From Candidatus Latescibacterota bacterium (GTDB taxonomy: Bacteria; Krumholzibacteriota; Krumholzibacteriia; WVZY01; JAKEHA01), in contig OY970173.1 in the NCBI GenBank assembly GCA_963707635.1, positions 2,801,489 to 2,865,488 of the forward strand: 64,000 bases of DNA, read 5' to 3'. A program made the translations under genes and the position numbers. Shown here piece after piece: positions 1 through 64,000 of this stretch; the first letter of the stretch is position 1, and the number at the start of each line of letters is the position of its first letter. The notes below the pieces were generated by a model that saw nothing but the letters and a program-made list of their open reading frames with translations, was not told where the DNA came from and searched no databases.

Positions 1-5
1 TAGGA

Positions 6-2897
6 ATGATCAACATCTCGACGCCCCTTGCGCGTACCCTCACGCACCTGCCGACGCTGGTGCTGCTCGTTGCCTTTCCTCAATTATCTGCCGGCCAGAC
101 CGCCCTCTCACCCACAAGAGACGTCACTCTCTTCGACCCGCAGTGTGAAAAAGCGAGCGGGTCCGGAGACTATTTGTTTGCGGGGAACACGAACGGACAG
201 GGCCGGCGTCGCGCGTTGTTGCACTTCGACATTGCCGGGAGTCTGCCGCCCGGCGCCGTGATCCAGAGTGTCACGCTGACCTTGCACATGTCGCAGACCA
301 ATACCGGGACGCGCACCTTCACTCTCCACCGACTGCAGCAGGACTGGGGGGAAGGAGCCTCCAATTCGGGGTCTCCCGGAGGGGGCGGCGGCCCGGCCCT
401 GAATAATGACGCGACCTGGTGCTACCGCTTCTACAACCAGGGTGATCCCGGCGCTTCTCCCGTGTGGTCGCCCTACGGCGGCGAGTTCGACACCACGGCG
501 AGCGCGTCGGCGGGCGTGGACGGAGTCGACTTCTACTCATGGACGTCGCCGCAGATGGTCGCCGACGTGCAGAGCTGGCTCGACAATCCTGCCTCCAACT
601 TCGGCTACATCCTGATCGGGCAGGAGGGCACCTTGCAGACCGCGAAGCGCTTCGACTCGCGCACGAACCCGACGATCAACCTGCGCCCCGTACTGCTGGT
701 TGAGTACGGCCCCCCGCCCGCGCCACCGGAGGTCGCGGTGCTGTCCCCCAACGGAGGCGGAACGGTCACGGCCAACACGGGGACCCTCGCCCAGTGGACG
801 GCAACCGACGCGAGCGGAATTGCCAGGATCGACCTGTACGTTTCGATCGACAACGGGCTCTCGTTCGACCGGGTTGCGATCGATCTTCCCCATACCGGAT
901 CGTACACATGGTTTCCCGCCAATCGCCCCACGACGCAGGCTCGGTTCCGTGTCGTCGCGACTGACAACACCAGTGTCAGCAATCAGGACGACAGCGATAT
1001 GCCGTTCACCATTCTCTCTCCGCCGGGCGGCATCGTGCCCACGACGCTGCGCGACTTCGATCAGCCCGGCACGCAGCCGTTCGACGCGGGCAAGCTCAAG
1101 GACCCCGAGAACTGTGCCACCTGCCACAGCGGCTACGGACAGACCGCGGTGGAGCCCTACTACAACTGGCAGGGCAGCATGATGGCCAATGCATCGCTCG
1201 ATCCCCTGTTCGAGGCAGCGCTGGCGATCGCGAACCAGGACGCACCGGATTCCGGCGATCTCTGCCTGCGATGTCACAACAGCCGCGGCTGGCTGGGCGG
1301 CCGCTCGATTCCGACCAGTGGGACGCAGATGGCCGACCAGGACAAGATTGGCGTTTCGTGCAACCTTTGTCATCGCATGGTCGACCCGATCGCCAACGCG
1401 GAGAATCCGGCCGAGGATGCCGCCGTCCTCGCCGCGCTCGATGAAGTTCCCGCCGAGTTCGGCACCGGCATGTACGTCGTCGACCCGAATGAGTCGGCTC
1501 GCCGCGGTCCTTTTGCCGATGCGGCCAGTGGTCACCCGATACTGGTTTCGCCGTTCCACCGCGAAGCGGCGCTGTGCGGAACGTGCCACAACGTCAGCAA
1601 CCCGGCGTTCACTCGCGATGCGGGCGGCAATTACGTGCCCAACGCGTTCGATACGCCCGCGCCCAGCTTCTCGCCGGACTCCATCATGGCGGTCGAGCGC
1701 ACGTACAGCGAGTGGTTGTTCAGCGCGTACAACACCCCGGGCGGCGTGTACGCGCCCGAGTTCGGAGGCAACAAGACCTACGTCTCGACCTGTCAGGATT
1801 GCCACATGCGGGATGTCACCGGCAAAGGCTGCAACAACGTCGCCGCGCCGGTCCGGTCGGACCTGCCGCTGCACGACCTGACGGGTGGAAGCACCTGGAT
1901 ACCCGGACTCCTGAGCACACTGCACCCGACGGTGGCCAACGACGCCGCGCTCCAGGACGGAATCATTCGGGCGCGCTACATGCTCCAGAACGCGACCGAG
2001 TTGTCACTCGTATCGGCCGACTCACTGCTCAGAGTGCGCGTGACAAACCAGACGGGGCACAAGCTGCCAACCGGCTATCCGGAAGGCCGCCGCGTCTGGC
2101 TCAACGTGAAGTTCTACGACCAGTCCATGGCCCTCGTCGGCGAGTCCGGGGCGTACGACGCAAGTACCGGGGTACTCACGCATGATGCCGAAGCCAAGAT
2201 CTACGAGATCGAGCCCGCCACGAATGGTATTCCCGGAGTTCCGGACGGCTCCCGGTTTCATTTCGTCCTGAACAACACCGTGCTCAAGGATAATCGCATC
2301 CCGCCGCGCGGTTTCACGAATGCTGCTTACGCTGCGTTTGGAGGCCCGCCGGTCGGACACGCCTATGCCGACAGCCAGTACTGGGACGACACGGAGTACG
2401 TCATCCCGACCGGCGCGGTGAAGGCCGAAGTGACGCTGTACTACCAGAGCACCTCGAAGGAGTACGTGGAGTTCCTGCGTGACCAGAACACCACGAACAC
2501 CAGGGGACAGGAGATGTTTGACGTATGGAACAACAACGGCAAGTGCCCTCCCGAAGTAATGAACACCCTGTCGGTGGACTTCAACTTGACCGCGGTTGAT
2601 GACAGCCCGGCGCCCGTGACGCGTCTGGGTCAGAATTACCCGAATCCGTTTAACCCGAGCACGTCGATCCAGTATTCCATCGGCGAACGAGGACACGTCA
2701 CGTTGCGGGTGTACGACGTGGCTGGACGGCTGGTGCGCACACTCGTGGACGCGGACCGCGCGCCCGAGGCCGGCTGGCTGAGCGTTACCTGGGACGGCAG
2801 GAACGATACCGGCGAGCCGGTGTCCAGCGGATTGTACTTCTACCGCCTGACGGTAAACGGCCACCGGGAAACCAGAAAGATGGTGCTTCTGCGATAG
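6..2897 (+). CDS. Secreted pentaheme c-type cytochrome with T9SS-type C-terminal sorting domain
   Basis: 963-aa ORF with N-terminal signal peptide (MINISTPLARTLTHLPTLVLLVAFPQLSAGQ). Five CxxCH motifs: CATCH, CLRCH, CNLCH, CGTCH, CQDCH. C-terminus LGQNYPNPFNPSTSIQY...VYDVAGRLVRTL...WDGRNDTGEPVSSGLYFYRL...RKMVLLR matches the Por-secretion-tail / FlgD-Ig-like sorting-domain pattern. Confidence 0.8.
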   Translation: MINISTPLARTLTHLPTLVLLVAFPQLSAGQTALSPTRDVTLFDPQCEKASGSGDYLFAGNTNGQGRRRALLHFDIAGSLPPGAVIQSVTLTLHMSQTNTGTRTFTLHRLQQDWGEGASNSGSPGGGGGPALNNDATWCYRFYNQGDPGASPVWSPYGGEFDTTASASAGVDGVDFYSWTSPQMVADVQSWLDNPASNFGYILIGQEGTLQTAKRFDSRTNPTINLRPVLLVEYGPPPAPPEVAVLSPNGGGTVTANTGTLAQWTATDASGIARIDLYVSIDNGLSFDRVAIDLPHTGSYTWFPANRPTTQARFRVVATDNTSVSNQDDSDMPFTILSPPGGIVPTTLRDFDQPGTQPFDAGKLKDPENCATCHSGYGQTAVEPYYNWQGSMMANASLDPLFEAALAIANQDAPDSGDLCLRCHNSRGWLGGRSIPTSGTQMADQDKIGVSCNLCHRMVDPIANAENPAEDAAVLAALDEVPAEFGTGMYVVDPNESARRGPFADAASGHPILVSPFHREAALCGTCHNVSNPAFTRDAGGNYVPNAFDTPAPSFSPDSIMAVERTYSEWLFSAYNTPGGVYAPEFGGNKTYVSTCQDCHMRDVTGKGCNNVAAPVRSDLPLHDLTGGSTWIPGLLSTLHPTVANDAALQDGIIRARYMLQNATELSLVSADSLLRVRVTNQTGHKLPTGYPEGRRVWLNVKFYDQSMALVGESGAYDASTGVLTHDAEAKIYEIEPATNGIPGVPDGSRFHFVLNNTVLKDNRIPPRGFTNAAYAAFGGPPVGHAYADSQYWDDTEYVIPTGAVKAEVTLYYQSTSKEYVEFLRDQNTTNTRGQEMFDVWNNNGKCPPEVMNTLSVDFNLTAVDDSPAPVTRLGQNYPNPFNPSTSIQYSIGERGHVTLRVYDVAGRLVRTLVDADRAPEAGWLSVTWDGRNDTGEPVSSGLYFYRLTVNGHRETRKMVLLR

Positions 2898-3174
2898 CCG
2901 TTGGCCGGGGTTGTTTTACCAGGTGCCGGCGCCTATCTCGATGACGTAGCGCAGCGTATCGATCTCGAAGAATCCGTTTCCCACAGCGTCGGAGATTAGC
3001 AGGAGCACGACGAGCGCGAGGAGAAAACAACCCCGGCGCGGGCGATATGACTGCGACCTCTGTCATGTCGATGAATCATGATCCGCGCGAGTCTAGCCGA
3101 CCTGACCTGTACGCGTGGAGAAACTTTGAAGATGACCCGGGACGGAGGCGTGCAACGGCGTCTATACTGCGGAC

Positions 3175-3965
3175 GTGACCCACACTCGTTCGATTGCCGC
3201 CGCCCAGACGATACCGGTCCGCGGTGACGTGGACACGAACATCGAGCGTCACATCCGACTGGTTCATGCCGCAGCGGAGGAGCGCGCGCGAGTTCTCGTC
3301 TTTCCTGAATTGTCGCTGACGGGCTATGAGCTCGATCTCGCCGGCGAGTTGGCCTTTTCGGAGAACGATCCACGCCTGGCCCCTCTCGTCGAGGCGGCGG
3401 CGTCCTGTGCCATGACCCTCGTCGTCGGAGCGCCGGTGAGGATTGATACGCGGCTCTACATCGGGGCGTTCATCGTGTCTCCGGACCGCGCTCTCGACCT
3501 CTATACGAAGCAGCGCCTGGGGGCGTTCTCGGACAGCGCGAAAGTCGACGGCATCGTGCCGCCTGCCGAAGCGACCTTTTTCTTCCCGGTGACCGGAACC
3601 CACTCGTCCAGGTCGATGGTCATACCGCGGCGGTCGCGGTGTGCGCCGATACCGGCCGCCCGTCCCATCCGCAGGCGGCGGCGGATCGCGGTGCCAGGAC
3701 CTACCTGGCGAGCATGTTCGTAATTCCGTCCGAGTTCGAAAGAGAGGCCGCCAACCTTGGCGCCTACGCCGCGCGGCACACGATGGCTGTCGTCTTCGCG
3801 AACTACGGCGGTCCATCGGGTGGACTCGCTTCCGGCGGACGAAGCGCCATCTGGTCCGAAAAGGGCGCACGGTTGGTTCAACTCGAGGCAAGCGGCGCCG
3901 GCGTCGCGGTCGCCACCGAAACTCCGGCGGGTTGGCGTGCCCGCACGATCACCATCGCACGATGA
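3175..3965 (+). CDS. Carbon-nitrogen hydrolase (nitrilase superfamily), apparent -1 frameshift near 3583
   Basis: ORF 3175..3723 (GTG start) carries the CN-hydrolase N-terminal pattern (RVLVFPELSLTGYEL...). The C-terminal half continues in another frame (ORF 3639..3965: ...AVAVCADTGRPSHP...AVVFANYGG...). The two frames join in the run cttttttcttcccggtgac around 3575-3590. Confidence 0.6.
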
Positions 3966-3981
3966 CGCCGGAGGAAAAAGA

Positions 3982-4010
3982 GAGGGCCGGCCCGAACGGC
4001 GCCGGCCCTC
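3982..4010. terminator. Perfect 10-bp GC-rich hairpin downstream of the CN-hydrolase gene (no clear U-tract)
   Basis: gagggccggc-ccgaacggc-gccggccctc inverted repeat read directly; no T-run follows, so intrinsic-terminator function is uncertain. Confidence 0.3.
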
Positions 4011-4420
4011 GCACGGCACGCGATTCGCGCGCGAACTCCTGCTATCGATACAGGCTCTTGACCTGACCCCACGTCGCCGGTTGCACGGGCAACGGGCCGG
4101 TCAGGTACTCCCCGCTGAGTGAACGTCCGCTGGATCGTCGAGTTGCACTTTCGCGACATCCCTGCAAACTAACGCCCTTCGATGGCCATCCCAAGCCTCC
4201 GATTCACGCCGAGGCCATCCCGGGCCCCACACCACCCGGCACAACGTGATATCCCGCTCCCCCGTGATCCCCGACCGCATCAACCTGGCACACGCCATGC
4301 GGCATTACCGGCGTTTGCCAAAATCACCAAACGCCGATGCGCCGGTTGATTCCACTCCGCCGGCGCTGGCTCACATGAAATCTGCTTGGTGAGTGTGTTC
4401 GCCAACAGGGGGATAGCACG

Positions 4421-5713
4421 ATGAGCTTCAATGATCCCATGCTTCGCGCGATTGTGAGCGTCGTCGCGTTTCCAATGCTGTTTCAGAGTGCGCTCATAGC
4501 CTTCGCCTGGGGCGCCGGAGACGATACCTGGCTCCTGGTCGCCAAGCGGATATTCATGCTCCTTCCGGTTTCCGCGGTCGTGGTCGCGTGCTGGGCGAGC
4601 GTCCTCTCGGTGGTGTCCATCCCGGTCCGGAGCGCGCGCCAGGAGTTCACCACCGCGTTGTTCGTGACGTGGTGGGACCTCGGCAAGTCGGTGCTGTCGT
4701 TCTGGGGCGGCGCGTTTCGCTTCGCCGTGGAACTGCTGCTGGCTATCCTGGCGGTCGGACGTGTGGGTGCTTTCGCGGTGTGGGCGCTCATCCACGACAT
4801 GCTCATGCTGCCGTTTGCGTTCCTGCGTCACGTGGCCGGCAACGTCGTACGCTCGCCGATACCGTGGATCGCGGTCACGCTGACGCTGGCCTGGTGCGCG
4901 ATCGAGACGACGATCTTCACCTACGTCATGTCGCCGGTGGTCATCGACACCTTCTCGAACATCACCGGTGAAACGTTCAAGGAAAGCTTCATACGCGTGC
5001 CGCTATTCCTGTTCCTGTTCTTCGTGGTCATGGGAAGCTATGCGGTGCTGTCGACCTTCGTCGATGCGATCAAGGGCCGGAGCTTCCAGCAGATCGCGGG
5101 CATCCTGGTCATCGAGTGCGTCGTGATCTTCGTCGAGGTCATGTTCCTCTACCGCGAGTTCGTCGACGCGCTGGTGCCCTGGTTCGCCCAGTACTCGTCC
5201 AACTTCGAGCTCGGCATCTACGGCACCATCGGGATCGCGTGCTTCGCATGGTTCGGTATCCGGAGTCTTTCGTGGTTCCTGTTTGCCGCCCATGGCACGC
5301 CGACCATCATGGCGGTCATCCAGGGGCGCGGCCTTGAATCCTGGGAAGCCGTTGCGCCGCAGCGCGCGCGCATCTTCGAGATTACCAACGCGTACTGGAC
5401 GCGGATGCATCAGGACGCAGCCTGGATCCGGCAGCGCGGCGACTCCCTGCTATCGTCGTTCATGCTGCCGCCGCTGCAGGTCGTGGCGGCCGCCATCAAC
5501 TTCTGCACGCTCGCCTTGTTGAGCAAGCATCTGTTCTCCCTGCCGTTCGAGAATCTGAACGCGATCCGCTACTCGGAGACGATGATTCGCGACTTCAAGA
5601 AGCGCTCGGGCTTCCACGCTCCGTCGTCAACCACCACTCGCGGGCACGACGTGAGACGGCTCGATCCCGACATGGACCCGGATGCTGCCACGTTGACGGC
5701 AGGTCGCTCGTAA
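4421..5713 (+). CDS. Multi-pass integral membrane protein, function unknown
   Basis: 430-aa ORF dominated by hydrophobic segments (e.g. AIVSVVAFPMLFQSALIAFAWGAG, FFVVMGSYAVLSTFVDAI); no recognisable catalytic motif. Confidence 0.55.
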   Translation: MSFNDPMLRAIVSVVAFPMLFQSALIAFAWGAGDDTWLLVAKRIFMLLPVSAVVVACWASVLSVVSIPVRSARQEFTTALFVTWWDLGKSVLSFWGGAFRFAVELLLAILAVGRVGAFAVWALIHDMLMLPFAFLRHVAGNVVRSPIPWIAVTLTLAWCAIETTIFTYVMSPVVIDTFSNITGETFKESFIRVPLFLFLFFVVMGSYAVLSTFVDAIKGRSFQQIAGILVIECVVIFVEVMFLYREFVDALVPWFAQYSSNFELGIYGTIGIACFAWFGIRSLSWFLFAAHGTPTIMAVIQGRGLESWEAVAPQRARIFEITNAYWTRMHQDAAWIRQRGDSLLSSFMLPPLQVVAAAINFCTLALLSKHLFSLPFENLNAIRYSETMIRDFKKRSGFHAPSSTTTRGHDVRRLDPDMDPDAATLTAGRS

Positions 5714-5745
5714 CGAACGTGGTTTCATCCAGCGGGAGGAAGAAC

Positions 5746-6525
5746 ATGAAGCGGAACTTCGCACTCATCGTCCCGATCGTGCTCCTTCTCGGCGTTGCCG
5801 CGTTGACCGGGTGTGACGTCGCCGGCGGGGCCGAGTCGGACACGCCGAGACAGTCGCTGTTCATCGGCGTCGACATAAGCGGCTCGTTCATGAATGGGGG
5901 AAACTTCAACGACTCCCTCGAGTTTCTCTCCTATTACATCTACGGCCACCTCAACGGGGCCGGCGGCATGGAGCGCCCGAACGCGTTGTTCGTGAGCTCG
6001 ATCGGAGGGGCACGAGAGGGAGAGCCCAAGACGTTTTTCCCGATCCAGACCTTCGAGAACAAGTCCGTGGAGGAGATTCATGCGACGCTCCTTGACATGT
6101 TCCCGAAGGAGAGCCCCAATCCGTTCACGGACTACAACGCGTTCTTTGAACAGGTGGCGTTTACCGTTCGCAGCAAGAACCTGGTGCTTCGCCCGATCAC
6201 GATCGTCATGGTGAGCGACGGCGTGCCGGACGTGTCGCGGGGCACGAAGTTCGAGTACGCAGCGGTCGAGCTCAAGCCGCTGGAGAGGCTGGCGAGGAAC
6301 GTCACCGTGCGGCTGCTGTATACGGATGCCGTCGTCGGCAAGAGCTGGCAGACCGGAGTGAGCCGCAAGCGGGTCAAAGTCTGGACCCAGGACGCGGTGG
6401 TCATGCGCTCCTGGAAGGACCCGAAGATCATGGTCGCGGACGTTCCCTTCGGCGAACAGCCGCATTTCTTCGACTGGGTAGACGACAATGTCGACTTCGG
6501 GGTCCGATCACACCGGGTGAACTAG
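5746..6525 (+). CDS. Lipoprotein with von Willebrand factor A-like domain
   Basis: Signal peptide plus lipobox (MKRNFALIVPIVLLLGVAALTGC); DxSGS metal-site-like motif (GVDISGSF); later ITIVMVSDGVPD, typical of VWA domains. Confidence 0.5.
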   Translation: MKRNFALIVPIVLLLGVAALTGCDVAGGAESDTPRQSLFIGVDISGSFMNGGNFNDSLEFLSYYIYGHLNGAGGMERPNALFVSSIGGAREGEPKTFFPIQTFENKSVEEIHATLLDMFPKESPNPFTDYNAFFEQVAFTVRSKNLVLRPITIVMVSDGVPDVSRGTKFEYAAVELKPLERLARNVTVRLLYTDAVVGKSWQTGVSRKRVKVWTQDAVVMRSWKDPKIMVADVPFGEQPHFFDWVDDNVDFGVRSHRVN

Positions 6526-6566
6526 CGGGCGGGCGGCAACGCGGACCAGCCAGTAGATCCGTTTCT

Positions 6567-7439
6567 TCATTTCCGCAGCCGGCCATGGATGGCGCGCGCA
6601 AAGCGCCCCGGTGCTTCCGGATCCCGCGCTAGAAACATGAGTGGCTCGAAGACCTCCAGCTCCATCAGCAGGAATCTTCCGTCCTTCACCACGCCATCCA
6701 CGCGGGCATAGACCGGCAAGGCCGGGGCGTGCGCAATGCACACGCGAGCCTGTGCCACCAGCGCCTCACTGACCTCCACGTCTTCGTCGGTTCCCCCGTA
6801 CTGAAATTGTACCCGGTACTCACCCGCCCGGGGTCGCTTGCGCACCGCGTGGCTGTAGTCTCCGTCGAAGAACAGCAGTGACAGCTCGCCCTCGAAAATC
6901 TCCGGCAGGAACGGCTGCACCAGTACACCACGATCTACCAGAGTCTGCGTAATGTCGTCCGCGTAGCGTGGGAGCTCATCCAAACGAAAGCGATATGTGC
7001 GATAGCCGCCGCCACCGATCGTGGGCTTGACAACGATCTCGTTCCACCCGCGTTCTCGGGCCAGGGTGGCGATGTCGGCCTGCTCCTGCCGTGCGATGCA
7101 AATCGTTGGCACGAGCTCGACGCCCTTGCGCGCCAAGTCCTGCAGATAACTCTTGTCGAAATTCCAATCGAGAATCTCCCCCGAGTTGCACATCAAGACA
7201 CCGCTCGCGATGCGGGCGTCGAGCCAGCTGCGGAACTCGGCCGCGCGTTCGAAATAATCCCAGGGCGTGCGCATGACCAGCGCGTCGAAGGACGTCCAGT
7301 CGATGTCGGCACGGCTCCACACCGCGGGAACCGCGCTGATACCAATATCTTCGAGCGCGGAGACCAACAAGAGGTCATCCTCGTAGAGCAATGAATACTT
7401 CTCACAGGTCACAAGGGCAACGCGAGGCTTGGACGCCAT
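6567..7439 (-). CDS. ATP-grasp domain protein (RimK / glutathione-synthetase-like)
   Basis: 290-aa ORF; the ATP-grasp assignment rests on overall pattern (IVVKPTIGGGGYRTYR, QPFLPEIFEGELSLLFFDG), not a single diagnostic motif. Confidence 0.5.
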   Translation of the reverse strand: MASKPRVALVTCEKYSLLYEDDLLLVSALEDIGISAVPAVWSRADIDWTSFDALVMRTPWDYFERAAEFRSWLDARIASGVLMCNSGEILDWNFDKSYLQDLARKGVELVPTICIARQEQADIATLARERGWNEIVVKPTIGGGGYRTYRFRLDELPRYADDITQTLVDRGVLVQPFLPEIFEGELSLLFFDGDYSHAVRKRPRAGEYRVQFQYGGTDEDVEVSEALVAQARVCIAHAPALPVYARVDGVVKDGRFLLMELEVFEPLMFLARDPEAPGRFARAIHGRLRK

Positions 7440-7461
7440 TTGAGGGTGCTTCTGCGACAGG

Positions 7462-8511
7462 TTACTTGCGTGAAGTGCGATAGAGCGCCTTGATCTCGCT
7501 CATGGTTGCCGTCTTCGTCGCGACCGTCGCGATCGACCGGCGCCACAGCCCGTCTACGCGGGCTGCATACAGCATGTTATCGTGCGTGGCCAGGCCAAGT
7601 ATAAAGGCAAACGGCAGCACGTCGAGAATCTGCCAACTGGCGCCGTTGTCGTGACTGTACTCGATTGCGGCGAAGGTGGGCGTTCCGAAGGACGCCAACA
7701 CATCGGGCTGCCGAATCGCGAACGCGACGTTAACGAGCGGACCGAGCCCAACATCCAAAAACGTCCACGGTGATTGCCCCTGGGGGCTGTGGAATACTCC
7801 CTTGTTTGTGCCGACCACCCATCGGCTTCCGGTCCATATCGCGGTGAATGCCGAGGTCCCTGGAGACAGCGCCACGTTCTTGAGCCAAGAGTCCGTCCAG
7901 TCGCTCTCGCCGGGATCGCGGAAGAACACCATGCCGTTGGAACCTGCGCAAGCGAGAAGCCGCGTTCCGCCCTCGGTTATGCTGCTCATGTTCGAGGCCT
8001 GATTCGGTTCGAACACCTCTCCAAAGTGGCTCCACGATCCAGCACCGGCGAGGTTTCGCAACCACGGTCCGTCGCCCGCGGTCGCAGCGTACAGTTTGTT
8101 GTCGCTCACCAAGAGATCGACAATGAAAAGTTGCGTGTTGAGAATCCCGCCGACGAGACCCTGGTTGAACCCGAGCCACGTGTCACCAAGGTCGTCGCTG
8201 ACGAACACACCCTGCCCGAAGGTCCCCGCATAAAGCCGTCCATTGCGCACTCGGGCTGCCTGCACCGACGTCACACCCGCCGCCACCACGGCGGAACCCT
8301 TCCACATGACACCCCCGTCGGTGCTGACATAGACGACGCTGTCGGCGGTCGCGATGACGGTGTCGCCATTCGCCCACACCGAAAAGATGGTGGTGGCGGG
8401 CACCTCCGACACGGGCGACCACTGGGCCGCGGCGGGCGCCGCCGCCGCGAGGAAGACGGCGGCAACGATGTTCCAACAAGTGACGAACCGAAGAAGAAGT
8501 GAGTTCTTCAT
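7462..8511 (-). CDS. Secreted BNR (sialidase-like / Ycf48-like) repeat protein
   Basis: Signal peptide (MKNSLLLRFVTCWNIVAAVFLAAAAPAAAQ); repeated S-x-D-x-G-x-x-W motifs (STDGGVMW, SDDLGDTW, SHDNGASW). C-terminus ...SEIKALYRTSRK. Confidence 0.6.
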   Translation of the reverse strand: MKNSLLLRFVTCWNIVAAVFLAAAAPAAAQWSPVSEVPATTIFSVWANGDTVIATADSVVYVSTDGGVMWKGSAVVAAGVTSVQAARVRNGRLYAGTFGQGVFVSDDLGDTWLGFNQGLVGGILNTQLFIVDLLVSDNKLYAATAGDGPWLRNLAGAGSWSHFGEVFEPNQASNMSSITEGGTRLLACAGSNGMVFFRDPGESDWTDSWLKNVALSPGTSAFTAIWTGSRWVVGTNKGVFHSPQGQSPWTFLDVGLGPLVNVAFAIRQPDVLASFGTPTFAAIEYSHDNGASWQILDVLPFAFILGLATHDNMLYAARVDGLWRRSIATVATKTATMSEIKALYRTSRK

Positions 8512-8538
8512 TTGGTGCACAAACATGGTTGGTGGCCG

Positions 8539-9027
8539 CTACGGGACCCAGCCGGGCAGGGCCGCCGCTTGCCGGATCCAGGTCGTCATCCGCGCCTCGT
8601 CGAGCGGGTCGTTCTCATGGATATCGAGGTAGCGCACTTCGTCGTGCTTGGACTTGCCGGGGGGCAAAGGACGCAGTGACGTGCCGCGGAAGAAAGCCAC
8701 TTTGACGTACTTCGTGAAGCAATGAATGCTGAGGAACCAGCCCTGGCCCTCGATGCCATAGAAGGGCGAGTTCCACTTGACCGCCTTGCGCACGTTGGGG
8801 GCGGTGCGCACGATGAGCGCGTCGAGCCGGCGCCCGACGTCGCGTTTCCAGCCCGGCATGGCCGCGATGTAGGCCTGCACCGGGGCGTCGCCGTCGGCCT
8901 TCGCGATCTGAGGGTTGCCGCCTGCAAGCAGGGTCGGCTTCGCGGCCCTGGTCGCCTTCGCAGCGCCCCGCGTGGCGGCAGCCTTCTTTCCGACCTTCGC
9001 GGACTTCCTGGATGCCTTGCTCGCCAT
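8539..9027 (-). CDS. DUF1801 (YdhG-like) domain protein
   Basis: 162-aa ORF with Lys/Ala-rich N-terminus, then ...AYIAAMPGWKRDVGRRLDALI...KWNSPFYGIEGQGWFLSIHCFTKYVKVAFFRG, matching my recollection of the DUF1801 pattern. Confidence 0.55.
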   Translation of the reverse strand: MASKASRKSAKVGKKAAATRGAAKATRAAKPTLLAGGNPQIAKADGDAPVQAYIAAMPGWKRDVGRRLDALIVRTAPNVRKAVKWNSPFYGIEGQGWFLSIHCFTKYVKVAFFRGTSLRPLPPGKSKHDEVRYLDIHENDPLDEARMTTWIRQAAALPGWVP

Positions 9028-9082
9028 TGTCTTTCCTCCCGGACTGCGGTGACTTCGACCTGCGCGAATTGCAGCTCAGAGT

Positions 9083-9580
9083 CTACCGTTTCTTCGCCGG
9101 CGGGCCGTTCAGGGCCACCGCGACTTTCACGAGCGCCTTGAACGCCGCGGCGTCGACCTTCTCCCCTTCGTGGATGTCGATCGCCCTTCGCGTGTTGCCT
9201 TCCAGGCTGGAATTGAAGAGGCGCGATGGGTCCGGGATCCTGGCCCCCCGCGCGAACGTGAGCTTCACGACCTTCGTGTACATCTCCCCTGTACAGACGA
9301 TGCCGTTGTGCGACCAGACCGGGACCCCCGCCATCGCATTCGACGGCTTCCTCCATTTCTGTTCCTCGATCATGTCGGGGTCGGCCGCCAGGATCAGCGC
9401 CCGCATGCGGGCCAGGGTCTCCTCGCGCCAATCCCCCAGGTCGCCGGTCCGCCGGTCGATGACCCGGGAAGTGGGTTTTCGGGTCGCGCCTGCCTTGGGC
9501 GTAGCTTTGGGCTTGGTGGCCCGCTTGCGTGGTTGGCTTGAGCGCGACGTGCCACTCCGCCTTGGTTTTGGCGCCATGGC
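9083..9580 (-). CDS. DUF1801 (YdhG-like) domain protein, tandem paralogue
   Basis: Same architecture as the neighbour (basic N-terminal tail, ...WRKPSNAMAGVPVWSHNGIVCTGEMYTKVVKLTFARG). Start placed at internal ATG (MAPKPRRSG); the ORF-track start at 9694 is probably too far upstream. Confidence 0.5.
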   Translation of the reverse strand, partial: AMAPKPRRSGTSRSSQPRKRATKPKATPKAGATRKPTSRVIDRRTGDLGDWREETLARMRALILAADPDMIEEQKWRKPSNAMAGVPVWSHNGIVCTGEMYTKVVKLTFARGARIPDPSRLFNSSLEGNTRRAIDIHEGEKVDAAAFKALVKVAVALNGPPAKKR

Positions 9581-9763
9581 CAATTCTCCTTTCGTGAGGG
9601 GGTGATACGGCCTTTCGTCATGCTCCGCCAGGTTCGCGCCCGAATCATACCACGTACAGCCGTTGCCACGGCGGGCACGGGAGCGGGAGCGCAACGAATC
9701 ACGTGGGATGGCCGCAACGACGACTGGTTAGGCGTGGCGTCCGGCGTGTACTTACGCCGAGGA

Positions 9764-12295
9764 CTACCTCACGAGCGTCATCTTCCTCGCGTCGCTGAAT
9801 TCGCCAGCGATCAACCGATAGAAATACACGCCCGAGCCTACCGTCGTTCCGCGATCGTTGCGACCGTCCCATTCGAGCGAGTATGACCCGCCTGGCCTCG
9901 ATTCGTTCACCAGCGTGCGTACGGGCGTACCGCTCACGTCATAAACCACCAGCTCCACGTGCTCGCGTGACGCGATTCGATACCGGATGGTCGTCGACGG
10001 ATTGAATGGGTTGGGATAGTTCGGCATGAGCTCGTACCGGGGAGGCACCGGTTCCGGGTCCGCCACGCTGTTCGTTATCTCGAACACATCGTCGAGCATT
10101 GCGCTGGCACCGCCCGGGTTGTAGACCACTACATCATAGAATCCATTGATCGCGCCCGTTGTGTTGAACGTCGCGCGAATCCGGTCCTTCCCCAGCCACG
10201 TGACCGATGTCGCCGCGAACGTTGCGTTGCCGCGCACCAACTCGACAGTGCCCGTCCTGGCAAACCCCGCGCCGTCGATTGTCAGAAGAACAGTCGGCAC
10301 GGAGGTGTTGACGGGAGTCACCGTCGCCGGTGCCGGCGGTGGCCAACCGCCCCGCATCGCAGCATTGATGGGATCGCCGCTGCCACTGGTGATGCGAATG
10401 CTCACGTGACTCGGCCCGCCATGTCCATTGCTGGAGGGAGTGCTGGTACCGCTAAACACGGTGCGGTTAGCCTCTCCCGGGTACGGATCTCCTTCATCAC
10501 CGAGATTTTCGGCTCGCTCCAGGTTGAACAACCCGTCGGCCTGCTCGACCGCGACCCGGCGCGGGATGTTATTGCTCGCACCCCCCGTCTGGTTCCCGCT
10601 GTCAATGTGCCAGATCACAAGGCCGCCTCCACCCAGCACGTTGACATCCGTGCCGACCGGCTGACGGTTCTCCACCAGGAAGTACTCGATGGGGTTCGTC
10701 ATGTCCTCCGCCCATCCATCCTCACGCGTTTCGAAATTCGTGGAATGCGCGACCCCTCCGCCGACCACCGAAATATCATCCAACACGAACGCTCCGCACG
10801 TAGTGGCATTGACGCCGTCTTCGTCCGACCAATTCGCGTCCGACACAAACATGAACTTGATCGTGTAGGGCGTGCCGGCGATCAGGAAAGGCGTGATGTC
10901 CACCACTTCGGTGCCGGAGCCGGTTCCGTGGTAAGTCGCGAACGTGAAGGTCACGCCTCCCGTGATGACCTGGGCGAGCGTGTAGTCAAAGCTCGGTTCC
11001 GTTTCATGGGTATACTTGTACGAGAGCGTGACGGTACCGTTGGTGTAGCCGAATTCCTGTGCCAGCGAATGCTTCCACCGGTTTCCGTAGCCAGCGCCAG
11101 AAATCCAGTTGCGCCGTGCCGCTTCGGAGGAGGTCAGCCCGCATCGCATCGAATATTTTCCGCTAATCGCGCAGGTTGCGCTACGGCGCCAGCGTTCGTA
11201 CATGACGTCGAGACGATAGACGTCACGGTTGGTCTCCACGTTGAAGATCGAGAACGGCGTGGGGACCGACGGGACTACGGTGACGTCCACCCACCCGAGC
11301 TGTGACTTTGACCAGGCGCCCATGTGCGACGGGCTGCTGGCCGTGTACTCGCCTCCGTAACCCATCAGGCACCAGACCCCGACGCCTGCCGACCCGCCAT
11401 CCGTATCGTACAGATCGGGGAGGCCGAAGGCGTGTCCGTACTCGTGGCAAGACACACCGATATTCTCGGTGTTCACTCCGCCGCAGGTGAAGGCCGGCTG
11501 GATCACGTAGTCGTCTACGATGATGCTGCCACCGCCGGTGCGCGGATCGTTGGTCACGTGACCCCCGCCGAGACTCGAATGATGAGACCAGATGCCCCCG
11601 GGCTGGCCGGTGCACTCCCCGCCCGGTTTCGCGTGCACGATGGAAACAAAGTCCACGTAGCCGTCGTCGTCACCCGAGTTGGGAATCCCGTCGGGACCGT
11701 CGTTGTCATACTGGCCGAAGTCGATCGCGGCATCATTCGCAGCGACGGTCGTGATGACCAGCTCGTGGACATTCGCAGCCCCACACCGCCCGTTGCATGT
11801 GCCCGGACCGGCGTAGTACGCGTCCGATTCGGGCAGCGTCGTCCAGCCGTAGACGGTGCCGGTGACGTTGAGATCGCCGTATGAAATCTCGCTGTAATAC
11901 TCCGTCAGCGTGCGTGGTGAAAAGGGCCCGTCATATAGTTTCGTCTGCACGATCGACACCGGATACGGATCCGCGCCGGTGTTGCTGAACTTCACGCAGA
12001 ACGTCGGCACAGCAATCGTGCCTGTGACAGCAAAGCGAGGACGTTCCGCCGCCTGGAGCAGATCACGTTTGTAGAATCCGTGATCCCGGATGAAGCGCTC
12101 GCGGTTATCACGGATGATGCGCGTCTTTTCGATCCATGCGTGCTCGAACTCGAACTGGCCGTTGTTGTCCTTGAGCGACTGACTCACAGAGGGGGAAACC
12201 TCCGAGCCCGGTTCGGGCCGGGAGACTTGCGCGCGGGACGTTGTAATGGCACCGACACCAAGAACCAACGCCAGAATGAGCGGTGCTCGTTGCAT
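9764..12295 (-). CDS. Secreted M6-family (immune-inhibitor-A-like) zinc metalloprotease with T9SS-type C-terminal sorting domain
   Basis: Signal peptide at internal ATG (MQRAPLILALVLGVGAITTSRAQ); zinc motif HEYGHAFGLPDLYD; C-terminus ...MPNYPNPFNPSTTIRYRI...VYDVSGTPVRTL...WDGRNDRGTTVGSGVYFYRL...RKMTLVR. Confidence 0.8.
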   Translation of the reverse strand: MQRAPLILALVLGVGAITTSRAQVSRPEPGSEVSPSVSQSLKDNNGQFEFEHAWIEKTRIIRDNRERFIRDHGFYKRDLLQAAERPRFAVTGTIAVPTFCVKFSNTGADPYPVSIVQTKLYDGPFSPRTLTEYYSEISYGDLNVTGTVYGWTTLPESDAYYAGPGTCNGRCGAANVHELVITTVAANDAAIDFGQYDNDGPDGIPNSGDDDGYVDFVSIVHAKPGGECTGQPGGIWSHHSSLGGGHVTNDPRTGGGSIIVDDYVIQPAFTCGGVNTENIGVSCHEYGHAFGLPDLYDTDGGSAGVGVWCLMGYGGEYTASSPSHMGAWSKSQLGWVDVTVVPSVPTPFSIFNVETNRDVYRLDVMYERWRRSATCAISGKYSMRCGLTSSEAARRNWISGAGYGNRWKHSLAQEFGYTNGTVTLSYKYTHETEPSFDYTLAQVITGGVTFTFATYHGTGSGTEVVDITPFLIAGTPYTIKFMFVSDANWSDEDGVNATTCGAFVLDDISVVGGGVAHSTNFETREDGWAEDMTNPIEYFLVENRQPVGTDVNVLGGGGLVIWHIDSGNQTGGASNNIPRRVAVEQADGLFNLERAENLGDEGDPYPGEANRTVFSGTSTPSSNGHGGPSHVSIRITSGSGDPINAAMRGGWPPPAPATVTPVNTSVPTVLLTIDGAGFARTGTVELVRGNATFAATSVTWLGKDRIRATFNTTGAINGFYDVVVYNPGGASAMLDDVFEITNSVADPEPVPPRYELMPNYPNPFNPSTTIRYRIASREHVELVVYDVSGTPVRTLVNESRPGGSYSLEWDGRNDRGTTVGSGVYFYRLIAGEFSDARKMTLVR

Positions 12296-12317
12296 GGATG
12301 CTCGGATCACCTGCTGC

Positions 12318-12905
12318 TCACTCGTCGCCTTCGTCTCCAAAGTGGGTCGCACGCGGCACTTTTCCCACCAGATCGGCGAACCGATAGGTCTGTGTGAGCC
12401 GTGCGAACTCTGGAGCACCGCGTACCTCGACGTAAAGATGTGCGGCGGGAATCCACGCGTTCTTGGCTCGATACCAACCTTCTCTGCTGGCAGTCGCATT
12501 GACAAGAACGCATTCGAGCGTCGCGGCCACAACGAGCTCCGCAGGCCATCCAAGTTTCTTCGGGTCGAACCCGGTCAAGTCGATGTGGACACGGACCGTA
12601 TCCCCAAAAAGGGCTTGTCCCTGGAAATGATAGGGATCCACCCACGTCTTGATCCCCGCGATGTTGGCTGCATTGCGATTCTCCGGTTTCCCAGCATCGT
12701 TCACGACGAAGCTTTCGTTGCAGGTGTAGTCCACAAGGCGTCCCCACGAGGCAATGTCATCGTATACAACGTACGTCACACGGCTGAGAACGATCCCGTC
12801 CTCAACGACGATGGGCTGCGCAATCTCGATGGCACGTTCCTCGGAGGCAGACACGGTGCTGGCGATAGCCAGAAGGATCCAAGCGACGAGGGGTCGGGCT
12901 AACAT
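12318..12905 (-). CDS. Secreted hypothetical protein
   Basis: Start at internal ATG giving signal peptide MLARPLVAWILLAIASTVSASEE; no recognisable domain. The upstream part of the track ORF is a translation of the adjacent ssrA-derived repeat. Confidence 0.5.
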   Translation of the reverse strand: MLARPLVAWILLAIASTVSASEERAIEIAQPIVVEDGIVLSRVTYVVYDDIASWGRLVDYTCNESFVVNDAGKPENRNAANIAGIKTWVDPYHFQGQALFGDTVRVHIDLTGFDPKKLGWPAELVVAATLECVLVNATASREGWYRAKNAWIPAAHLYVEVRGAPEFARLTQTYRFADLVGKVPRATHFGDEGDE

Positions 12906-12931
12906 GTGGCTCACCAAAACACGAGCAGAAA

Positions 12932-13106
12932 TGGTGGAGGCGGCGGGAATCGAACTTTCAAGAAGATGAAACACTAACCTGATGATGGCGCTCGATTTCG
13001 GACGATAAGAATTGAAACATCACAGGTTATACGAACGCCGCTTCTCCACCCCAGTCCTCTGCAGTCTACCGGAATCGACCCATGTCATGGAGACATTTTG
13101 GAGACG
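12932..13106 (-). repeat. Class I ssrA-3'-end-derived repeat element, copy A (~175 bp)
   Basis: Minus-sense 3' end GTTCGATTCCCGCCGCCTCCACCA is identical to the last 24 nt of ssrA (T-loop to CCA). The adjoining ~150 bp is conserved with copies B and C (shared blocks cctgatgatggcg, gatttcgg, cagtcctct, ggagacattttggagacg) but unrelated to the ssrA body. The T-stem 5' strand and acceptor 5' strand are absent, so it is not an intact tRNA or tmRNA. Confidence 0.7.
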
Positions 13107-13159
13107 AGAACAAGATATCGGGCATGCAGGACTTCATCCTCCAGCCTGGGTGCAACGGT

Positions 13160-13891
13160 TCAATTCCGGACGATCTTGCTGAGTTCTGCAAGCGTGGTCG
13201 CCCGGTAGCCCATCTCATCGAGGCGCGGAAGTACCCGATCGAGAACCTCGATCGTCCGTTTGCGGTTCGGCCGCCCGTCGTGCAGGACGAGGACGGCGCC
13301 AGGGCGAACATTCTCGAGGAACTGTTTGACCGTCAGACCGACACTGGTCCTGAGATCCATCGGGTAGGCCGTGGCCGCCACCGGCGTGTACCCGTTCTTC
13401 CGCATGATCCGGGCGATCCTCTTCGTTATCATGCCGCTTCCCGGACGGCACCAGCGGGGCGATCCGAGAGGCTGGATCAGCCTGTCGGTCCTTTTCAGTT
13501 CCTCGAGAAACTCTTCGTCCGACAGTGACGCGCTCATCCGGTCGGTAAAGAGGTGGTTGGCAAGTTCGTGTCCGTCGGAGCGGATGGATTCGACCAGTTC
13601 GGGATGCGCCTCTGCGTAGGAACCGATGATGAAGAATGTGGCCCTGGTCCGATGCTCGCGCAGCACGCGAAGAATTCCCGGAGTCACCTCGGGATGCGGT
13701 GCGTCATCGATGGTCAGTGCAATCAGGCGTTCCGTGGTGTCGATTCGAAATACAACATCGGGGTCGAGGCTGGATACGCGTGCGAGCAGCCAGTCACTCG
13801 GACGTACGAGCGTCCACGCACCAAGGGCTGCCAGCAGCAGAACCACGCAGGCGATCAGGATGAGGGTCACGTCACTCGCCGTCCACGACAC
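13160..13891 (-). CDS. Polysaccharide deacetylase (NodB-homology / CE4 family), membrane-anchored
   Basis: N-terminal transmembrane anchor; NodB-like motifs LTIDDAPHPEVT, RATFFIIGSYAEAHPELV, HELANHLFTD. Confidence 0.7.
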   Translation of the reverse strand: MSWTASDVTLILIACVVLLLAALGAWTLVRPSDWLLARVSSLDPDVVFRIDTTERLIALTIDDAPHPEVTPGILRVLREHRTRATFFIIGSYAEAHPELVESIRSDGHELANHLFTDRMSASLSDEEFLEELKRTDRLIQPLGSPRWCRPGSGMITKRIARIMRKNGYTPVAATAYPMDLRTSVGLTVKQFLENVRPGAVLVLHDGRPNRKRTIEVLDRVLPRLDEMGYRATTLAELSKIVRN

Positions 13892-13899
13892 TCACTTGA

Positions 13900-15093
13900 T
13901 CAGTAGATGAGGTGCTCCGATATGCTGCCGTACGGCGTCTGACGGCGGTTGTCGTAGTGGCGCTTGACGATCTGACCATTCTCACGCCGCAACAGACCCA
14001 CTTCGTCCAGAAGGCCAGGAGCGTGCGATGGTATCACGGTGTGGTTGCTCATGAGCCAGTGCAGCGCCGCGGGCATGCGAAGGAGGGCCACCGTCCGGTT
14101 ACCGGCTGCCAGCGCGGAAAGGAATTCCGGCATGGTCTTGGGTGAGATGCGGATCCGCTGCGGCTCCCCCAGTCCGGCTCGCTCGTGAATGCGCTGATTG
14201 GCCCAGTCCACCGACTGCAGCGCCATCGTGATGCACGACCGCTCCAGCAGCTGGTAGCGGACTTTCCCGTTGAGAATATCCTCGATCGGGTTCTCCGGAA
14301 CCTCTGCTTTCCTCGACTCCTTGGCCAGAGTCTCCCAGTCCTCGAGTTCCGCAGCCGGATAGCCATCAGGCATCTTGCGGCCCTCCTTTATATGTTCTTC
14401 CATGATGCTCAGGGTCGTCTGCCGCGAGACGGCATCAGCGAGAACGAGACTCACATACAACAGCTCGTTCTTCGCATTCTCAACATCGGGCAGGTTCAGA
14501 GGGTAGCAATGCCAGGGGCGGTCGAGTACGGCGTCGGCCACGCAGCGCACCGGACCCGCAAAGCACCTTGGGGTCAGTGCATACGTCGACGGATCCAAGC
14601 CCGCCACGGGGTCGAATGACGAAAGCGGCGGTCGCCACGCCTCCCAGCTCACGACGATGTCGTCGAGGACGGAATCGTTGGTGAAGGGCTGCCCGTCCGC
14701 TCCCAGCACGATCGGACGACGGTCCTCTCGGAAGGTGAAGCGTAGCATCCCGTGCCCCCCGGGCGATTCTCGGCCGGCAACCTTCGATATCACCATGACG
14801 AACTCGACGGACTCGACGGATTCCGCCCAGACCTTGACCGTACTGAGAAGGGTGATCCCTTCCACCGGATTGTTGAGAACGTTGACGTTTCGAACCAGAT
14901 AGTAATGTTCGGAACCAAAACCGGCCGACGAGGAGAGCCAACTGACGAACAGGGGCGCCATCGCCGCGGAAAGCCCGCTTGGGAGCTCGTCCTGCTGGGT
15001 TCTCACGCGAAGGACCGGACTGTAGGTGCGCTGCCACTTGAGAATATCGGCAGCAGTAACCACGCGACGTTTACTCGACGGCATTGTCATCAT
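13900..15093 (-). CDS. Hypothetical protein
   Basis: 397-aa ORF tightly packed between the deacetylase and ftsH on the same strand; no recognisable motif. Confidence 0.45.
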   Translation of the reverse strand: MMTMPSSKRRVVTAADILKWQRTYSPVLRVRTQQDELPSGLSAAMAPLFVSWLSSSAGFGSEHYYLVRNVNVLNNPVEGITLLSTVKVWAESVESVEFVMVISKVAGRESPGGHGMLRFTFREDRRPIVLGADGQPFTNDSVLDDIVVSWEAWRPPLSSFDPVAGLDPSTYALTPRCFAGPVRCVADAVLDRPWHCYPLNLPDVENAKNELLYVSLVLADAVSRQTTLSIMEEHIKEGRKMPDGYPAAELEDWETLAKESRKAEVPENPIEDILNGKVRYQLLERSCITMALQSVDWANQRIHERAGLGEPQRIRISPKTMPEFLSALAAGNRTVALLRMPAALHWLMSNHTVIPSHAPGLLDEVGLLRRENGQIVKRHYDNRRQTPYGSISEHLIY

Positions 15094-15094
15094 C

Positions 15095-17092
15095 CTAGCT
15101 CGCGCGCCGTGTTTCGGTTCCCGCTTGCGGCGCGAATCCGGTCACCTTCAGAATCTCCGGTTCATCCAGCGTCTCCTGCGCGAGCAGAGCCGTTACCAGC
15201 CTGTCGAGCTGCTGGCGATGCTGGACGAGCAGGCGCGTTGCTTCTTCGTGGCATTCGGAGATGATGCGCTGCACCTCCGCATCGATGAGCCGCGCGGTGG
15301 CGTCGCTGATGGGCTTCTCGCCCATGTACGCCGGAGACCCGCCAAGGTACGGATTGCCGGCGGGCGCCAGCTGTACCAAGCCCAGCTGATCGCTCATTCC
15401 CCAGCGCGTCACCATCATGCGCGTGATGTTGGTTGCCTGCTCGATGTCGTTCTCGGCGCCGGTGGTCCGGCTGCCGTACACGACTTCCTCGGCGGCGCGT
15501 CCGCCCAGCGTCCCGACGATACGCCCGCGCAGATACGACTCCGGATAGTTGTAGCGGTCGCTGATCGGCTGCTGGTACGTAACACCGAGCGCCTGGCCGC
15601 GCGGCACGATCGAGACGCGTTTCACCGGATCGGCCCCGGGAGTCACCAGCCCGAGGATGGTGTGCCCTCCTTCGTGGTAGGCGATGCGCTTGCGGTCTTC
15701 GCTGCTCAGCACGAGTGGACGCGTGGGGCCCAGGATGATCTTTTCCAGCGCGTCGAAGAAGTCTTTCATGTGCACGTTGTCCTGGCCGCGGCGCGCGGCC
15801 TGCAGCGCCGCCTCGTTCACGAGATTCTTGATGTCTGCTCCGGAGAGCCCGGTCGTTGCTCCGGCGATCTCGGCCAGATCGACGTCAGTCGCCAGCGGCA
15901 CCTTGCGCGTGTGTACTTTGAAGATTGCCTCGCGCCCTGTCTTGTCGGGAAGGTTGACGACCACGCGCCGGTCGAACCGGCCCGCGCGCAGCAGCGCCTT
16001 GTCCAGCGTATCCGGCTGGTTGGTCGCGGCGAGGACGATCACGCCTTCTCTGCTCGAAAAGCCGTCCATCTCGGAGAGGATTTGCTGCAGCGTTTGCTCC
16101 TGCTCGCCGACGCCGCCCATCACAACGGGACCACGCGCGCGACCAACCGCGTCGATCTCGTCGATGAAGATGATGGCGGGCGCGTGCTCGCGCGCCTGCC
16201 TGAACAGATCGCGCACGCGCGCAGCACCCACCCCGACGATCATCTCCACGAACTCGGAGGCACTCATGGAGAAGAATGGAACACCTGCCTCTCCCGCCAC
16301 CGCCTTCGCAAGCAGGGTCTTCCCCGTGCCGGGCGCGCCGACGAGGAGTACCCCTTTCGGAGCGGTTCCGCCCAGGCGCGTGTATTTCTCCGGCGCCTTG
16401 AGGAAATCGACGATCTCGACCAATTCGTTCTCGGCTTCGTCGATTCCCGCAACGTCGTCGAATGTCACTTTCGTGTCCGTGCTGGTGTCATATCGGCGAG
16501 CCTTGCTCGCGCCCAGACCCATGACGCCGCCCGCGCCGCCCTGGCGGCGGAGCATCCACGCGTAGAACGCGACTATCAGAATGGCCGGTCCGAACCCCAG
16601 GAGCATTGACAGCAACGGGTTGCCCTTTTGTATGGGCTCTGCGCTGATCTCCACGTCGTGGTCGATCAACAACGCCTCGAACCCAGGGTCCACGAAAGAA
16701 GGAAGCGTGGTCTTGAAATTGCGGCTCGCTCGTGCGCCACCGCCCCATGGCCGGTCCGGAGCAGCGCGGCTCGAATCCGCAGGAGGATAGGTCACCGGTT
16801 CTCGGAACCGGCCCTGGATGATCTCGCCTTTGCTGAAGACCTCTTCGACGTTGTCGCGCGCTACCTGCGTTTTGAAGAATGTGTAGGGAACCGTGGTGGC
16901 CGGTTCGGCACCAAGGAACACGCGCATCACGACGTAGTTGATGATCAGAAGGACCAGGAACGTGAGCCAGACTCGGCGCGGCGGCAGGCGTGGGCCGTCG
17001 CCCGACGAACCACGCGGCCCGGTCCCCGGGGCTCCACCGCGGCGCGTGATGGCAGGGCGCTGGCGTTGTTGGTCCTGATTAACGGTTTCCAT
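15095..17092 (-). CDS. ftsH: ATP-dependent zinc metalloprotease FtsH
   Basis: Two N-terminal TM segments; Walker [24 protein letters not shown]; AAA second region [15 protein letters not shown]; zinc site HEGGHTILG. Start set at internal ATG (METVNQ...). Confidence 0.9.
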
Positions 17093-17190
17093 AATCACTC
17101 CTGTGCACCCGGCACTGTGAATCCCACCGCGTTCCTGCAATTCACCAGGCATGGCGACATCTTGGAGACGACCGCGACATCCAATCCATC

Positions 17191-17952
17191 TCAGCCCGCG
17201 TTGCGCGGTTTGGCCGCCCACTCGGATTTCTTGCCTTGCATGCCGGGAGGCAGCGCGAGCCCGACGCGGTGGCGTGCGAAAGTGTCATCGCGATCGAGGT
17301 GGGCGAGCATGAGCGCGGCCGCATCGGAGTACGGAACGATCATCTGTGGGATCCAGCTCGCAAAGATCGGTAGCAGCAACGGGTCGGGGAGCGCGTGAGC
17401 ATCGACGGGAACCTCGACCGGCAGTGTATCCACCGCAATCCGCAGCCGGTTCAGGCCCAGAGCCGGCTCCTCTACCATTGGCCCCGGACACAGCAGGCGC
17501 CAGTCCAGGCCCGACCGACTGAGACGTTCGAAATTGACTCGGTGCGGCCAGTACGTGGACTCGACTTTGGGCAGGTCCACTCCTTTGCGACCGGAAGGGC
17601 CGATGTCCAGGATCGCCGCCCCCGCGAGGAACCAGCATACCGGTTGCGCGGGAGCCGGAAGTGACTCGACGGCGGTTACGAGACGGTCGACGAGGTCAAC
17701 GAAGGTTTGACCCTCCGTGACCATGCCGGCGCAATTTATGAGCGCATCGTGTCCGCTGATGAGCGCTGCGATGTCAACGGGCGCGACTGTGGAGAGATCG
17801 CCCTGGTGCACTGCGACTTGAGCCTGAGCCTCGAGCGGCAGCCTGGAAGGGGTGCGGACGGAAACGGTGACCTCGTGCCCGGCGGCCAACGCCAGGCGAA
17901 GCACGTGGCTACCCAGGGATCCCGTTGCACCAAAGATAACGAGACGAGACAC
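17191..17952 (-). CDS. NAD(P)-binding domain protein (NmrA / atypical SDR-like)
   Basis: GTG start preceded by GGGAGG; Rossmann motif IFGATGSLGSHV near the N-terminus. Confidence 0.55.
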   Translation of the reverse strand: MSRLVIFGATGSLGSHVLRLALAAGHEVTVSVRTPSRLPLEAQAQVAVHQGDLSTVAPVDIAALISGHDALINCAGMVTEGQTFVDLVDRLVTAVESLPAPAQPVCWFLAGAAILDIGPSGRKGVDLPKVESTYWPHRVNFERLSRSGLDWRLLCPGPMVEEPALGLNRLRIAVDTLPVEVPVDAHALPDPLLLPIFASWIPQMIVPYSDAAALMLAHLDRDDTFARHRVGLALPPGMQGKKSEWAAKPRNAG

Positions 17953-17975
17953 TTTCGATCCTCCCGGCACCGCGC

Positions 17976-19730
17976 CTACGGGTTGATCTCGAACCGCACA
18001 GACCGGAACGAGCCGATACCGTGATCGCTCTTGTAGACCGCCACACCGAAGATGAGCCCGGCGTCGAGGCGGTACGTATTCTGAGTCCACCCCTGGTACC
18101 CGGTCAGACGCCGTTCGCCATCGATCCACAGGTCGGCAGTCTTCAGCGCCGGGTCATAGATGATCTCGTATCGGTGATAGCCGCCAACGGGACTCTGCAT
18201 GAAGTCCATACCCCGAAACTCGGGAACGACCTGCGTGGGCAGGCGTACGATCTCCCGGTCGCCGTCCACAAATACCTGGACGGGAAATCCGAGGCCGCCA
18301 CCACCGAATTCGGCCGCCGCATAGGCCGCACCCGCTTCTGCCCTCAGCACGGCAGTCAGCTTCCAACCCCGATCCATCGCGCGCCGCGTCTCCGAGCTGG
18401 TGAAGGGATGGAAGTACAGCCCCCGACTGGGCGTCTCAAGGCGCCAGCCATCGTAGCCCGTGTGTGTCGGATTCTCGGTGACGCCAGTTCGCACCACTTC
18501 TTCGCGCACCTCGAAGCCCTCGGTGAGTGGGTCGAAGGCACCCACCTTCTCCACGATTCGGACCGGCTCCGCCCGGTCGCGCAGGATCGTCCTCTCGATG
18601 GCCGCTGCGGCGGCAAGGGCGATCGCCAACAGCGCGACGCCCACGGCGGCGCGGCGCACGCGCCGGCGCCCCGGCCCGAGCGTACCGGCCAGCGACTCGC
18701 TCCAGGCCTGAACGTCGGTGGGCCGCTCCTCCACCCGAAAAGCCAGCGCCGACTCCAGCGCCGCCCGGGTCTCGCGGCCCGTCGATGCGGGCAGCGCACG
18801 AACGTGCGGATACCCGCCGAGCATCTCACAGGCCACCAGCGCCATTGCATAGACATCGGAAGCGATCGAGTGTTTGCCTTCGAACTGCTCCGGCGCCATG
18901 TAGCGTACCGTTCCGGCGATCAGCACCGCCGTCGTTTCGGGTTCCAAATCCGAGCGGTCGATCTTAGCGATCCCGAAATCGATGAGTCGCACGATGTCAG
19001 CGCCGTCGTTGCGTGGCTGCAACATGATGTTCCCCGGCTTCAGGTCCCGGTGCGCAACGCCGGCGGTGTGCGCCGCGCCAAGGGCGCTCCCCATCTGCCG
19101 CAGGATTTCGGCCGCACGCGCTGGCGGAATGGGCCCCTGTGACAACAGCTCGCTCAGGCTCACGCCTGGAACGTACTGGATTACCAGAAAAGGCGAGCCG
19201 TCCTCGAGCTCGCCGACGTCCAAGATGCCCACGACCCCCGAATGATCGATTCGCGCGAGCGCATGCATCTCCTGCTCGAAGCGCGCTTTCAGCCAGTGGG
19301 ACCGGCGCCCTTCGACACGCATCACCTTGATCACGACCGGACGCATCGCCAGGTGCTGGTCATGCGCCAGGTAGACCAGCGCCTGCCCGCCCGTGGCGAG
19401 CTCCCGGTCGATGCGGTAGCGATTCCCCAACACCTGACCGCTGGTCAGACGTGCGGCGCTCGTCAGACCCTCCACGACCGATTGCCCGAGAGGTGACCAG
19501 GGAGGATCCTCGAGAAATCCGTCATCCGGCGTGTCCCCCGAAAGCAGTGCCTCCACCTCCGCCCGCAGCGCGCCGTCGCCTTCGCAGGCCAGGGTCAGGA
19601 ACGAATCTCGTTCGTCGCCGTCCAGCGCTCTCGCCGCCGTGAAGAGAGACGAGATCCGCTCCCACCGATCGTTCACGCCTGCGCTCAAGCCTTCAGCCTC
19701 GCATGGAGCCAGGACCGCGCAATGGCCCAA
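17976..19730 (-). CDS. Serine/threonine protein kinase with transmembrane segment and C-terminal extracytoplasmic domain
   Basis: Hanks-kinase motifs: ATGGQALVYLA...VVIKVM (ATP site), HRDLKPGNIML (catalytic loop), DFGIAK, APEQ. One TM helix (AAVGVALLAIALAAAAAI), then ~200 aa. Start uncertain: ATG at 19730 overlaps the sigma gene; TTG at 19688 or GTG at 19676 would couple to the sigma stop. Confidence 0.8.
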   Translation of the reverse strand: MGHCAVLAPCEAEGLSAGVNDRWERISSLFTAARALDGDERDSFLTLACEGDGALRAEVEALLSGDTPDDGFLEDPPWSPLGQSVVEGLTSAARLTSGQVLGNRYRIDRELATGGQALVYLAHDQHLAMRPVVIKVMRVEGRRSHWLKARFEQEMHALARIDHSGVVGILDVGELEDGSPFLVIQYVPGVSLSELLSQGPIPPARAAEILRQMGSALGAAHTAGVAHRDLKPGNIMLQPRNDGADIVRLIDFGIAKIDRSDLEPETTAVLIAGTVRYMAPEQFEGKHSIASDVYAMALVACEMLGGYPHVRALPASTGRETRAALESALAFRVEERPTDVQAWSESLAGTLGPGRRRVRRAAVGVALLAIALAAAAAIERTILRDRAEPVRIVEKVGAFDPLTEGFEVREEVVRTGVTENPTHTGYDGWRLETPSRGLYFHPFTSSETRRAMDRGWKLTAVLRAEAGAAYAAAEFGGGGLGFPVQVFVDGDREIVRLPTQVVPEFRGMDFMQSPVGGYHRYEIIYDPALKTADLWIDGERRLTGYQGWTQNTYRLDAGLIFGVAVYKSDHGIGSFRSVRFEINP

Positions 19731-20251
19731 TCCCGGTCCACGGTTCTGGGGTTCACTCCAAGAGCGCTCGCCACTTCGGGCACACTGAGTCCCGCAAAAT
19801 AGCGCAACTCCACGACACGAGCCTGGCGGGGTGAGAGCTTCTCGAGATCCGAGAGCGCTTCGTCCAGGTCCAGCAGCTCCACCGACTGCTCCTGACTGAG
19901 GCTCAAAGCGTGATCGAGCGAAAGCGCGGTTTGCTCACCCTCGCGCTTCTGTGCCTGCCGGTGGCGCGCGTGATCGATCAGGATCCTCCGCATGATGTTG
20001 GCGGCGGCGGCGTAGAAATGTGCCCGGTTCTCCCACGTGTGGTGTTCGTGGGCCACCAGCCGCATGTACGCCTCGTGCACCAGAGCGGTGGGCTGCAGAT
20101 CGCGACCGGGACGTTCGTGACGGAGCCGGGCTCGTGCCAGGTTTTTCAACTCGGGGTAGATCAGATCCATCAGTCGGGACGCGGCGGCGCCGTCACCCGG
20201 CCGAAACTCGCGCAGGAGAAGCGTCACCTGGGTGGCCCGTTCGCTGGTCAT
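19685..20251 (-). CDS. ECF-type RNA polymerase sigma-70 family factor
   Basis: Region 2-like (ALVHEAYMRLV...) and region 4 helix-turn-helix (RQARVVELRYFAGLSVPEVASALGVNPRTVDRDW). ATG at 20251 is preceded by GGGAGG; lies directly upstream of the kinase on the same strand. Confidence 0.75.
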   Translation of the reverse strand: MTSERATQVTLLLREFRPGDGAAASRLMDLIYPELKNLARARLRHERPGRDLQPTALVHEAYMRLVAHEHHTWENRAHFYAAAANIMRRILIDHARHRQAQKREGEQTALSLDHALSLSQEQSVELLDLDEALSDLEKLSPRQARVVELRYFAGLSVPEVASALGVNPRTVDRDWAIARSWLHARLKA

Positions 20252-20402
20252 TGCCTGCCTCCCGTTTTCTTTTGACCCCAACAAGATAGCACGCGACCCC
20301 GCAGGATGTCGCGATTGCCTCCGCTGTCACGCCATGAAGGGTCGAGGGGTGAAGTGAAACAGGCCAAGTTGTCCGAAATGGACGGAGTGGAAGGAGACAC
20401 AC

Positions 20403-21203
20403 ATGGATAAGTTCACAGTAGCGATTTTTCCGAACGAAGCCGCGGCCTATCAAGGGACACGCGTTTTCAAGGAACTGGACAAGGAACGCAGCCTGACGCT
20501 CTACGGCATGGCCGTGATCGCCAAGGACATGAATGGGAAAGTGACGATCAAGGAGGCCGCGGACCGGGGACCGCTGGGGACGGCGGTGGGCGGTCTGACG
20601 GGCGGACTGATCGGCCTGCTCGGCGGTCCAGTGGGAGCGGCGGTCGGGCTTGGAAGCGGTGCGCTGCTCGGGAGCCTGGTCGACCTTTCCAACCTCGGCG
20701 TGAGCACGAGCTTCGTGGACACCGTCCTGCAGGAAGTCACACCGGGCAAGGCCGCCGTCGTCGCCGAAATGGAGGAGGAATGGATCACGCCGCTCGACAC
20801 GCGGATGGAGGCCATCGGCGGCGTCGTGGTACGTGAGCCGCGGGCTGATTTCGAGTACCTGCAGTACCAGGAGGAAGTCGTGGCGCTGAAGGATGAGCTC
20901 GCGGAACTCAAGGCCGAATTCGCCCAGTCCAAGGACAAAAACCGCGCGAAGTTGAAAGCGCGGATTGACCAGACAGAGAAGAAGCTCGAGGGCGCCTCTG
21001 CCAGAGCCGAAGCATGGATGGATCGCCGCCGGGAGGAGACGGAAGCGAAGGTCAAGGCGCTGCAGGCCCGTGCCGAAAAGGCAAGTGCCGAGACGAAGGC
21101 AAGAAACCAGAAGCGCGCCGCGGAGATTCGAGCCGAAAGCGAGCGCCGGTCGGCCCTGATGCAGCAAGCATCGACGCTGGTGAAAGAGGCGCTCAGACAT
21201 TAG
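20403..21203 (+). CDS. DUF1269-like membrane protein with coiled-coil C-terminal region
   Basis: N-terminal MDKFTVAIFPNEAAAYQGTRVFKEL...LYGMAVIAKDMNGKV, a Gly-zipper segment (GTAVGGLTGGLIGLLGGPVGAAVGLGSGALLGSL), then a charged Lys/Glu/Ala-rich tail. Confidence 0.55.
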   Translation: MDKFTVAIFPNEAAAYQGTRVFKELDKERSLTLYGMAVIAKDMNGKVTIKEAADRGPLGTAVGGLTGGLIGLLGGPVGAAVGLGSGALLGSLVDLSNLGVSTSFVDTVLQEVTPGKAAVVAEMEEEWITPLDTRMEAIGGVVVREPRADFEYLQYQEEVVALKDELAELKAEFAQSKDKNRAKLKARIDQTEKKLEGASARAEAWMDRRREETEAKVKALQARAEKASAETKARNQKRAAEIRAESERRSALMQQASTLVKEALRH

Positions 21204-21306
21204 CCGCGCGCTCGCGGTCCTGACCGGTGTCAGGTCGCTGGTCGCACAAAGGATCGGGGCCGTTCATGGGAACGGCCCCGCATCCGACGAGAAACGGGGG
21301 TCAGTC

Positions 21307-22014
21307 ATGTTTCCGCTGCGGGACGATATTCCATCGCGCCGCCGACCGGTGGTCGTCTGGGCGCTCGTCCTTCTGAACGCCATCGTCTTCCTGTACGAGA
21401 TGCAGCTCTCCGAGGTCGAGCTAACGCAGTTCATCGAACGGTTCGCACTGACGCCGGCGGCGCTGACGGCTCCAAGCGGACTGCTCCACCACTGGACGAC
21501 GCTCTTCACTCACATGTTTCTGCATGGTGGCTGGCTTCACGTCATCGGCAACCTATGGTACCTGTGGATCTTCGGCGACAACGTCCTGGATCGCTTTGGC
21601 AGCGGGCGATTCCTGCTGCTCTATGTTGCGGGTGGGCTCGTGGCGGCTACGCTCCAGGTTTGTCTCAATCCCCAGATGCAGGCGCCGATGGTGGGCGCAA
21701 GCGGTGCGATTGCCGCCGTACTGGGTGCGTACCTCGTGCTCTATCCCAGGGCGCGCGTGATCACTTTCATTCCGATCTTTGTGTTCATCAAGCGGGTGAG
21801 TGTCCCGGCCGTCGTCTGGCTCGGGCTCTGGTTTGTAGAACAGTATCTCCTCGGAACGGGGTCTCGCTCCGATGCGACTGAAAGCGGAGGCGTCGCCTAC
21901 TGGGCGCACGTCGGTGGTTTTCTCTTCGGGATCCTGGCCGGAATCTGGACGCGCGCGCGGGAAGCTGCGGGGAGAGGGCCGGCGCACGGTATCCGGCCCG
22001 CCTTGATGTCGTGA
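21307..22014 (+). CDS. Rhomboid family intramembrane serine protease
   Basis: Catalytic Ser in GASGAIAAVLGAY and His in AHVGGFLFG, within multiple TM helices. Confidence 0.8.
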   Translation: MFPLRDDIPSRRRPVVVWALVLLNAIVFLYEMQLSEVELTQFIERFALTPAALTAPSGLLHHWTTLFTHMFLHGGWLHVIGNLWYLWIFGDNVLDRFGSGRFLLLYVAGGLVAATLQVCLNPQMQAPMVGASGAIAAVLGAYLVLYPRARVITFIPIFVFIKRVSVPAVVWLGLWFVEQYLLGTGSRSDATESGGVAYWAHVGGFLFGILAGIWTRAREAAGRGPAHGIRPALMS

Positions 22015-22108
22015 TCGTCGTCGGCGTTACGCCATAAATGTCGAAGGAAGAACAATCGTCGCCAGCCGGCGGAACCGTCGTCCGGCGACACAACCTGGGA
22101 GGTAGATC

Positions 22109-22825
22109 ATGGTGGAGATGCTGGCGCGCAACTGGGGATGGGTGCTGATGCGCGGGATCGCGGCGATACTGTTCGGCATGCTCACGCTCTGCAATCCGGG
22201 AATCGCACTGACGACGCTCGTCATGCTCTTTGGCGCCTACGCGCTCCTCGACGGCGTCTTTATAGCGGTGTCGGCGGTCGCGAACCGGAAGGGCCAGTCG
22301 CGCTGGGTGGCACTGCTGGTGGGCGGGATCCTGGGGATCGCGGTCGGCATCCAGACCTTCCTGATACCGAGCCTCACGGCGGCCGCTTTGGTAGCATTCA
22401 TCGCGATCTGGTCAATCATCATCGGCATCACCGAGATCGTGGCGGCAATCACGCTGCGCAAGGTGCTCTCGGGCGAATGGATGCTTATGCTCGCCGGCCT
22501 GGCGTCGGCCGCCTTCGGCGTATTCCTCATCGCGCGTCCGTCGCTGGGGGCCCTGGCAGTGGTGCTTTGGATCGGCGCCTCGGCGATGGTATCGGGGATC
22601 CTGCTTATCGCGCTGGCCTTCCGACTGCGCAGCTGGGGCCGCAGTCCGGCCATCGCGGCACTCACCGCGCGCGCAGCAGCGTGGCGTGCCGGCGTAGTGT
22701 ACAAACTCGCGAGCCCGCGGCCGCCACGGAGCGGCCGCGTCGCTTCCAGGCCGCGTGTGACGGCATTTCGCCGGCGGCCGCGAGGTTCATCGAGAGTCCC
22801 TCAGCACACGAAGGAGACTCATTGA
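22109..22825 (+). CDS. HdeD / DUF308-like membrane protein
   Basis: Repeated small-residue TM helices (GIAAILFGMLTL, LFGAYALLDGVFI, ...). The Arg-rich C-terminal ~60 aa look non-native; the stop may be displaced. Confidence 0.55.
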   Translation: MVEMLARNWGWVLMRGIAAILFGMLTLCNPGIALTTLVMLFGAYALLDGVFIAVSAVANRKGQSRWVALLVGGILGIAVGIQTFLIPSLTAAALVAFIAIWSIIIGITEIVAAITLRKVLSGEWMLMLAGLASAAFGVFLIARPSLGALAVVLWIGASAMVSGILLIALAFRLRSWGRSPAIAALTARAAAWRAGVVYKLASPRPPRSGRVASRPRVTAFRRRPRGSSRVPQHTKETH

Positions 22826-22847
22826 GTAGCTCAAAGGAGGAACAATC

Positions 22848-23345
22848 ATGTACGGATTCAAAGCGTTCGTGTTCAATGGCAAGAAGACGGCCAGCAAGGC
22901 TTACGATACTCTCGAAGAGCACATGCCGGTCTACCCGTGGATTGATGACGCCGCCGTGGTGTCGAAGAACAAGCTCGGCTTCACCCGGGTTTACAGCACC
23001 TGGGCGCAGGACGACACCGCGGTCGGCGTCGGAACCGGTCTCGGCGTAGTGACCGGTGCCCTGCTCGGAGCCATTCTGGGGCCCGGCGTCGCTGCGGCGG
23101 GAGCCGCGGTGGGTGGTTCAGTGGGCGCCGTGTCCGGCGCGGTCGGCGAAAGCGTCCTCAGCGACCCGCGCTTGGACGACTTTGCGGCGTCGCTCGCGAA
23201 GGACACCTCGGCGTTGATTCTGGTCGGCGAGAGAGCCTCGATCCTCGACTTCACCTCGGCGGTCGCGCCCTACGGTGGAAAGATCATCGAGACCAACCTC
23301 GACGAGAAGGACGTCAAGGCCCTGAGGAAGTCTCTCAAGAAGTAG
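22848..23345 (+). CDS. DUF1269-like membrane protein, second paralogue
   Basis: Same N-terminal pattern as 20403..21203 (MYGFKAFVFNGKKTASKAYDTLEEH...) plus a Gly/Ala zipper segment. Confidence 0.55.
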   Translation: MYGFKAFVFNGKKTASKAYDTLEEHMPVYPWIDDAAVVSKNKLGFTRVYSTWAQDDTAVGVGTGLGVVTGALLGAILGPGVAAAGAAVGGSVGAVSGAVGESVLSDPRLDDFAASLAKDTSALILVGERASILDFTSAVAPYGGKIIETNLDEKDVKALRKSLKK

Positions 23346-23488
23346 GGAGCCGTCGATCCCGATGCCCGGCGGGAGCGATCTGGGGGCGACGCGCCAACAC
23401 AAGGTTGGCCCGTCGCCCCTCTTTTTTCGCGTCGGCGCGGCCCATTTAGGACGCAGAGCGCTTCATCATGAGCAGCGATGCCACAAAG

Positions 23489-23533
23489 GGTTGGTGGAGG
23501 CGGCGGCGAGCGAAGCGAAGCTCAGAGCCGACC
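23489..23533 (-). repeat. Class II ssrA-3'-end-like 45-bp repeat, copy B2 (identical to 28973..29017)
   Basis: ggttggtggaggcggcggcgagcgaagcgaagctcagagccgacc read identically at both loci; the minus-sense 3' end ...CGCCGCCUCCACCA matches the ssrA acceptor end. Confidence 0.7.
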
Positions 23534-23563
23534 TCTGGCTTGTGTTCTACACAAACAGAGTTT

Positions 23564-23737
23564 GGTGGAGGAGGCGGGAATCGAACTCTGTCGATGGAGA
23601 AACTCTAACACGTTGATGGCGTGTGGTTTCGGATGCTACGAGTTGAAACATCGCCAGTTAGGTGACCGCTGCTTCTCCACTCCAGTCCTCTGCAGTCTTC
23701 TGGAATCGACCCACGTCATGGAGACATTTTGGAGACG
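23564..23737 (-). repeat. Class I ssrA-3'-end-derived repeat element, copy B (~175 bp)
   Basis: Core tggtggaggaggcgggaatcgaac has one mismatch to the ssrA 3' end; arm conserved with copies A and C up to ggagacattttggagacg; preceded by the small inverted repeat tgtgttctacacaaacagag. Confidence 0.7.
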
Positions 23738-23760
23738 CCACGCAGCGTTCGCTCGGGACG

Positions 23761-25245
23761 TTAGTGCTGCGTGGGCAGATCTGAGGAATGTAGCAGCTCC
23801 ACAACCAGCCGCTGCTCCTCGTTGCCTCCCTCGTCGTGCCACCGAACGCGCGTGATCTGGATGGACCGGTTCGTGATCCACAGCGGATCGGACACGGCCC
23901 ATTCGGAGCCATCGAGTAGGCACCACGAATCACCCGTCGCGGCGTCCGCAATCCACAGGTCGGCCGCAATGGTGTCGCCCACGTGGTGCAGCCGTGTCGG
24001 ACGCGAGAATGCAATCCACCGCCCATCCCGGCTCCAGGAGAATTCATGCGACGCGCCCACCTTCAGACTGTCGATAACCGTTACTCGGGCATCGGGAACG
24101 GTGACAGTGTAGAGAAGGGCTCCGCTCCACTTGCGGGAGATGCCGCTTACTGCGATGGTGCGTGAGTCCGGCGACCACTTCGATTCAGTCCCGTCGGTGA
24201 GGTCGCCTTCCATGACGATCTTGGACGCCGTCACGTCGACCACCGTCAATTGATAGGGATTCAGATGCGATTTCCAGACCACGCAGCTAAGGCAGCGGCC
24301 GTCCGGCGACCATTGAGGCAAGGACGCCGGCGTCTCTAGCAAACGGCGCGATTCTCCAGTCGCGACATCGACGATCTCCACGTAACCCCTGCGCGAAACA
24401 ATCACGACGCGTGCAACCAGAGAGTCCGGCCCAGGCACGTAGTTTCGGTCCGACGACGACCGGAGATAATCCGTTTTTGTTTCGAAGGGGACGTCGTCAG
24501 CCCACGGCTCTCGCAAAGCCACGACTTTCCACGGATTCACGGACGCGTGATTGCGGACTGCGCTGCACTTGACGGCAGTCAGGAGCAGACTTTCGTCGCC
24601 CGGCGCAAACTCTCCAACGGCGACATCGTCCAATCCGAAGCTCGCCCCGTTCTTCCCCACGACGCGGAAGCCAAACTGAACCTTCTTGCCGGCCCACGCC
24701 GACAGATCGACAAAACGTTCGCGGTAGATGAATGGATCCGCCGGTGACTCATTGCCAGTGATCGACCAGAGAGACGTCCAGCCTGTCGTACCCGCTTCAC
24801 GAATGTTGAGCGATCCATCGAGCACACTCGACCACTGCGTATTCCCGGACCAGGAAAACTTGATTGCCTTGTCGGTCGCTCCGAGCGCCACCACCGGCGT
24901 GATCAGCCACTCGTCGATAGCTCTCGGTGACTCGCTTCCGACATACGCCGCCGCGCTCCCGGTTCCAATGTTGTCGGGATCGGTGGTTCGGTGCCAGGCG
25001 TGCGGCAGAGGCAGGCCTGCGCTCTTCGTGCTCCAGCCCGGCGGCGGAAAGGTTGCGCCCTCGAATCCCTCCGCCAGTGTGGCTGGCGGTACACGTCCCG
25101 CCGGTACCGCCGACTGGGATCGTTGGGAAGCAGCCAACGGCGTGCATTCTGGTACTCCGTGGGCGTTGCCGACGATGAACGTGGGAACGCTGAGGAGAAG
25201 CCCGGCAATAAACGCCTTCATAAGGAGTGTCATGGGTCGCTTCAT
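23761..25245 (-). CDS. Secreted PD40 / TolB-like beta-propeller repeat protein
   Basis: Signal peptide (MKRPMTLLMKAFIAGLLLSVPTFIVGNAHG); repeated WSPDGR / WSPDSR / WSRDGR motifs. Start uncertain (ATG at 25296, 25245 or 25233). Confidence 0.6.
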   Translation of the reverse strand: MKRPMTLLMKAFIAGLLLSVPTFIVGNAHGVPECTPLAASQRSQSAVPAGRVPPATLAEGFEGATFPPPGWSTKSAGLPLPHAWHRTTDPDNIGTGSAAAYVGSESPRAIDEWLITPVVALGATDKAIKFSWSGNTQWSSVLDGSLNIREAGTTGWTSLWSITGNESPADPFIYRERFVDLSAWAGKKVQFGFRVVGKNGASFGLDDVAVGEFAPGDESLLLTAVKCSAVRNHASVNPWKVVALREPWADDVPFETKTDYLRSSSDRNYVPGPDSLVARVVIVSRRGYVEIVDVATGESRRLLETPASLPQWSPDGRCLSCVVWKSHLNPYQLTVVDVTASKIVMEGDLTDGTESKWSPDSRTIAVSGISRKWSGALLYTVTVPDARVTVIDSLKVGASHEFSWSRDGRWIAFSRPTRLHHVGDTIAADLWIADAATGDSWCLLDGSEWAVSDPLWITNRSIQITRVRWHDEGGNEEQRLVVELLHSSDLPTQH

Positions 25246-25544
25246 TGGATCATCGTGCGAGTGCGACAGGTCGCTGCATAACCTTCGCCATTTCACGACC
25301 AGAAGGGACCGCTGAAAGGTGCTGCAGAGGTGCGTTCAATGCAGAGTGTCCGCGGAGTAGTTAGCTAACGCGGCGATGCCACCCAAGCGACGACTAGATA
25401 CGAAGCGGCGGGAACTGCGGAAACGCGGATTTCGTCATGGAAACGGCGAGCGGCATAAGTTGTTCACGCTTCAGCGGTTGGTTACAATGGCACGCAAGTC
25501 GCGCTTCGCGCGAGCACTCATAACTCTATACGAATACACAAGAA

Positions 25545-25719
25545 ATGGTGGAGGCGGCGGGAATCGAACCCTGTTGCGAACGAAACATTAACCTGATGAT
25601 GGCGTGCGATTTCGGTTGTTGTGAGTTGAGAGATCGCAGGTTAGTTGACCGCCGCTTGTCCACTTCAGTCCTCTTGAGTCTACCGGACTCAACCCACGTC
25701 ATGGAGACATTTTGGAGAC
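25545..25719 (-). repeat. Class I ssrA-3'-end-derived repeat element, copy C (~175 bp)
   Basis: Core tggtggaggcggcgggaatcgaac identical to the ssrA 3' end; arm conserved with copies A and B; lies in the divergent region between the PD40 gene and the M36-like protease gene. Confidence 0.7.
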
Positions 25720-25914
25720 GGGTTTGACCTTCGCCCTTGTGCGGAGTTACTTTTATGGTGAATTGCCAGTCGGTTCTCGCCCGTCTCCGGGCAAAGATGT
25801 GGGCTTGAAAGTGTCCACCGTTCGGATTACGCTGCCTGCATTCCGGCCCGGTGATTTCATTCCGGAGACCTCCTTTCTTGCGGTTAACTCCAGGCGGCCA
25901 TCGGCCCAAGGAGC

Positions 25915-28836
25915 GTGACGCGCTTGCCAACTCCGCGCGATTTCATCCTGCACCGCAGTTTCTTCGCCATGCTCGTACTGGCGGTCCCGCTCTTCCCGGC
26001 GCTGCTCTCCGCGGCAGAGAACGCGACCTCGACGGCCGTTCCTGCTCCGGCCGCGCCCGTGCGCCATGCGCCGTCGATTGATCGCAACGCCATCCAGGCC
26101 GCCGTTCAGGAATTCCAGTCTTCCCAGTCACCCCGCTGGACGGTGTCGTGGGACCCGGTGAGCGGTCTCCCTCGAATGCTGACTGGCCAGACCACGCGCT
26201 CCTACGGGGCCACATCGGAAGCCGCCGCGCTGGCATTCGCTGGCGAGCATCGGATGCTTCTGGGCTTGATCGATGAGAAACACTCGGTGCGCCTGGTTGG
26301 AACGAAACTCATGCGCACCCAATGGCGCGTAACGCTGCAACAACAATTCGCCGGGATCGACGTCCTCGATGGGACGATTCAGGTGGTCGTGGACGGGAAA
26401 GGCCGCGTCCTATATGTGACAAACTCGGCGTGGCCGGTTTCCGCCGTCGATTTCTCGATCGATGTCGGTGAGAGCGCCGTACGCTCCTCGATCGCCCGGC
26501 GGTTCAGTGGCGAAGACGTCACCTACAATGACGGACCCCGCCGCGTGATCTACCCATCCGGGAATGGGCGGCTCGCGTATGTGGCGTACGTGCTCGCCGG
26601 CCCGCAGGGGCCGTGGCGCGTCCTCGTCGATGCGCGGACGGGCGGCATCCTGGAAGCGCGGCGGTTGGTGGTCGAGGAGAAGCAGGCCCCATCGCAGGAT
26701 GCCGCGACGCAGCAGAATCCGTCGCGCCCCGCGGACGTCGCCGACGTCAATGATCCGTGTGCCCGCGAGTGGAACGAGATGGGGGGAGCCGCGGTGATCG
26801 AGGTCCCGGATCCTGCAGACCCGTACTATGTCGACGTAAAGGTTGGCGTGCCCGGTCTCGGCGAGTTTCAACCGCAGGGGATCGGGACGTCCGCTGCGGG
26901 GATCAAACTCTTTCCGTGCATTTATTACACAATCCAGGTCGACTACAACGTGCACACCTGGGGTGGCTGGAATACTCCCAACGGCTTCCGTGATGTCTTC
27001 TTCGTCAACGTCAACAACATGAACTGGTACTGGAATCTCGGGCTCATTCCGCAGGCGCAGCTGTTCTGTACGACCGCCTACAACGACATGGGACTGATTC
27101 TCCCCGGCAAGGCCTGGGTCGCCGGCGGGAATCGATGCGGCGACGGCCTCTTGTGCGATCTGGTGGGATCGTTCCAGTTCGACATCATCGAACCGAACAA
27201 CACCAAAGAGCTCTATCTCTCGGTTGGGATGCAGCGGGTCTCAGTTTCGTGTCCGTCATGGGGGACCATCCGGGTCAAGATCATCGCGAAGTCCCGTGTC
27301 TTCGACCCCAACCCGGTGACCACGCTGAACCAGCCCTTCACGGACCAGGATGACGCCAACGAAGCCGTTCCCTGCGACGCGTACATCGGCGTCGACCTTC
27401 CGAATCTTACCCCGCCGCCGCCCGGGCAACCCTGGACTCTCACGGGCGACTATTGCGAGATCGTGGACATCACGGCCCCTGCCAAAACGTACACCTCGGC
27501 GCGCGACCCGAATTTCCCCTATCTGCGCCGGTGCGACATGTTCGAAGCGGTGAATGCCTACTACCACATCACGACCAACCAGCTCTACATCCAGTCTCTC
27601 GGTTTTACCGGCCTTTCCGGCATCAACAACCGCGCGCATCGCGTGGACCCGCATGGGATGGATCACGTGGACAACTCGCAATACGTCGGTAATCCCCCGG
27701 GACTTGGCTACATCGAGTTCGGCGAGGCCTTTGTCGACGACGCCGAAGACGCCGACGTGATCCTCCACGAGTACGGCCACTCGATTCAGGACAACCAGAC
27801 ATTCGGCTATTACCTCGGGACTGGCGCAGGCAACGGCTTCGGCAACGAGACGTGGGCGATGGGCGAGGGGTTCGCCGACTACTGGGCGTGCAGCAACTTT
27901 GCCGACGAGAGTACCGCGAGCGGCTTCGACCCCGCCGCGTACGGCGAGTGGAACAAACAGAACATGACCGGGACCCGCAGGGTCGACAAGAACAAGATCT
28001 ATCCGACGAATATGGAAAGCGAAGAACACGCCGACGGAGAGATCTGGTCGCGCACGCTGTGGGACCTCTTTCAGGCAGTCGGGAAGACGACCTCTGACGT
28101 GCTCATACTGGAGAGTCACTATCTCGTTCCTTCACGTCCATTGTTCAGCGACGGCGCCAAGGCGTTGATTGCAGCGGACGCAGTTGCCAACGCGGGCGCC
28201 AACAAGAATACGATTGTCGCCATCTACGTCGATCGCGGCATCTTCCGTAGTCTCGCCGTTGCATCGTCGCCCATCAACGGCGTGCCGATCACCGTGTCGA
28301 GGCAGGACGTACGTGGCGATCAAAGTGATGCCACCGACTTCAACCGGACGTATGCGTGGGGGGACTCGGTATCGCTCGACGCACCGCCCTCGTTTGGCGA
28401 CCGTACTTTCACGCGCTGGGATGTGGACGGCGTCGCGGGTGCGAACGGCGACTTGACCGCCGTCGTGCGCATGGACGAATCGCCACCATTTCACTCGGCC
28501 ATCGCTTACTACGATACTCTCCCTGGCGACCCCGGCACGCCCGTCCGTGACATCCCGAAAGCCCTGGCGCTGCTTCAGAATCACCCGAACCCGTTCAACC
28601 CGACGACGACGATCACGTTCACGTTGCCGAGGGAGATGGAGATCGAGCTTTCGGTGTTCGACGTGGCGGGCCGGCGGGTGGCCACACTCCGGAGCGGACG
28701 CGAACGGGCAGGCGTCTATGCCGTGGTGTGGGATGGACGGAGCGCGGCCGGTGAGACGGTGAGCTCGGGCGTGTACATCTACCGGTTGCGAGCGGGCCAA
28801 ACGGTTCTGACGAGGAAGATGACACTACTCAAGTAG
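25915..28836 (+). CDS. Secreted zinc metalloprotease, fungalysin/thermolysin-like (M36/M4-like), with T9SS-type C-terminal sorting domain
   Basis: HExxH site VILHEYGHSIQ with a downstream Glu motif GEGFADYWA, resembling fungalysin HEYTHG...EGWSD. C-terminus LLQNHPNPFNPTTTITF...VFDVAGRRVATL...WDGRSAAGETVSSGVYIYRL...RKMTLLK. GTG start at 25915 (ATG alternative 25969). Confidence 0.65.
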   Translation: MTRLPTPRDFILHRSFFAMLVLAVPLFPALLSAAENATSTAVPAPAAPVRHAPSIDRNAIQAAVQEFQSSQSPRWTVSWDPVSGLPRMLTGQTTRSYGATSEAAALAFAGEHRMLLGLIDEKHSVRLVGTKLMRTQWRVTLQQQFAGIDVLDGTIQVVVDGKGRVLYVTNSAWPVSAVDFSIDVGESAVRSSIARRFSGEDVTYNDGPRRVIYPSGNGRLAYVAYVLAGPQGPWRVLVDARTGGILEARRLVVEEKQAPSQDAATQQNPSRPADVADVNDPCAREWNEMGGAAVIEVPDPADPYYVDVKVGVPGLGEFQPQGIGTSAAGIKLFPCIYYTIQVDYNVHTWGGWNTPNGFRDVFFVNVNNMNWYWNLGLIPQAQLFCTTAYNDMGLILPGKAWVAGGNRCGDGLLCDLVGSFQFDIIEPNNTKELYLSVGMQRVSVSCPSWGTIRVKIIAKSRVFDPNPVTTLNQPFTDQDDANEAVPCDAYIGVDLPNLTPPPPGQPWTLTGDYCEIVDITAPAKTYTSARDPNFPYLRRCDMFEAVNAYYHITTNQLYIQSLGFTGLSGINNRAHRVDPHGMDHVDNSQYVGNPPGLGYIEFGEAFVDDAEDADVILHEYGHSIQDNQTFGYYLGTGAGNGFGNETWAMGEGFADYWACSNFADESTASGFDPAAYGEWNKQNMTGTRRVDKNKIYPTNMESEEHADGEIWSRTLWDLFQAVGKTTSDVLILESHYLVPSRPLFSDGAKALIAADAVANAGANKNTIVAIYVDRGIFRSLAVASSPINGVPITVSRQDVRGDQSDATDFNRTYAWGDSVSLDAPPSFGDRTFTRWDVDGVAGANGDLTAVVRMDESPPFHSAIAYYDTLPGDPGTPVRDIPKALALLQNHPNPFNPTTTITFTLPREMEIELSVFDVAGRRVATLRSGRERAGVYAVVWDGRSAAGETVSSGVYIYRLRAGQTVLTRKMTLLK

Positions 28837-28900
28837 TCCGCGTCTGATCGAAGCGGCGCACAGAGCCAACGCATGGTCCTCGTTCGACGAGAACAGGGTT

Positions 28901-28936
28901 TGGCGGAGGCAGCGGCTGGCGCGGAACGCGCTGCTC
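28901..28936 (-). repeat. Degenerate tRNA-3'-end-like fragment (E3) next to ssrA
   Basis: Minus-sense GAGCAGCGCGUUCCGCGCCAGCCGCUGCCUCCGCCA: T-arm-like hairpin plus a CCUCCGCCA end resembling the ssrA acceptor end. Confidence 0.3.
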
Positions 28937-28972
28937 AAAGCCCACCTCAGGTTTGTGTCTTACACAAACAGA

Positions 28973-29017
28973 GGTTGGTGGAGGCGGCGGCGAGCGAAGC
29001 GAAGCTCAGAGCCGACC
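28973..29017 (-). repeat. Class II ssrA-3'-end-like 45-bp repeat, copy E2 (identical to 23489..23533)
   Basis: Same 45-mer as B2; lies 28 bp from the ssrA 3' end; preceded by the inverted repeat tttgtgtcttacacaaacagag. Confidence 0.7.
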
Positions 29018-29044
29018 GGAGGCTTACTGTTAGTAAGCATGGGT

Positions 29045-29416
29045 TGGTGGAGGCGGCGGGAATCGAACCCGCGTCCGAAGAAGCAGCCGCAACGGTTACT
29101 ACGTGTGTAGTCCGTGGTGATTTCTCATCTCCGTACCCACCGCGGACGAAAGTGTAACGGAGACCAGCCCGGTAGTTTCTCGCGCCTCAGCCCCAGACAT
29201 AGCCTCGGCGCCAGCCCCCAGAGTATGACGCCCACTCACCGGCCCTGGAGACCCAGCCGGTGGGGACGGGAGCCTAAGCTAGCTTAGCTAGTTAGGCAGC
29301 CAGTGCGACGTTGTTGTCAGCACTTGAATTGGTGCCACCTGGTTTTACGAGGCTTGTGACCTGGCTCGACACGCAACCGGTACGCCCATCTTCCCCGTCG
29401 AGACCTGTTCGCCCCC
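29045..29416 (-). ncRNA. ssrA: tmRNA (transfer-messenger RNA, SsrA), standard one-piece form
   Basis: Minus-sense 5' end GGGGGCGAACAGGUCUCGACGGGG resembles the tmRNA 5' consensus. 3' end GCGGGUUCGAUUCCCGCCGCCUCCACCA is a perfect T-arm, 7-bp acceptor stem pairing with the 5' end (G3:U70, discriminator A) and encoded CCA. Internal tag reading frame ...GCU GAC AAC AAC GUC GCA CUG GCU GCC UAA encodes ...ADNNVALAA-stop. Confidence 0.9.
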
Positions 29417-29513
29417 ATCGTGGAATAGACGCGGTTACCCCCAAATGATAGCAAGAAGTTCGCCGCGGGACAAACACCTTGAGCACCCGCCACGCCGTCG
29501 CGTCTCGGAACAT

Positions 29514-30341
29514 CTAGTCGCGATAGAGTGCCTTGACCCCTCCCCACGAACGCGGCTCGGTGGAAATAGGACCGAAGCCACACGCCGGCATCAGGCCCTG
29601 GGATGCGTACGGCCCCTGCTGCACCCACGGTGCGATAGAGTAAGATGGGGTAAGGCCAGGAAAGAAGTTCGTCGTGCACCCGGGAATATCGCAGAACTGG
29701 GGACCGGAATCGTACACCCAAGGGGCAGAGCCTGCGGGCACCAGTTGAATTGGTGGGAGCCCTTCTACGCCCGTGTCGAGAGTCTTCACCGTTGAGGGAG
29801 TGGTGACGTTGGTGAAGGTGAACCGCGGCTGGACGAAGAAAACGGAATCGAACGTGCCACCGTTCGCATGTGTCTTTCGGATGGTCATGTTTCCAGGCGG
29901 TGGCGCGATGCTCGAAAGATCGACCTCGAGCCACCATGGGTCCGGAAACTGCCCCCCGTTGTAGGTGACCGTAATCGGCTGCACGCTGACCAGGTGCAGC
30001 GCGACGATCTCGATCGGAACCACGTCCTGGCTACCGATCAAGGGTAGTTGAGCGTTGTCGAGCCGCCGGACAATCGTGTCCGTGCTCCCGAGGTTCCCGG
30101 CTCCACAAACGGGATGGGTCACCAGCGGAACGCCCTTGAGCTGCACATGCCCGGTGAAGGGGTCTGATCCCGGGCCGAAGAAGCCCACGGGGATCGTGTA
30201 CGGTCCAATGAAATTCTGATACGTCGGGGGGGAATCGGTCGCCAGGAAATCATTCCCAGCAATGACGTCCTGGGCCAGAGTCGGCACGGGGACCGCGACG
30301 AGTCCGAGAGCGACCAGCATTCGCAAGGTACGCATATCCAT
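29514..30341 (-). CDS. Secreted hypothetical protein
   Basis: Signal peptide (MDMRTLRMLVALGLVAVPVPTLAQD); Gly/Pro-rich; C-terminus ...RSWGGVKALYRD; directly upstream of ssrA on the same strand. Confidence 0.55.
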   Translation of the reverse strand: MDMRTLRMLVALGLVAVPVPTLAQDVIAGNDFLATDSPPTYQNFIGPYTIPVGFFGPGSDPFTGHVQLKGVPLVTHPVCGAGNLGSTDTIVRRLDNAQLPLIGSQDVVPIEIVALHLVSVQPITVTYNGGQFPDPWWLEVDLSSIAPPPGNMTIRKTHANGGTFDSVFFVQPRFTFTNVTTPSTVKTLDTGVEGLPPIQLVPAGSAPWVYDSGPQFCDIPGCTTNFFPGLTPSYSIAPWVQQGPYASQGLMPACGFGPISTEPRSWGGVKALYRD

Positions 30342-30469
30342 CACCTTCGATTTGGAGAAGACACGTGAGCGTGCGACTGACACCCCGTGGACTCAGGGGT
30401 GTCGAGAGGGTATTCCACAGTCTTGCAACCGTCAAGTCAATGGTGACGAGGGCCGCAAAGAGGCGCGGA

Positions 30470-32859
30470 CTACTTCAGCAATAGCATCTTACGTGCGAGC
30501 GTCGCTCCGCTCGCGTTGAGACGGTAAAAGTAGATCCCGCTTCCCACGCGCCGGCCTTCATTATCGACACCGTCCCATTCCGCGACATAGGTCCCGGCAC
30601 GGCGATGCGTGTCGAGTAGCGAACGGACGAGGGCGCCTCGCGCGTCGTAAATACGCAGCGAGACCGGGCCGTCGCGTTCCACGCCGTAAGAAATCCTGGT
30701 GGTGGGATTGAACGGATTGGGGACGTTCTGATCCAGGTGGGTGCGAGCCGGCGTTGTGCCGGCGCCCGTCACCGCGCCCGGCGTGAGCAGCCGCAAAGGC
30801 GCTCTCGTTGTCGTGCAAATCGAACGCGCTGACCTTGTAGTAGTAGCCGCTCGAGGGTGTCCACGCGGGATCGAGGAACGACTCCGACGCCGGCGTTGCG
30901 ATGCGATTACCCGCATCCGGGACAAAGCCCGCCGTGCTTCCCCGATACACGCCGTAATTCGCGAGATCGTGCTCGTCGTTTGGCTGCCACGACATCGAGA
31001 GTCCGGCAGGAGAATGTGATTGTGCACCCGCGAGATTCTGAGGCGCGGCCGGGGCAAGGTTATCGACCGAGTATCCGCTGTCTGGCGCGCTGTCGTAATA
31101 CACCGACGGCGTCGTGGTCTGCGCCATTACGAAGTACACGTTGTACGGAGTGACCGCAACCGTCTGGTCAGCCTGCGTAGGTGCGAGCACGATGTAGTCG
31201 CTCGACTGCTGCCGCGCGGGAGCGCTCGCGACCGATTCCCACAACGCTGCTGTGGACACCGCATCCAGCGAGGGCTCGCGCCAGATCCGGTGACCTTCCC
31301 ATTCGATAGCGCTCGACTTCCCTACCACGCCCTCGCTTTGGATCTGCGCAACGAGAGCTGCATTATCGATGCGCCGAAACACGTAGTACGTGAGCACACC
31401 CGGCGAAGCACTCGCGATGTCCTCTCCCGATCCCTGGAAGTAGACACGCACCCAGCCACCCTGATCTCCGGGCACATCGACGATGTTGTGAATCTCCGGC
31501 TTCTGGCGGCTGAATCGGGCGATGAAGATATCCTGGCCCGATGCTGTGAGATTGCTTCCCCCAAAATTGGTCGTACCGTTGACGTAGCCGGTCATGACGA
31601 CATTGTTCGCCGGGTCGGTGACGACCCGGTTGGCATGCTGATCAGACGCGTCACCGTACGTCGCGTTGAACAGAAGATTCCCGTCGTTGTCGAATCGAAC
31701 GAGAAAAATGTCGGTGCCACCGGCACTGGTGAGGGCTCCGGTTCCAAAATCCACGCTGCCCGCGTAGTAACCCGACCACGCCACCGCACCGCCGGCATCC
31801 ACCGCGGGCCCATTGGCGTTTTGCGCGCCGGCATCCCCGAAGCGTCTTGCTCCAGACATGATTGCCCGCGGCATCCAGCCTGGCGATGCAGATGTCGTTG
31901 CCACCTGCCGACGTCAGCCCGCCGCCGCCGAAATCCACCGTCCCCTGGAATGTTCCCGTGACGAAGACGTTACCCGCCGGATCGAATCCGATTCCATTTC
32001 CGATCTGGCTGCTGGCATCCCCGAAGCGCTTGCTCCACACGTGCACGCCCGCGCTCGTGAACCGCGCAACAAAGATGTCGTTGCTTCCTCCGCTGGTAAT
32101 GGTGCCACCACCGAAGTCGGCGCTGCCCGCCATGTTCCCCGCAATTCCAACGTCTCCGTCCGCACTAACTGCCACCCCGATCCCATTCTGGCCCCCAGTC
32201 GCTCCGAAGCGTTTGCTCCACAGATGATTTCCGGCGGGATCGAACTTCACCAGGAATATGTCGGCGCCGCCCCCGCTCGTGAGCGGCCCCCCACCGAAGT
32301 CCACGGTTCCATTCATCAATCCGGTCATGTAGATGTTGCCGCTGCCGTCGGTGGCGATGCCGTTTGGAATCTGGTCGGTCGCGTCGCCAAATTGCTTGCT
32401 CCACTGATGCGCGCCGGCGGAGTTGAATTTACCGACAAAAATGTCGGTCAAGCCGGCGGAACTGAGGGTCGAACCTCCCAGGTTCACGGATCCTGACACT
32501 TGCCCGGCCAGAACGACGTTGCCGGAAGGGTCACAGGCCAGTGCGGTGCCGTATTCGGACATTGTCGTGCTTTGGAAAAAGCCCACGCTGTAGAGATGGG
32601 TCCCGCCAGCGTTGAATTTGGCGAGATACGGTGCATCGTCCGTGCTTCCGACCGTGAAGTCCCCCCCGCCAAAATTGACCGTCCCCCGAAACATGCCCGT
32701 GATCCATACGTTGCCGCTCGGATCCACGGCAATTCCGCGGCCGTCCTGTGTGTTGACATCGCCAAAGATCTTGCTCCAGCTATGCTGGAGAGCCGGGGCA
32801 GCCTCGAGACGGACGGAATTGAGGAGAAGAAGCGAGAGGACGACGGGACGGATTCGCAT
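30470..32859 (-). pseudogene. Secreted beta-propeller (SBBP-like) repeat protein with fibronectin-III-like region and T9SS-type C-terminal domain; reading frame broken twice
   Basis: Three track ORFs (31651..32895, 30561..31904, 30470..31057) are consecutive parts of one protein: signal peptide MRIRPVVLSLLLLNSVRLEAAPA, ~8 repeats of the D-x-x-G-N-x-x-x-T-G...FGGG type, a YSVDNLAPAAP segment, and C-terminus ...NVPNPFNPTTRISY...IYDARGALVRSL...WDGVDNEGRRVGSGIYFYRL...RKMLLLK. Frame switches near 31845 and near 30790. Confidence 0.65.
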
Positions 32860-33112
32860 GGGAGGCGCCCTTTCTGCACAGGTGGTCTTGTGCAATACGG
32901 GCGCCTCAAAGAGTCGCCAACGACGCCCGAGAGGGATTAACTATATCACAGATACGCGCAGGTTGGCACTGCAGCTGCGGGCACCGTCAAGTCAATGGTG
33001 AAGAAGAAAGGCCACCGCCGGGCAGCCAGCCGGGCCCGCCGGTGGTGTGATAGAATGCGCACGCCAGCGCATGCCGCATTCCCACGACAGGTGATCCCAA
33101 AGGCCGTGACCC

Positions 33113-34255
33113 ATGACACACTCCCCCGACGCGAGCCGTTCTCTTCCCGTTCTCCGAGCTTTGATCGACGCGGTGGACCACGAGGTCCTCGAACTTCTAT
33201 CGCGGCGCAACGGACTGGTGGCCGAAATCGCCAGCTACAAGCGCCACCACCAGGTGGCCATCCGCGACCCGCGCCGCGAGAGCGAGATCATCGCCGACCG
33301 GCGCGCTCGATCTACGCCGCTGGGCCTCCAGCCCGACGTCGTCGAAAGCATCTACCGATTGATCCTGTGGGCGAGCCGCGACCGGCAGGCGTCGCTGCGC
33401 GCGCAGGTCCCGCTCGACGTGGAGACAAAGACCGTCGCGGTGATCGGCGGCCACGGGGCGATGGGGTCGTGCATGGCCGATCTCTTCGCCGACCTGGGCC
33501 ACGCGGTCATGATCGCCGACCTCGACACCGACCTCTCCCCCGAGGAAGCAGCCCGGGAAGCGGACGTGGTCGTGATCAGCGTCCCGATCGACGTCACGGC
33601 GGAGGTGATCCGGCGCCTCGGCCCGCTGGTCCGCAAGGACGCGCTCTTGATGGACGTCACGTCGGTGAAGACGACGCCGGTTCGCGCCATGCTCGAGGCG
33701 TCCAGGGCGGCGGTGGTCGGCACGCACCCCCTCTTCGGCCCGTCGGTGCATTCGCTCCAGGGGCAGCGCGTGGCACTCGTTCCCGGCCGCGGGGACGACT
33801 GGCTCGCATGGCTGCGGACGATGCTCGAGGCGAGGGGACTCAATGTGGTCGATACCACCGCGGAGGCGCACGACCGCGCCATGGCGGTGGTGCAGGTGCT
33901 GACCCATTTCACGACCGAGGTCATGGGCAGTACGCTGGCCGGTCTCGGCGTGCCGCTCGAGGAGACGTTGCGTTTCACCTCGCCGGTGTACCTGATGGAG
34001 CTGCTCATGACGGCCCGGCACTTCGCGCAGTCGCCTGACCTCTACGCATCCATCCAGATGTCCAACCCGGAGTCGGGCCGCATTGCCGATGCGTTCCTCG
34101 AGACGGCGCAGCGGCTGCGCGAGAACGTAGCCCGCCGCGACCACGCCGCCTTCGAGACGGTGTTCCGCGAGGTGCACGACTATTTCGGAGACTTCACGGA
34201 ACGGGCGCTCGCCCAGTCCTCGTTCCTGATCGACCGCCTGGTCGAACGGACGTGA
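33113..34255 (+). CDS. tyrA: Bifunctional chorismate mutase / prephenate dehydrogenase
   Basis: N-terminal chorismate-mutase-type helix (LRALIDAVDHEVLELLSRRNGLVAEIASYKR) followed by a Rossmann motif VAVIGGHGAMGS and prephenate-dehydrogenase-like remainder. Confidence 0.75.
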   Translation: MTHSPDASRSLPVLRALIDAVDHEVLELLSRRNGLVAEIASYKRHHQVAIRDPRRESEIIADRRARSTPLGLQPDVVESIYRLILWASRDRQASLRAQVPLDVETKTVAVIGGHGAMGSCMADLFADLGHAVMIADLDTDLSPEEAAREADVVVISVPIDVTAEVIRRLGPLVRKDALLMDVTSVKTTPVRAMLEASRAAVVGTHPLFGPSVHSLQGQRVALVPGRGDDWLAWLRTMLEARGLNVVDTTAEAHDRAMAVVQVLTHFTTEVMGSTLAGLGVPLEETLRFTSPVYLMELLMTARHFAQSPDLYASIQMSNPESGRIADAFLETAQRLRENVARRDHAAFETVFREVHDYFGDFTERALAQSSFLIDRLVERT

Positions 34256-34354
34256 GCACCTCCCAAAAAACTCGTGACGGATCCTGCCCCGGCACGTCTA
34301 ACCGGGAAACGGGCTCCATGCCCGAAAGCCAGCCACCGAACCGGAGGGCCTCCC

Positions 34355-35359
34355 ATGTTTCGACGTCTCGTGCTCCTGACCGTGCTGACCCTGATTGCCG
34401 GCTTCCGCCCGGCACAGGCCGACATCACGACGGGCCTCATCGCCCGCTACCCGTTTGACGGCAACGCCAACGATATCAGTGGAAACAACAATCACGGCTC
34501 GTTGGTGGGTGCGGTGGCGTCCACCACCGATCGTTTCGGGTTGCCCGACCGGGCCTATGCGTTCAACGGCCTGAATACCTATGTGCTGGTCCCTGCCTCG
34601 GCCAGCCTGAACTCGCCGACCACGGCTTGCACGCAGGCGGGATGGACGCTGCAATCCGGAGTGAGTAGTGTGGGATCGGGCTTCAATCCGCTCCTCATGA
34701 AGAGCAATAGCGGTGAGAATGCGTTCATGTACCGGATGATCACGAACCCCACCTACGTGGGCGCCGCATTCAACAACTGGAACACCGCCCAGAGCGCCGG
34801 GCAGGCGACACCGCTCAACGAGTGGCACCACTTCGCGACCGTGTTCAACGGCGCTACCGTCAGGTACTACTACGACGGCGCGTACATCGGGTCGCAGCCG
34901 ATGGTGATGACGATCACCCCGGACAACCGCCCGCTCACCATTGGCGCCGATGTGCCCGGTATTCTCGAGATCTTCAACGGCAAGATCGACGATGTGTCCA
35001 TCTACAGTCGTGCACTCACCGACGAGGACATCGTCGAGCTCTACAATCAGGCGACGCCGACTGCCGTGTCCCAATCGACGCCGCCGTTTTCGCTGGGCTA
35101 CAGCGTTCCCAATCCCAGCGGCGGCGAAAGCAGCGTGGAGTTCACCCTCGACTCGGAGCAGTTCGTCCAGCTCGACGTGTTCGATGTGGCCGGGCGCCGC
35201 GTGCGCGTCATGGAATCCGGAGTTCGTTCGGCCGGAGTCCATCGCGCGACGTGGGATGGGCGCCGGGACAACGGGAGCCATACGCCGTCGGGCGTCTATT
35301 TCTTTCGTCTCCACAGTGGAAACCACGTGCTGACGAGCCGAATCGTTCGGGTGCGGTAG
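34355..35359 (+). CDS. Secreted LamG / concanavalin-A-like lectin domain protein with T9SS-type C-terminal sorting domain
   Basis: Signal peptide (MFRRLVLLTVLTLIAGFRPAQA); LamG-like block (DGNANDISGNNNHGSLVG...WHHFATVFNG...GKIDDVSIYSRALTDEDI); C-terminus ...VPNPSGGESSVEF...VFDVAGRRVRVM...WDGRRDNGSHTPSGVYFFRL...SRIVRVR. Confidence 0.7.
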   Translation: MFRRLVLLTVLTLIAGFRPAQADITTGLIARYPFDGNANDISGNNNHGSLVGAVASTTDRFGLPDRAYAFNGLNTYVLVPASASLNSPTTACTQAGWTLQSGVSSVGSGFNPLLMKSNSGENAFMYRMITNPTYVGAAFNNWNTAQSAGQATPLNEWHHFATVFNGATVRYYYDGAYIGSQPMVMTITPDNRPLTIGADVPGILEIFNGKIDDVSIYSRALTDEDIVELYNQATPTAVSQSTPPFSLGYSVPNPSGGESSVEFTLDSEQFVQLDVFDVAGRRVRVMESGVRSAGVHRATWDGRRDNGSHTPSGVYFFRLHSGNHVLTSRIVRVR

Positions 35360-35376
35360 TTACGGCGGGGCAAAAA

Positions 35377-35406
35377 GAGAGGGCACCGGCTCGGCGGTGC
35401 CCTCTC
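35377..35406. terminator. Hairpin between the convergent genes 34355..35359 and 35429..36520
   Basis: gagagggcaccg-gctcgg-cggtgccctctc inverted repeat flanked by A/T-rich sequence. Confidence 0.45.
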
Positions 35407-35428
35407 GTGACAACGATGTCGGCAATGC

Positions 35429-36520
35429 CTATTTGCCGCCACCCTTCTTCCCCTGGTCGTGGGGAACGACCACCTCGACCCTGGTATCGGTAGCGTTGCC
35501 AGCGCTGTCCTCACAACGAACCAGAACCGTGTAGATGCGGGACGACCCGCCGCCAGAGCGCTCGGCGCGGAGCTCGAGGCCCGTGTCACCCGTGATCAGC
35601 CAGTCGGGTTCGGTGTTGCCGTCGCCCGTGCCATTGACCGGCTCGTTGCTGGTGACTCCGAGAATCTTGCACGTCGGCGTGGAATCGCACTCATCCTCGG
35701 CGTCCACCGCTATCCGGATGTTCCTCCACTTGTGGTTGGGCGGCCACAGGATTCCCGGTGTGGCAGTCACGCCGGTGATGACCGGCGGCTCCGTGTCCGT
35801 CCCGACGGTCACGGTGAACGCGCACGTCGAGGTATTCCCCAGCGAATCGACGGCCGTGCAGGTGACCGCCGTCTCTCCCACCGGGAACGTGCTGCCGGAG
35901 GGCGGGTCGCAGGTCACGACCGGCAGCGGATCGCAGTCATCGATCGCGGTCACGCTGAATTCGACGACCGCACCATCGGCGCCGGCACAGGCGATGGTGG
36001 TATCGGCCGCGCAAGTGATCTCGGGCGCGGTCACGTCGGGCTGAAACACCGGCGGGTCGGGCAGGAATGCCTGACTGCGCTGTGTTTCCAGCGCCGCCTT
36101 CCACGAAACCAGTAGCGACGAGAGCCCGGTCAGGTAGCCCTGCCGCGGTGTGGTGGCGGGATCGAAATCGGCCACCGTATCGAGCACCGCGGATCCAAGC
36201 GCGCCGTTGATGGCGCCTTCCCACTGTTGCAGAGCCGGCACGAGTTCGTCGAGGTATCCGGCGACCGTGGACTCGTCCGTCCATGCCGGCGTGTCATCCA
36301 GACCGGCTCCAAGCCAGGTCTCGATCGAATCCTCCCAGACCGGGAGGACGGGCGAAAGCTGAAAGAGGTAGATGTACTCTCCGCACCCGGCCTGCGCCCG
36401 GAATGCCCTGCTCTTGAATTGCTCTGGACCCGCGGGTGAACCTTCGTGGTTTCCGCATCCATAAATGACGAACGTGGCGACGAGCGCCGCCACGCCGAGG
36501 CGAATGTTGAGTTTGATCAT
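35429..36520 (-). CDS. Lipoprotein with HYR (hyalin-repeat) domain
   Basis: Signal peptide plus lipobox (MIKLNIRLGVAALVATFVIYGC); Cys-rich HYR-like block (PEITCAADTTIACAG...GETAVTCTAVDSLGNTSTCAFTVTV). Confidence 0.6.
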   Translation of the reverse strand: MIKLNIRLGVAALVATFVIYGCGNHEGSPAGPEQFKSRAFRAQAGCGEYIYLFQLSPVLPVWEDSIETWLGAGLDDTPAWTDESTVAGYLDELVPALQQWEGAINGALGSAVLDTVADFDPATTPRQGYLTGLSSLLVSWKAALETQRSQAFLPDPPVFQPDVTAPEITCAADTTIACAGADGAVVEFSVTAIDDCDPLPVVTCDPPSGSTFPVGETAVTCTAVDSLGNTSTCAFTVTVGTDTEPPVITGVTATPGILWPPNHKWRNIRIAVDAEDECDSTPTCKILGVTSNEPVNGTGDGNTEPDWLITGDTGLELRAERSGGGSSRIYTVLVRCEDSAGNATDTRVEVVVPHDQGKKGGGK

Positions 36521-36665
36521 GTGATGCCCCCGCGAGGATGCATGAAAGAGGCGGCCGTATGCCTCAAAATTAGAGCTCCATTATACCACTACAACCCCGG
36601 TCGCCGTCTACCTCCGTGCGCGGTGTGATAGAATCCCGGAGCGTGATCGATACCCACGCTCCAGC

Positions 36666-37286
36666 ATGCCTTCCCTCGCCGAGATTCTCGCCACGCCGGG
36701 TCCCAAGTGCCTCGACCGCGACTTCGAAGGCACCGTCGCCGACTTGTTTCCGGCCCGGCAACCGCTCGAGATCGAAATCGGAGCCGGCCGCGGCCGCTTC
36801 CTGCTCGAACGCGCCGCCGTCCATCGCGACCGCAACTTTCTCGGCCTGGACTACCGCTGGCGGTTCCTGCGCGAGGGGTTCGAGCGCGCGGAGGCGCGCG
36901 GGCTGGACAACCTTTGCTTCTTCAGGTCCGAGGCGAGCGAAATCATCGAGCACCTGGTCCCGGACGCAAGCGTTGCGATCTTCCACATCTACTTCCCCGA
37001 CCCGTGGCACAAGCGCAAGCACCACAAGCGCCGGCTGCTCACGCCGGATTTCTTCAAGCTGCTCCACCGGAGGCTGGAGCCGGGCGGACTCCTCGAGCTG
37101 GCGACGGACAACTTCGACTACATGGTGAGGTTCAAGCTGGCGCTGGTCGAGGCGGGAGACACGCTCTGGTCGGCGACGCGCGAGGCTCGAAACGAGAGAC
37201 TGATCGACCCGCACCTCAAGACCCACTACGAAGCGAAGTACATGCGCCAGGGCCGGGAGCTTTATTATATAGAGCTGCTCAAATGA
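36666..37286 (+). CDS. trmB: tRNA (guanine-N7)-methyltransferase
   Basis: SAM-binding LEIEIGAGRGRF and the TrmB signature FPDPWHKRKHHKRR. Confidence 0.8.
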   Translation: MPSLAEILATPGPKCLDRDFEGTVADLFPARQPLEIEIGAGRGRFLLERAAVHRDRNFLGLDYRWRFLREGFERAEARGLDNLCFFRSEASEIIEHLVPDASVAIFHIYFPDPWHKRKHHKRRLLTPDFFKLLHRRLEPGGLLELATDNFDYMVRFKLALVEAGDTLWSATREARNERLIDPHLKTHYEAKYMRQGRELYYIELLK

Positions 37287-37362
37287 CGGAGGATGCCGGC
37301 AGAAGCACCCATTGTATTCCTCTTTGAGCCTTCCGGAATGATCGCGCTATAATCCGCCCCGC

Positions 37363-38064
37363 ATGAAGAATCTCGACATCCACGCGCAGCCCGACGACAT
37401 GAGCTGCGGGGCCACCTGCCTGCACGCGATCTACCGCCACCACGGCGACCGGATCGCCCTGGACGACGTCGTACGCGACGTCGAGCGGCTCGAGGAGGGC
37501 GGGACCCTCGGCGTGTATCTCGGCACCCACGCGCTGCGCCGCGGCTACAAGGTGAGCCTCTACTCGTACAACCTCCAGGTCTTCGACCCGACCTGGCGCG
37601 CGCTCGGCCGCGACGAGCTGGTGGACCGGCTCGCGCGCCAGATGGCAGTCAAGCACCAGCGCAAACTCAAGATCGCGTCGCAGGCCTACATCGAGTTCAT
37701 GCGCCTGGGGGGAGAGATTCGCTTCGCGGAGCTTTCGCCCAAGCTGATCCGCCGCCACCTCACCGGCAACGTGCCCATGCTGGCCGGTTTGAGCTCCACG
37801 TATCTCTATCAGACCGCGCGCGAATACGGACCGCAGGGCGAGTACGACGACGTACGCGGTGTTCCCGGCGGGCATTTCGTGGTCCTGTTCGGCTACGACA
37901 ACGAGTCGCGCGACGTGCGCGTCGCCGACCCGTGGCAGCCCAATCCCGAGAAGGAGCGCTACTACGAGGTGGGAATCAACCGGCTCATCTGCGCGATCCT
38001 GCTCGGGGTACTCACCTACGACGCCAATCTGCTCGTCATATCGCCGAGCCGGAAGCGGGGCTGA
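37363..38064 (+). CDS. Papain-fold cysteine peptidase-like protein (C39-like / transglutaminase-like), first gene of the amidoligase operon
   Basis: Candidate catalytic Cys (DDMSCGATCL), His (GGHFVVLFGYD) and Asp (VRVADPW) in the order expected for a papain-fold peptidase; its stop lies 2 nt before the GTG start of the next gene. Confidence 0.5.
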   Translation: MKNLDIHAQPDDMSCGATCLHAIYRHHGDRIALDDVVRDVERLEEGGTLGVYLGTHALRRGYKVSLYSYNLQVFDPTWRALGRDELVDRLARQMAVKHQRKLKIASQAYIEFMRLGGEIRFAELSPKLIRRHLTGNVPMLAGLSSTYLYQTAREYGPQGEYDDVRGVPGGHFVVLFGYDNESRDVRVADPWQPNPEKERYYEVGINRLICAILLGVLTYDANLLVISPSRKRG

Positions 38065-38066
38065 CC

Positions 38067-39524
38067 GTGTCGCGCCTGTTCGTCGTCAATAATCCGAAGA
38101 ACTGGCCGCTCCACGTCCCTGGCGTGGAGGTGGTATCGGCGCGGAGCTACCTCACCGACTCGGCGTACAGCGAAATCGAGAACGCCAAGGTATTCAACCT
38201 GTGCCGGTCGTATCGATACATGAGCACCGGGTACTACGTCTCGCTCCTCGCCGAGGCCCGCGGCCATCGCGCCATCCCGAGCATCATGACGCTGCAGGAC
38301 ATGCGCCAGGACGCGATTTTCCGGATCCGCTCCGAGGACCTGGACGAGCTGATCCAGCGCGCCATGTCGCACCTCAAGGCGGAGCGCTACCAGTTGAGCA
38401 TCTACTTCGGCCGGCCGCTCGCGAAGCGCTATGAGCGCCTCGCGCAGCAGCTGTTCTCCTATTTTGAAGCGCCGCTACTGCGTGCGCACTTCGTCTATCG
38501 CAAGAAGTGGGAGCTGGACCAGATCGATCCGATCGCGGTCAAGGACATCCCCGACTGGCAGCGACCGTTCGTGGTCAACGCGGCCGGAGAGTACTTCCTC
38601 AAGCTCGAGCGCAGGCCGCGCCGGCACAAGACCTTCCGGTACGACCTCGCGATTCTCTACAACCCGGACGAGGCCGAGCCTCCCTCCGACCCGCGCTCGC
38701 TGCGGAAATTCTGCCGCGCCGCCGAACAGCTGGGCATGGATCCCGAGCTCATCACGCGCGACGACTACCGGCGTATCGCCGAGTTCGACGCGCTCTTCAT
38801 CCGCGAGACGACGGCGGTCAACCACCACACCTATCGGTTCGCGCGGCGCGCGGTCGCGGAGGGGCTGCCGGTCATCGACGACCCCGAATCGATTATTCGC
38901 TGCACCAACAAGGTCTACCTGGCGGAGATGTTCGACCGCTATCGCCTCGCCACGCCGAAGACGATGATCGTCCACCGCGAGAACGCGAGCCAGGTCGCGG
39001 AGACGCTGAATCTCCCCTGCATCGTGAAACAACCCGACAGCTCGTTCTCGCAGGGGGTGGTGAAGCTCAACACCCACAAGGAGCTCGACGACGAGATCGA
39101 GCGACGGCTGGAAAGCTCGGACCTCCTGATCGCGCAGGAGTTCATGCCGACCGACTTCGACTGGCGCATCGGCGTGCTGGAGGGCAAGGCGCTCTACGCC
39201 TGCCGGTATTTCATGGCGCACAAGCACTGGCAGATCCTGAAGCGCACCTCGCGCGGCCGGCTGCGGAGCGGGCGCGTGGAATCGATCGCGGTGCCGCGCG
39301 CGCCGCGCGACGTGATCCGGCTGGGCGTGGCCGCAGCCGGCGCGGTCGGCGACGGGCTCTACGGCGTCGACATCAAGCAGCGCGGCGACGAGTTCTACCT
39401 GATCGAGGTCAACGACAACCCGAGCATCGAGGCGGGCTACGAAGACAAGATCCTCGGCGACAAGCTCTATACCCGGATCATGAAGTCGCTCCTGCGACGG
39501 ATCGTCGAGCTAAAGGGAGCGTAA
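38067..39524 (+). CDS. RimK-like ATP-grasp ligase with N-terminal extension
   Basis: The C-terminal ~300 aa follow the RimK-type ATP-grasp pattern (LPVIDDPESIIRCTNKVYL..., PCIVKQPDSSFSQGV, DLLIAQEFMPTDFDWRIGVLEG, GVDIKQRGDEFYLIEVNDNPSIEAG); preceded by a ~180-aa N-terminal domain. GTG start at 38067. Confidence 0.7.
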   Translation: MSRLFVVNNPKNWPLHVPGVEVVSARSYLTDSAYSEIENAKVFNLCRSYRYMSTGYYVSLLAEARGHRAIPSIMTLQDMRQDAIFRIRSEDLDELIQRAMSHLKAERYQLSIYFGRPLAKRYERLAQQLFSYFEAPLLRAHFVYRKKWELDQIDPIAVKDIPDWQRPFVVNAAGEYFLKLERRPRRHKTFRYDLAILYNPDEAEPPSDPRSLRKFCRAAEQLGMDPELITRDDYRRIAEFDALFIRETTAVNHHTYRFARRAVAEGLPVIDDPESIIRCTNKVYLAEMFDRYRLATPKTMIVHRENASQVAETLNLPCIVKQPDSSFSQGVVKLNTHKELDDEIERRLESSDLLIAQEFMPTDFDWRIGVLEGKALYACRYFMAHKHWQILKRTSRGRLRSGRVESIAVPRAPRDVIRLGVAAAGAVGDGLYGVDIKQRGDEFYLIEVNDNPSIEAGYEDKILGDKLYTRIMKSLLRRIVELKGA

Positions 39525-39530
39525 CCGGGC

Positions 39531-40799
39531 GTGTCGCTGCGGCTTTTCGAGGGTTTTGGGGTCGAGCTGGAGTACATGCTCGTCCACGCGGACTCGCTCG
39601 ACGTCCTCCCCGCCACCGATCAGGTCATCCTCGCCGTCGCGGGAGACTTTATCGCCGAGGTCGAGCGCGGCGCGCTCGCCTGGTCGAACGAGCTGGTCAA
39701 CCACGTCATCGAGCTCAAGACCAACGGCCCCGCGCCGCAGCTTCGCGGGCTCGACGATGCCTTCGCGCGCGACGTGGTCGAAATCCTCGCGTTGCTTCGC
39801 CCGCTCGGCGGGCGCCTGATGCCGACCGCCACCCACCCGTGGATGGACCCCGCCCGCGAGACCACGCTCTGGTCGCACGAGGAATACAACGAGGTCTATG
39901 AGGCGTTCGATCGCATCTTCGGCGTGCGGGGGCACGGATGGGCGAACCTCCAGTGCGTGCATCTCAACATTCCCTTCTACGGGGACGCCGAGTTTGCGCG
40001 GCTCCACGCCGCCATGCGTCTGCTCCTTCCGATCATCCCGGCGATCGCGGCGAGCTCGCCCATCCTGGACGGACGCCTCACCGGCCTCATGGACAGCCGG
40101 ATGCATTTCTATCGCGAGAACACGAGGAAGATTCCCTCCATCACCGGCAAGGTGATTCCCGAGCCGGTGTACTCGAAGCGCGAATACGAGGAGACGATCC
40201 TGGGGCGCATGTACGCCGATATCGCGCCGCACGACCCGGAGGAGACTCTGCGCGACGAGTGGCTGAATGCACGCGGCGCCATCGCGCGTTTCGACCGGAG
40301 TGCCATCGAGATCCGCATCATCGACATCCAGGAGTGCCCCACCGCCGACTTCGCCGTCATGCACGCGATCACCTGCGTCCTGCGCGCGCTGGTCGAAGAG
40401 AAATGGCAGCCCGCCGAGCGCCAGCAACGGTTCGACACCGACGCGCTGAATGCCGTTCTACTCGACACCACCCGCCACGCGGAAGAGGCGGCGATTCGGG
40501 ATTCCGATTACCTCGCCGCGTTCGGCTTGCACGCAACCCCGGTGAAAGCCGGCGAGCTGTGGCAGCACCTGGTCGAAACCGTGGTGGCGCCCGATGCGGA
40601 CTTCGGCGATCCGTGGTCGTCGGCGATGCGTACCATTCTGGACGAAGGCACGCTCGCGCGGCGGATCGTGCGCGCGGTCGCCCGCGAGAAGCCGGGAGCG
40701 GCGGCCCGGGCCGGCCTCGAGCGTGACACGCTCCACCGAGTCTACGCCTCGCTGTGCGACTGCCTGAAGTGGAACCGGGGCTTCCATGCCACGCCGTGA
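39531..40799 (+). CDS. Glutamate-cysteine ligase family 2 (GCS2 / YbdK-like carboxylate-amine ligase)
   Basis: GCS2-like N-terminus FGVELEYMLV; ~420 aa; GTG start 7 nt after the upstream stop. Confidence 0.65.
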   Translation: MSLRLFEGFGVELEYMLVHADSLDVLPATDQVILAVAGDFIAEVERGALAWSNELVNHVIELKTNGPAPQLRGLDDAFARDVVEILALLRPLGGRLMPTATHPWMDPARETTLWSHEEYNEVYEAFDRIFGVRGHGWANLQCVHLNIPFYGDAEFARLHAAMRLLLPIIPAIAASSPILDGRLTGLMDSRMHFYRENTRKIPSITGKVIPEPVYSKREYEETILGRMYADIAPHDPEETLRDEWLNARGAIARFDRSAIEIRIIDIQECPTADFAVMHAITCVLRALVEEKWQPAERQQRFDTDALNAVLLDTTRHAEEAAIRDSDYLAAFGLHATPVKAGELWQHLVETVVAPDADFGDPWSSAMRTILDEGTLARRIVRAVAREKPGAAARAGLERDTLHRVYASLCDCLKWNRGFHATP

Positions 40800-41511
40800 C
40801 CGCGGCCGGCGCGACCTTGCGATCGTCGTGAGCTGCGAGCACGGCGGACATCGCGTCCCCGCGCACTACCGTTCGCTTTTCAAGGGCCACGAGCGCGTTC
40901 TAGCTTCGCACCGGGGGTGGGACCCGGGAGCGCTGGTGCTGGCGCGCGCGATCGCGCGCGTGTGCGGCGCCCGGCTGGTCGCCACCACGACCTCGCGCTT
41001 GTTGGTCGAATGCAACCGCTCGATCGGGCACCCGCAGCTCTTCTCCGAGTTCACGCGCCGACTCCCGCCCAACGAGCGCACACGCCTCCTGGAGCGCTAC
41101 TACCGCCCCCATCGCCGCGCGGTCGAAGAAGCGATCACCCGCGCGCTCGAGTCGCACAAACGCGTGTTGCACGTCGGCGTGCATACGTTCACGCCGGTCT
41201 TGAACGGCGTGCGGCGACGCGCCGACGTCGGCCTGCTCTACGACCCGAAGCGCCCGTTCGAGCACGCGGTGGCCGACTCCCTCGTCGTCCACCTCGGCCT
41301 GCGCGCGCCCGCGCTGGTTGTCCGCAGGAACTATCCGTATCGCGGCTGGTCCGACGGCCTGACCACGGCGCTGCGTTCGTGGCTCCCCCGCGGCCGCTAC
41401 GCCGGCATCGAGCTGGAAGTGAACCAGGCGCTCGCCGCCGGAAACGCCCACGCCTGGTCGGCGACGCGGCGCCGGATCGCGGCGTCGTTTCGGGACGCCT
41501 TTCTGGACTGA
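40786..41511 (+). CDS. N-formylglutamate amidohydrolase family protein
   Basis: LAIVVSCEHGGHRVP (metal-binding EHGG-type motif) and later HVGVHTFTP, typical of the formylglutamate-amidohydrolase fold; overlaps the upstream gene by 14 nt. Confidence 0.6.
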   Translation: MPRRDRGRRDLAIVVSCEHGGHRVPAHYRSLFKGHERVLASHRGWDPGALVLARAIARVCGARLVATTTSRLLVECNRSIGHPQLFSEFTRRLPPNERTRLLERYYRPHRRAVEEAITRALESHKRVLHVGVHTFTPVLNGVRRRADVGLLYDPKRPFEHAVADSLVVHLGLRAPALVVRRNYPYRGWSDGLTTALRSWLPRGRYAGIELEVNQALAAGNAHAWSATRRRIAASFRDAFLD

Positions 41512-41578
41512 GTCCGGAAAAGAGCGAAGCCCGCCGGCGCACCGACGGGCTTCGTCGCACAGAGTCTCACCGGCGAGC

Positions 41579-42226
41579 CTAGATACCGACCCCGACCCCT
41601 ACGCTCACAAATGGTTCACCGCTATCGTACGGTGAGTTGTCGTCCTGGAGGACGTCGAAGAGCACTTCGACCGTCAACGCGGTGCGAGGGCTGATCCGCT
41701 GGACCACCCCCCCGCCGACCAGGAGAAATGGCACCCATGTGCGATCTGTCTCCTGGCCGGAGATCTGGTACTCATAGCTCATGTAGTCGAATTCGGCGTG
41801 CCCGTAGAAGCGCGGCACCGGAAAGAAACGGGCGAAGACACCGCCGCCGTAATTGCTCGCCGTGACCTTCTTGCCGTAACTTTCGTCTTCGACGTATTCG
41901 TATGTCGCCTCGACGCCGACCGCCACTCGCGGCGTAAGCATCATGCCAATCATCGGTGAGATGCTGATGCTCGTGTAGTCACCAAACGTCGCGCCGACCG
42001 TTCCGCCGTAGAAAATGTCTCGCTTCTTCTTCGGCTTCTCCGCGGGCGGAGGCGCCTGGGTCGCCGCGGCGGTAGACGCAGCGGCGGGCGCCGGTGCGAT
42101 GGCCGCCGGAGCGGCGGTCGAATCAACGATCGTCGAATCGACCGTCGCCGATTCCGTCTGGGCGGACGCGTTCGCGGCGAGCAGAATCGTGAACATGACC
42201 GGGACGAGCGCGATTGATGACTTCAT
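41579..42226 (-). CDS. Small secreted protein, probable outer-membrane beta-barrel
   Basis: Signal peptide (MKSSIALVPVMFTILLAANASA) after GGAGGAACC; Ala/Pro-rich linker; alternating aromatic/Gly-rich C-terminal strands. Confidence 0.55.
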   Translation of the reverse strand: MKSSIALVPVMFTILLAANASAQTESATVDSTIVDSTAAPAAIAPAPAAASTAAATQAPPPAEKPKKKRDIFYGGTVGATFGDYTSISISPMIGMMLTPRVAVGVEATYEYVEDESYGKKVTASNYGGGVFARFFPVPRFYGHAEFDYMSYEYQISGQETDRTWVPFLLVGGGVVQRISPRTALTVEVLFDVLQDDNSPYDSGEPFVSVGVGVGI

Positions 42227-42430
42227 GGTTCCTCCACCTTCTCGCATGAACATGAAAGGCCGGACAATCGCCACAGTACGCCGATACAGGGACCGAGTCA
42301 CGACTTTTTCCGCGGGCCGTGGCCACAAGACCGCGACCCCATGCGACCCGCGTTTTTTCGTATTCCCTTTCATTTTCCCCTGTGATAAGTTTTCAACCGA
42401 TTCGTGACTGTAACCCTTGGAGGTCAACGC

Positions 42431-42871
42431 GTGAAACGCTTTTGCATTCTTGTCACTGGACTGTTTCTCGTCGCCACCGAAGCCGCGCCTGCATTTGCCG
42501 GCGTCGGGTTTCACATCGGGGGAACGATCGACCCGGATATGTTCCTGATCGGCGCACGCTTCAGGAGCCGCCCCCTCGCAGAGGCGATTTACGTGGTCCC
42601 CAACGCCGAGGCGGGCTTCGGCAGCGACATCCTCATGATCGGCGGCAACCTGGACGGCTACTATTCCTTCAAGACCAGCTCTGAGCTCCGGCCGTATATC
42701 GGCGGCGGCATCACGCTCAACTGGTTCGACTTCGACAACGGCGGGAGCGACACCGAGTTTGGCGGGAGCATTCTCGGCGGAATCTATGTCAAACCAACGC
42801 TCTTCTTCGAGACCAAGTGGGGACTGGGAGACGTTCCCGACTGGAAGTTCTACGTCGGCTGGAACAAGTAG
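42431..42871 (+). CDS. Small outer-membrane beta-barrel-like protein
   Basis: GTG start preceded by GGAGG; signal peptide (VKRFCILVTGLFLVATEAAPAFA); Gly/aromatic-rich strands ending ...WKFYVGWNK. Confidence 0.55.
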   Translation: MKRFCILVTGLFLVATEAAPAFAGVGFHIGGTIDPDMFLIGARFRSRPLAEAIYVVPNAEAGFGSDILMIGGNLDGYYSFKTSSELRPYIGGGITLNWFDFDNGGSDTEFGGSILGGIYVKPTLFFETKWGLGDVPDWKFYVGWNK

Positions 42872-42916
42872 GCTGGCGTCCACCTGCTCCAGGGGTCCGA
42901 TAAGCCCCGAGACAAA

Positions 42917-42945
42917 CGGCCCACGTCGAAGGACGCGGGCCGTTT
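42917..42945. terminator. GC-rich hairpin plus T-run, immediately followed by a tRNA-Lys 3'-end-like decamer
   Basis: cggcccacgtc-gaag-gacgcgggccg followed by ttt, then cagttggtgcg, which matches the trailer and 3' terminus of tRNA-Lys. Confidence 0.4.
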
Positions 42946-42966
42946 CAGTTGGTGCGTCCCCCAGCG

Positions 42967-43959
42967 TCAGCGATTGACGAGCCCCAGCATCTTCGGATCG
43001 TAGCGACCGCCCACGACGGCGCCCTTCGGCGAGGCCTCTTCGATGCGCGCGATATCCGCGTCGCCGAGCTCGACATCGACCGCCGCTATGTTCTCTTCCA
43101 ACCGCGCGATGCTGCTCGTACCCGGAATCGGGATGATGTCGTCGCGCCGGTGCAGCAGCCAGGCCAGGGCGAGTTGGGCCGGCGTGCAGCCTTTCTTCGC
43201 CGCCACTTCCCTTACCCTTTCGGCAATCGCCAGGTTCTTCGCAAAATTTTCGCCCTGGAACCGCGGGTTGTTGCGACGCCAGTCGTCGGGACTCAAGTCC
43301 TCGACCCCTCGAAAGCGTCCACCCAGGAATCCGCGGCCGAGGGGGCTGTACGCGATCAGCGCAATGCCTAGCTCCTCCAGGGTCGATAGCATCTCGAGTT
43401 CCGGGTCCCGGGTGAACAGAGAGTATTCATTCTGCACCGACGCCAGCGGATGAACCGCGTGCGCGCGGCGAGCCGTGGCTACCGACGGCTCCGACAATCC
43501 GATGTGCCTCACCTTTCCCTCGCGCACGAGCTCTGCCATCGCACCGACGGTCTCCTCGATCGGCACGGACGTGTCGACGCGGTGCAACTGATAGAGATCG
43601 ATGTATTCGACGCCCAGGCGTTTGAGCGAAGACTCGCACGCCTGGCGCACGTACTTCGCGCTGCCGTCGACGGGGCGCCCGGCGGCTGCCCCTCCGCGCG
43701 CGAAACCGAACTTCGTGGCGAGGATCACACGCTCACGCCGGCCCCTGATGGCCTTGCCCACCTTGAGCTCCGAGTCGCCGTAGATGTCGGCGGTGTCGAG
43801 GAACGTGAGACCCAGATCGAGGGCACGGTGAATGAGCGCCATGGCCTCATCGTCGTTCTTCACGCTGCTGGTATACGTATCCGCGATGCCAATGCTCATG
43901 CAGCCGAGACCCAGAGCCGACACCTCGGGGCCGCTGCGGCCGAGTTTTCGATGCTTCAT
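42967..43959 (-). CDS. Aldo/keto reductase
   Basis: LGCMSIG...DTADIYG...ILATKFG...DLYQLH pattern typical of the aldo/keto-reductase family; 330 aa. Confidence 0.8.
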
Positions 43960-44046
43960 ATTGCTGCCTCCTGGTCACACGTATGATATCGGCACAGAAT
44001 CGAAAATGCAAACGGCCACGTCCGCGCCGACGTGGGCCGTTTTAGT

Positions 44047-44106
44047 TGGTGCGCCGCGAAAGACTCGAACCTTCAACCACCTGATCAAGAGTCAGATGCT
44101 CTACCA
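44047..44106 (-). repeat. tRNA-Lys 3' fragment (~60 nt) with its own upstream hairpin
   Basis: tggtgcgccgcgaaagactcgaaccttcaaccacctgatcaagagtcagatgctctacca matches the 3' 60 nt of tRNA-Lys (47455..47529) with two mismatches, then diverges; preceded by hairpin cggccacgtc...gacgtgggccg plus tttt. Confidence 0.7.
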
Positions 44107-44270
44107 CGCACGCTGGCCCTCGGGCCTGCGTGCGTGATAGACTTATATCCAACGCGAGAGCCTCCTACCGACGCTCCCGCCTGATCGTCGACATCCGAAC
44201 GTCGGCCGGGTGTAGTTATGTGTTCTTCGGCGGCCACCGACTCCGCCCCCGAATACGCAGGAGGCCGTCC

Positions 44271-46682
44271 ATGCGCTCGTTTCTCCTCTCCCTGTCGATC
44301 ACTGTCAGCCTGTTTCCCGTCGCCGCGAGCGCCCAGTGGGGGCTCGACGGGGCTCCGATCTGCACCGCGTGGAACAGCCAGTACTCCCCGGACATTGTCT
44401 CCGACGGCGCGGGCGGAGCGATCATTGCCTGGTACGACTACCGTTTGAGCAGCCTGGATATCTACGTGCAGCGGGTAAACGCTCTAGGGATTCCGCAGTG
44501 GACAGCCAACGGTGTCGCACTGTGTTCGGCCGCCAACGAACAGTACTACCCGGTCGTCGTCTCCGACGGCGCGGGCGGAGCGATCGTCGCGTGGTACGAC
44601 GGCCGCGGAAGTAGCTACGATATCTACGCGCGGCGAATCAACTCGTCGGGGGTTCCCCAGTGGGCAGCCGACGGCGTCGCCCTCACAACCGCGGCGAACG
44701 GCCAGTTCAGCCCCACCATAGTTTCCGATGGTGCCGGAGGAGCGATCGTCGCATGGTACGATTTCAGCAGCGGATCCGATTACGACATCTACGCGCGGCG
44801 GATCAACGCGTCGGGAACTCCCCAGTGGACCGCCAACGGTGTCGCCCTCTGCACCGCTCTTAACGACCAGGCCTATCCCAACCTCGTCTCCGACGGCGCG
44901 GGCGGAGCGATCGTCGTGTGGAGTGACTATCGATCCGGCGCAGGCGACATCTACGCGCGACGGATCAATGCATCGGGGACGCCGCAATGGACCGCCAACG
45001 GCGTCGCCCTTTGCAGCACGGTCGGAGATCAGGCGCACCCCGCCATCGCCGTGGATGGCGCGGGCGGAGCTATCGTGGCATGGGACGACCGTCGCGGCGG
45101 ACCGAACTCGGATCTCTATATCCAGCGCGTGAACGCGTCGGGAACGCCGCAGTGGGCCCCCAACGGCGTCGCCATGTGCACCGCCATGAACGATCAGGAG
45201 TACCCCGCCATCACCCTCGACGGAGCGGGCGGTGCGATCGTGGCCTGGGAGGACTTCCGCAGCGGATTCGACCACGACATTTTCGCCCAGCGGATGGTCG
45301 CCTCGGGATCTCCCCAGTGGGCCGATAACGGCGTTGCCGTTGCCATCGCACCGAACTCGACATATCTGCCTACCATGGTTTCCGATGGCACCGGTGGTGC
45401 AATTCTAGCGTGGCAGGACGACCGCAACGGGTTCGACTTCTCCGACGTCTACATGCAACGGCTCGATGCGCTCGGGAACGCCCAGTGGACCCCCAACGGA
45501 GCCGTGATCTCGAGCGCGGTCGGTCACCAATACGACCTGGCGTTGATCACCGACGGTGCCGGAGGAGCGACGGTCGCCTGGACGGATGACCGCAGCAGTT
45601 TCTACAGCACCCACATCTACGCCCAGCGAGTCGAAGATCACTATGGGTACTGGGGGCACCCGGAGCCCGTCGTCAAGTCGGTCGCCGACATTCCGAAAGA
45701 CAACGGCGGAAGGGTCGCACTCAACTGGACGCCGAGTGGGCGCGACCTCTCGAACCCGCGCACGGTCGATCATTACACGATCTGGCGCGCGGTCGACGTC
45801 ATCCCGGCCCCGGTCTCGAACGCGACCGCGGTCTTGACCGACATTGCGAATGTGGGCGAGACCGCGGACGGACCGGTGTACGCGGTACTTCCTTCTTTGT
45901 CCGGCTACTACTGGGAGCTGGTGGGAACGCAGTCCGCGAACGCCTGGTCCGGGTACTCGTTCTCCACCTCGACGCGTGCCGATTCGGTCGCCGGGAATTC
46001 GGGAACCGAGACCTTCATGGTGGCGGCGCACCTCCAGTACGACTCCTATGTCGCGTTCCCGTCGAACGTGATGAGCGGCCACTCCGTCGATAACCTGGCT
46101 CCCGCCGCCCCGCTGATGCTCACAGCGCTGCGTGCCGGCGCCGACGTGCACTTGCAATGGAATCGCGTGCGCGTCCCTGACCTGCGCGACTACTCGCTGT
46201 ATCGCGCCACGTCCACCGGTGTGACCCCCGTGCCGATCAACTTCCTCGCGTCGGCCGAGGAGACGTTGCTGGTCGACGCAGGCGCGCCGTCCTCCGCGCT
46301 TTACTACATCGTGACCGCTATCGACGTGCACCACAACCAGGGTCCACCGTCGAATGAGGCCAGTGTCGGTGCGCTGACTGGCATCGGAAACACACCACCG
46401 ATCGCCGCCCTGACCGTGCTCGAGAACGTGCCAAATCCGTTCAATTCCCGAACGACATTGCGCGTCGGCCTGCCGCGGGCGAGCGAACTGGAGGTCGAGG
46501 TGTACGACGTCTCCGGCAGGCGGATCCGGGACGAACGGACCGCGGCGCTCGGGGCGGGTTGGCGAGAGGTTCCCTTCGAGGCGCGGAGCACAAACGGGAG
46601 TGTGCTCCCGAGCGGAGTCTATTTCTATCGCGTGACGGCAGCGGGACAGTCCGTCAGGGGCAAGATGGTGATCGCCAGGTAG
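44271..46682 (+). CDS. Secreted tandem-repeat protein (about nine ~55-aa repeats) with FN3-like region and T9SS-type C-terminal sorting domain
   Basis: ATG after GGAGG; signal peptide (MRSFLLSLSITVSLFPVAASAQ); repeats of the form ...PQWTANGVALC...VSDGAGGAIVAW.D.R....DIYA.R.NASG.; a HSVDNLAPAAP segment; C-terminus LENVPNPFNSRTTLRV...VYDVSGRRIR...SGVYFYRV...GKMVIAR. Confidence 0.7.
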   Translation: MRSFLLSLSITVSLFPVAASAQWGLDGAPICTAWNSQYSPDIVSDGAGGAIIAWYDYRLSSLDIYVQRVNALGIPQWTANGVALCSAANEQYYPVVVSDGAGGAIVAWYDGRGSSYDIYARRINSSGVPQWAADGVALTTAANGQFSPTIVSDGAGGAIVAWYDFSSGSDYDIYARRINASGTPQWTANGVALCTALNDQAYPNLVSDGAGGAIVVWSDYRSGAGDIYARRINASGTPQWTANGVALCSTVGDQAHPAIAVDGAGGAIVAWDDRRGGPNSDLYIQRVNASGTPQWAPNGVAMCTAMNDQEYPAITLDGAGGAIVAWEDFRSGFDHDIFAQRMVASGSPQWADNGVAVAIAPNSTYLPTMVSDGTGGAILAWQDDRNGFDFSDVYMQRLDALGNAQWTPNGAVISSAVGHQYDLALITDGAGGATVAWTDDRSSFYSTHIYAQRVEDHYGYWGHPEPVVKSVADIPKDNGGRVALNWTPSGRDLSNPRTVDHYTIWRAVDVIPAPVSNATAVLTDIANVGETADGPVYAVLPSLSGYYWELVGTQSANAWSGYSFSTSTRADSVAGNSGTETFMVAAHLQYDSYVAFPSNVMSGHSVDNLAPAAPLMLTALRAGADVHLQWNRVRVPDLRDYSLYRATSTGVTPVPINFLASAEETLLVDAGAPSSALYYIVTAIDVHHNQGPPSNEASVGALTGIGNTPPIAALTVLENVPNPFNSRTTLRVGLPRASELEVEVYDVSGRRIRDERTAALGAGWREVPFEARSTNGSVLPSGVYFYRVTAAGQSVRGKMVIAR

Positions 46683-46766
46683 CGCCGCGCCGCCTCAAAT
46701 GCTGCCGGGTCGAAAAGTGCCACAAGAGTGACGGGCCACGCCTGTGTCGACGTGGCCCGTTTCAGT

Positions 46767-46807
46767 TGGTGCGCCGCGAAGGACTCGAACCTTTAGCCAC
46801 CTGATTA
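46767..46807 (-). repeat. tRNA-Lys 3' fragment (~41 nt) with its own upstream hairpin
   Basis: tggtgcgccgcgaaggactcgaacctttagccacctgatta matches the tRNA-Lys 3' part with two mismatches; preceded by hairpin gggccacg...cgtggccc plus gttt. Confidence 0.7.
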
Positions 46808-46938
46808 TGCGTGTGTCCGGCTGACACCCCTCAACTTGATAAATCGTGCGGGGCACGCTATGCTGAACTCCGGATGCCAGACGGCCCCGGGCACGTTGGC
46901 GCATAATCCATCACGCAGGTCACCGGAGGAATCCCGTT

Positions 46939-47391
46939 ATGAAGACAATGCTTCGCCTGTTTCTCATGCTTGCAAGCGTCGTGACGCTTGTCGTCCATCT
47001 CGGTTGTTCCAACTCCGGTGGCACTAGCGCCGTCGGCAAGACCCTCTATGAGCAGTTGGGGGGCGAAGACGGCGTAACCCGACTCGCCAACCAGTTCGGC
47101 ACCAGCCTCCAGGCCGACCCCGATCTGTCCCAGCTCTTGAGCGCAGAGGTGATTGAAAACGCCAAGGCCGGCCTGACCAACGACATCAAGAAGGCGAGCA
47201 ACATGAGCGCTGGCGACATGTCACTCGACAGCGCACTCAAAGACCAGAAGCTCGATGCCAACACCCTCGCCGGCGTCAACAATGCAATCGTCCAGGCCGC
47301 GAAGGGCATGAACCTCAGCCAGGCGACGACCGATGGCCTCACGAACCTGATCAAGCCGCTCGCCCACAGTGTGCTGGAGCCGAAATTGTAG
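46939..47391 (+). CDS. Lipoprotein, function unknown
   Basis: Signal peptide plus lipobox (MKTMLRLFLMLASVVTLVVHLGC). The N-terminal LYEQLGG motif recalls globin-like proteins, but no well-placed proximal His, so no globin call. Confidence 0.5.
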   Translation: MKTMLRLFLMLASVVTLVVHLGCSNSGGTSAVGKTLYEQLGGEDGVTRLANQFGTSLQADPDLSQLLSAEVIENAKAGLTNDIKKASNMSAGDMSLDSALKDQKLDANTLAGVNNAIVQAAKGMNLSQATTDGLTNLIKPLAHSVLEPKL

Positions 47392-47407
47392 GAGGCTCGC
47401 CAGGACA

Positions 47408-47451
47408 GGAGAAGAAACGGCCCGCATCTTTCGATGCGGGCCGTTCTTGTT
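47408..47451. terminator. Bidirectional intrinsic terminator between the lipoprotein gene and tRNA-Lys
   Basis: cggcccgcatc-tttc-gatgcgggccg with T-run on the plus strand (ttcttgtt) and U-run on the minus strand (revcomp of ggagaagaaa). Confidence 0.55.
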
Positions 47452-47454
47452 AGT

Positions 47455-47529
47455 TGGTGCGCCGCGAAGGACTCGAACCTTCAACCACCTGATTAAGAGT
47501 CAGATGCTCTACCATTGAGCTAGCAGCGC
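47455..47529 (-). tRNA. tRNA-Lys (anticodon CTT), CCA encoded
   Basis: Hand-folded from the minus strand: acceptor GCGCUGC / GCGGCGC, anticodon arm UCUGA-CUCUUAA-UCAGG (anticodon CUU), T-arm GAAGG-UUCGAGU-CCUUC, discriminator A, CCA. Confidence 0.85.
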
Positions 47530-47545
47530 ATTATTTTCGAACCGA

Positions 47546-47980
47546 CTAGAAAGGAAGGTCGTCGTCGGTGCTCGCCGCCGCCTGCGGAGCCGGTTCCGCC
47601 GCGAAGTCCTGCGGCACAAAGTCACTGCTGCCGCCGCCACCTTCGCCCGCCCGGCCCAGCATGGTCATGTTGTTGGCGACCACTTCGGTCGTGGATCGCT
47701 TTTGACCCTGCTGGTCCTCCCACTGGCGTGTCTGCAACCGGCCCTCGATGTAGACCTGCTTCCCCTTCTTCAAGTACTGCTGGCAGATCTCCGCGAGCTT
47801 GCCCCACGCGACGATGCGATGCCATTCGGTCCGCTCCTCTTTCTCGCCGCTCTTGTTGGTGAAGCGTTCCGACGTCGCAATGTTGAAGTTCGCAACCGCC
47901 GTCCCCTGCGGTGTATACCGCACGGTCGGGTCGCTGCCGAGATTGCCGATCAGAATAACCTTGTTCACCCCACTCATCAC
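47546..47980 (-). CDS. ssb: Single-stranded DNA-binding protein
   Basis: OB-fold N-terminus ([34 protein letters not shown]...[13 protein letters not shown]), Gly-rich linker and acidic C-terminal tail ending DDDLPF. Confidence 0.85.
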
Positions 47981-48112
47981 AAACCTCCCATTCTTTCAGT
48001 AGCTTGTCCGGGCGGGCCAATCCCCGCCCCGGACTTCATTTATACCGGATGGGGGCCGCGGGGTCAAGGGCCGCCCCGGCGCGCCGTGCCTCTGGACTGA
48101 AGGGGGAGGAAT

Positions 48113-48190
48113 GGGGTGGATGATGGGACTCGAACCCACGACAACCGGATCCACAATCCGGGGCTCTAACCAGCTGAGCTACACCCACCA
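48113..48190 (-). tRNA. tRNA-His (anticodon GTG) with encoded G-1 and CCA
   Basis: Hand-folded: acceptor GUGGGUG / CAUCCAC, anticodon arm CCGGA-UUGUGGA-UCCGG (anticodon GUG), T-arm GUGGG-UUCGAGU-CCCAU, discriminator C, extra 5' G (-1) as expected for tRNA-His. Confidence 0.85.
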
Positions 48191-48314
48191 CCGTGTGACG
48201 CCGAATCCTAAGGCCCGCGACCGCGTGTGTCAAGGCAGCCCCGGCACCGGGAATAAGCAGCGGGTCGTGTGGTACAATCCGACCTCGAAATTCTACTAAT
48301 CAGGAGGCGTCATC

Positions 48315-49265
48315 ATGGCAGCGAAAAAGATTCTGGCGGTGGTGGGTGCGACCGGGGCCCAGGGCGGTTCTCTAGCGCGCGCGATCCTGGGCGACAAGGC
48401 GGGTGATTTCAGCCTGCGCGCGATCACGCGCAAGGTCGATTCCGACAAGGCGAAGGAGCTCAAGAAGTCGGGAGCGGAGGTAGTCGCCGCCGACCTCGAC
48501 GACGTCGAGAGCCTCAAGCGCGCGTTCGACGGCGCCTACGGTGCGTTCTGCATCACGAATTTCTGGGAGCACTTTTCCGCCGAGAAGGAATTCACGCAGG
48601 CAAACCACATGGCGAAAGCCGCGAAGCACGCGAACGTGAAGCACGTCATCTGGTCGACGCTCGAAGACACGCGCCGGTGGGTGCCCTTAAGCGACGACCG
48701 CATGCCGACGCTGGGGGGCAAGTACAAGGTGCCGCACTTCGACGGCAAGGGCGAGGCGGATCACCTGTTCACCGAGGTCGGCGTCCCGACGACGTTTCTG
48801 CTGACATCCTTCTACTGGGAGAACCTCATCTATTTCGGCGCGGGCCCGAAACCCGGGCCGGACGGCAAGCTCGCCCTTACCTATCCGATGGGCGACAAGA
48901 AGCTCCCCGGCATCGCGGTCGAAGACATCGGCAAGTGCGCGTACGCGGTGTTCAAGAAGGGGAACCAGTTCGTGAACAAGACGATCGGGATCGCCGGCGA
49001 GCACCTGACCGGCGCGCAGATGGCGGCAGCGTTGACGAAGGCGCTGGGCCAGGAAGTCCGCTACAACTCCGTGACGCCGGAAGTGTACCGGAGCTTCGGC
49101 TTCCCGGGCGCGGACGACATGGGCAACATGTTCCAGTTCAAGCGCGACTTCGAGTCGGTGTTCTGCGGGGCGCGGAGTCTGGAGTTTTCGCGGTCGCTCA
49201 ATCCCGCGATGCTGACCTTCGACGCGTGGCTCGCGCGCAACAAGGACCGCATCCCGCTCACGTAA
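48315..49265 (+). CDS. NmrA-family NAD(P)-binding protein
   Basis: Rossmann motif ILAVVGATGAQGGSLARAIL at the N-terminus; 316 aa. Confidence 0.65.
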   Translation: MAAKKILAVVGATGAQGGSLARAILGDKAGDFSLRAITRKVDSDKAKELKKSGAEVVAADLDDVESLKRAFDGAYGAFCITNFWEHFSAEKEFTQANHMAKAAKHANVKHVIWSTLEDTRRWVPLSDDRMPTLGGKYKVPHFDGKGEADHLFTEVGVPTTFLLTSFYWENLIYFGAGPKPGPDGKLALTYPMGDKKLPGIAVEDIGKCAYAVFKKGNQFVNKTIGIAGEHLTGAQMAAALTKALGQEVRYNSVTPEVYRSFGFPGADDMGNMFQFKRDFESVFCGARSLEFSRSLNPAMLTFDAWLARNKDRIPLT

Positions 49266-49313
49266 GCCCGAACGAACGATTGGCGCGGGTGGCGAGGCGA
49301 CAGGACCCGCGCG

Positions 49314-50459
49314 CTACAAGCCAAGTAGCGGGCCGATGATGGTGCGCTGGATTTCCGACGTGCCCGAGTACAGGGTGCTGGCGAGGGCGTCGCGCAGCTC
49401 GCGCTCGATGCCGTATTCCACCATGTAGCCGTAGCCGCCGTGGATCTGGAGCGCGTGGCGGGCGCACTCGACCCACGACTCGCTGATGTAGAGCTTGGCC
49501 AGCGCGGCCTCGAGGTACACGCTCCGGCCCCGGGACTTTTGCCAGGCCGACTGGTACAGGAGGCCGCGGGCAGTCTCGAGGCGGATCTTCATGTCGACGA
49601 TCTTTGACGAGATCAGCTGGAACTTGCCGATCGGCTGCCCGAACTGCTCGCGCTCGTTGGCGTAGCGGATCGACGTTTCCAGCAGCCGCCGCATCGCTCC
49701 CACCGCGCCGGCCAGGATGCAGCCGCGCTCCCACGACATCGAGTCGGCGAAGAGCATCTTGCCGGCGCCCTCGCGGCCGAGCCGGTTCGCCTCCGGCACC
49801 ACGCAGTCTTCGAAAAACACCTCGCACATGGGCGAGGTCCGGATGCCCATCTTGTGCGTGTGCTTGCCCAGCGAAAGGCCCGGCGAGTTCCGTTCCACCA
49901 GGAAGCCGGTGACACCGTTGGGGCCGAGCGACGGGTCAATAGTAGCAAACGCGAGGTAGATATCCGCCACCGGGCCGTTGGACACGAACACCTTGCCGCC
50001 ATTGAGCACATAGGCGTCGCCCTTCTTCTTCGCCGTGGTGGCGATCGAATAGGCGTCGGAGCCCGAATTCGGCTCCGACATCGCGTTGGCGCCGATCAGC
50101 TCCCCGCTGCACAGCCTCGGCAGGAATTTCTTCTTCTGCTCCTCGGTTCCGAATCCCATCAGCGGCGTCTCGAGCGTCCACATGTGCGCGTTGATGGAGA
50201 ACACGAGTCCGTTGTCCTGGCACCCGTAGCCGAGACTCTCGAGCACGCCGACGGTGGTGAGCGCGTCCATGCCCATGCCGCCGTATTCGACCGGAACCGG
50301 GAGCCCGTGCACACCCATGGCCGCGCACTTCTTCCAGCCCTCGCGGTTGAACTCGCCCTTCTGATCGCGCTCGATGATGCCGTCGTTGAGTTCCTCGCGC
50401 GCGAATTTCGCGATGCTCTCGCGCAGCTGGGTTTGCTCTTCGGACCAGGAGAAATCCAT
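49314..50459 (-). CDS. Acyl-CoA dehydrogenase family flavoprotein
   Basis: 381 aa from ATG MDFSWSEEQ...; ACAD-family pattern including the C-terminal ...ALQIHGGYGYMVEYGIERELRDA...YSGTSEIQ. The upstream part of the 712-aa track ORF is an out-of-frame overlap with the next gene and is not used. Confidence 0.8.
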   Translation of the reverse strand: MDFSWSEEQTQLRESIAKFAREELNDGIIERDQKGEFNREGWKKCAAMGVHGLPVPVEYGGMGMDALTTVGVLESLGYGCQDNGLVFSINAHMWTLETPLMGFGTEEQKKKFLPRLCSGELIGANAMSEPNSGSDAYSIATTAKKKGDAYVLNGGKVFVSNGPVADIYLAFATIDPSLGPNGVTGFLVERNSPGLSLGKHTHKMGIRTSPMCEVFFEDCVVPEANRLGREGAGKMLFADSMSWERGCILAGAVGAMRRLLETSIRYANEREQFGQPIGKFQLISSKIVDMKIRLETARGLLYQSAWQKSRGRSVYLEAALAKLYISESWVECARHALQIHGGYGYMVEYGIERELRDALASTLYSGTSEIQRTIIGPLLGL

Positions 50460-50464
50460 GTTCG

Positions 50465-52030
50465 CTACTCCATCTTCATGAGGGTCTGATAGTCGGTCTT
50501 CTCGGTGGATGTCTTGGGCAGCTCGGCGTGAAAGCTGAACACGTCCGGGATCATGTACACCGGCAGGTGCTCGGCGCAAAACGCCTTGAGCTTGATCAGC
50601 GAGAGCCGGGCACCGTCGCGGGTGGCGAGGTGGGCGCGCACCTTCATCCCGAGCTCCTCGTCGGGCAGCGCCACCACCGCAGCCTCGCGAATGTCCGGGT
50701 GCCGGTACAGACACGACTCGATCTCGCCCAGCTCGACCCGGTAGCCGCGTTTCTTGACCATGCGATCCTTGCGGCCGGCGTAGGTGTAGTTGCCGCCACC
50801 GGCTTCGGTCACGATGTCGCCCGTCTTGTACCAGCGTACCGCCGCCGCGCGCGGGCCGGTGTCGAGGTAGGCCTTGGCGGTCTGCTCGGGCAAACTCCAG
50901 TAGCCCGAGGTCACCGACGGACCGCTGATGCACAGCTCGCCGCGCTCGCCCCGGGGCACATCGTTTCCCCCCTCGTCGACGACCACGGCTTCCAAATGCG
51001 AGCACACGACACCGATGGGAAACGGGTCGACCCGATCGGCGGGAATCTCCGGGGGCAGCTCGTAGAATGTGCACACGTTCGTCTCGGTGGGCCCGTACAG
51101 GTTGAAGTACCGCGGCTTCGGCATGATCTTGTGCAGCGCCTTCAGGTGGACGATCGGAAACACCTCGCCGGCGAAGAGCACGGTGCGAATGTGGGAGAGA
51201 TCGTAGGTCTCGAGCTTCCCATACTGCACGAGCAGGCTCAAGATGGACGGAGTCGAGTACCACACCGTGATCCGGGCATCGTGGATCAACTGCGCGAGCT
51301 TCTGCGGCTCCTTGCCCACGTCCTCGGGGATCAGGGCGAGCGTGGCGCCGTGCTTGAGCGGGGTGTAGATGTCGAGGATCGACAGGTCGAAATGAAACGG
51401 CGCGTGCGACGAAAACACGTCCGCCGGCACGGGCGAAAACGTCTCGCTGCACCAGTCCACGAAGCTGGTTGCGTTGCGGTGGGACAGCATTACGCCCTTG
51501 GGTCTCCCGGTGGACCCCGACGTGTAGAGGATGTACGCCAGCGCGTCGGCGTCGGGATACACGCTCGACGTCGCCGGGGCCGGCGTCTTCGCATCGCCGG
51601 CGTCCAATGCGTCGCGCAGCCCGCCTCCCCCACCGACATGGCCCAGCACGATCAGCGCGGGGCTCGAACCCTCGCGCGCGAGCTCGCTGCGCAGGGTCGC
51701 TTCGAAGCGCTTCTCGGTGACCGCCACCTTCACCGAACAGTTGTTCAGGATGTACGCGTTGCGTGTCGCCGGCGCGGTCGGGTCGACGGGCACGTAGGCC
51801 GCGCCGGCCTTGAGCGTCCCGAAGATCGCGGCCACCGTGTCGATCGACTTGCCGAGATAGATACCCACGCGATCGCCCGGCCGGACGCCGAGGTGGACGA
51901 GGCGGTCGCGCAGGCGGTCGGACAATCCGCCGAGCTCGCCGTACGTGATCGCCGCGTCGCCCGGCTCGCGGATCGCCGTCTTTGTGGCGAAGCGGGTCAC
52001 CGAATGGTCCAGATATTCGTGCAACGTCAT
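50465..52030 (-). CDS. Stand-alone adenylation (AMP-binding) enzyme, NRPS A-domain-like
   Basis: A-domain-like core motifs: LKAGAAYVPVDP, YILYTSGSTGRPKGV, NLYGPTE, YKTGD, GRKDRMVKKRGYRVELGEIE, ELPKTSTEKTDY. Confidence 0.8.
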   Translation of the reverse strand: MTLHEYLDHSVTRFATKTAIREPGDAAITYGELGGLSDRLRDRLVHLGVRPGDRVGIYLGKSIDTVAAIFGTLKAGAAYVPVDPTAPATRNAYILNNCSVKVAVTEKRFEATLRSELAREGSSPALIVLGHVGGGGGLRDALDAGDAKTPAPATSSVYPDADALAYILYTSGSTGRPKGVMLSHRNATSFVDWCSETFSPVPADVFSSHAPFHFDLSILDIYTPLKHGATLALIPEDVGKEPQKLAQLIHDARITVWYSTPSILSLLVQYGKLETYDLSHIRTVLFAGEVFPIVHLKALHKIMPKPRYFNLYGPTETNVCTFYELPPEIPADRVDPFPIGVVCSHLEAVVVDEGGNDVPRGERGELCISGPSVTSGYWSLPEQTAKAYLDTGPRAAAVRWYKTGDIVTEAGGGNYTYAGRKDRMVKKRGYRVELGEIESCLYRHPDIREAAVVALPDEELGMKVRAHLATRDGARLSLIKLKAFCAEHLPVYMIPDVFSFHAELPKTSTEKTDYQTLMKME

Positions 52031-52046
52031 GGGCGCGACTTTAGGA

Positions 52047-52328
52047 TCAAAGCTTGCCGTGAACGAGTTTGGAAATGAGCGCCAGCGTGTTCAGGTTCTC
52101 GATATCGGCCTCGTGAGCCTCCACCGTGATGTTGAACTTCTGCTCGAGGAACGTCACCAGCTTGAGTGTCGCCAGCGAATCCAGGATCCCCGTGGTCACC
52201 AGCGGGGTGTCGTCGGTGAGCTCGTCCGGGTCCTCGCCCGGAAGGAACTCCGTCAGTATGTACTTCTTCACTACATCGTGAATTGCCTGTTGCTCCACGC
52301 CACTTCCTTTCGTTGGCAGTCCGTTCAT
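52047..52328 (-). CDS. Acyl/peptidyl carrier protein
   Basis: ~93 aa from internal ATG; phosphopantetheine attachment motif GILDSLATLKLV; 16 nt upstream of the adenylation gene. Confidence 0.65.
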   Translation of the reverse strand: MNGLPTKGSGVEQQAIHDVVKKYILTEFLPGEDPDELTDDTPLVTTGILDSLATLKLVTFLEQKFNITVEAHEADIENLNTLALISKLVHGKL

Positions 52329-52415
52329 CCGGCGGGCTGCTGCCCGAGCGAGGCCAGCATCCGTCCCCGCAAGTTTGTCGTGCAGCTGGTCGGCCAGCAA
52401 CCGGCCGGGGCAGGG

Positions 52416-52907
52416 CTAATCCTGGTATCCCTCGCAGAAGTCGACTTCCAGGATTTCGAACGTCTTCACGCCGACCGGAAGCCGCACGTCGACCACCTCG
52501 CCCCTGGCGTGGCCGATCAGCGCGCTCGCCAGCGGTGAGTTGTAGGCGATGACGCCGTTTTCGGGGTCGGTCTCGCCGTCGCCGAGAATCGTGCACTCGC
52601 GCTGGGCGCCGGTCTTGACGTCGCGAATCTTGATCTTCTTTCCGAACGTGACCGACTCCGCGGGAAGCAGCTCTTCCCTGCGCACGACGTTCGCGCCCGT
52701 GAATCGTTCCTGGAGTTGGCGCAATTTGGCGGCCGTGAGCACCTGCTTCTCCTTCGCCGCGTGGTACTCGCCGTTCTCCTTCAGGTCCCCGTGGGCGGCC
52801 GCCGTCGCGATCTCCTTCGCGATGTCGTTTTTCAGAAGCTTCTCGAGGCGGGCAATCTCGTCCCCGAGCTTGCGATACCCGTTTTCCGTAAAGAAATACT
52901 GAGCCAT
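52416..52907 (-). CDS. greA: Transcription elongation factor GreA
   Basis: 163 aa from MAQYFFTENGYRKLGDEIARLEK; conserved GDLKENGEYHAAKE and C-terminal ...NSPLASALIGHARGEVVDV. Confidence 0.85.
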   Translation of the reverse strand: MAQYFFTENGYRKLGDEIARLEKLLKNDIAKEIATAAAHGDLKENGEYHAAKEKQVLTAAKLRQLQERFTGANVVRREELLPAESVTFGKKIKIRDVKTGAQRECTILGDGETDPENGVIAYNSPLASALIGHARGEVVDVRLPVGVKTFEILEVDFCEGYQD

Positions 52908-53124
52908 ATCACCTTTCGTATTCCCGCGCTGACGTACCTCGACCGGGGGGATCACGACAAGCCCGTCGTTGGCAGGACCTCTATTGTAAACGGTCCCCAT
53001 GGCCCCCGTCCACATGCAGCCAACGCGCCACCCCGGGCCGGAGCTGGTGCGCCTCTTGCACAAGTGGAGCGCACACGGCAACTGAGACCCGGCACGAATC
53101 CGCTCCCGACATGGAGGCTTTGAA

Positions 53125-53701
53125 ATGAAACGAGTTAGTGTGGCCCTGGTGGCGATGGCAATTTGCACGTTGCTCGCCAGTCAGGCATCGGCCGCGGCAA
53201 ATCTTGCCCTGCGCGGCATCGGACTCAAGGCAGGCGTCGTCAATCCAGAGGAAGTGGACATGACGCTCGGCCTGGGGCTCATTGTCGACCTCGGCACCGT
53301 GCATCCCAATATCGCCCTGGAAAGCTACGCGGGGTTCTGGTCGCAGACCGAAGACTTCTACGGATCGGAATTCCGGGTGCGCGACATCGCCATCGGCGCG
53401 AAGGGCAAGTACTTGTTCAAGATCTCCAATCCCTCCGTGCAGCCCTTTGCCGGAGCCGGGCTCGGGACTTCACTTCCTCAACGCGAATGCGGAAACCCCA
53501 CCGTTCTCATTCGGCGGGGTTACCATTCCGGGAACATCCGTGGGCGACACCGACACCGAGCTCGGGCTGGATCTCGGCGGCGGGCTTCGCATCGACACCG
53601 GCAGCCAGTTCTCGTTCGTCGCGGAGAGCTGGTTCACACTCGTGAGCGACGTGAATCATTTCTCGCTGATGGCCGGCGCCGTCTACATGTTCGGCCGCTA
53701 G
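53125..53701 (+). CDS. Small outer-membrane beta-barrel-like protein, apparent frameshift near 53470
   Basis: Signal peptide (MKRVSVALVAMAICTLLASQASA). The N-terminal half is in the frame of ORF 53125..., the C-terminal half (...GLDLGGGLRIDTGSQFSFVAESWFTLVSDVNHFSLMAGAVYMFGR) in the frame of ORF 53282..53701; the switch is around ctcgggacttcacttcc. Confidence 0.55.
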
Positions 53702-53728
53702 CATCCGGGAGCGAGCACGCGCAAGAAG

Positions 53729-53760
53729 GCGCCCCGCGATGATTCGCGGGGCGCTTTTTC
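53729..53760. terminator. Intrinsic terminator between convergent genes
   Basis: gcgccccgcg-atgattc-gcggggcgc followed by tttttctt. Confidence 0.55.
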
Positions 53761-53761
53761 T

Positions 53762-54928
53762 TCAGCGTTCCGTCAGTTTCCGGAGATCCTTGATGCTCGT
53801 CTGCCCCTCCGGAACCGCCCGGGCCGGGACGTTGGACGCCGAGCTTCGGTAGCCCTCGAGAAATGTGAGCGCCTGTCTGGCGACCTCCGACTTCGGGGCC
53901 TGGCGGATCGATTTCTCGAGCAGGTAGTCGGTCTCCGAGATCCAGAACGAGTGGGAAACATACGACTCTGCCACCCCGAGAAGATAGTAGGCCTCCGCGA
54001 GGATCACATCGTCCTGCGGATTGGACCGCAGATACCGGTGCACGATCGTGATTGCGCCGATGAACTCGACCATGCGCGAGTGGTCCGACGCCGAGGCTGT
54101 CTTCTCCCTCGCGTCCGCCACCATGCGCCGCGCCGCACTCATCTCCTCACCCTTGGGGGGTTCGAGGTTCAGCGTCTCCAGCGACTTGATCCAGATTCGC
54201 GCTTGCGCCTTGACGTCTTCCGGCATGTCCGGACGGTTGACAAACTGCGTGAGCGTCGACACCGGACGCTTGGTATCGTACATGGCCCCGATGGAGACCC
54301 TGAGGTAGTTTTCGAACGTGTTGAACGTCGCCAGGTCCTCCGCGCTCACATTGGGAGAGAGAAAGGTCTCCTCGTATGTCTTCATGGCGTCGGAAAACTG
54401 GCGGCTGGCAACCTGGAGTTTGGCGCGAACGGCCGGGGGGAAGCTCTTCGCGTTGATGGCGTCGAGAAACTCCTTGCCGGGATCGAACGGTCTCTCGGCC
54501 GGCCGCTTGGTGTGGCACGTCACGCAGTTCTCGGTGATCTGGCCCACGATGAACCTCGACCCCATGTAGTTGGCGTCCCGAAAGCTATCGAGCGCTTCTT
54601 GCGAGTCTCTCGCAATGGACCGGCGCACAAAGTCGAAGCTCGGGTCGAGCCCACCGCCGTGCTCTTTCAGTTGGCCGGCACCCTCGCCGAGCGCTACCAG
54701 CAGGCGCCCGATTTCCTCGTGATTCTGTGGGTCTTCAAAGGCATCGGCATTGAGGGCGTACCGGTAGAGGTTGGAAACGACCACGAACAGGCCGCGCATC
54801 GCCGCCCAGGTGGCCGTCTGCCCGGATTCCTGTGACGATCCGACTCCTGCGCCAAGTGCGATCGTCACCGCCACGACACCGAACAACAGCACACCCCCTA
54901 GACGCCGCCTGGTTTTCATTTTACTCAC
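53762..54928 (-). CDS. Secreted mono-heme c-type cytochrome-like protein
   Basis: Signal peptide region (MSKMKTRRRLGGVLLFGVVAVTIALGAG) and a single CxxCH (CVTCH); otherwise unassigned. Confidence 0.5.
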   Translation of the reverse strand: MSKMKTRRRLGGVLLFGVVAVTIALGAGVGSSQESGQTATWAAMRGLFVVVSNLYRYALNADAFEDPQNHEEIGRLLVALGEGAGQLKEHGGGLDPSFDFVRRSIARDSQEALDSFRDANYMGSRFIVGQITENCVTCHTKRPAERPFDPGKEFLDAINAKSFPPAVRAKLQVASRQFSDAMKTYEETFLSPNVSAEDLATFNTFENYLRVSIGAMYDTKRPVSTLTQFVNRPDMPEDVKAQARIWIKSLETLNLEPPKGEEMSAARRMVADAREKTASASDHSRMVEFIGAITIVHRYLRSNPQDDVILAEAYYLLGVAESYVSHSFWISETDYLLEKSIRQAPKSEVARQALTFLEGYRSSASNVPARAVPEGQTSIKDLRKLTER

Positions 54929-54987
54929 CTCGCTGAGTTCAAGTAGTTCCGTCCATGCGACCAGGATTTCGCGGCCGTTGCAAGCTA

Positions 54988-55064
54988 TGGCGACCCCGCC
55001 AGGGATTGAACCTGGAACATCCAGCTTAGAAGGCTGGTGCTCTATCCAATTGAGCTACGGGGTC
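54988..55064 (-). tRNA. tRNA-Arg (anticodon TCT), CCA encoded
   Basis: Hand-folded: acceptor GACCCCG / CGGGGUC, anticodon arm CCAGC-CUUCUAA-GCUGG (anticodon UCU), T-arm CCAGG-UUCAAUC-CCUGG, discriminator G, CCA. Confidence 0.85.
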
Positions 55065-55170
55065 GCTTCTCGAATAATAGCACGCGGAATACCGCGAGTG
55101 CGTCCCCGGAAACGAGAAGCGGCCGGTCGTCGTTCGGCCGGCCGCTCCGTCGCAACTGTACGAAGGCCGT

Positions 55171-57108
55171 CTAGGCCTGCTTCCCGCCCATCGCCTTGCG
55201 GTAGAGCGTCCACGCCATGAACCCGAGGCCGGCCAGCGATACCAGCAGCATCACGCCATTCGACGCCCACGGCGCCACCAGCGGCATGTTCAACTTTGCC
55301 ACCACCAGCCCGGCGATGACGATTCCCATGATCGCCTCCCCGGCCACCAGGCCCGACGAGAACAGGAACCCGCGGTGAATTACCGCCATGTGGGCGTCGC
55401 CGGTGAGCCCCTTGCGGCGCGCGCGCGTGTCGATTATTCGGTACACGACGCCGCCCACCAAAAGCGGTGTCGTCACCGTGAGCGGCAGATACATGCCGAC
55501 CGCGAGCGGCATCACGTGCAGGCGAAACGCGGTGTTCCGCGGCGCCAGAAACATCCGGTCGATCACGATGGCCGCGATCCCGACCGACGCCCCCGCAAAC
55601 AGGAGTCCCCACGGCATCGGCTGGTGGGTGAAGATGGTGCCGACGAGCTGACGGAACATCATCGCCTGCGGCGCCGCGAGTTCGTTCGCGCCCTCGAACG
55701 CCGGCCTGCCGATTCCGTATGCCCGGTGCAGCAAGGTCAGCACCGGCGCGATCATGAACGACGCCAGCACGGTCCCCCAGATTGCCGACCACTGCTGCCG
55801 GCGGGGCGTCCCGCCGACGATGTAGCTGATCTTCAAGTCCTGGCATATATCGCCGGATAACGACGCCGCGCAACACACCACCCCGGCCACGCCGAGGGTG
55901 GCCAGCATCCCTCGCTCCCCGGTGAAGCCGAAGAGCAGGATGACTCCCGCCGCGATCAGCACGGTGCAGATGGTCATGCCCGAGGTCGGGCTGTTGGAGG
56001 ACCCCACCAGCCCGACGATGTACGCCGCCACCGCGACAAAGAAAAACGCGAGAAAGAACATCAGGACCGTGGTGACGATCGTCACCGGCGTGCTGCCGGT
56101 CATCCGGATGTACACGGCCGCCATCAGCACCATGCACAGGGCGGTCAGCCCGATGAGCCACTTGCCCCGTATGTCCTGCTCGGTGCGAAGCATCGAGCCG
56201 GTGTCGCCGTGGCGAAAACTGTGCAGCGCGCTCGCGATTCCGGCGCGAATGCTCCCGGCCACTTTGATGATCGAATACACGCCTCCGACCACCATGGCGC
56301 CGATCCCGAAGAAACGAATCTTCTGGTCCCAGATGTTGTTCACGAAGGCGGTCACGTCGCCGCCGAAATCGCCGCCCATCGCCAGAATCGGGACGGCGAC
56401 CCAGAAGCTGATCAGGCCCCCCAGGACGATGAGCATGCTCACTTCGAACCCGCAGATGAAGCCCACCGCCATCAGCATCGGCGAATTGTCGATGCCCCCG
56501 TAGATCGCGGTCTTTCCGACCCGGAACGCCTTCTCGAGGTGCGGGATCATCAGGCCGGCGACGTCGACGACGATCTTGTAGATCGCACCCACGCCCAGGG
56601 CGCCGAAGATGCCCTTCATCTCCTCGCCGCCGCGGTCGCCCGCCTTGAGCACCTCCGCGCACGCCACCCCCTCCGGGAAACGCAGCTCCTTCTGCTCGAT
56701 CACCATCGCCTTCCGCAGCGGCACCATCATGGTGACGCCGATCACCCCGCCGGCGAGCGCGATCATCGTCGTCTCCAGATAGTTGAAATGGGTCCACAGC
56801 CCGAGCAGGACGATGGCCGGAACGGTGAAGATTACCCCCGCCGCGAGCGACTCGCCGGCGCTGGCGATCGCGTGCACGATGTTGTTTTCCAGGATGGTGC
56901 CGCGGCGGAACATGCCGCGCAGCACCCCCATCGAGATCACCGACGCCGGGATGGCGGCGCTCACCGTCATGCCGGCGTAGAGTCCGACGTAGACGTTCGC
57001 GCCGCACATGAGCAGGCACAGGATGCTCCCGAGCACGAGCGCGCGCAGACTCGTCTCCGCCATCGTCGTCGTTTCGGCGGGCACATAGGGTCGGAATTCG
57101 TTGGCCAT
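55171..57108 (-). CDS. OPT-family oligopeptide transporter
   Basis: 645-aa polytopic membrane protein; overall pattern resembles the OPT family as I recall it. Confidence 0.7.
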   Translation of the reverse strand: MANEFRPYVPAETTTMAETSLRALVLGSILCLLMCGANVYVGLYAGMTVSAAIPASVISMGVLRGMFRRGTILENNIVHAIASAGESLAAGVIFTVPAIVLLGLWTHFNYLETTMIALAGGVIGVTMMVPLRKAMVIEQKELRFPEGVACAEVLKAGDRGGEEMKGIFGALGVGAIYKIVVDVAGLMIPHLEKAFRVGKTAIYGGIDNSPMLMAVGFICGFEVSMLIVLGGLISFWVAVPILAMGGDFGGDVTAFVNNIWDQKIRFFGIGAMVVGGVYSIIKVAGSIRAGIASALHSFRHGDTGSMLRTEQDIRGKWLIGLTALCMVLMAAVYIRMTGSTPVTIVTTVLMFFLAFFFVAVAAYIVGLVGSSNSPTSGMTICTVLIAAGVILLFGFTGERGMLATLGVAGVVCCAASLSGDICQDLKISYIVGGTPRRQQWSAIWGTVLASFMIAPVLTLLHRAYGIGRPAFEGANELAAPQAMMFRQLVGTIFTHQPMPWGLLFAGASVGIAAIVIDRMFLAPRNTAFRLHVMPLAVGMYLPLTVTTPLLVGGVVYRIIDTRARRKGLTGDAHMAVIHRGFLFSSGLVAGEAIMGIVIAGLVVAKLNMPLVAPWASNGVMLLVSLAGLGFMAWTLYRKAMGGKQA

Positions 57109-57175
57109 CGCTTCCTCCCAGGGTTCCGGGCATTATCTCCGGGACGGCACCCGGCCACAAACAAAAACGGCTCCC

Positions 57176-57191
57176 GAATTCGAGAGCCGTT
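57176..57191 (-). terminator. Intrinsic terminator after the cupredoxin gene
   Basis: Minus sense: AACGGCUCUCGAAUUCGGGAGCCGUU followed by UUUUGUUUG. Confidence 0.5.
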
Positions 57192-57219
57192 CCTGTCAGC
57201 AATTGCCGGGAAACGTCCG

Positions 57220-57654
57220 TTATTCGGTCGCCGCGTACAGCGCCTTGATGGCACCCCACGTTGACGACTGGACCGCCACCGGGTTGGCATTCACCCTGAT
57301 GCTGCCGGTCATGCCGCTGAAGCAGTGAATAACGCAATAGTACGGATAGAGTCCGGCGACGTTGAACGTGACGAACGACGAAAAGGCCGCGGCGTTCAAG
57401 TACCCCGTGTCCCACAGACCGTCCGGCGTGTCGCAGTCGGGACCGCTGGTCGAGGTGTGCTGCAACGTGGTTTGATTCCGCCAGCGCACGCGGTCTCCCG
57501 CAACAATGACGAGATCCTTCGGCGAGAAACTGCCTCCGGCCGTATTCGTCATGTTCACGGTGTAGTCGGTCGACGACGACGGAACCGCGGCGAGGGTCAC
57601 GGCCAAGGCTGCCATAATACCGAACAGGACAACTGCCCGATCACTGAGGCGCAT
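57220..57654 (-). CDS. Secreted blue-copper (cupredoxin, plastocyanin/azurin-like) protein
   Basis: Signal peptide (MRLSDRAVVLFGIMAALAVTLAA); type-1 copper ligand pattern YYCVIHCFSGMTG (Cys-x-x-His-x-x-x-x-Met). C-terminus ...STWGAIKALYAATE. The longer track ORF start overlaps tRNA-Pro and is rejected. Confidence 0.7.
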   Translation of the reverse strand: MRLSDRAVVLFGIMAALAVTLAAVPSSSTDYTVNMTNTAGGSFSPKDLVIVAGDRVRWRNQTTLQHTSTSGPDCDTPDGLWDTGYLNAAAFSSFVTFNVAGLYPYYCVIHCFSGMTGSIRVNANPVAVQSSTWGAIKALYAATE

Positions 57655-57790
57655 AAGAGCCCTCCGACGGTGAATAGCCAACTGCAACGTTGGGATTCTA
57701 TCACGCCCGGATCGGGAATCATAGCAAAGATATGCAAACGGCGAGGCAACCGGCTGCTGCGAATAGTGTTCGGTGGCTCGGCGGAAGGAG

Positions 57791-57867
<77 letters not shown>

Positions 57868-57914
57868 ACCCGAACCGGAGTCTATCACATGCCGGTGTTA
57901 CCGGCGCATCGGCA

Positions 57915-59177
57915 TCAGCGCGCCTGCCGGTACCAGTGCACGAGTTCGCGCAAGGACGGCGGCTTTCCGTACATGAGCGCCCCCACTCGAAACACGCGCG
58001 CGGCGAAGTTGATCGTGAAGTAGATCGAGACCGCCAGGAGGGCCATGCTCAACGCCACCTGCCAGGCGGGCGGCTGAATCAGGATGATCCGGGCGAGCAT
58101 CACCATGGGGCTGAACAGCGGCAGGAGCGAGAGCGTGACGGCGAGCGGGCTGTTCGGGTTCTGAATCAGGAGCATCAGCGTGAGCAGCGGCACGATCAGG
58201 GGGAGCGTGATCAGCCCCTGGAGTTGCTGCGCGTCCTGATCGGTGCTGCACATCGCCCCGACCGTCATGAACAGGGCGGAAAACAGCAGGAACCCGAGGA
58301 CGAAGAAGCCCAGGAAATAGACGAACACGATCGGCGCGATGTGGACGGACGACAGGATCGCCACCACGCCGGTGGCGGCGTAGCGTGCTGACCGCGGCGC
58401 CGATCAGCGCCCAGATGGTGAGCTGCGTCAACCCGGCCAGCCCCACCCCGATCAGCTTCCCGGCCATGAAATCGCGCGGGGTCACCGAGCTCAGGATCAC
58501 TTCCATGATGCGCGTGCCCTTCTCCTCGATGATGCTCTTGGAGATGGTGACGCCCCAGGAGAGGAGCGCCATGTAGAGGATCAACGTGAACGCGAACACG
58601 ACCCCATAATCGCCCATCACGTTCTTCTTCTCCACGCCGCCCGCGGCGGTCACCTGGCTCATCTCGAGACTGACGGCGGTCGTGAGCGACTTCACGCGCC
58701 CGTAGTCCAGCCCCTCCGCGGCGAGGCGCTGCTTGATCACGATGTCGTTGAGCGCGTCCTCGATGCGCGTGAGCACGTTGAAATTCCGCTCGTCGCGCGT
58801 GATGTACCCGGCCTTGCCGTCGTCCAGCACGGACGCCGGAATGGTGATGACGATATCGAACACTCCGTTCTGCACATCGCCGACCCGGGCCGTGCGTTCG
58901 GCCTCGAACCGGTCGCCCGGCGCCACCCCGACCGTCGACGCGTATTTCGGGCTCCCGTCGTCGAGCGTATCGGTGAGCGCCGCCGCCAGCTCCGCGCCCA
59001 TGGCACCGGTCTGGTCCAGGATCGCCACCCGGTAGCTCTTGGCCGGCTCCAGCACCGAAAACAACACCGGCACGACGACGAAGACCAGCATCAGCACCGG
59101 CACCAGCAGCGTGCTGATGATGAAGCTCTTACGCCGGACGATCTCGGTGTACTCGCGGCGGATGATCCGGGTGGTTT

Positions 59178-59181
<4 letters not shown>
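57915..59181 (-). CDS. ABC-2 type transporter permease, apparent frameshift near 58385
   Basis: The N-terminal ~265 aa are in the frame of ORF 57898..59181; the remaining TM helices are in the frame of ORF 57915..58367. The junction lies in ...gcgtagcgtgctgaccgcggcgcc... Confidence 0.6.
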
Positions 59182-60083
<902 letters not shown>

Positions 60084-60085
60084 CG

Positions 60086-60763
60086 CTATCGCTCGCGCGC
60101 CAGCTCGAAGCGAAGCAGCATCTCGCGCATTTCGACCAGCGCGCGATAGCGATGGCTGGTCCGGTTCTTCTCCGCGGCGGTCATCTCGGCCAGGGTCTTG
60201 CGGGAGGCGGCATCCACGAACACGGGGTCGTAGCCGAACCCGTGGGTGCCGCGGGGTGCGAGTGCGATCTCGCCCGGCAGGACGCCGTCGGCGAGCAGGC
60301 AATCGGCGCCGCCGGGCGGCACCTCGGAGCCGCGCGCCGCCACCGCGGCCATGCGCTCCGCATCCGCAGGGACGAGTGCCAGCGCCATCACGGTGCGAAA
60401 GCGTGCGCCGCGCCGGCCCTCGGCCACGCCGTTCATTTCGCGCAGCAGCCTGGTGCAGTTGTCCGCGTACGATGCCTTCTCCCCCGCGTAGCGGGCCGCG
60501 AGCACGCCCGGGGCACCCCCCAGCGCGTCGACCTCGAGCCCGGTGTCGTCGGCCAGCGCGGAGCAGCCGGTGTGCCCCCGCGCCTCGCGTGCCTTCTTGA
60601 GCGCGTTTGCTTCGAGCGTGGCGCCGTCTTCGACCGTCGCGGGGGCAGTTGGAAACGCATCCAGAGTCGTGACCTCGACGTCGATATCCGACAGCAGGTC
60701 GAGGATTTCGCGCGCCTTGTCCCGATTGTGCGTGGCCAGCACCAGCCTCACGTCCGCCCTCAT
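60086..60763 (-). CDS. rdgB: Non-canonical purine NTP pyrophosphatase (RdgB / Ham1 family)
   Basis: LVLATHNRDKAREI...EDGATLEANALKKA...GFGYDPVF pattern. Confidence 0.8.
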   Translation of the reverse strand: MRADVRLVLATHNRDKAREILDLLSDIDVEVTTLDAFPTAPATVEDGATLEANALKKAREARGHTGCSALADDTGLEVDALGGAPGVLAARYAGEKASYADNCTRLLREMNGVAEGRRGARFRTVMALALVPADAERMAAVAARGSEVPPGGADCLLADGVLPGEIALAPRGTHGFGYDPVFVDAASRKTLAEMTAAEKNRTSHRYRALVEMREMLLRFELARER

Positions 60764-61470
60764 TTGATCCCGAGCGCCGTGCGCTGCGCTTGGAACAGCG
60801 CCGTGCACCCGTTGTGCGCGAGCCGCAGCATCTCGTCGAACTGCACCCGGGTGAACGGCATTCGCTCCGCGGTGCCCTGCACTTCGATGTAGGCACCGCT
60901 TTCCGCCATGACCACGTTCAGATCGACGTCGGCGGTCGAGTCCTCATGGTAGGCGAGGTCGAGCGCCGGGCGTCCGTCCAGCATGCCCACGCTCACCGCC
61001 GAGACCAGGAAGTTGATGGGACTCTGCTTGAGCTCGAGCGTGCGAATCGCGTCGTAGAGCGCCACGCAGGCGCCGGTGACGGACGCGGTCCGCGTGCCGC
61101 CGTCGGCCTCGATGACGTCGCAGTCGACGATGATCGTGTTCTCGCCCAGCATCTCCATCGCCACCGCCGCCCGGCAGCTGCGCCCGATGAGGCGCTGAAT
61201 CTCGTGCGTGCGCCCGCTGCGCCCGCGCTCCGCCTCGCGCTTGATGCGGTCGCGCGAGCTGCGCGGGAGCATGCCGTATTCGGCCGTGATCCAGCCGCGC
61301 CTCTCGCCCATCATCCAGCGCGGGACGCCCGGCTCCAGCGTGGCGCTGCAAATCACCCGCGTCTCGCCGATTTCGATCAGCGCCGAGCCTTCGGCGTGGC
61401 GCAGGTACCCGCGCTCGATGCGCACGGGGCGAAGTTGTTCGAGCGAGCGTCCGTCTTTTCGCATTAGCAC
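60760..61470 (-). CDS. rph: Ribonuclease PH
   Basis: RPH-type motifs including RxDGR (MRKDGRSLEQLRP), SATLEPG and CDVIEADGGTRTASVTGA; overlaps rdgB by 4 nt, the common rph-rdgB arrangement. Confidence 0.85.
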   Translation of the reverse strand: MLMRKDGRSLEQLRPVRIERGYLRHAEGSALIEIGETRVICSATLEPGVPRWMMGERRGWITAEYGMLPRSSRDRIKREAERGRSGRTHEIQRLIGRSCRAAVAMEMLGENTIIVDCDVIEADGGTRTASVTGACVALYDAIRTLELKQSPINFLVSAVSVGMLDGRPALDLAYHEDSTADVDLNVVMAESGAYIEVQGTAERMPFTRVQFDEMLRLAHNGCTALFQAQRTALGIK

Positions 61471-61595
61471 CTCTTCATGCCATTACGCGGGTCCTGGCGC
61501 CGACAGCCCGGGGCGGCTCGTTTCGTCCGCGCCTGCGCACTAGACTCACTCGCCGCCCGGGCACCCGTCGGCGCCACCCGCTCGTGCAGGAGATC

Positions 61596-62393
61596 CTATA
61601 GCACGGAGACCAGTTCGATGTCCGCCACGCGGCGTCCCAGGAATCGCGTGGCGATGTCGCCGAAACTCGGGCTGGTATCGCTCAACACGATGTGGAATTC
61701 CCCCGTGCCGGAGGGCGCGGCGATCCCGCGCGCCGCGAGCACGCGCGCCACCTCGCGCGCCGTTTCCACCGCCGAGTCCACCAGCGTGACACCCGCGCCC
61801 AACACCCCGGTGATCACCGGCTTGAGAAGCGGATAGTGCGTGCACCCCAGCACGAGCGCGTCGATGTTCGTGCCTTCGTACGGCCGCAGGTACTCCTGGG
61901 CGACCAGCCGCGTCACCGGCGTGTCGATCCAGCCTTCCTCGACCAGCGGGACGAACAGCGGGCAGGCCTGCGGAATTACCACCGCGTCGGGCAGCGCGGC
62001 GAGGATCTTCGCCTGGTACGCCCCCGACCGGATGGTGCCCGGGGTGCCGATGACGCCGATGCGGCGGCGCCGGGTGGCCGCGACGGCGGCGCGCACGCCG
62101 GGTTCGATCACGCCCACGATCGGGACCGGAAACTCGTGCTCGAGCTCGGGAAGCGCCTCCGACGACGCGGTGTTGCACGCGATCACGACCATCTTCACAC
62201 CCCGGTCGAGGAGGAAGCTGACGTTCTCGCGCGAGAAGCGGCGCACGGTGTCGGCGCTCTTGGTGCCGTAGGGCACGCGCGCCGTGTCGCCAAAATAGAC
62301 GTACGACTCCGAGGGCAGGTGCCCGAGCAGCTCCTTGAGCACGGTCAGCCCGCCGATCCCGGAATCGAACACGCCGATGGGTTGTTTCGACAT
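61596..62393 (-). CDS. murI: Glutamate racemase
   Basis: IGVFDSGIGGLTVL at the N-terminus, VIACNTAS (first catalytic Cys) and LGCTHYPLL (second catalytic Cys). Confidence 0.85.
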   Translation of the reverse strand: MSKQPIGVFDSGIGGLTVLKELLGHLPSESYVYFGDTARVPYGTKSADTVRRFSRENVSFLLDRGVKMVVIACNTASSEALPELEHEFPVPIVGVIEPGVRAAVAATRRRRIGVIGTPGTIRSGAYQAKILAALPDAVVIPQACPLFVPLVEEGWIDTPVTRLVAQEYLRPYEGTNIDALVLGCTHYPLLKPVITGVLGAGVTLVDSAVETAREVARVLAARGIAAPSGTGEFHIVLSDTSPSFGDIATRFLGRRVADIELVSVL

Positions 62394-62399
62394 GGCTTC

Positions 62400-63008
62400 C
62401 TAACGCCAGTCGCGGACGTAGAACGGCTCGTCCGCGCGAATGTGTCCCGCGATGGTTTCGATCTGCGAGCCGTCGACCAGGATCTGCACCTTCTGCACCT
62501 CGGGGAAGTTCTCTCCCACGGTGCGGACGATCGAGGCAACGGTGCAGTACTCGGCCGCGCTGCCCCCGGGGTGCGACGCGACCAACTCGCTCGAGAAATC
62601 GAGATACACCGTTCCGCTGTCGGTGTCCACCATCACCGCCAGCAATCGCGTATCGGCAGGGATGGCGCTCAGCGCCTTCGGGTCTTCCGGTCCGGTCAAG
62701 AGCGCGTCGACGACCTGGCGGAGCTGCTCGTCGATCCGGTGCCCCACCGCCACCTCCCGGGGCTCGCTCACCAGCACGGGCTCGTCCGCGCCGGCGAAGT
62801 ACAGCGTCACCGTGCGGCTCCCTTCCGGGACCCGCTCCACCCGCGTCGGCGCCGGCGCCTCCGGCTCCTTCGGGCCCCGGGCCGTGAACCACAGCACCAC
62901 CCCCAGCACCACCGCCGCCACCACGGCGATCGCGATCAGATGACGGGCGCGCAGTCCGTCATGCCGATCCGGGTGTTCCTCCATCATCGGGTCGAAGGGA
63001 TCCGACAC
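62400..63008 (-). CDS. GerMN domain-containing protein
   Basis: N-terminal TM anchor, then a GerMN-like pattern (TVTLYFAG...VYLDFS...VQILVDGSQIETIAGH). Confidence 0.5.
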   Translation of the reverse strand: MSDPFDPMMEEHPDRHDGLRARHLIAIAVVAAVVLGVVLWFTARGPKEPEAPAPTRVERVPEGSRTVTLYFAGADEPVLVSEPREVAVGHRIDEQLRQVVDALLTGPEDPKALSAIPADTRLLAVMVDTDSGTVYLDFSSELVASHPGGSAAEYCTVASIVRTVGENFPEVQKVQILVDGSQIETIAGHIRADEPFYVRDWR

Positions 63009-63009
63009 G

Positions 63010-63894
63010 CTACCGGTACCTTTCCTGCATGCGGCGAATCGCCTCCACGATCCCCTCCGCCACCCGGCGGTGGAAATCCGGGTCCACCAGCATCCGTTCC
63101 TCGGCCGGGTTGGACAGGAAGGCGGTTTCGATCAGCACCGCCGGCATCTTCGCCCCCTGGAGCACGACGAAGTTGGCCTGCTTCACACCGCGGCTCGCCA
63201 GCTGCACGCGCGACATCATCTCGCGCTGGATGTACTCCGCGAACGTGCTGCTCTGCGCGATGTACTCGTTTTGAACCAGGTCCCACAGGATGAACTCGAC
63301 GTCGCCGCGCGGTCCGCCCTCGTCCCCGTTGCCGGCCGCGTTCTCGAACCGCGCCAGCGCGCGGTCGGACTCGCTGCGCGCCGGCGAGAGAAAGTAGGAC
63401 TCGAACCCGCCGGTGTGGTCGTTGAACCAGCTGTTGCAATGGATGCTGACGAAGAGGTCGGCGCCCGAGGTGTTCGCGATCTCGGTGCGCTCGCGCAACT
63501 CCACCAGCCGGTCGTCGTCGCGGGTCATGACCACCTCGAGCTGCAGCTCCTCCTGGATGCGGTCCCGCACCGCGCGGGCGATGGCGAGCGTCACGTCCTT
63601 CTCGAACACCCCGCTCGCGCTTTCCTTGCCGACCTCGCGCCCGCCGTGACCGGCGTCGATGCAGATCTTGTCGATCACCAGGCCCGCGCGCTCGCCCGCG
63701 GCCTCGTCGACCACTTCGACCCCGCCGGCTTCCGGCTGGCCGCTGCGCTCGAGCACGATGACGAGCTGGGGCGGGGTGTCCACGCGGTCGACCCGCATGC
63801 GCCGGACGTCGCGCGAGATGTCGATGGTCACGAACGCGTCGCGCTCGCTCTGCTCGGCGCGCACGCCGGATACCAGGCCGCGTTTTTCGCTCAC
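63010..63894 (-). CDS. N-acetylmuramoyl-L-alanine amidase (AmiC-like); 5' end may extend beyond the first ATG
   Basis: Amidase_3-type catalytic region (ICIDAGHGG...DLFVSIHCNS...) preceded by an AMIN-like N-terminal region; the real start is unclear. Confidence 0.7.
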   Translation of the reverse strand: MSEKRGLVSGVRAEQSERDAFVTIDISRDVRRMRVDRVDTPPQLVIVLERSGQPEAGGVEVVDEAAGERAGLVIDKICIDAGHGGREVGKESASGVFEKDVTLAIARAVRDRIQEELQLEVVMTRDDDRLVELRERTEIANTSGADLFVSIHCNSWFNDHTGGFESYFLSPARSESDRALARFENAAGNGDEGGPRGDVEFILWDLVQNEYIAQSSTFAEYIQREMMSRVQLASRGVKQANFVVLQGAKMPAVLIETAFLSNPAEERMLVDPDFHRRVAEGIVEAIRRMQERYR

Positions 63895-64000
63895 GCTGAA
63901 CGCGCGCAGGTCGACGCGGCCGCCGTAGAGCTTCAGGCGGATCAGCCCGGGCGTCCCGCTGTCGACGTGGTAGACCAGCGGCTCGGTGAGGTGGAGCGTG

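Follow-up and report, generated by a model that had tools for sequence, protein, structure and literature searches.

Partial copies of a tRNA-Lys gene bound single-gene intervals at a probable integration hot spot in a Krumholzibacteria-like bacterium

How does a tRNA gene come to be trailed by several partial copies of its own 3' end, each closing off one gene? The question is raised by a locus in the window analysed here, a stretch of 64,000 nucleotides from an uncultured Krumholzibacteria-like bacterium. The window holds a single intact tRNA-Lys(CTT) gene, recognized by both ARAGORN and Rfam (47455..47529, minus strand; Rfam tRNA, 71.5 bits), whose sequence is 100% identical in many relatives; Rfam found only tRNAs and the tmRNA in the window. 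Behind the gene lie three direct copies of its 3' end, of 41-44, 60 and 7-10 nt. This stretch probably represents a hot spot of integration of the kind known as an additive flexible genomic island, in which the intact gene would be the target (attB/attL side) and the copies attR-type scars.

The repeats are directly visible. A 28-nt probe consisting of the tRNA-Lys 3' end plus AACT matches the window only at 47452-47479, 46764-46791 and 44044-44071, with a chance expectation of 0. Fragment 2 (46764..46807, minus strand), located by probe match and blastn-short, is a 41-nt copy that runs from the anticodon loop to CCA and is followed by an AACT trailer (41-44 nt, 95% identity by blastn-short). 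All its mismatches to the gene fall in the 5' part, the 3' 28 nt showing 100% identity, and it has the look of a hybrid in which an old 5' part is joined to a fresh 3' part. Fragment 3 (44042..44106, minus strand) is a 60-nt copy from the D-loop to CCA with two mismatches and an AACTA trailer (60-65 nt, 97% identity by blastn-short). Fragment 4 (42947..42956, minus strand) is a vestige, CGCACCA plus ACT, that begins 10 nt past the stop codon of an aldo/keto reductase (AKR) gene; its junction, GCACCAACTGAAACGGCCC, matches fragments 2 and 3 exactly. A profile of the tRNA 3' end plus terminator recovered this vestige together with its hairpin at E = 5e-7 and the other three copies at E values of 3e-27 to 2e-21, with no further significant match in the window. 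Every copy is truncated on its 5' side only, fragment 2 at the anticodon loop, fragment 3 in the D-arm and fragment 4 down to 7-10 nt. Despite insertions that separate the tRNA-His, tRNA-Arg and tRNA-Pro genes, no 3' fragments of these three were found in the window.

Directly after every copy stands a stable hairpin (-21.5 to -28.6 kcal/mol, z -3.6 to -7.5), with a good U-run behind T1, T3 and T4 and a poor one behind T2. T1, behind the intact gene (47414..47445; -28.6 kcal/mol, z -7.5), is terminator-like on the plus strand and doubles as the terminator of a convergent lipoprotein gene. T2, behind fragment 2 (46731..46762; -25.7 kcal/mol, z -4.7), lies 49 nt beyond the stop codon of a convergent repeat-protein gene, and T4, behind the vestige (42914..42945; -28.1 kcal/mol, z -5.0), is also the terminator of a convergent OMP beta-barrel-like gene (42404-42871), so that on the opposite strand T1, T2 and T4 all sit just 3' of convergent genes. 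T3, behind fragment 3 (44008..44040; -21.5 kcal/mol, z -3.6), is terminator-like and is followed by a promoter-like site for the AKR gene. An additional strong hairpin, an inverted repeat at the 5' edge of fragment 3 (44100..44141; -34.8 kcal/mol, z -7.7), has the tRNA-derived TGGTAGA within its 3' arm.

These hairpins are homologous to the terminators found behind intact tRNA-Lys genes in most relatives. T1 belongs to the same family as the latter; T2 carries the family motif AACGGGCCACGTC and has its nearest match in loci L095 and L100; T3 is similar to those of L102, L104 and L108; and T4 bears the motif on both arms. Judged by sequence, T1 to T4 are diverged copies of the native tRNA-Lys terminator of this Krumholzibacteria-like lineage, T4 probably being the oldest displaced one. 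Alternatively, the copies could belong to some ordinary family of dispersed terminators or REP-like elements, or be decayed tandem tRNA duplicates, unrelated to gene acquisition, and the hairpins are indeed plausible bidirectional terminators of the neighbouring genes. However, in the window and 19 related loci alike the motif is confined to places beside tRNA-Lys or one of its fragments, the copies contain 41-60 nt of true tRNA sequence, truncation is one-sided, relatives have a single tRNA-Lys at the locus, and the genes in the intervals are unrelated to one another; we give this reading almost no credence. A generic terminator family is ruled out by the restriction of the motif and the profile of tRNA 3' end plus terminator. 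Decayed tandem tRNA genes were likewise ruled out, because truncation is one-sided and the relatives have a single gene. An earlier note on this DNA had described the tRNA-Lys gene, three 3' copies each followed by a hairpin, and one gene per interval, and had derived the fragments from tRNA-Lys; both the layout and the derivation are confirmed.

Each of the three intervals contains one complete gene, in units of 0.65-2.7 kb that use both strands. The first (46939..47391, plus strand; ORF, GC3 0.81) encodes a 150-aa secreted or lipoprotein-like protein whose signal peptide has LGC at its end and whose only Pfam match, Bac_globin, is below threshold; a promoter-like site lies upstream (46836-46864). 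The second (44271..46682, plus strand) encodes an 803-aa protein with eight repeats of ~54 aa, falling into families D1 and D2, and an FlgD_ig/Por_Secre_tail C-terminus by Pfam. The third (42967..43959, minus strand) encodes the AKR, of 330 aa (PF00248, E = 5e-85). The intervals are compact transcription units with promoter-like or conserved upstream regions and are devoid of junk DNA. The base composition of the three genes is indistinguishable from native, and the comparison of codon usage and k-mers proposed in the earlier note was uninformative, since the genes are not set apart. In relatives the AKR gene has an operon partner 10-14 nt downstream that is missing in the window; a trimming deletion therefore explains the 10-nt vestige equally well, and fragment 4 may have been shortened in this way. 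The earlier view that different fragment lengths imply different integrases was thus overstated.

Pfam searches of 51 window ORFs returned neither an integrase (Phage_integrase included) nor another recombinase; this set comprises every ORF between 6.5 and 49.3 kb and omits the syntenic core genes at 50.4-53.2 kb as well as four ORFs at 60.7-63.9 kb. A tblastn search of the window with two tRNA-Lys-targeting integrases from related contigs (L097 and L106) gave no match, and no integrase pseudogene or mobility gene was seen in any interval or examined window ORF. Viral contigs contained no match to the tRNA-Lys 3' 25-mer. The absence of an integrase, as first reported, was thereby borne out among these ORFs and in the tblastn search. 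This absence and the clean intervals, which are unexpected from the random decay of large elements, count against the hot-spot reading.

Comparison with relatives reveals a hypervariable site. The Arg...His-SSB-tRNA-Lys core synteny is retained at 80-91% nucleotide identity and the DNA past the terminator differs: 12 unrelated contents occur behind tRNA-Lys in the 23 relatives with conserved SSB-tRNA-Lys, three of them among genomes at ~90% core identity. The window and loci L081, L104 and L083 (~90-92% core identity) each have a different content. In four relatives (L091, L103, L107 and L109) tRNA-Lys is directly followed by an ortholog of the lipoprotein gene and then by the AKR gene (73-79% nucleotide identity), and another, L087, has an AKR ortholog near tRNA-Lys (71% at the amino acid level). 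The earlier note had held that the occurrence of the same genes in the same order without fragments would speak against cassettes. The order does recur in these four, with no recognisable intact fragments, but the repeat-protein segment is missing from it, the stretch from fragment 2 to T3 measuring 2.87 kb in the window versus 141 nt in L091; moreover, a decayed fragment survives in L091 and L103 where fragment 2 lies in the window, with a GGTT to GGCT change common to both and to the window, and the resemblance at this place is weaker in L107 and L109. The outcome is mixed; the presence/absence supports insertion or deletion at att scars rather than refuting it. The repeat-protein segment may have entered a pre-existing scar or may have been lost in the L091 group; the region upstream of the AKR gene is too diverged to bear on this order of events.

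Orthologs of the repeat-protein gene, which has diverged more quickly than the core in every pair compared, occur at ~79% nucleotide identity in L081, L096 and L110, at other positions of the variable region and without flanking fragments; in L096 the homology spans the gene and ~140 nt upstream and ends ~25 nt short of fragment 3. The lipoprotein unit is 86.8% identical at the nucleotide level to that of L103, and tRNA plus T1 is 98.3% identical over 120 nt, against 81% for SSB; the order is opposite with respect to L107 (lipoprotein unit 66%, SSB 77%), suggesting exchange at the level of the cassette. In the close relatives L081, L082 and L087 the site varies without any fragments, which indicates a second process at work, replacement by homologous recombination. 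This, the native composition of the cargo and the location of orthologs in the corresponding neighbourhood of fragment-free relatives are further observations that count against the hot-spot reading.

Could the array have been built with no integrase at all? DNA of relatives carrying a tRNA 3' half and terminator could have entered either through a RecA-dependent, Campbell-type single crossover or through homology-facilitated illegitimate recombination, with the conserved tRNA plus terminator as a homology anchor that the crossover duplicates. The scar-free variation in many relatives would agree with this, as would the native-like cargo with orthologs in relatives and the homology between copies, which extends for ~90-100 nt through the terminator and exceeds phage attP identity. 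Yet the terminators are just 70-85% identical, a poor RecA substrate, and an origin for circular donor molecules would still be needed. Fragments in relatives, moreover, have 5' ends that cluster at the anticodon loop (45-48 nt) in an integrase-like manner, and elements with a matching attP and integrase exist. We hold this explanation to be improbable.

The elements in question are two phage-like metagenome contigs, L097 and L106, with the appearance of small temperate phages, in which homologous tyrosine integrases (39% identical) adjoin a 45- or 54-nt copy of the same tRNA-Lys 3' end in attP configuration. Their attP sites are devoid of the native terminator family that every window copy has, which argues that the window units do not derive from simple integration of phages of this type and also counts against the hot-spot reading. 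In a further set of relatives (L102, L096 and L110; core ~90%), tRNA-Lys is followed by a 3.25 kb low-GC island with an amidase gene and no integrase, by a 48-nt fragment that carries the native terminator, and by chromosomal genes; this island is a decayed element caught in a relative.

Similar arrays occur elsewhere, in agreement with the hot-spot reading. Locus L092 has three 48-nt fragments ~2 kb apart, with one to three ordinary genes between them, no integrase, and a conserved arm of ~150 nt before each fragment. Single-gene intervals stand behind tRNA-Lys, ssrA and tRNA-Arg in L009, L016 and L081. The ssrA array reported earlier in the window is real and larger than stated there: it comprises three conserved 155-nt arms with a GTCTCCA direct repeat at 11-nt spacing, an arm motif absent from the viral contigs scanned and from every related locus fetched. 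Cargo homologous to that at ssrA in the window is found at tRNA-Lys in L102.

CIMEs are att-flanked segments without recombination or transfer genes, known from streptococcal ICEs, where they arise by accretion at att sites of the tRNA-Lys type; they occur in tandem with or without a helper element and can be mobilised by an integrase in trans. The window units might similarly be active, integrase-less cassettes, each made of a terminator, a single gene and a tRNA fragment. An integrase encoded elsewhere would recombine two att copies of an array, excise a unit as a circle and re-insert it at tRNA-Lys or at a scar, much as CIMEs or integron cassettes move, but with a tDNA as the anchor. Site-specific recombination is common to this and the hot-spot reading; the two differ on whether the small units are functional mobile entities or products of decay. 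The native-type terminator on every copy is what circles excised from arrays, and not phage attP, would be expected to carry. The clean units, each a single transcription unit equipped with its own promoter-like site, the recurrence of integrase-less arrays in relatives, arms included, the arms and shared cargo of the ssrA array, the lipoprotein unit being closer to L103 than the core is, and the hybrid look of fragment 2 point the same way. Against this, neither circular nor empty-site junctions were observed, this genome has no known integrase, and conserved arms like those of L092, sought upstream of the window tRNA-Lys fragments, were not found. In addition, the lipoprotein and AKR units are old, their divergence in L107 and L109 largely following that of the core, and the repeat-protein gene resides in relatives without att sites. 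On balance, active cassettes seem unlikely. We are equally doubtful of the wider proposition that tRNA-Lys and ssrA both anchor arrays of integrase-less cassettes, each with a native-type terminator, one gene under its own promoter and a tDNA 3' fragment, some with a ~150-nt arm, that a recombinase encoded elsewhere moves as circles between arrays; if true, this would be a tDNA-based analogue of the integron and CIME principle that shuffles ordinary chromosomal genes among related genomes.

We return to the hot spot as the preferred reading. DNA circles bearing their own tRNA 3' end (attP) would recombine with the gene or with an earlier scar, and each integration would rebuild the tRNA and shift the previous 3' end with its terminator further downstream. 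The three partial copies would be such displaced former 3' ends, the most distal scar (the vestige with T4) still bordering old chromosomal DNA. The enzymes would be tyrosine integrases of phage-like elements that aim at exactly this tRNA in the lineage, and the three intervals could be either deletion leftovers of larger elements or integrase-less segments of relatives' arrays re-inserted in trans. We infer that integrases made these junctions, and likewise the order of the events and the manner in which the integrases were lost. Direct, 5'-truncated copies that keep the 3' end are the signature used for mapping tDNA islands (PMC4383910), and a tRNA or tmRNA gene trailed by partial tRNAs in tandem is the hallmark described for additive flexible islands and decayed integrative elements (PMC4898812; PMC4383910; bioRxiv 10.1101/2020.12.28.424599). 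The D-arm start of the 60-nt fragment 3, outside the two attP crossover classes of Islander, is a separate observation that counts against.

The earlier proposals that the fragments are built like 3' ends displaced in a series of site-specific integrations, and that the locus is a hot spot of gene turnover with a counterpart at ssrA, are thus supported. The special process of gene-cassette-like acquisition or shuffling that was also suggested is not needed, the hallmark having already been described for additive flexible islands; a cassette-like process with an integrase acting in trans is unlikely, though possible. The finding fits an established model and opens no new one. It shows an uncultured lineage of the FCB group varying its surface and accessory genes at two hot spots, tRNA-Lys and ssrA. 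The two phage-like contigs provide candidate integrase/attP pairs specific to this tRNA-Lys, potential tools, and the small, clean, integrase-less units and the conserved arms at ssrA and in L092 are noteworthy with regard to trans-mobilisation.

Among known systems, CIMEs fit in apparent structure, with att-like repeats and no recombinase, but the units here are much smaller and have no adjacent helper. Integron arrays resemble the locus in that single-gene units are separated by a structured repeat like a recombination site. Integrons, however, are defined by intI with attI and Pc and by attC sites between promoterless, co-oriented cassettes, whereas here an intI/attI platform is lacking, no integrase having been found among the window ORFs examined, tRNA fragments plus terminator take the place of attC as boundaries, and the genes lie in both orientations with their own promoter-like regions.

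The tycheposon islands of Prochlorococcus are also tRNA-adjoining; successive integrations push older elements inward, scattered partial tRNAs are read as remnants of older events, and cargo stays behind (bioRxiv 10.1101/2020.12.28.424599). Neither the window nor the relatives fetched showed their recombinase and replication module (primase/helicase); scattered partial tRNAs are the only common by-product. The tDNA islands mapped by Islander (PMC4383910; Williams 2002 cited there) share a regenerated target gene with displaced direct 3' fragments, as is found downstream of tRNA-Lys, and tmRNA is a target there too. Of the anticodon-centred and T-stem-region attP crossover classes, the former accommodates fragment 2 and most fragments of relatives, which begin at the anticodon loop, and neither fits the 60-nt and 10-nt fragments. 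Islander demands an integrase gene inside each island; none was found here, and the intervals are far below typical island size.

The closest parallel is with the additive flexible islands of Alteromonas (PMC4898812; Lopez-Perez and Rodriguez-Valera). Unlike these, the present locus, in an uncultured Krumholzibacteria-like lineage, has single-gene units of 0.65-2.7 kb with a native terminator on each scar, and no integrase, ICE or MGI at the site. In both, a site adjoining a tRNA or tmRNA gene stays constant across relatives with variable content, combinations of cassettes differ even between close relatives by presence and absence, a partial tRNA direct repeat lies downstream of inserted cassettes, and cassettes are common to diverged backgrounds. 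The mechanism proposed here matches that described for Alteromonas and Prochlorococcus, a known route of gene gain seen in a little-studied lineage with single genes and no integrase left.

The intact tRNA-Lys(CTT) gene (47455-47529, minus strand) is followed by three partial copies of its 3' end in direct orientation. In fragment 2 (46764-46807), 41 nt of tRNA sequence reaching from the anticodon loop to CCA precede AACT; its two or three mismatches are confined to the 5' part and its 3' 28 nt are identical to the intact gene. Fragment 3 (44042-44106) spans 60 nt between the D-loop and CCA, two of them mismatched, and fragment 4 (42947-42956) is a vestige consisting of CGCACCA plus ACT. The junction GCACCAACTNAAACGGSCC is common to all three. 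In the window (63.7% GC), a 28-mer probe matched only the tRNA-Lys gene and the two long copies, against a chance expectation of 0, and a profile of the tRNA 3' end plus terminator, built from the window and its relatives, recovered the four copies (E = 3e-27, 2e-22, 2e-21 and 5e-7). The next-best match was sub-significant (33124-33196, minus strand; E = 0.55); it contains AACGGCTCGCGTC, borders the SBBP region and the chorismate mutase/prephenate dehydrogenase gene, and may be either a heavily decayed scar (a displaced former 3' end) or a chance match.

The three intervals are clean single transcription units, encoding a secreted or lipoprotein-like protein of 150 aa (46939-47391, plus strand), an 803-aa protein with eight repeats of ~54 aa and a FlgD_ig/T9SS-type tail (44271-46682, plus strand) and an aldo/keto reductase (AKR; 42967-43959, minus strand). 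Promoter-like sites adjoin fragment 2 and T3, the hairpin behind fragment 3. Probe, profile, hairpin energies and ORFs thus confirm the earlier note, which had described tRNA-Lys 3' copies with hairpins delimiting one gene each. Over residues 35-78 the 150-aa protein matches, below threshold (E = 0.009), the N-terminal region of bacterial-like (truncated) globins. Five or more large secreted proteins of the window share a FlgD_ig/Por_Secre_tail-type C-terminal domain (6-2897, 9764-12553, 25915-28836, 34274-35359 and 44271-46682), among them multihaem or CBM-like, M6 peptidase, M36 peptidase, Laminin_G_3 and repeat proteins, and several are located in tDNA-linked variable intervals. Two overlapping ORFs in different frames at 30561-32895 (minus strand; 447 aa without Pfam match, 414 aa with SBBP beta-propeller repeats) resemble FlgD_ig-tailed proteins of relatives in patches and may represent a frameshifted surface-protein gene.

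Each of the four copies is followed by a stable hairpin (T1 to T4, -21.5 to -28.6 kcal/mol). These are homologous, consisting of AACGGSCCRCRTC, a loop and GAYGYGGSCCGTTT, with compensatory stem changes; the U-run is weak behind T2 only, and T1, T2 and T4 also serve as terminators of convergent genes. In most relatives, the intact tRNA-Lys has a hairpin of this family behind it. The spacing in the related locus L081, ACCAACTGAAACGG, equals that of fragments 2 to 4, and the spacer of the window's intact gene is 4 nt longer, as in L091 and L103. Since hairpin family and spacing are shared with the tRNA-Lys genes of relatives, each fragment with its hairpin seems to have once served as the working 3' end of a tRNA-Lys gene. 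A generic terminator family is contradicted by the distribution of the family's 13-nt motif, found in the window at T1 to T4 only and in 19 related loci only directly adjoining tRNA-Lys or a fragment of it; judged from sequence, the hairpins are the tRNA-Lys terminator. The tandem-tRNA idea was contradicted as well. A separate 18-bp hairpin (44100-44141; -34.8 kcal/mol, z -7.7), with tRNA-derived TGGTAGA in one arm and lacking a T-run, directly borders fragment 3 on its 5' side, where the match with the promoter region of the L096 repeat-protein ortholog runs out.

Close relatives were collected through SSB homologs and by scanning metagenomes for the 3' 25-mer of the tRNA. Named relatives belong to Candidatus Krumholzibacteria, with Latescibacterota and Eisenbacteria at a greater distance. 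In the window, tRNA-Pro, tRNA-Arg, tRNA-His, SSB, tRNA-Lys(CTT) and ssrA, 18 kb past the last of these, all lie on the minus strand. The Arg...His-SSB-tRNA-Lys segment is kept in close relatives at 75-92% nucleotide identity, followed by complete divergence past the terminator: 23 loci with intact tRNA-Lys hold 12 unrelated downstream contents, which differ even among the window, L081, L104 and L083-86 (core ~90-92% for all). Farther downstream, an FGase-GCS2-RimK-C39-TrmB block is common to the window, L089/L090 and L110, so the variable zone is framed by core genes. Eisenbacteria have tRNA-Lys behind SSB and, after ~100 bp, ssrA. Their Pro-Arg-His genes (L002, L012, L013, L016, L069 and L048, compared with window 29045-57867) are tightly clustered; in the window the Pro-Arg and Arg-His gaps measure 2.7 and 6.8 kb, and no tRNA fragments were found in either.

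Comparison at the fragments themselves shows one segment that is present in some genomes and missing from others. L091/L103, from one population, and L107/L109 (SSB nucleotide identity to the window 81% and 77%) have the order tRNA-Lys, terminator, lipoprotein gene, AKR, and 2.87 kb of the window (fragment 2, T2, repeat-protein gene, hairpin, fragment 3, T3) corresponds to 141 nt in L091. Where the window has fragment 2, a decayed tRNA-like sequence, AATGAGGCGGCTCGAAATCGACATCGGGGCGCA, occurs in L091/L103; it is in register with the conserved lipoprotein upstream region and has a GGTT to GGCT change in common with fragment 2. The tRNA resemblance in L107/L109 is weaker. Together with the identity of its 3' 28 nt to the gene, this would fit fragment 2 being a hybrid site from a putative crossover inside the repeat. 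Orthologs of the repeat-protein gene (~79% nucleotide identity; L081, L096/L110) lie elsewhere in the variable zone without fragments, with homology covering the gene and ~140 nt upstream and ending ~25 nt short of fragment 3 on one side and 8 nt beyond the stop codon on the other. The window's AKR homology stops at the stop codon, followed by the vestige and T4, and a DUF3224 gene lies 10-14 nt behind AKR in L087 and L109; the 10-nt vestige could thus have been left by deletion from a longer fragment instead of being made by another integrase, which weakens the earlier proposal that different fragment lengths reflect different integrases.

Matching enzymes were found in two phage-like metagenome contigs, L097 and L106, with small ORFs and an amidase and, in L106, lower GC. 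Their tyrosine integrases are homologous (39% identical; Pfam E = 2e-28 and 4e-19), and the integrase gene 3' end adjoins a copy of exactly the window's tRNA-Lys 3' end (54 nt in L106, 45 nt in L097), flanked on both sides by element DNA as in an attP. The earlier reading of the fragments as integration scars was right in kind. Integrase-less units recur among relatives. In one relative with ~90% core identity (overlapping contigs L102, L104, L096 and L110), tRNA-Lys and its terminator are followed by a 3.25 kb island (58% GC; PD40 protein, Amidase_3 protein, 183-aa ORF) in which no integrase was found, a 48-nt fragment with native terminator, and chromosomal genes including the repeat-protein ortholog. 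Three 48-nt fragments at ~2 kb spacing occur in L092, also integrase-less, each preceded by ~150 nt of conserved arm; in order, they enclose an amine oxidase, a Gp49-type toxin pair with a hydrolase, and a beta-lactamase-family gene. One-gene intervals without integrase lie behind tRNA-Lys in L009 (kinase), ssrA in L016 (FlgD_ig-tailed protein) and tRNA-Arg in L081 (DUF192). In L081 (SSB 95% aa identity) a 46-nt tRNA-Arg 3' fragment starting from the anticodon loop (1619-1664) lies 0.7 kb behind the intact gene (835-911), enclosing the lone DUF192 gene; the corresponding place in the window holds another gene, of 388 aa, and lacks a tRNA-Arg fragment.

The window also carries an ssrA array, in which a 180-nt unit occurs three times (12927-13106, 23558-23737 and 25541-25720, minus-strand sense; 79-82% identical), bounding integrase-less intervals of ~3.4, 2 and 10.5 kb behind ssrA. 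Each unit consists of a ~155 nt non-ssrA arm, starting with GTCTCCA repeated at 11-nt spacing and resembling arm-type integrase sites, and the terminal 24-26 nt of ssrA, T-loop through CCA; no match to the arm was found in viral contigs or the fetched loci. Two or three mini-repeats of ~71-75 nt that hold no gene directly follow ssrA (28843-29045), each a 17-19 nt copy of the ssrA acceptor end, a small hairpin and a spacer, of which a 33-nt piece recurs at 100% identity at 23501-23533 (within 23488-23541), adjoining another ssrA fragment. The 493-aa gene alone in the 2-kb interval (23760-25242, minus strand) is homologous to both L102/L096 island genes (residues 226-483, 47% to the PD40 protein; residues 55-146, 62% to the Amidase_3 C-terminal domain); related genomes thus hold related cargo at distinct tDNA hot spots.

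The phage attP sites lack a native-type terminator, whereas all window copies have one, even that behind the intact gene. This would be expected if units of terminator, gene and fragment were excised between two att copies of such arrays and re-inserted by an integrase acting in trans, a doubtful alternative with which the conserved arms of L092 and the ssrA array, the hybrid appearance of fragment 2 and the 86.8% identity of the lipoprotein unit to L103 (tRNA plus T1, 98.3% over 120 nt), exceeding the 81% of SSB, also agree. Against L107, that unit (66%) evolves faster than SSB (77%). However, the lipoprotein and AKR units are old, the window's tRNA-Lys fragments lack arms, and circle or empty-site junctions were not seen. 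Integrase-free homologous integration appears very improbable.

We consider serial site-specific integration at the tDNA the probable origin of this anatomy, which would place it with known islands. As described for tDNA integration (PMC4383910), the target tRNA would be regenerated on each integration and the displaced fragment would mark the far end; the small clean units could then result from decay and selection for compactness, with L102 as an intermediate stage. The cassette-like process suggested earlier corresponds to the additive-island phenomenon already known; the lineage is new for it, and the units, which lack an integrase, are unusually small. Like the window's array, Prochlorococcus islands contain scattered partial tRNAs, which have been taken as older integrations (bioRxiv 10.1101/2020.12.28.424599).

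What the first reader, a model, noticed from the sequence alone, without database searches (positions are those of the whole stretch)
49314..52328. Carrier protein, stand-alone adenylation enzyme and acyl-CoA-dehydrogenase-like flavoprotein triad
Three co-directional, tightly spaced genes: a ~93-aa carrier protein with the DSL phosphopantetheine site, a 521-aa enzyme with NRPS A-domain core motifs, and an ACAD-family flavoprotein. This trio is the architecture used to convert L-proline into pyrrole-2-carboxyl-S-carrier protein in pyoluteorin and prodiginine-type pathways (PltF/PltL/PltE-like), but the same trio could oxidise another amino-acyl or acyl thioester. No condensation, PKS or halogenase partners are in the window.
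Basis: partly seen in the sequence, partly recalled or inferred. Interest (0 to 1): 0.55.

Follow-up and report, generated by a model that had tools for sequence, protein, structure and literature searches.

The report
Proline-to-pyrrole cassette missing its membrane transferase
Three intact genes that load proline on a small carrier protein and oxidise it belong to a widespread, apparently undescribed Dlt-like system that probably hangs a proline-derived (pyrrole) group on cell-surface sugars, but in this genome the membrane enzyme that would deliver the group has been deleted.

Summary
The three genes are real, intact and lie on the minus strand: a carrier protein (52047-52298, probably 83 aa rather than 93), an adenylating enzyme (50465-52030) and an acyl-CoA-dehydrogenase-type (ACAD) flavoprotein (49314-50459, 381 aa).

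- The adenylating enzyme's nine readable pocket residues are identical to those of the proline ligase PltF.
- The flavoprotein is 54% identical to the prolyl-carrier-protein oxidase AnaB and keeps Glu244.
- The carrier protein is closest to the proline carriers Bmp1, PltL and PigG.

The pathway context is not pyoluteorin- or prodiginine-like. The adenylating enzyme has relatives in more than ten phyla. In 39 of 47 assessable genomes an ~850-aa membrane protein lies beside it. [quoted passage not shown] I infer a Dlt-like pathway that transfers a proline-derived, probably pyrrole-2-carboxyl, ester onto an envelope glycan. I found no description of it.

In this window the transferase gene has been deleted (~2.6 kb), and only its last ~14 codons remain. 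The trio still shows purifying selection (dN/dS 0.03-0.12). Its partner may be encoded elsewhere, or the trio may be a recent remnant.

The parts
52047..52298 (-). Carrier protein, 83 aa from a GTG start. The phosphopantetheine serine lies in GILDSLATLK.
   Evidence: PF00550 at 27 bits. Best NCBIfam match is NF052616 (ACP_for_OlsHI) at 116 bits, below its 130-bit cut-off. Nearest solved structures are the carrier protein 2my5, Bmp1-ACP (6cxt_A), PltL and PigG, all ahead of DltC. The start codon and ribosome-binding site are conserved with L001. dN/dS against L001 is 0.037.
50465..52030 (-). Stand-alone adenylating enzyme, 521 aa, predicted to be an L-proline--[carrier protein] ligase.
   Evidence: TIGR01733 at 381 bits, above its 317-bit cut-off. 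PltF (6o6e) scores 344 bits, E=1.6e-101. The pocket residues D215, L216, L219, Y258, L285, A287, L311, V319, C320 and K511 give DLLYLALVCK, and the nine pocket residues visible in the alignment match PltF. The same code occurs in 96 of 119 close homologues and 40 of 73 genome loci.
49314..50459 (-). ACAD-fold flavoprotein, 381 aa, predicted to be a prolyl-S-carrier-protein dehydrogenase.
   Evidence: AnaB (4irn) scores 478 bits with 54% identity over 378 ungapped residues, and Glu244 in the 'WERG' motif is conserved. Bmp3 scores 339 bits and PigA 315 bits. The NCBIfam PigA model scores 442 bits (cut-off 500) and the RedW model 415 bits (cut-off 650). dN/dS against L001 is 0.028.
52358..52403 (-). 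Remnant of the 3' end of a deleted MBOAT-SGNH acyltransferase gene. About the last 14 codons remain, the stop codon is lost, and the remnant now reads in frame into the carrier-protein ORF.
   Evidence: blastn gives 80% identity over 46 nt to L089 9443-9487. The remnant translates to RLLADQLHDKL, against the C-terminus HRLLADDLYDELRDRM* of the L089 protein. The window and L089 are colinear at about 89% nucleotide identity, except that L089 6856-9505 (the 851-aa gene) is replaced by about 80 nt in the window.
52416..52907 (-). greA, the upstream neighbour. It is now only about 117 nt from the carrier-protein gene, so co-transcription is possible. It is context, not part of the pathway.
   Evidence: NCBIfam GreA models match. 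The only sigma-70-like site found in 49000-53400 lies upstream of greA at 53012-52983, and no terminator-like site lies between greA and the carrier gene. This evidence is weak.

Best explanation
The three genes make an activated, oxidised proline.

Steps inferred from homology:
1. The adenylating enzyme uses ATP to attach L-proline as a thioester to the phosphopantetheine arm of the small carrier protein.
2. The flavoprotein then dehydrogenates the prolyl thioester. The most likely product is pyrrole-2-carboxyl-S-carrier protein, by a four-electron oxidation. The alternative is a pyrroline-carboxyl thioester, as AnaB makes.

Step inferred from gene linkage and predicted fold: in the gene family to which this trio belongs, the thioester is not passed to an NRPS or PKS. 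[quoted passage not shown] By analogy with DltA/DltC/DltB/DltD, the MBOAT domain would take the acyl group from the carrier protein at the cytoplasmic face. The SGNH domain would then esterify it onto an extracytoplasmic glycan such as an exopolysaccharide or another envelope polymer.

Shown directly by sequence comparison: in this window's lineage the MBOAT-SGNH gene that sits between greA and the carrier gene in close relatives has been deleted. About 2.6 kb is gone and the last ~14 codons remain.

The trio here therefore either works with a transferase encoded elsewhere in the genome or is a still-intact leftover.
For: Chemistry of the trio:
- The proline code is identical to PltF's and is conserved across the family.
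- The flavoprotein's best solved relatives are AnaB, Bmp3 and PigA, and Glu244 is kept.
- The carrier protein is nearest to the proline carriers of pyrrole pathways.

The partner protein:
- tblastn finds an 810-980-aa protein next to the trio in most loci.
- 39 of 47 assessable genome loci have it within 8 kb of the adenylating-enzyme gene, and 34 have all four genes.
- In the reciprocal test, 26 metagenome loci anchored on the partner have at least 3.5 kb on both sides. Of these, 18 carry carrier protein, adenylating enzyme and flavoprotein together.
- The AlphaFold2 model of the partner has pLDDT 84.7.
- Its best Foldseek matches in the PDB are DltB (8jem_A, E=2.3e-8; 6bug_C), then HHAT, LPCAT3 and PORCN. 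The C-terminal domain matches SGNH/GDSL esterases.
- The alignment has invariant 'WRRxN' and 'TWxLH' motifs in the membrane domain and an invariant Ser and Asp/His in the SGNH domain.

Acceptor:
- In Mesorhizobium wenxiniae the module is embedded among three GT4 glycosyltransferases, a polysaccharide pyruvyl transferase, a methyltransferase and a priming sugar transferase.
- Across the genome loci, the 10-kb flanks hold a Wzx flippase in 13 loci, GT4 in 13, GT2 in 7 and CysNC in 6.

Pyrrole as the product:
- In the Longimicrobiales locus L045 the gene order is adenylating enzyme, flavoprotein, carrier protein, halogenase, MBOAT-SGNH.
- That halogenase matches ChlB4, PltA and Mpy16, which I recall as pyrrolyl-S-carrier halogenases, at 550-575 bits, and has the GxGxxG and WxWxIP motifs.

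The deletion:
- Relatives L086-L090, whose adenylating enzymes are 76-92% identical to the window's, keep the gene between greA and the carrier gene.
- The colinear alignment and the remnant peptide show the loss in the window.
- A profile search of all six frames of the window finds no copy of the partner.

Precedent: Dlt is described as the only MBOAT/SGNH pathway known to use a carrier-protein donor (PMC12148441).
Against: - There is no biochemical evidence. Substrate, oxidation state and acceptor are all inferred.
- The flavoprotein scores below the NCBIfam equivalog cut-offs for PigA and RedW. Its closest solved relative, AnaB, stops at a two-electron product as I recall.
- Pfam and NCBIfam do not recognise the MBOAT domain, and a sequence profile against the PDB finds only the SGNH part. 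The MBOAT assignment therefore rests on a predicted structure and on motifs.
- No DltX-like FXYXXF acyl-shuttle motif is conserved in the partner. The only candidate is an invariant 'RGYYE'.
- The transferase is absent from this 64-kb window, so the pathway cannot be complete locally.
- About 15% of assessable loci also lack an adjacent transferase, and some modules lack the flavoprotein.
Confidence: 0.6

Rival explanations
1. Non-functional leftover. After the transferase gene was lost, the trio has no role in this organism and is intact only because the deletion is recent.
For: The partner gene is deleted and nothing like it lies in the 64-kb window. A sister lineage, L001, has also lost it but with different remnants. 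That pattern suggests recurrent or ongoing decay of the locus.
Against: All three ORFs are intact in both lineages that lack the partner. dN/dS between them is 0.037 for the carrier protein, 0.12 for the adenylating enzyme and 0.028 for the flavoprotein, at dS of about 0.35. These values are no higher than for greA (0.040) or for pairs that keep the partner. However, if the deletions were independent and recent, this test has little power.
Confidence: 0.22
2. Classical pyrrole natural-product starter cassette, as in PltF/L/E, PigI/G/A, RedM/O/W or AnaC/D/B. The NRPS, PKS or ketosynthase that consumes the thioester would be encoded elsewhere in the genome.
For: The three proteins are homologous to those cassettes and the adenylating enzyme has the same proline code.
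Against: The window has no NRPS, PKS, condensation or thioesterase gene. Across about 130 related loci the conserved neighbour is the MBOAT-SGNH protein, not a synthetase. Synteny shows that the ancestral neighbour here was that transferase.
Confidence: 0.08
3. The system is the same, but the flavoprotein performs only a two-electron oxidation as AnaB does. The transferred group would then be a pyrroline-carboxyl (dehydroprolyl) ester rather than a pyrrole.
For: AnaB is the closest solved relative, at 478 bits and 54% identity, ahead of the pyrrole-forming Bmp3 and PigA.
Against: A PltA/ChlB4/Mpy16-type halogenase is embedded in one module of the same family (L045). As I recall, those enzymes act on pyrrolyl-S-carrier proteins. 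The sequence features that separate two-electron from four-electron enzymes are not established, so sequence alone cannot decide.
Confidence: 0.25
4. The trio activates and desaturates a fatty or other non-amino acyl group, as in the mycobactin MbtM/MbtL/MbtN trio.
For: The gene architecture is the same. Generic acyl-CoA ligase and ACAD models also match at lower scores.
Against: The enzyme passes the amino-acid adenylation domain threshold and keeps Asp235 and Lys517 together with the exact PltF proline pocket. The MbtN model scores only 49 bits, against 442 bits for the PigA model.
Confidence: 0.03

Closest known systems
Prolyl-carrier-protein pyrrole cassettes: PltF/PltL/PltE (pyoluteorin), PigI/PigG/PigA (prodigiosin), RedM/RedO/RedW, Bmp4/Bmp1/Bmp3, and AnaC/AnaD/AnaB (anatoxin-a)
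   Same: Three stand-alone proteins of the same folds. The proline pocket matches PltF's. The flavoprotein is 54% identical to AnaB and keeps Glu244. The carrier protein is nearest to Bmp1-ACP, PltL and PigG.
   Different: There is no downstream NRPS, PKS, ketosynthase or thioesterase. The conserved partner in the family is an MBOAT-SGNH membrane acyltransferase, and the context is frequently polysaccharide synthesis. The flavoprotein falls below the PigA and RedW equivalog cut-offs. The family is unusually conserved, at 50-92% identity across more than ten phyla.
[quoted passage not shown]
   Same: The logic is the same: an adenylating enzyme, a small carrier protein, an MBOAT membrane protein and an SGNH-type extracytoplasmic domain. 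DltB is the best structural match of the partner's membrane domain. DltA is the next-best relative of the adenylating enzyme's pocket region after the proline ligases. Dlt is the only MBOAT/SGNH pathway reported to use a carrier-protein donor (PMC12148441).
   Different: The substrate code is for proline, not D-alanine. An extra flavoprotein oxidises the loaded amino acid. MBOAT and SGNH are usually fused in one polypeptide. No DltX or FXYXXF motif was found. The hosts are mostly diderm phyla without teichoic acids. The DltA and DltC models score far below their cut-offs: 290 bits against 476, and 32 against 68.
Acyl-CoA-dependent MBOAT/SGNH polymer O-acylation systems (PatA/PatB for peptidoglycan; the alginate AlgI/J/F/X and cellulose WssH/I systems are added from my own recollection)
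   Same: An MBOAT plus SGNH pair that modifies an extracytoplasmic glycan, found next to polysaccharide genes (PMC12148441).
   Different: Those systems use acetyl-CoA and have no adenylating enzyme or carrier protein. Their MBOAT carries a C-terminal FXYXXF Tyr motif that is not conserved here.
Vibrio cholerae AlmE/AlmF/AlmG glycine modification of lipid A (from my own knowledge, not tested here)
   Same: A DltA-like enzyme and a carrier protein are used in a Gram-negative bacterium to aminoacylate an envelope component.
   Different: The transferase AlmG is a cytoplasmic-face LpxL-type acyltransferase, not an MBOAT-SGNH protein. There is no flavoprotein, and the substrate is glycine.

Membership tests
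Prolyl-carrier-protein pyrrole/pyrroline cassette (PltF/L/E, PigI/G/A, AnaC/D/B type) | Stand-alone adenylation enzyme specific for L-proline | tested here: met
   The code DLLYLALVCK matches PltF at all nine pocket residues visible in the alignment. PltF is the best stand-alone PDB match at 344 bits. This is a prediction from sequence, not an assay.
Prolyl-carrier-protein pyrrole/pyrroline cassette (PltF/L/E, PigI/G/A, AnaC/D/B type) | Dedicated type II carrier protein with a phosphopantetheine serine | tested here: met
   PF00550 matches and the DSL serine is present. The nearest solved structures include Bmp1-ACP, PltL and PigG.
Prolyl-carrier-protein pyrrole/pyrroline cassette (PltF/L/E, PigI/G/A, AnaC/D/B type) | ACAD-fold prolyl-S-carrier-protein dehydrogenase | tested here: inconclusive
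   The best PDB matches are AnaB (478 bits, 54% identity, Glu244 kept), Bmp3 and PigA. The protein is nevertheless below the curated equivalog cut-offs: PigA 442 bits against 500, RedW 415 against 650.
Prolyl-carrier-protein pyrrole/pyrroline cassette (PltF/L/E, PigI/G/A, AnaC/D/B type) | A clustered downstream consumer of the thioester (PKS, NRPS, ketosynthase or thioesterase) | tested here: not met
   None is present in the window, and none is a conserved neighbour in about 85 related loci.
Prolyl-carrier-protein pyrrole/pyrroline cassette (PltF/L/E, PigI/G/A, AnaC/D/B type) | Demonstrated conversion of prolyl-S-carrier protein to pyrrolyl- or pyrrolinyl-S-carrier protein | not testable with these tools
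   This needs an in-vitro reconstitution with intact-protein mass spectrometry.
Dlt-type carrier-protein-dependent MBOAT/SGNH acylation pathway | DltA-like adenylating enzyme plus small carrier protein | tested here: met
   Both are present and adjacent. As functional analogues they qualify. As members of the DltA and DltC equivalog families they do not: 290 bits against a 476-bit cut-off, and 32 against 68.
Dlt-type carrier-protein-dependent MBOAT/SGNH acylation pathway | MBOAT membrane protein encoded with the system | tested here: not met
   It is absent from the window. A profile search of all six frames finds nothing, and only a 46-nt 3' remnant is left. In relatives the feature is met: 39 of 47 assessable loci, with a DltB-like predicted fold.
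Dlt-type carrier-protein-dependent MBOAT/SGNH acylation pathway | SGNH-type extracytoplasmic transferase (DltD-like) | tested here: not met
   It is absent from the window for the same reason. In relatives it is fused to the MBOAT domain, or it is a separate protein with an N-terminal transmembrane helix. It matches PF13472 and structurally matches GDSL esterases.
Dlt-type carrier-protein-dependent MBOAT/SGNH acylation pathway | Acyl-shuttle tyrosine motif FXYXXF (on DltX or at the MBOAT C-terminus) | tested here: inconclusive
   No conserved FXYXXF occurs at the expected place. An invariant RGYYE follows the last transmembrane helix, or sits at the start of the separate SGNH protein. Small DltX-like ORFs were not searched.
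Dlt-type carrier-protein-dependent MBOAT/SGNH acylation pathway | Transfer of the carrier-bound acyl group to an extracytoplasmic polymer | not testable with these tools
   This needs genetics and polymer chemistry in a cultured carrier of the module.
Ornithine-lipid OlsH/OlsI-associated ACP (NCBIfam NF052616) | Score at or above the curated cut-off, with a GH3-like OlsH and a hydrolase OlsI nearby | tested here: not met
   The score is 116 bits against a cut-off of 130. No GH3-like gene was found among the window's large ORFs. OlsH itself needs no ACP (PMC12493201).

The most novel reading that the evidence does not exclude
The trio belongs to a second carrier-protein-dependent MBOAT-SGNH pathway, previously unrecognised. 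It is spread over more than ten mostly diderm phyla, and the transferase family has about 1000 clusters at 50% identity. The pathway would esterify cell-surface glycans with pyrrole-2-carboxylate, halogenated in some lineages. That would be a new kind of glycan decoration, and a new fate for 'natural-product' pyrrole chemistry. In this lineage the trio is kept under purifying selection after its transferase was lost, which would point to a partner encoded elsewhere or a second role for the trio.
Probability: 0.45. Interest if true: 0.82.

Novelty: new variant of a known kind. Interest (0 to 1): 0.68.

Why it matters
If the inference is right, pyrrole-forming enzymes are not only natural-product starters. 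They would also be the donor arm of a widespread envelope-modification machine.

That would give the Dlt paradigm a second example, in Gram-negative-type phyla: a carrier protein feeding an MBOAT and then an SGNH domain. It also predicts an unreported chemical group, a pyrrole-2-carboxyl or dehydroprolyl ester, sometimes halogenated, on bacterial polysaccharides. Such a group could affect surface charge, hydrophobicity, resistance to phage or enzymes, and plant-microbe recognition (Mesorhizobium and Microvirga carry the module).

The prediction can be tested directly in cultured strains.

There is a practical consequence for annotation. These trios are likely to be reported by genome-mining tools as orphan NRPS-like clusters. 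The true context is missed because Pfam and NCBIfam do not recognise the partner's MBOAT domain.

Tried and rejected
- An exact-sequence look-up of the window's adenylating enzyme found no source contig.
- Pfam and NCBIfam scans of the ~850-aa partner recognised only the GDSL/SGNH part. A sequence profile against the PDB also found only SGNH esterases. The MBOAT assignment needed a structure prediction and a fold search.
- I scanned metagenome contigs with the closest partner protein, P0123, hoping to find a relocated copy in the lineage that lacks it. No contig from L001's sample came back, and no hit fell between 72% and 99% identity. The result is inconclusive.
- The ornithine-lipid lead came from the carrier protein's best NCBIfam match. 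I rejected it because the score is below the cut-off, the window's large ORFs include no OlsH- or OlsI-like gene, and the OlsH paper reports no ACP requirement.
- The fatty-acyl (MbtM/L/N-like) reading was rejected on the specificity code.
- Literature searches found nothing that describes this module. The term combinations covered MBOAT, carrier protein, ACAD and adenylation; pyrrole-2-carboxyl with exopolysaccharide; MBOAT, prolyl and SGNH; DltB with pyrrole; and orphan prolyl carrier protein. The library is incomplete, so this is absence of evidence only.
- Of the five halogenase-like neighbours, only the one in L045 is PltA-type. The other four are about 28-30% identical to it. The one I checked (L063) best matches flavin-dependent halogenases (CndH, Mpy16, ChlB4, PltA) at only about E=1e-40, so I make no claim for those four.
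- Whether the window and L001 lost the gene once or twice could not be resolved. The window, L001 and L089 are roughly equidistant.

Full report
OBSERVATION

The region holds three intact, co-directional genes on the minus strand.
- A carrier protein with the phosphopantetheine serine in GILDSLATLK (PF00550).
- A 521-aa adenylating enzyme at 50465-52030. It matches PF00501 at 3e-92, and TIGR01733 (amino-acid adenylation domain) at 381 bits, above the 317-bit cut-off.
- An ACAD-fold flavoprotein with all three ACAD Pfam domains.

Two coordinates need correcting.
- The flavoprotein is 381 aa, 49314-50459.
- The carrier protein most probably starts at the GTG at 52298, giving 83 aa. The relative L001 has ATG at the same codon, and conservation and a GAAAGGAAG ribosome-binding site begin just upstream.

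The window is 59-70% G+C. Its closest relatives by name are uncultured Krumholzibacteria and Latescibacteria. This fits the many proteins in the window that carry T9SS-type or FlgD_ig C-terminal sorting domains.

WHAT THE THREE PROTEINS ARE

The adenylating enzyme:
- Its best stand-alone match among solved structures is the proline ligase PltF (6o6e), at 344 bits and E=1.6e-101. Every other single adenylation domain scores 229 bits or less.
- I located the substrate-pocket positions by motif. They are D215, L216, L219, Y258, L285, A287, L311, V319, C320 and K511, which gives DLLYLALVCK.
- In the printed alignment with PltF, the nine pocket residues visible in that alignment are identical.
- The same code is found in 96 of 119 close homologues and 40 of 73 genome loci. 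Most of the rest differ at one position.

The flavoprotein:
- Its best solved relatives are prolyl-carrier-protein dehydrogenases: AnaB (4irn, 478 bits), Bmp3 (6cxt_B, 339 bits) and PigA (5zw0, 315 bits).
- It is 54% identical to AnaB over 378 ungapped residues.
- It keeps the Glu at residue 244 in the 'WERG' motif. The medium-chain ACAD catalytic-Glu position reads Ser in 'YSGTSE' in both proteins. That Glu244 is the catalytic base of AnaB is my recollection of the AnaB structure paper. I could not retrieve that paper.
- It falls below NCBIfam's equivalog cut-offs for PigA (442 bits against 500) and RedW (415 against 650).

The carrier protein:
- Its nearest solved relatives are a peptidyl carrier protein (2my5), the Bmp1 ACP domain, PltL and PigG. 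All rank ahead of DltC.

CONTEXT IN THE WINDOW

There is no NRPS, PKS, condensation, thioesterase or halogenase gene among the window's large ORFs. The neighbours are housekeeping genes: greA, an outer-membrane beta-barrel protein, an OPT transporter, an NmrA-like reductase and ssb.

CONTEXT IN RELATIVES

The adenylating enzyme has more than 120 cluster representatives at 63-92% identity. A scan of one genome per species returned 80 loci at 49-77% identity. They come from:
- Gemmatimonadota, Acidobacteriota, Planctomycetota, Verrucomicrobiota and Myxococcota
- Chloroflexota (Anaerolineales), Calditrichaceae and KSB1
- Binatia, Rubricoccaceae and a Microcoleus
- Beta- and Gammaproteobacteria, including Accumulibacter and Aromatoleum anaerobium
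- cultured Alphaproteobacteria: Mesorhizobium wenxiniae, M. delmotii, Microvirga massiliensis and M. lupini

The flanking genes differ from lineage to lineage, but one neighbour recurs: an 810-980-aa membrane protein, usually directly upstream of the carrier gene.
- Of 47 genome loci with enough flanking DNA, 39 have it within 8 kb, and 34 have all four genes.
- In the reverse test I looked at 26 metagenome loci anchored on this membrane protein, each with at least 3.5 kb on both sides. Of these, 18 carry carrier protein, adenylating enzyme and flavoprotein, and 21 carry the adenylating enzyme.
- De novo clustering of all flank ORFs found no other family in more than 13 loci.

THE PARTNER PROTEIN

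Pfam sees only a C-terminal GDSL/SGNH domain, and NCBIfam sees nothing significant. A sequence profile against the PDB also finds only SGNH esterases.

An AlphaFold2 model of P0121 built with 38 homologues has pLDDT 84.7 and pTM 0.79. Foldseek against the PDB gives these results:
- The best matches are DltB (8jem_A, E=2.3e-8, target TM-score 0.64; 6bug_C).
- Next come the eukaryotic MBOATs HHAT, LPCAT3 and PORCN.
- The C-terminal domain matches GDSL esterases such as TesA.

The alignment has invariant 'WRRxN' (N310) and 'TWxLH' (H354) motifs about 44 residues apart. From my knowledge of the family, this is the spacing of the MBOAT Asn/His pair. The SGNH domain has an invariant Ser629 and an invariant Asp824/His826 pair.

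In some genomes the protein is split into two parts:
- an MBOAT of about 430-470 aa
- a protein of about 390-417 aa with an N-terminal transmembrane helix, an invariant 'AGYYEG' motif and the SGNH domain

JGI annotation names many members 'DltB (MBOAT superfamily)'. The family has 978 representatives of 50%-identity clusters at E<=1e-30.

HOW IT MOST LIKELY WORKS

According to PMC12148441, bacterial MBOAT/SGNH pairs acylate extracytoplasmic polymers. Dlt is the one pathway whose MBOAT takes its acyl group from a carrier protein (DltC) rather than from acyl-CoA.

The module found here has every Dlt element except DltX, plus a flavoprotein: an adenylating enzyme, a carrier protein, an MBOAT and an SGNH domain. 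I therefore infer the following route.
1. The proline-derived thioester is handed to the MBOAT domain at the cytoplasmic face.
2. It is moved across the membrane.
3. The SGNH domain esterifies it onto a glycan.

The canonical FXYXXF acyl-shuttle motif is not conserved in the partner. The invariant RGYYE after the last transmembrane helix is a candidate shuttle site, and this is speculation.

Evidence for a glycan acceptor:
- In Mesorhizobium wenxiniae the module sits among three GT4 glycosyltransferases, a polysaccharide pyruvyl transferase, a methyltransferase and a priming sugar transferase.
- Across loci, the flanks hold Wzx flippases in 13 loci, GT4 in 13, GT2 in 7, Bac_transf in 5 and CysN/CysC in 6.

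Evidence on the oxidation state:
- In the Longimicrobiales locus L045 the gene order is adenylating enzyme, flavoprotein, carrier protein, halogenase, MBOAT-SGNH.
- The halogenase matches ChlB4, PltA and Mpy16 at 550-575 bits and has the GxGxxG and WxWxIP motifs. As I recall, those enzymes chlorinate pyrrolyl-S-carrier proteins.
- This favours a four-electron oxidation to pyrrole in the family. AnaB-type two-electron chemistry remains possible.

Variants also exist without the flavoprotein but with the same proline code. They might transfer plain proline.

WHAT HAPPENED IN THIS WINDOW

Close relatives are syntenic with the window. These are L086, L087, L088 and L089/L090, whose adenylating enzymes are 76-92% identical to the window's. 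Their gene order is OPT, a 386-aa protein, an outer-membrane barrel, greA, the ~850-aa MBOAT-SGNH gene, carrier protein, adenylating enzyme, flavoprotein, NmrA, STAS and ssb.

The window and L089 align colinearly at about 89% nucleotide identity. The exception is L089 6856-9505, the 851-aa gene, which is replaced by about 80 nt in the window.

The window's greA-carrier spacer keeps 46 nt of the gene's 3' end, at 52358-52403. It translates to RLLADQLHDKL, against the L089 C-terminus HRLLADDLYDELRDRM*. The stop codon is lost, so the remnant now reads in frame into the carrier ORF. This explains the spurious 117-aa ORF.

L001 is a second genome lacking the gene. Its adenylating enzyme is 92% identical to the window's and its flavoprotein 98% identical. 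It keeps about 260 nt of the gene's 5' end instead. So either the gene was lost twice, or one pseudogene has eroded differently in the two lineages. The window, L001 and L089 are about equidistant, so I could not decide.

A profile search of all six reading frames of the window finds no other copy of the partner.

The trio is still under purifying selection. Between the two genomes that lack the transferase, at dS of about 0.35, the values are:

| Gene | dN/dS, window vs L001 |
|---|---|
| Carrier protein | 0.037 |
| Adenylating enzyme | 0.12 |
| Flavoprotein | 0.028 |
| greA, for comparison | 0.040 |

These values are no higher than in pairs that keep the transferase. The test is weak if the deletions are recent.

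The only promoter-like site found nearby lies upstream of greA, and no terminator-like site separates greA from the carrier gene. Read-through expression is therefore plausible but unproven.

COMPARISON WITH KNOWN SYSTEMS

The trio works like the PltF/L/E, PigI/G/A and AnaC/D/B cassettes. It lacks their defining downstream synthetase, and its flavoprotein misses the curated equivalog thresholds.

The full module works like Dlt but is not a Dlt system:
- The DltA and DltC models score far below their cut-offs.
- The substrate is different.
- There is an added oxidase.
- MBOAT and SGNH are fused.
- The hosts are mostly diderm bacteria.

I found no paper that describes the module. Neither Pfam nor NCBIfam (June 2026 release) has a model that recognises the partner's membrane domain.

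I therefore rate it a new variant of a known kind. The limits are that everything beyond homology is inference, and that this particular window carries only the donor half of the system.

VERDICT

| Question | Verdict |
|---|---|
| Observation | Confirmed |
| Local copy | Truncated by a deletion |
| Interest | 0.68 |

Noticed in passing
The N-terminal extension is the in-frame remnant of the deleted upstream gene plus non-conserved spacer. The conserved start is the GTG at 52298.
   Followed up: yes
L001 9426-9733 (syntenic relative; adenylating enzyme 92% identical): This second genome also lacks the MBOAT-SGNH gene but keeps about 260 nt of its 5' end, whereas the window keeps 46 nt of its 3' end. 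The breakpoints differ, so the gene was either lost twice or has eroded differently in the two lineages.
   Followed up: partly
window 37932-41511 (+): A three-gene cassette: a RimK-like ATP-grasp protein (RLAN + RimK), a glutamate-cysteine ligase family 2 protein, and an N-formylglutamate amidohydrolase-like protein. The same cassette lies near the locus in relatives L086 and L088. Its function is unknown.
   Followed up: no
window 6-2897 (+), 9764-12553 (-), 25915-28836 (+), 34274-35359 (+), 44130-46682 (+): Several large predicted secreted proteins carry C-terminal FlgD_ig or T9SS Por_Secre_tail sorting domains. They include an M6 peptidase, an M36 peptidase and a lectin-like protein. This fits an FCB-group organism of the Krumholzibacteria or Latescibacteria type.
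   Followed up: no
window 52047-52298 (-): The carrier protein's nearest curated family is NF052616, 'ornithine lipid biosynthesis acyl carrier protein' (ACP_for_OlsHI), at 116 bits against a cut-off of 130. The carrier proteins of this module and those beside OlsH/OlsI genes therefore appear to be sister families. No OlsH-like gene is in the window.
   Followed up: partly
L045 12946-14352; L063 4336-5706; L062 8230-9630; L025 18041-19420: Some modules contain a flavin-dependent halogenase-like gene. The one in L045 is a close relative of PltA, ChlB4 and Mpy16 (550-575 bits), which predicts halogenated pyrrole groups. The other three are only about 28-30% identical to it.
   Followed up: partly
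L006, L032, L036, L040, L054, L082: These module variants have the MBOAT-SGNH protein, carrier protein and adenylating enzyme, with the same or a near-identical proline code, but no flavoprotein nearby. They may transfer unoxidised proline. L032, L038 and L062 carry two MBOAT-SGNH copies.
   Followed up: partly
L051 4577-6892 (Aromatoleum anaerobium) and five other loci: A CysN/CysC fusion (sulfate adenylyltransferase plus APS kinase) lies beside the module. This hints that the target polymer may also be sulfated.
   Followed up: no
L172 (Microvirga sp. VF16 megaplasmid pMVF16-2, NZ_CP069356.1, about 705.3-711.5 kb): A cultured legume symbiont carries all four genes. The MBOAT-SGNH gene is transcribed divergently from the carrier, adenylating-enzyme and flavoprotein genes. 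The PLSDB record has no annotation there. This strain is a convenient experimental model.
   Followed up: partly
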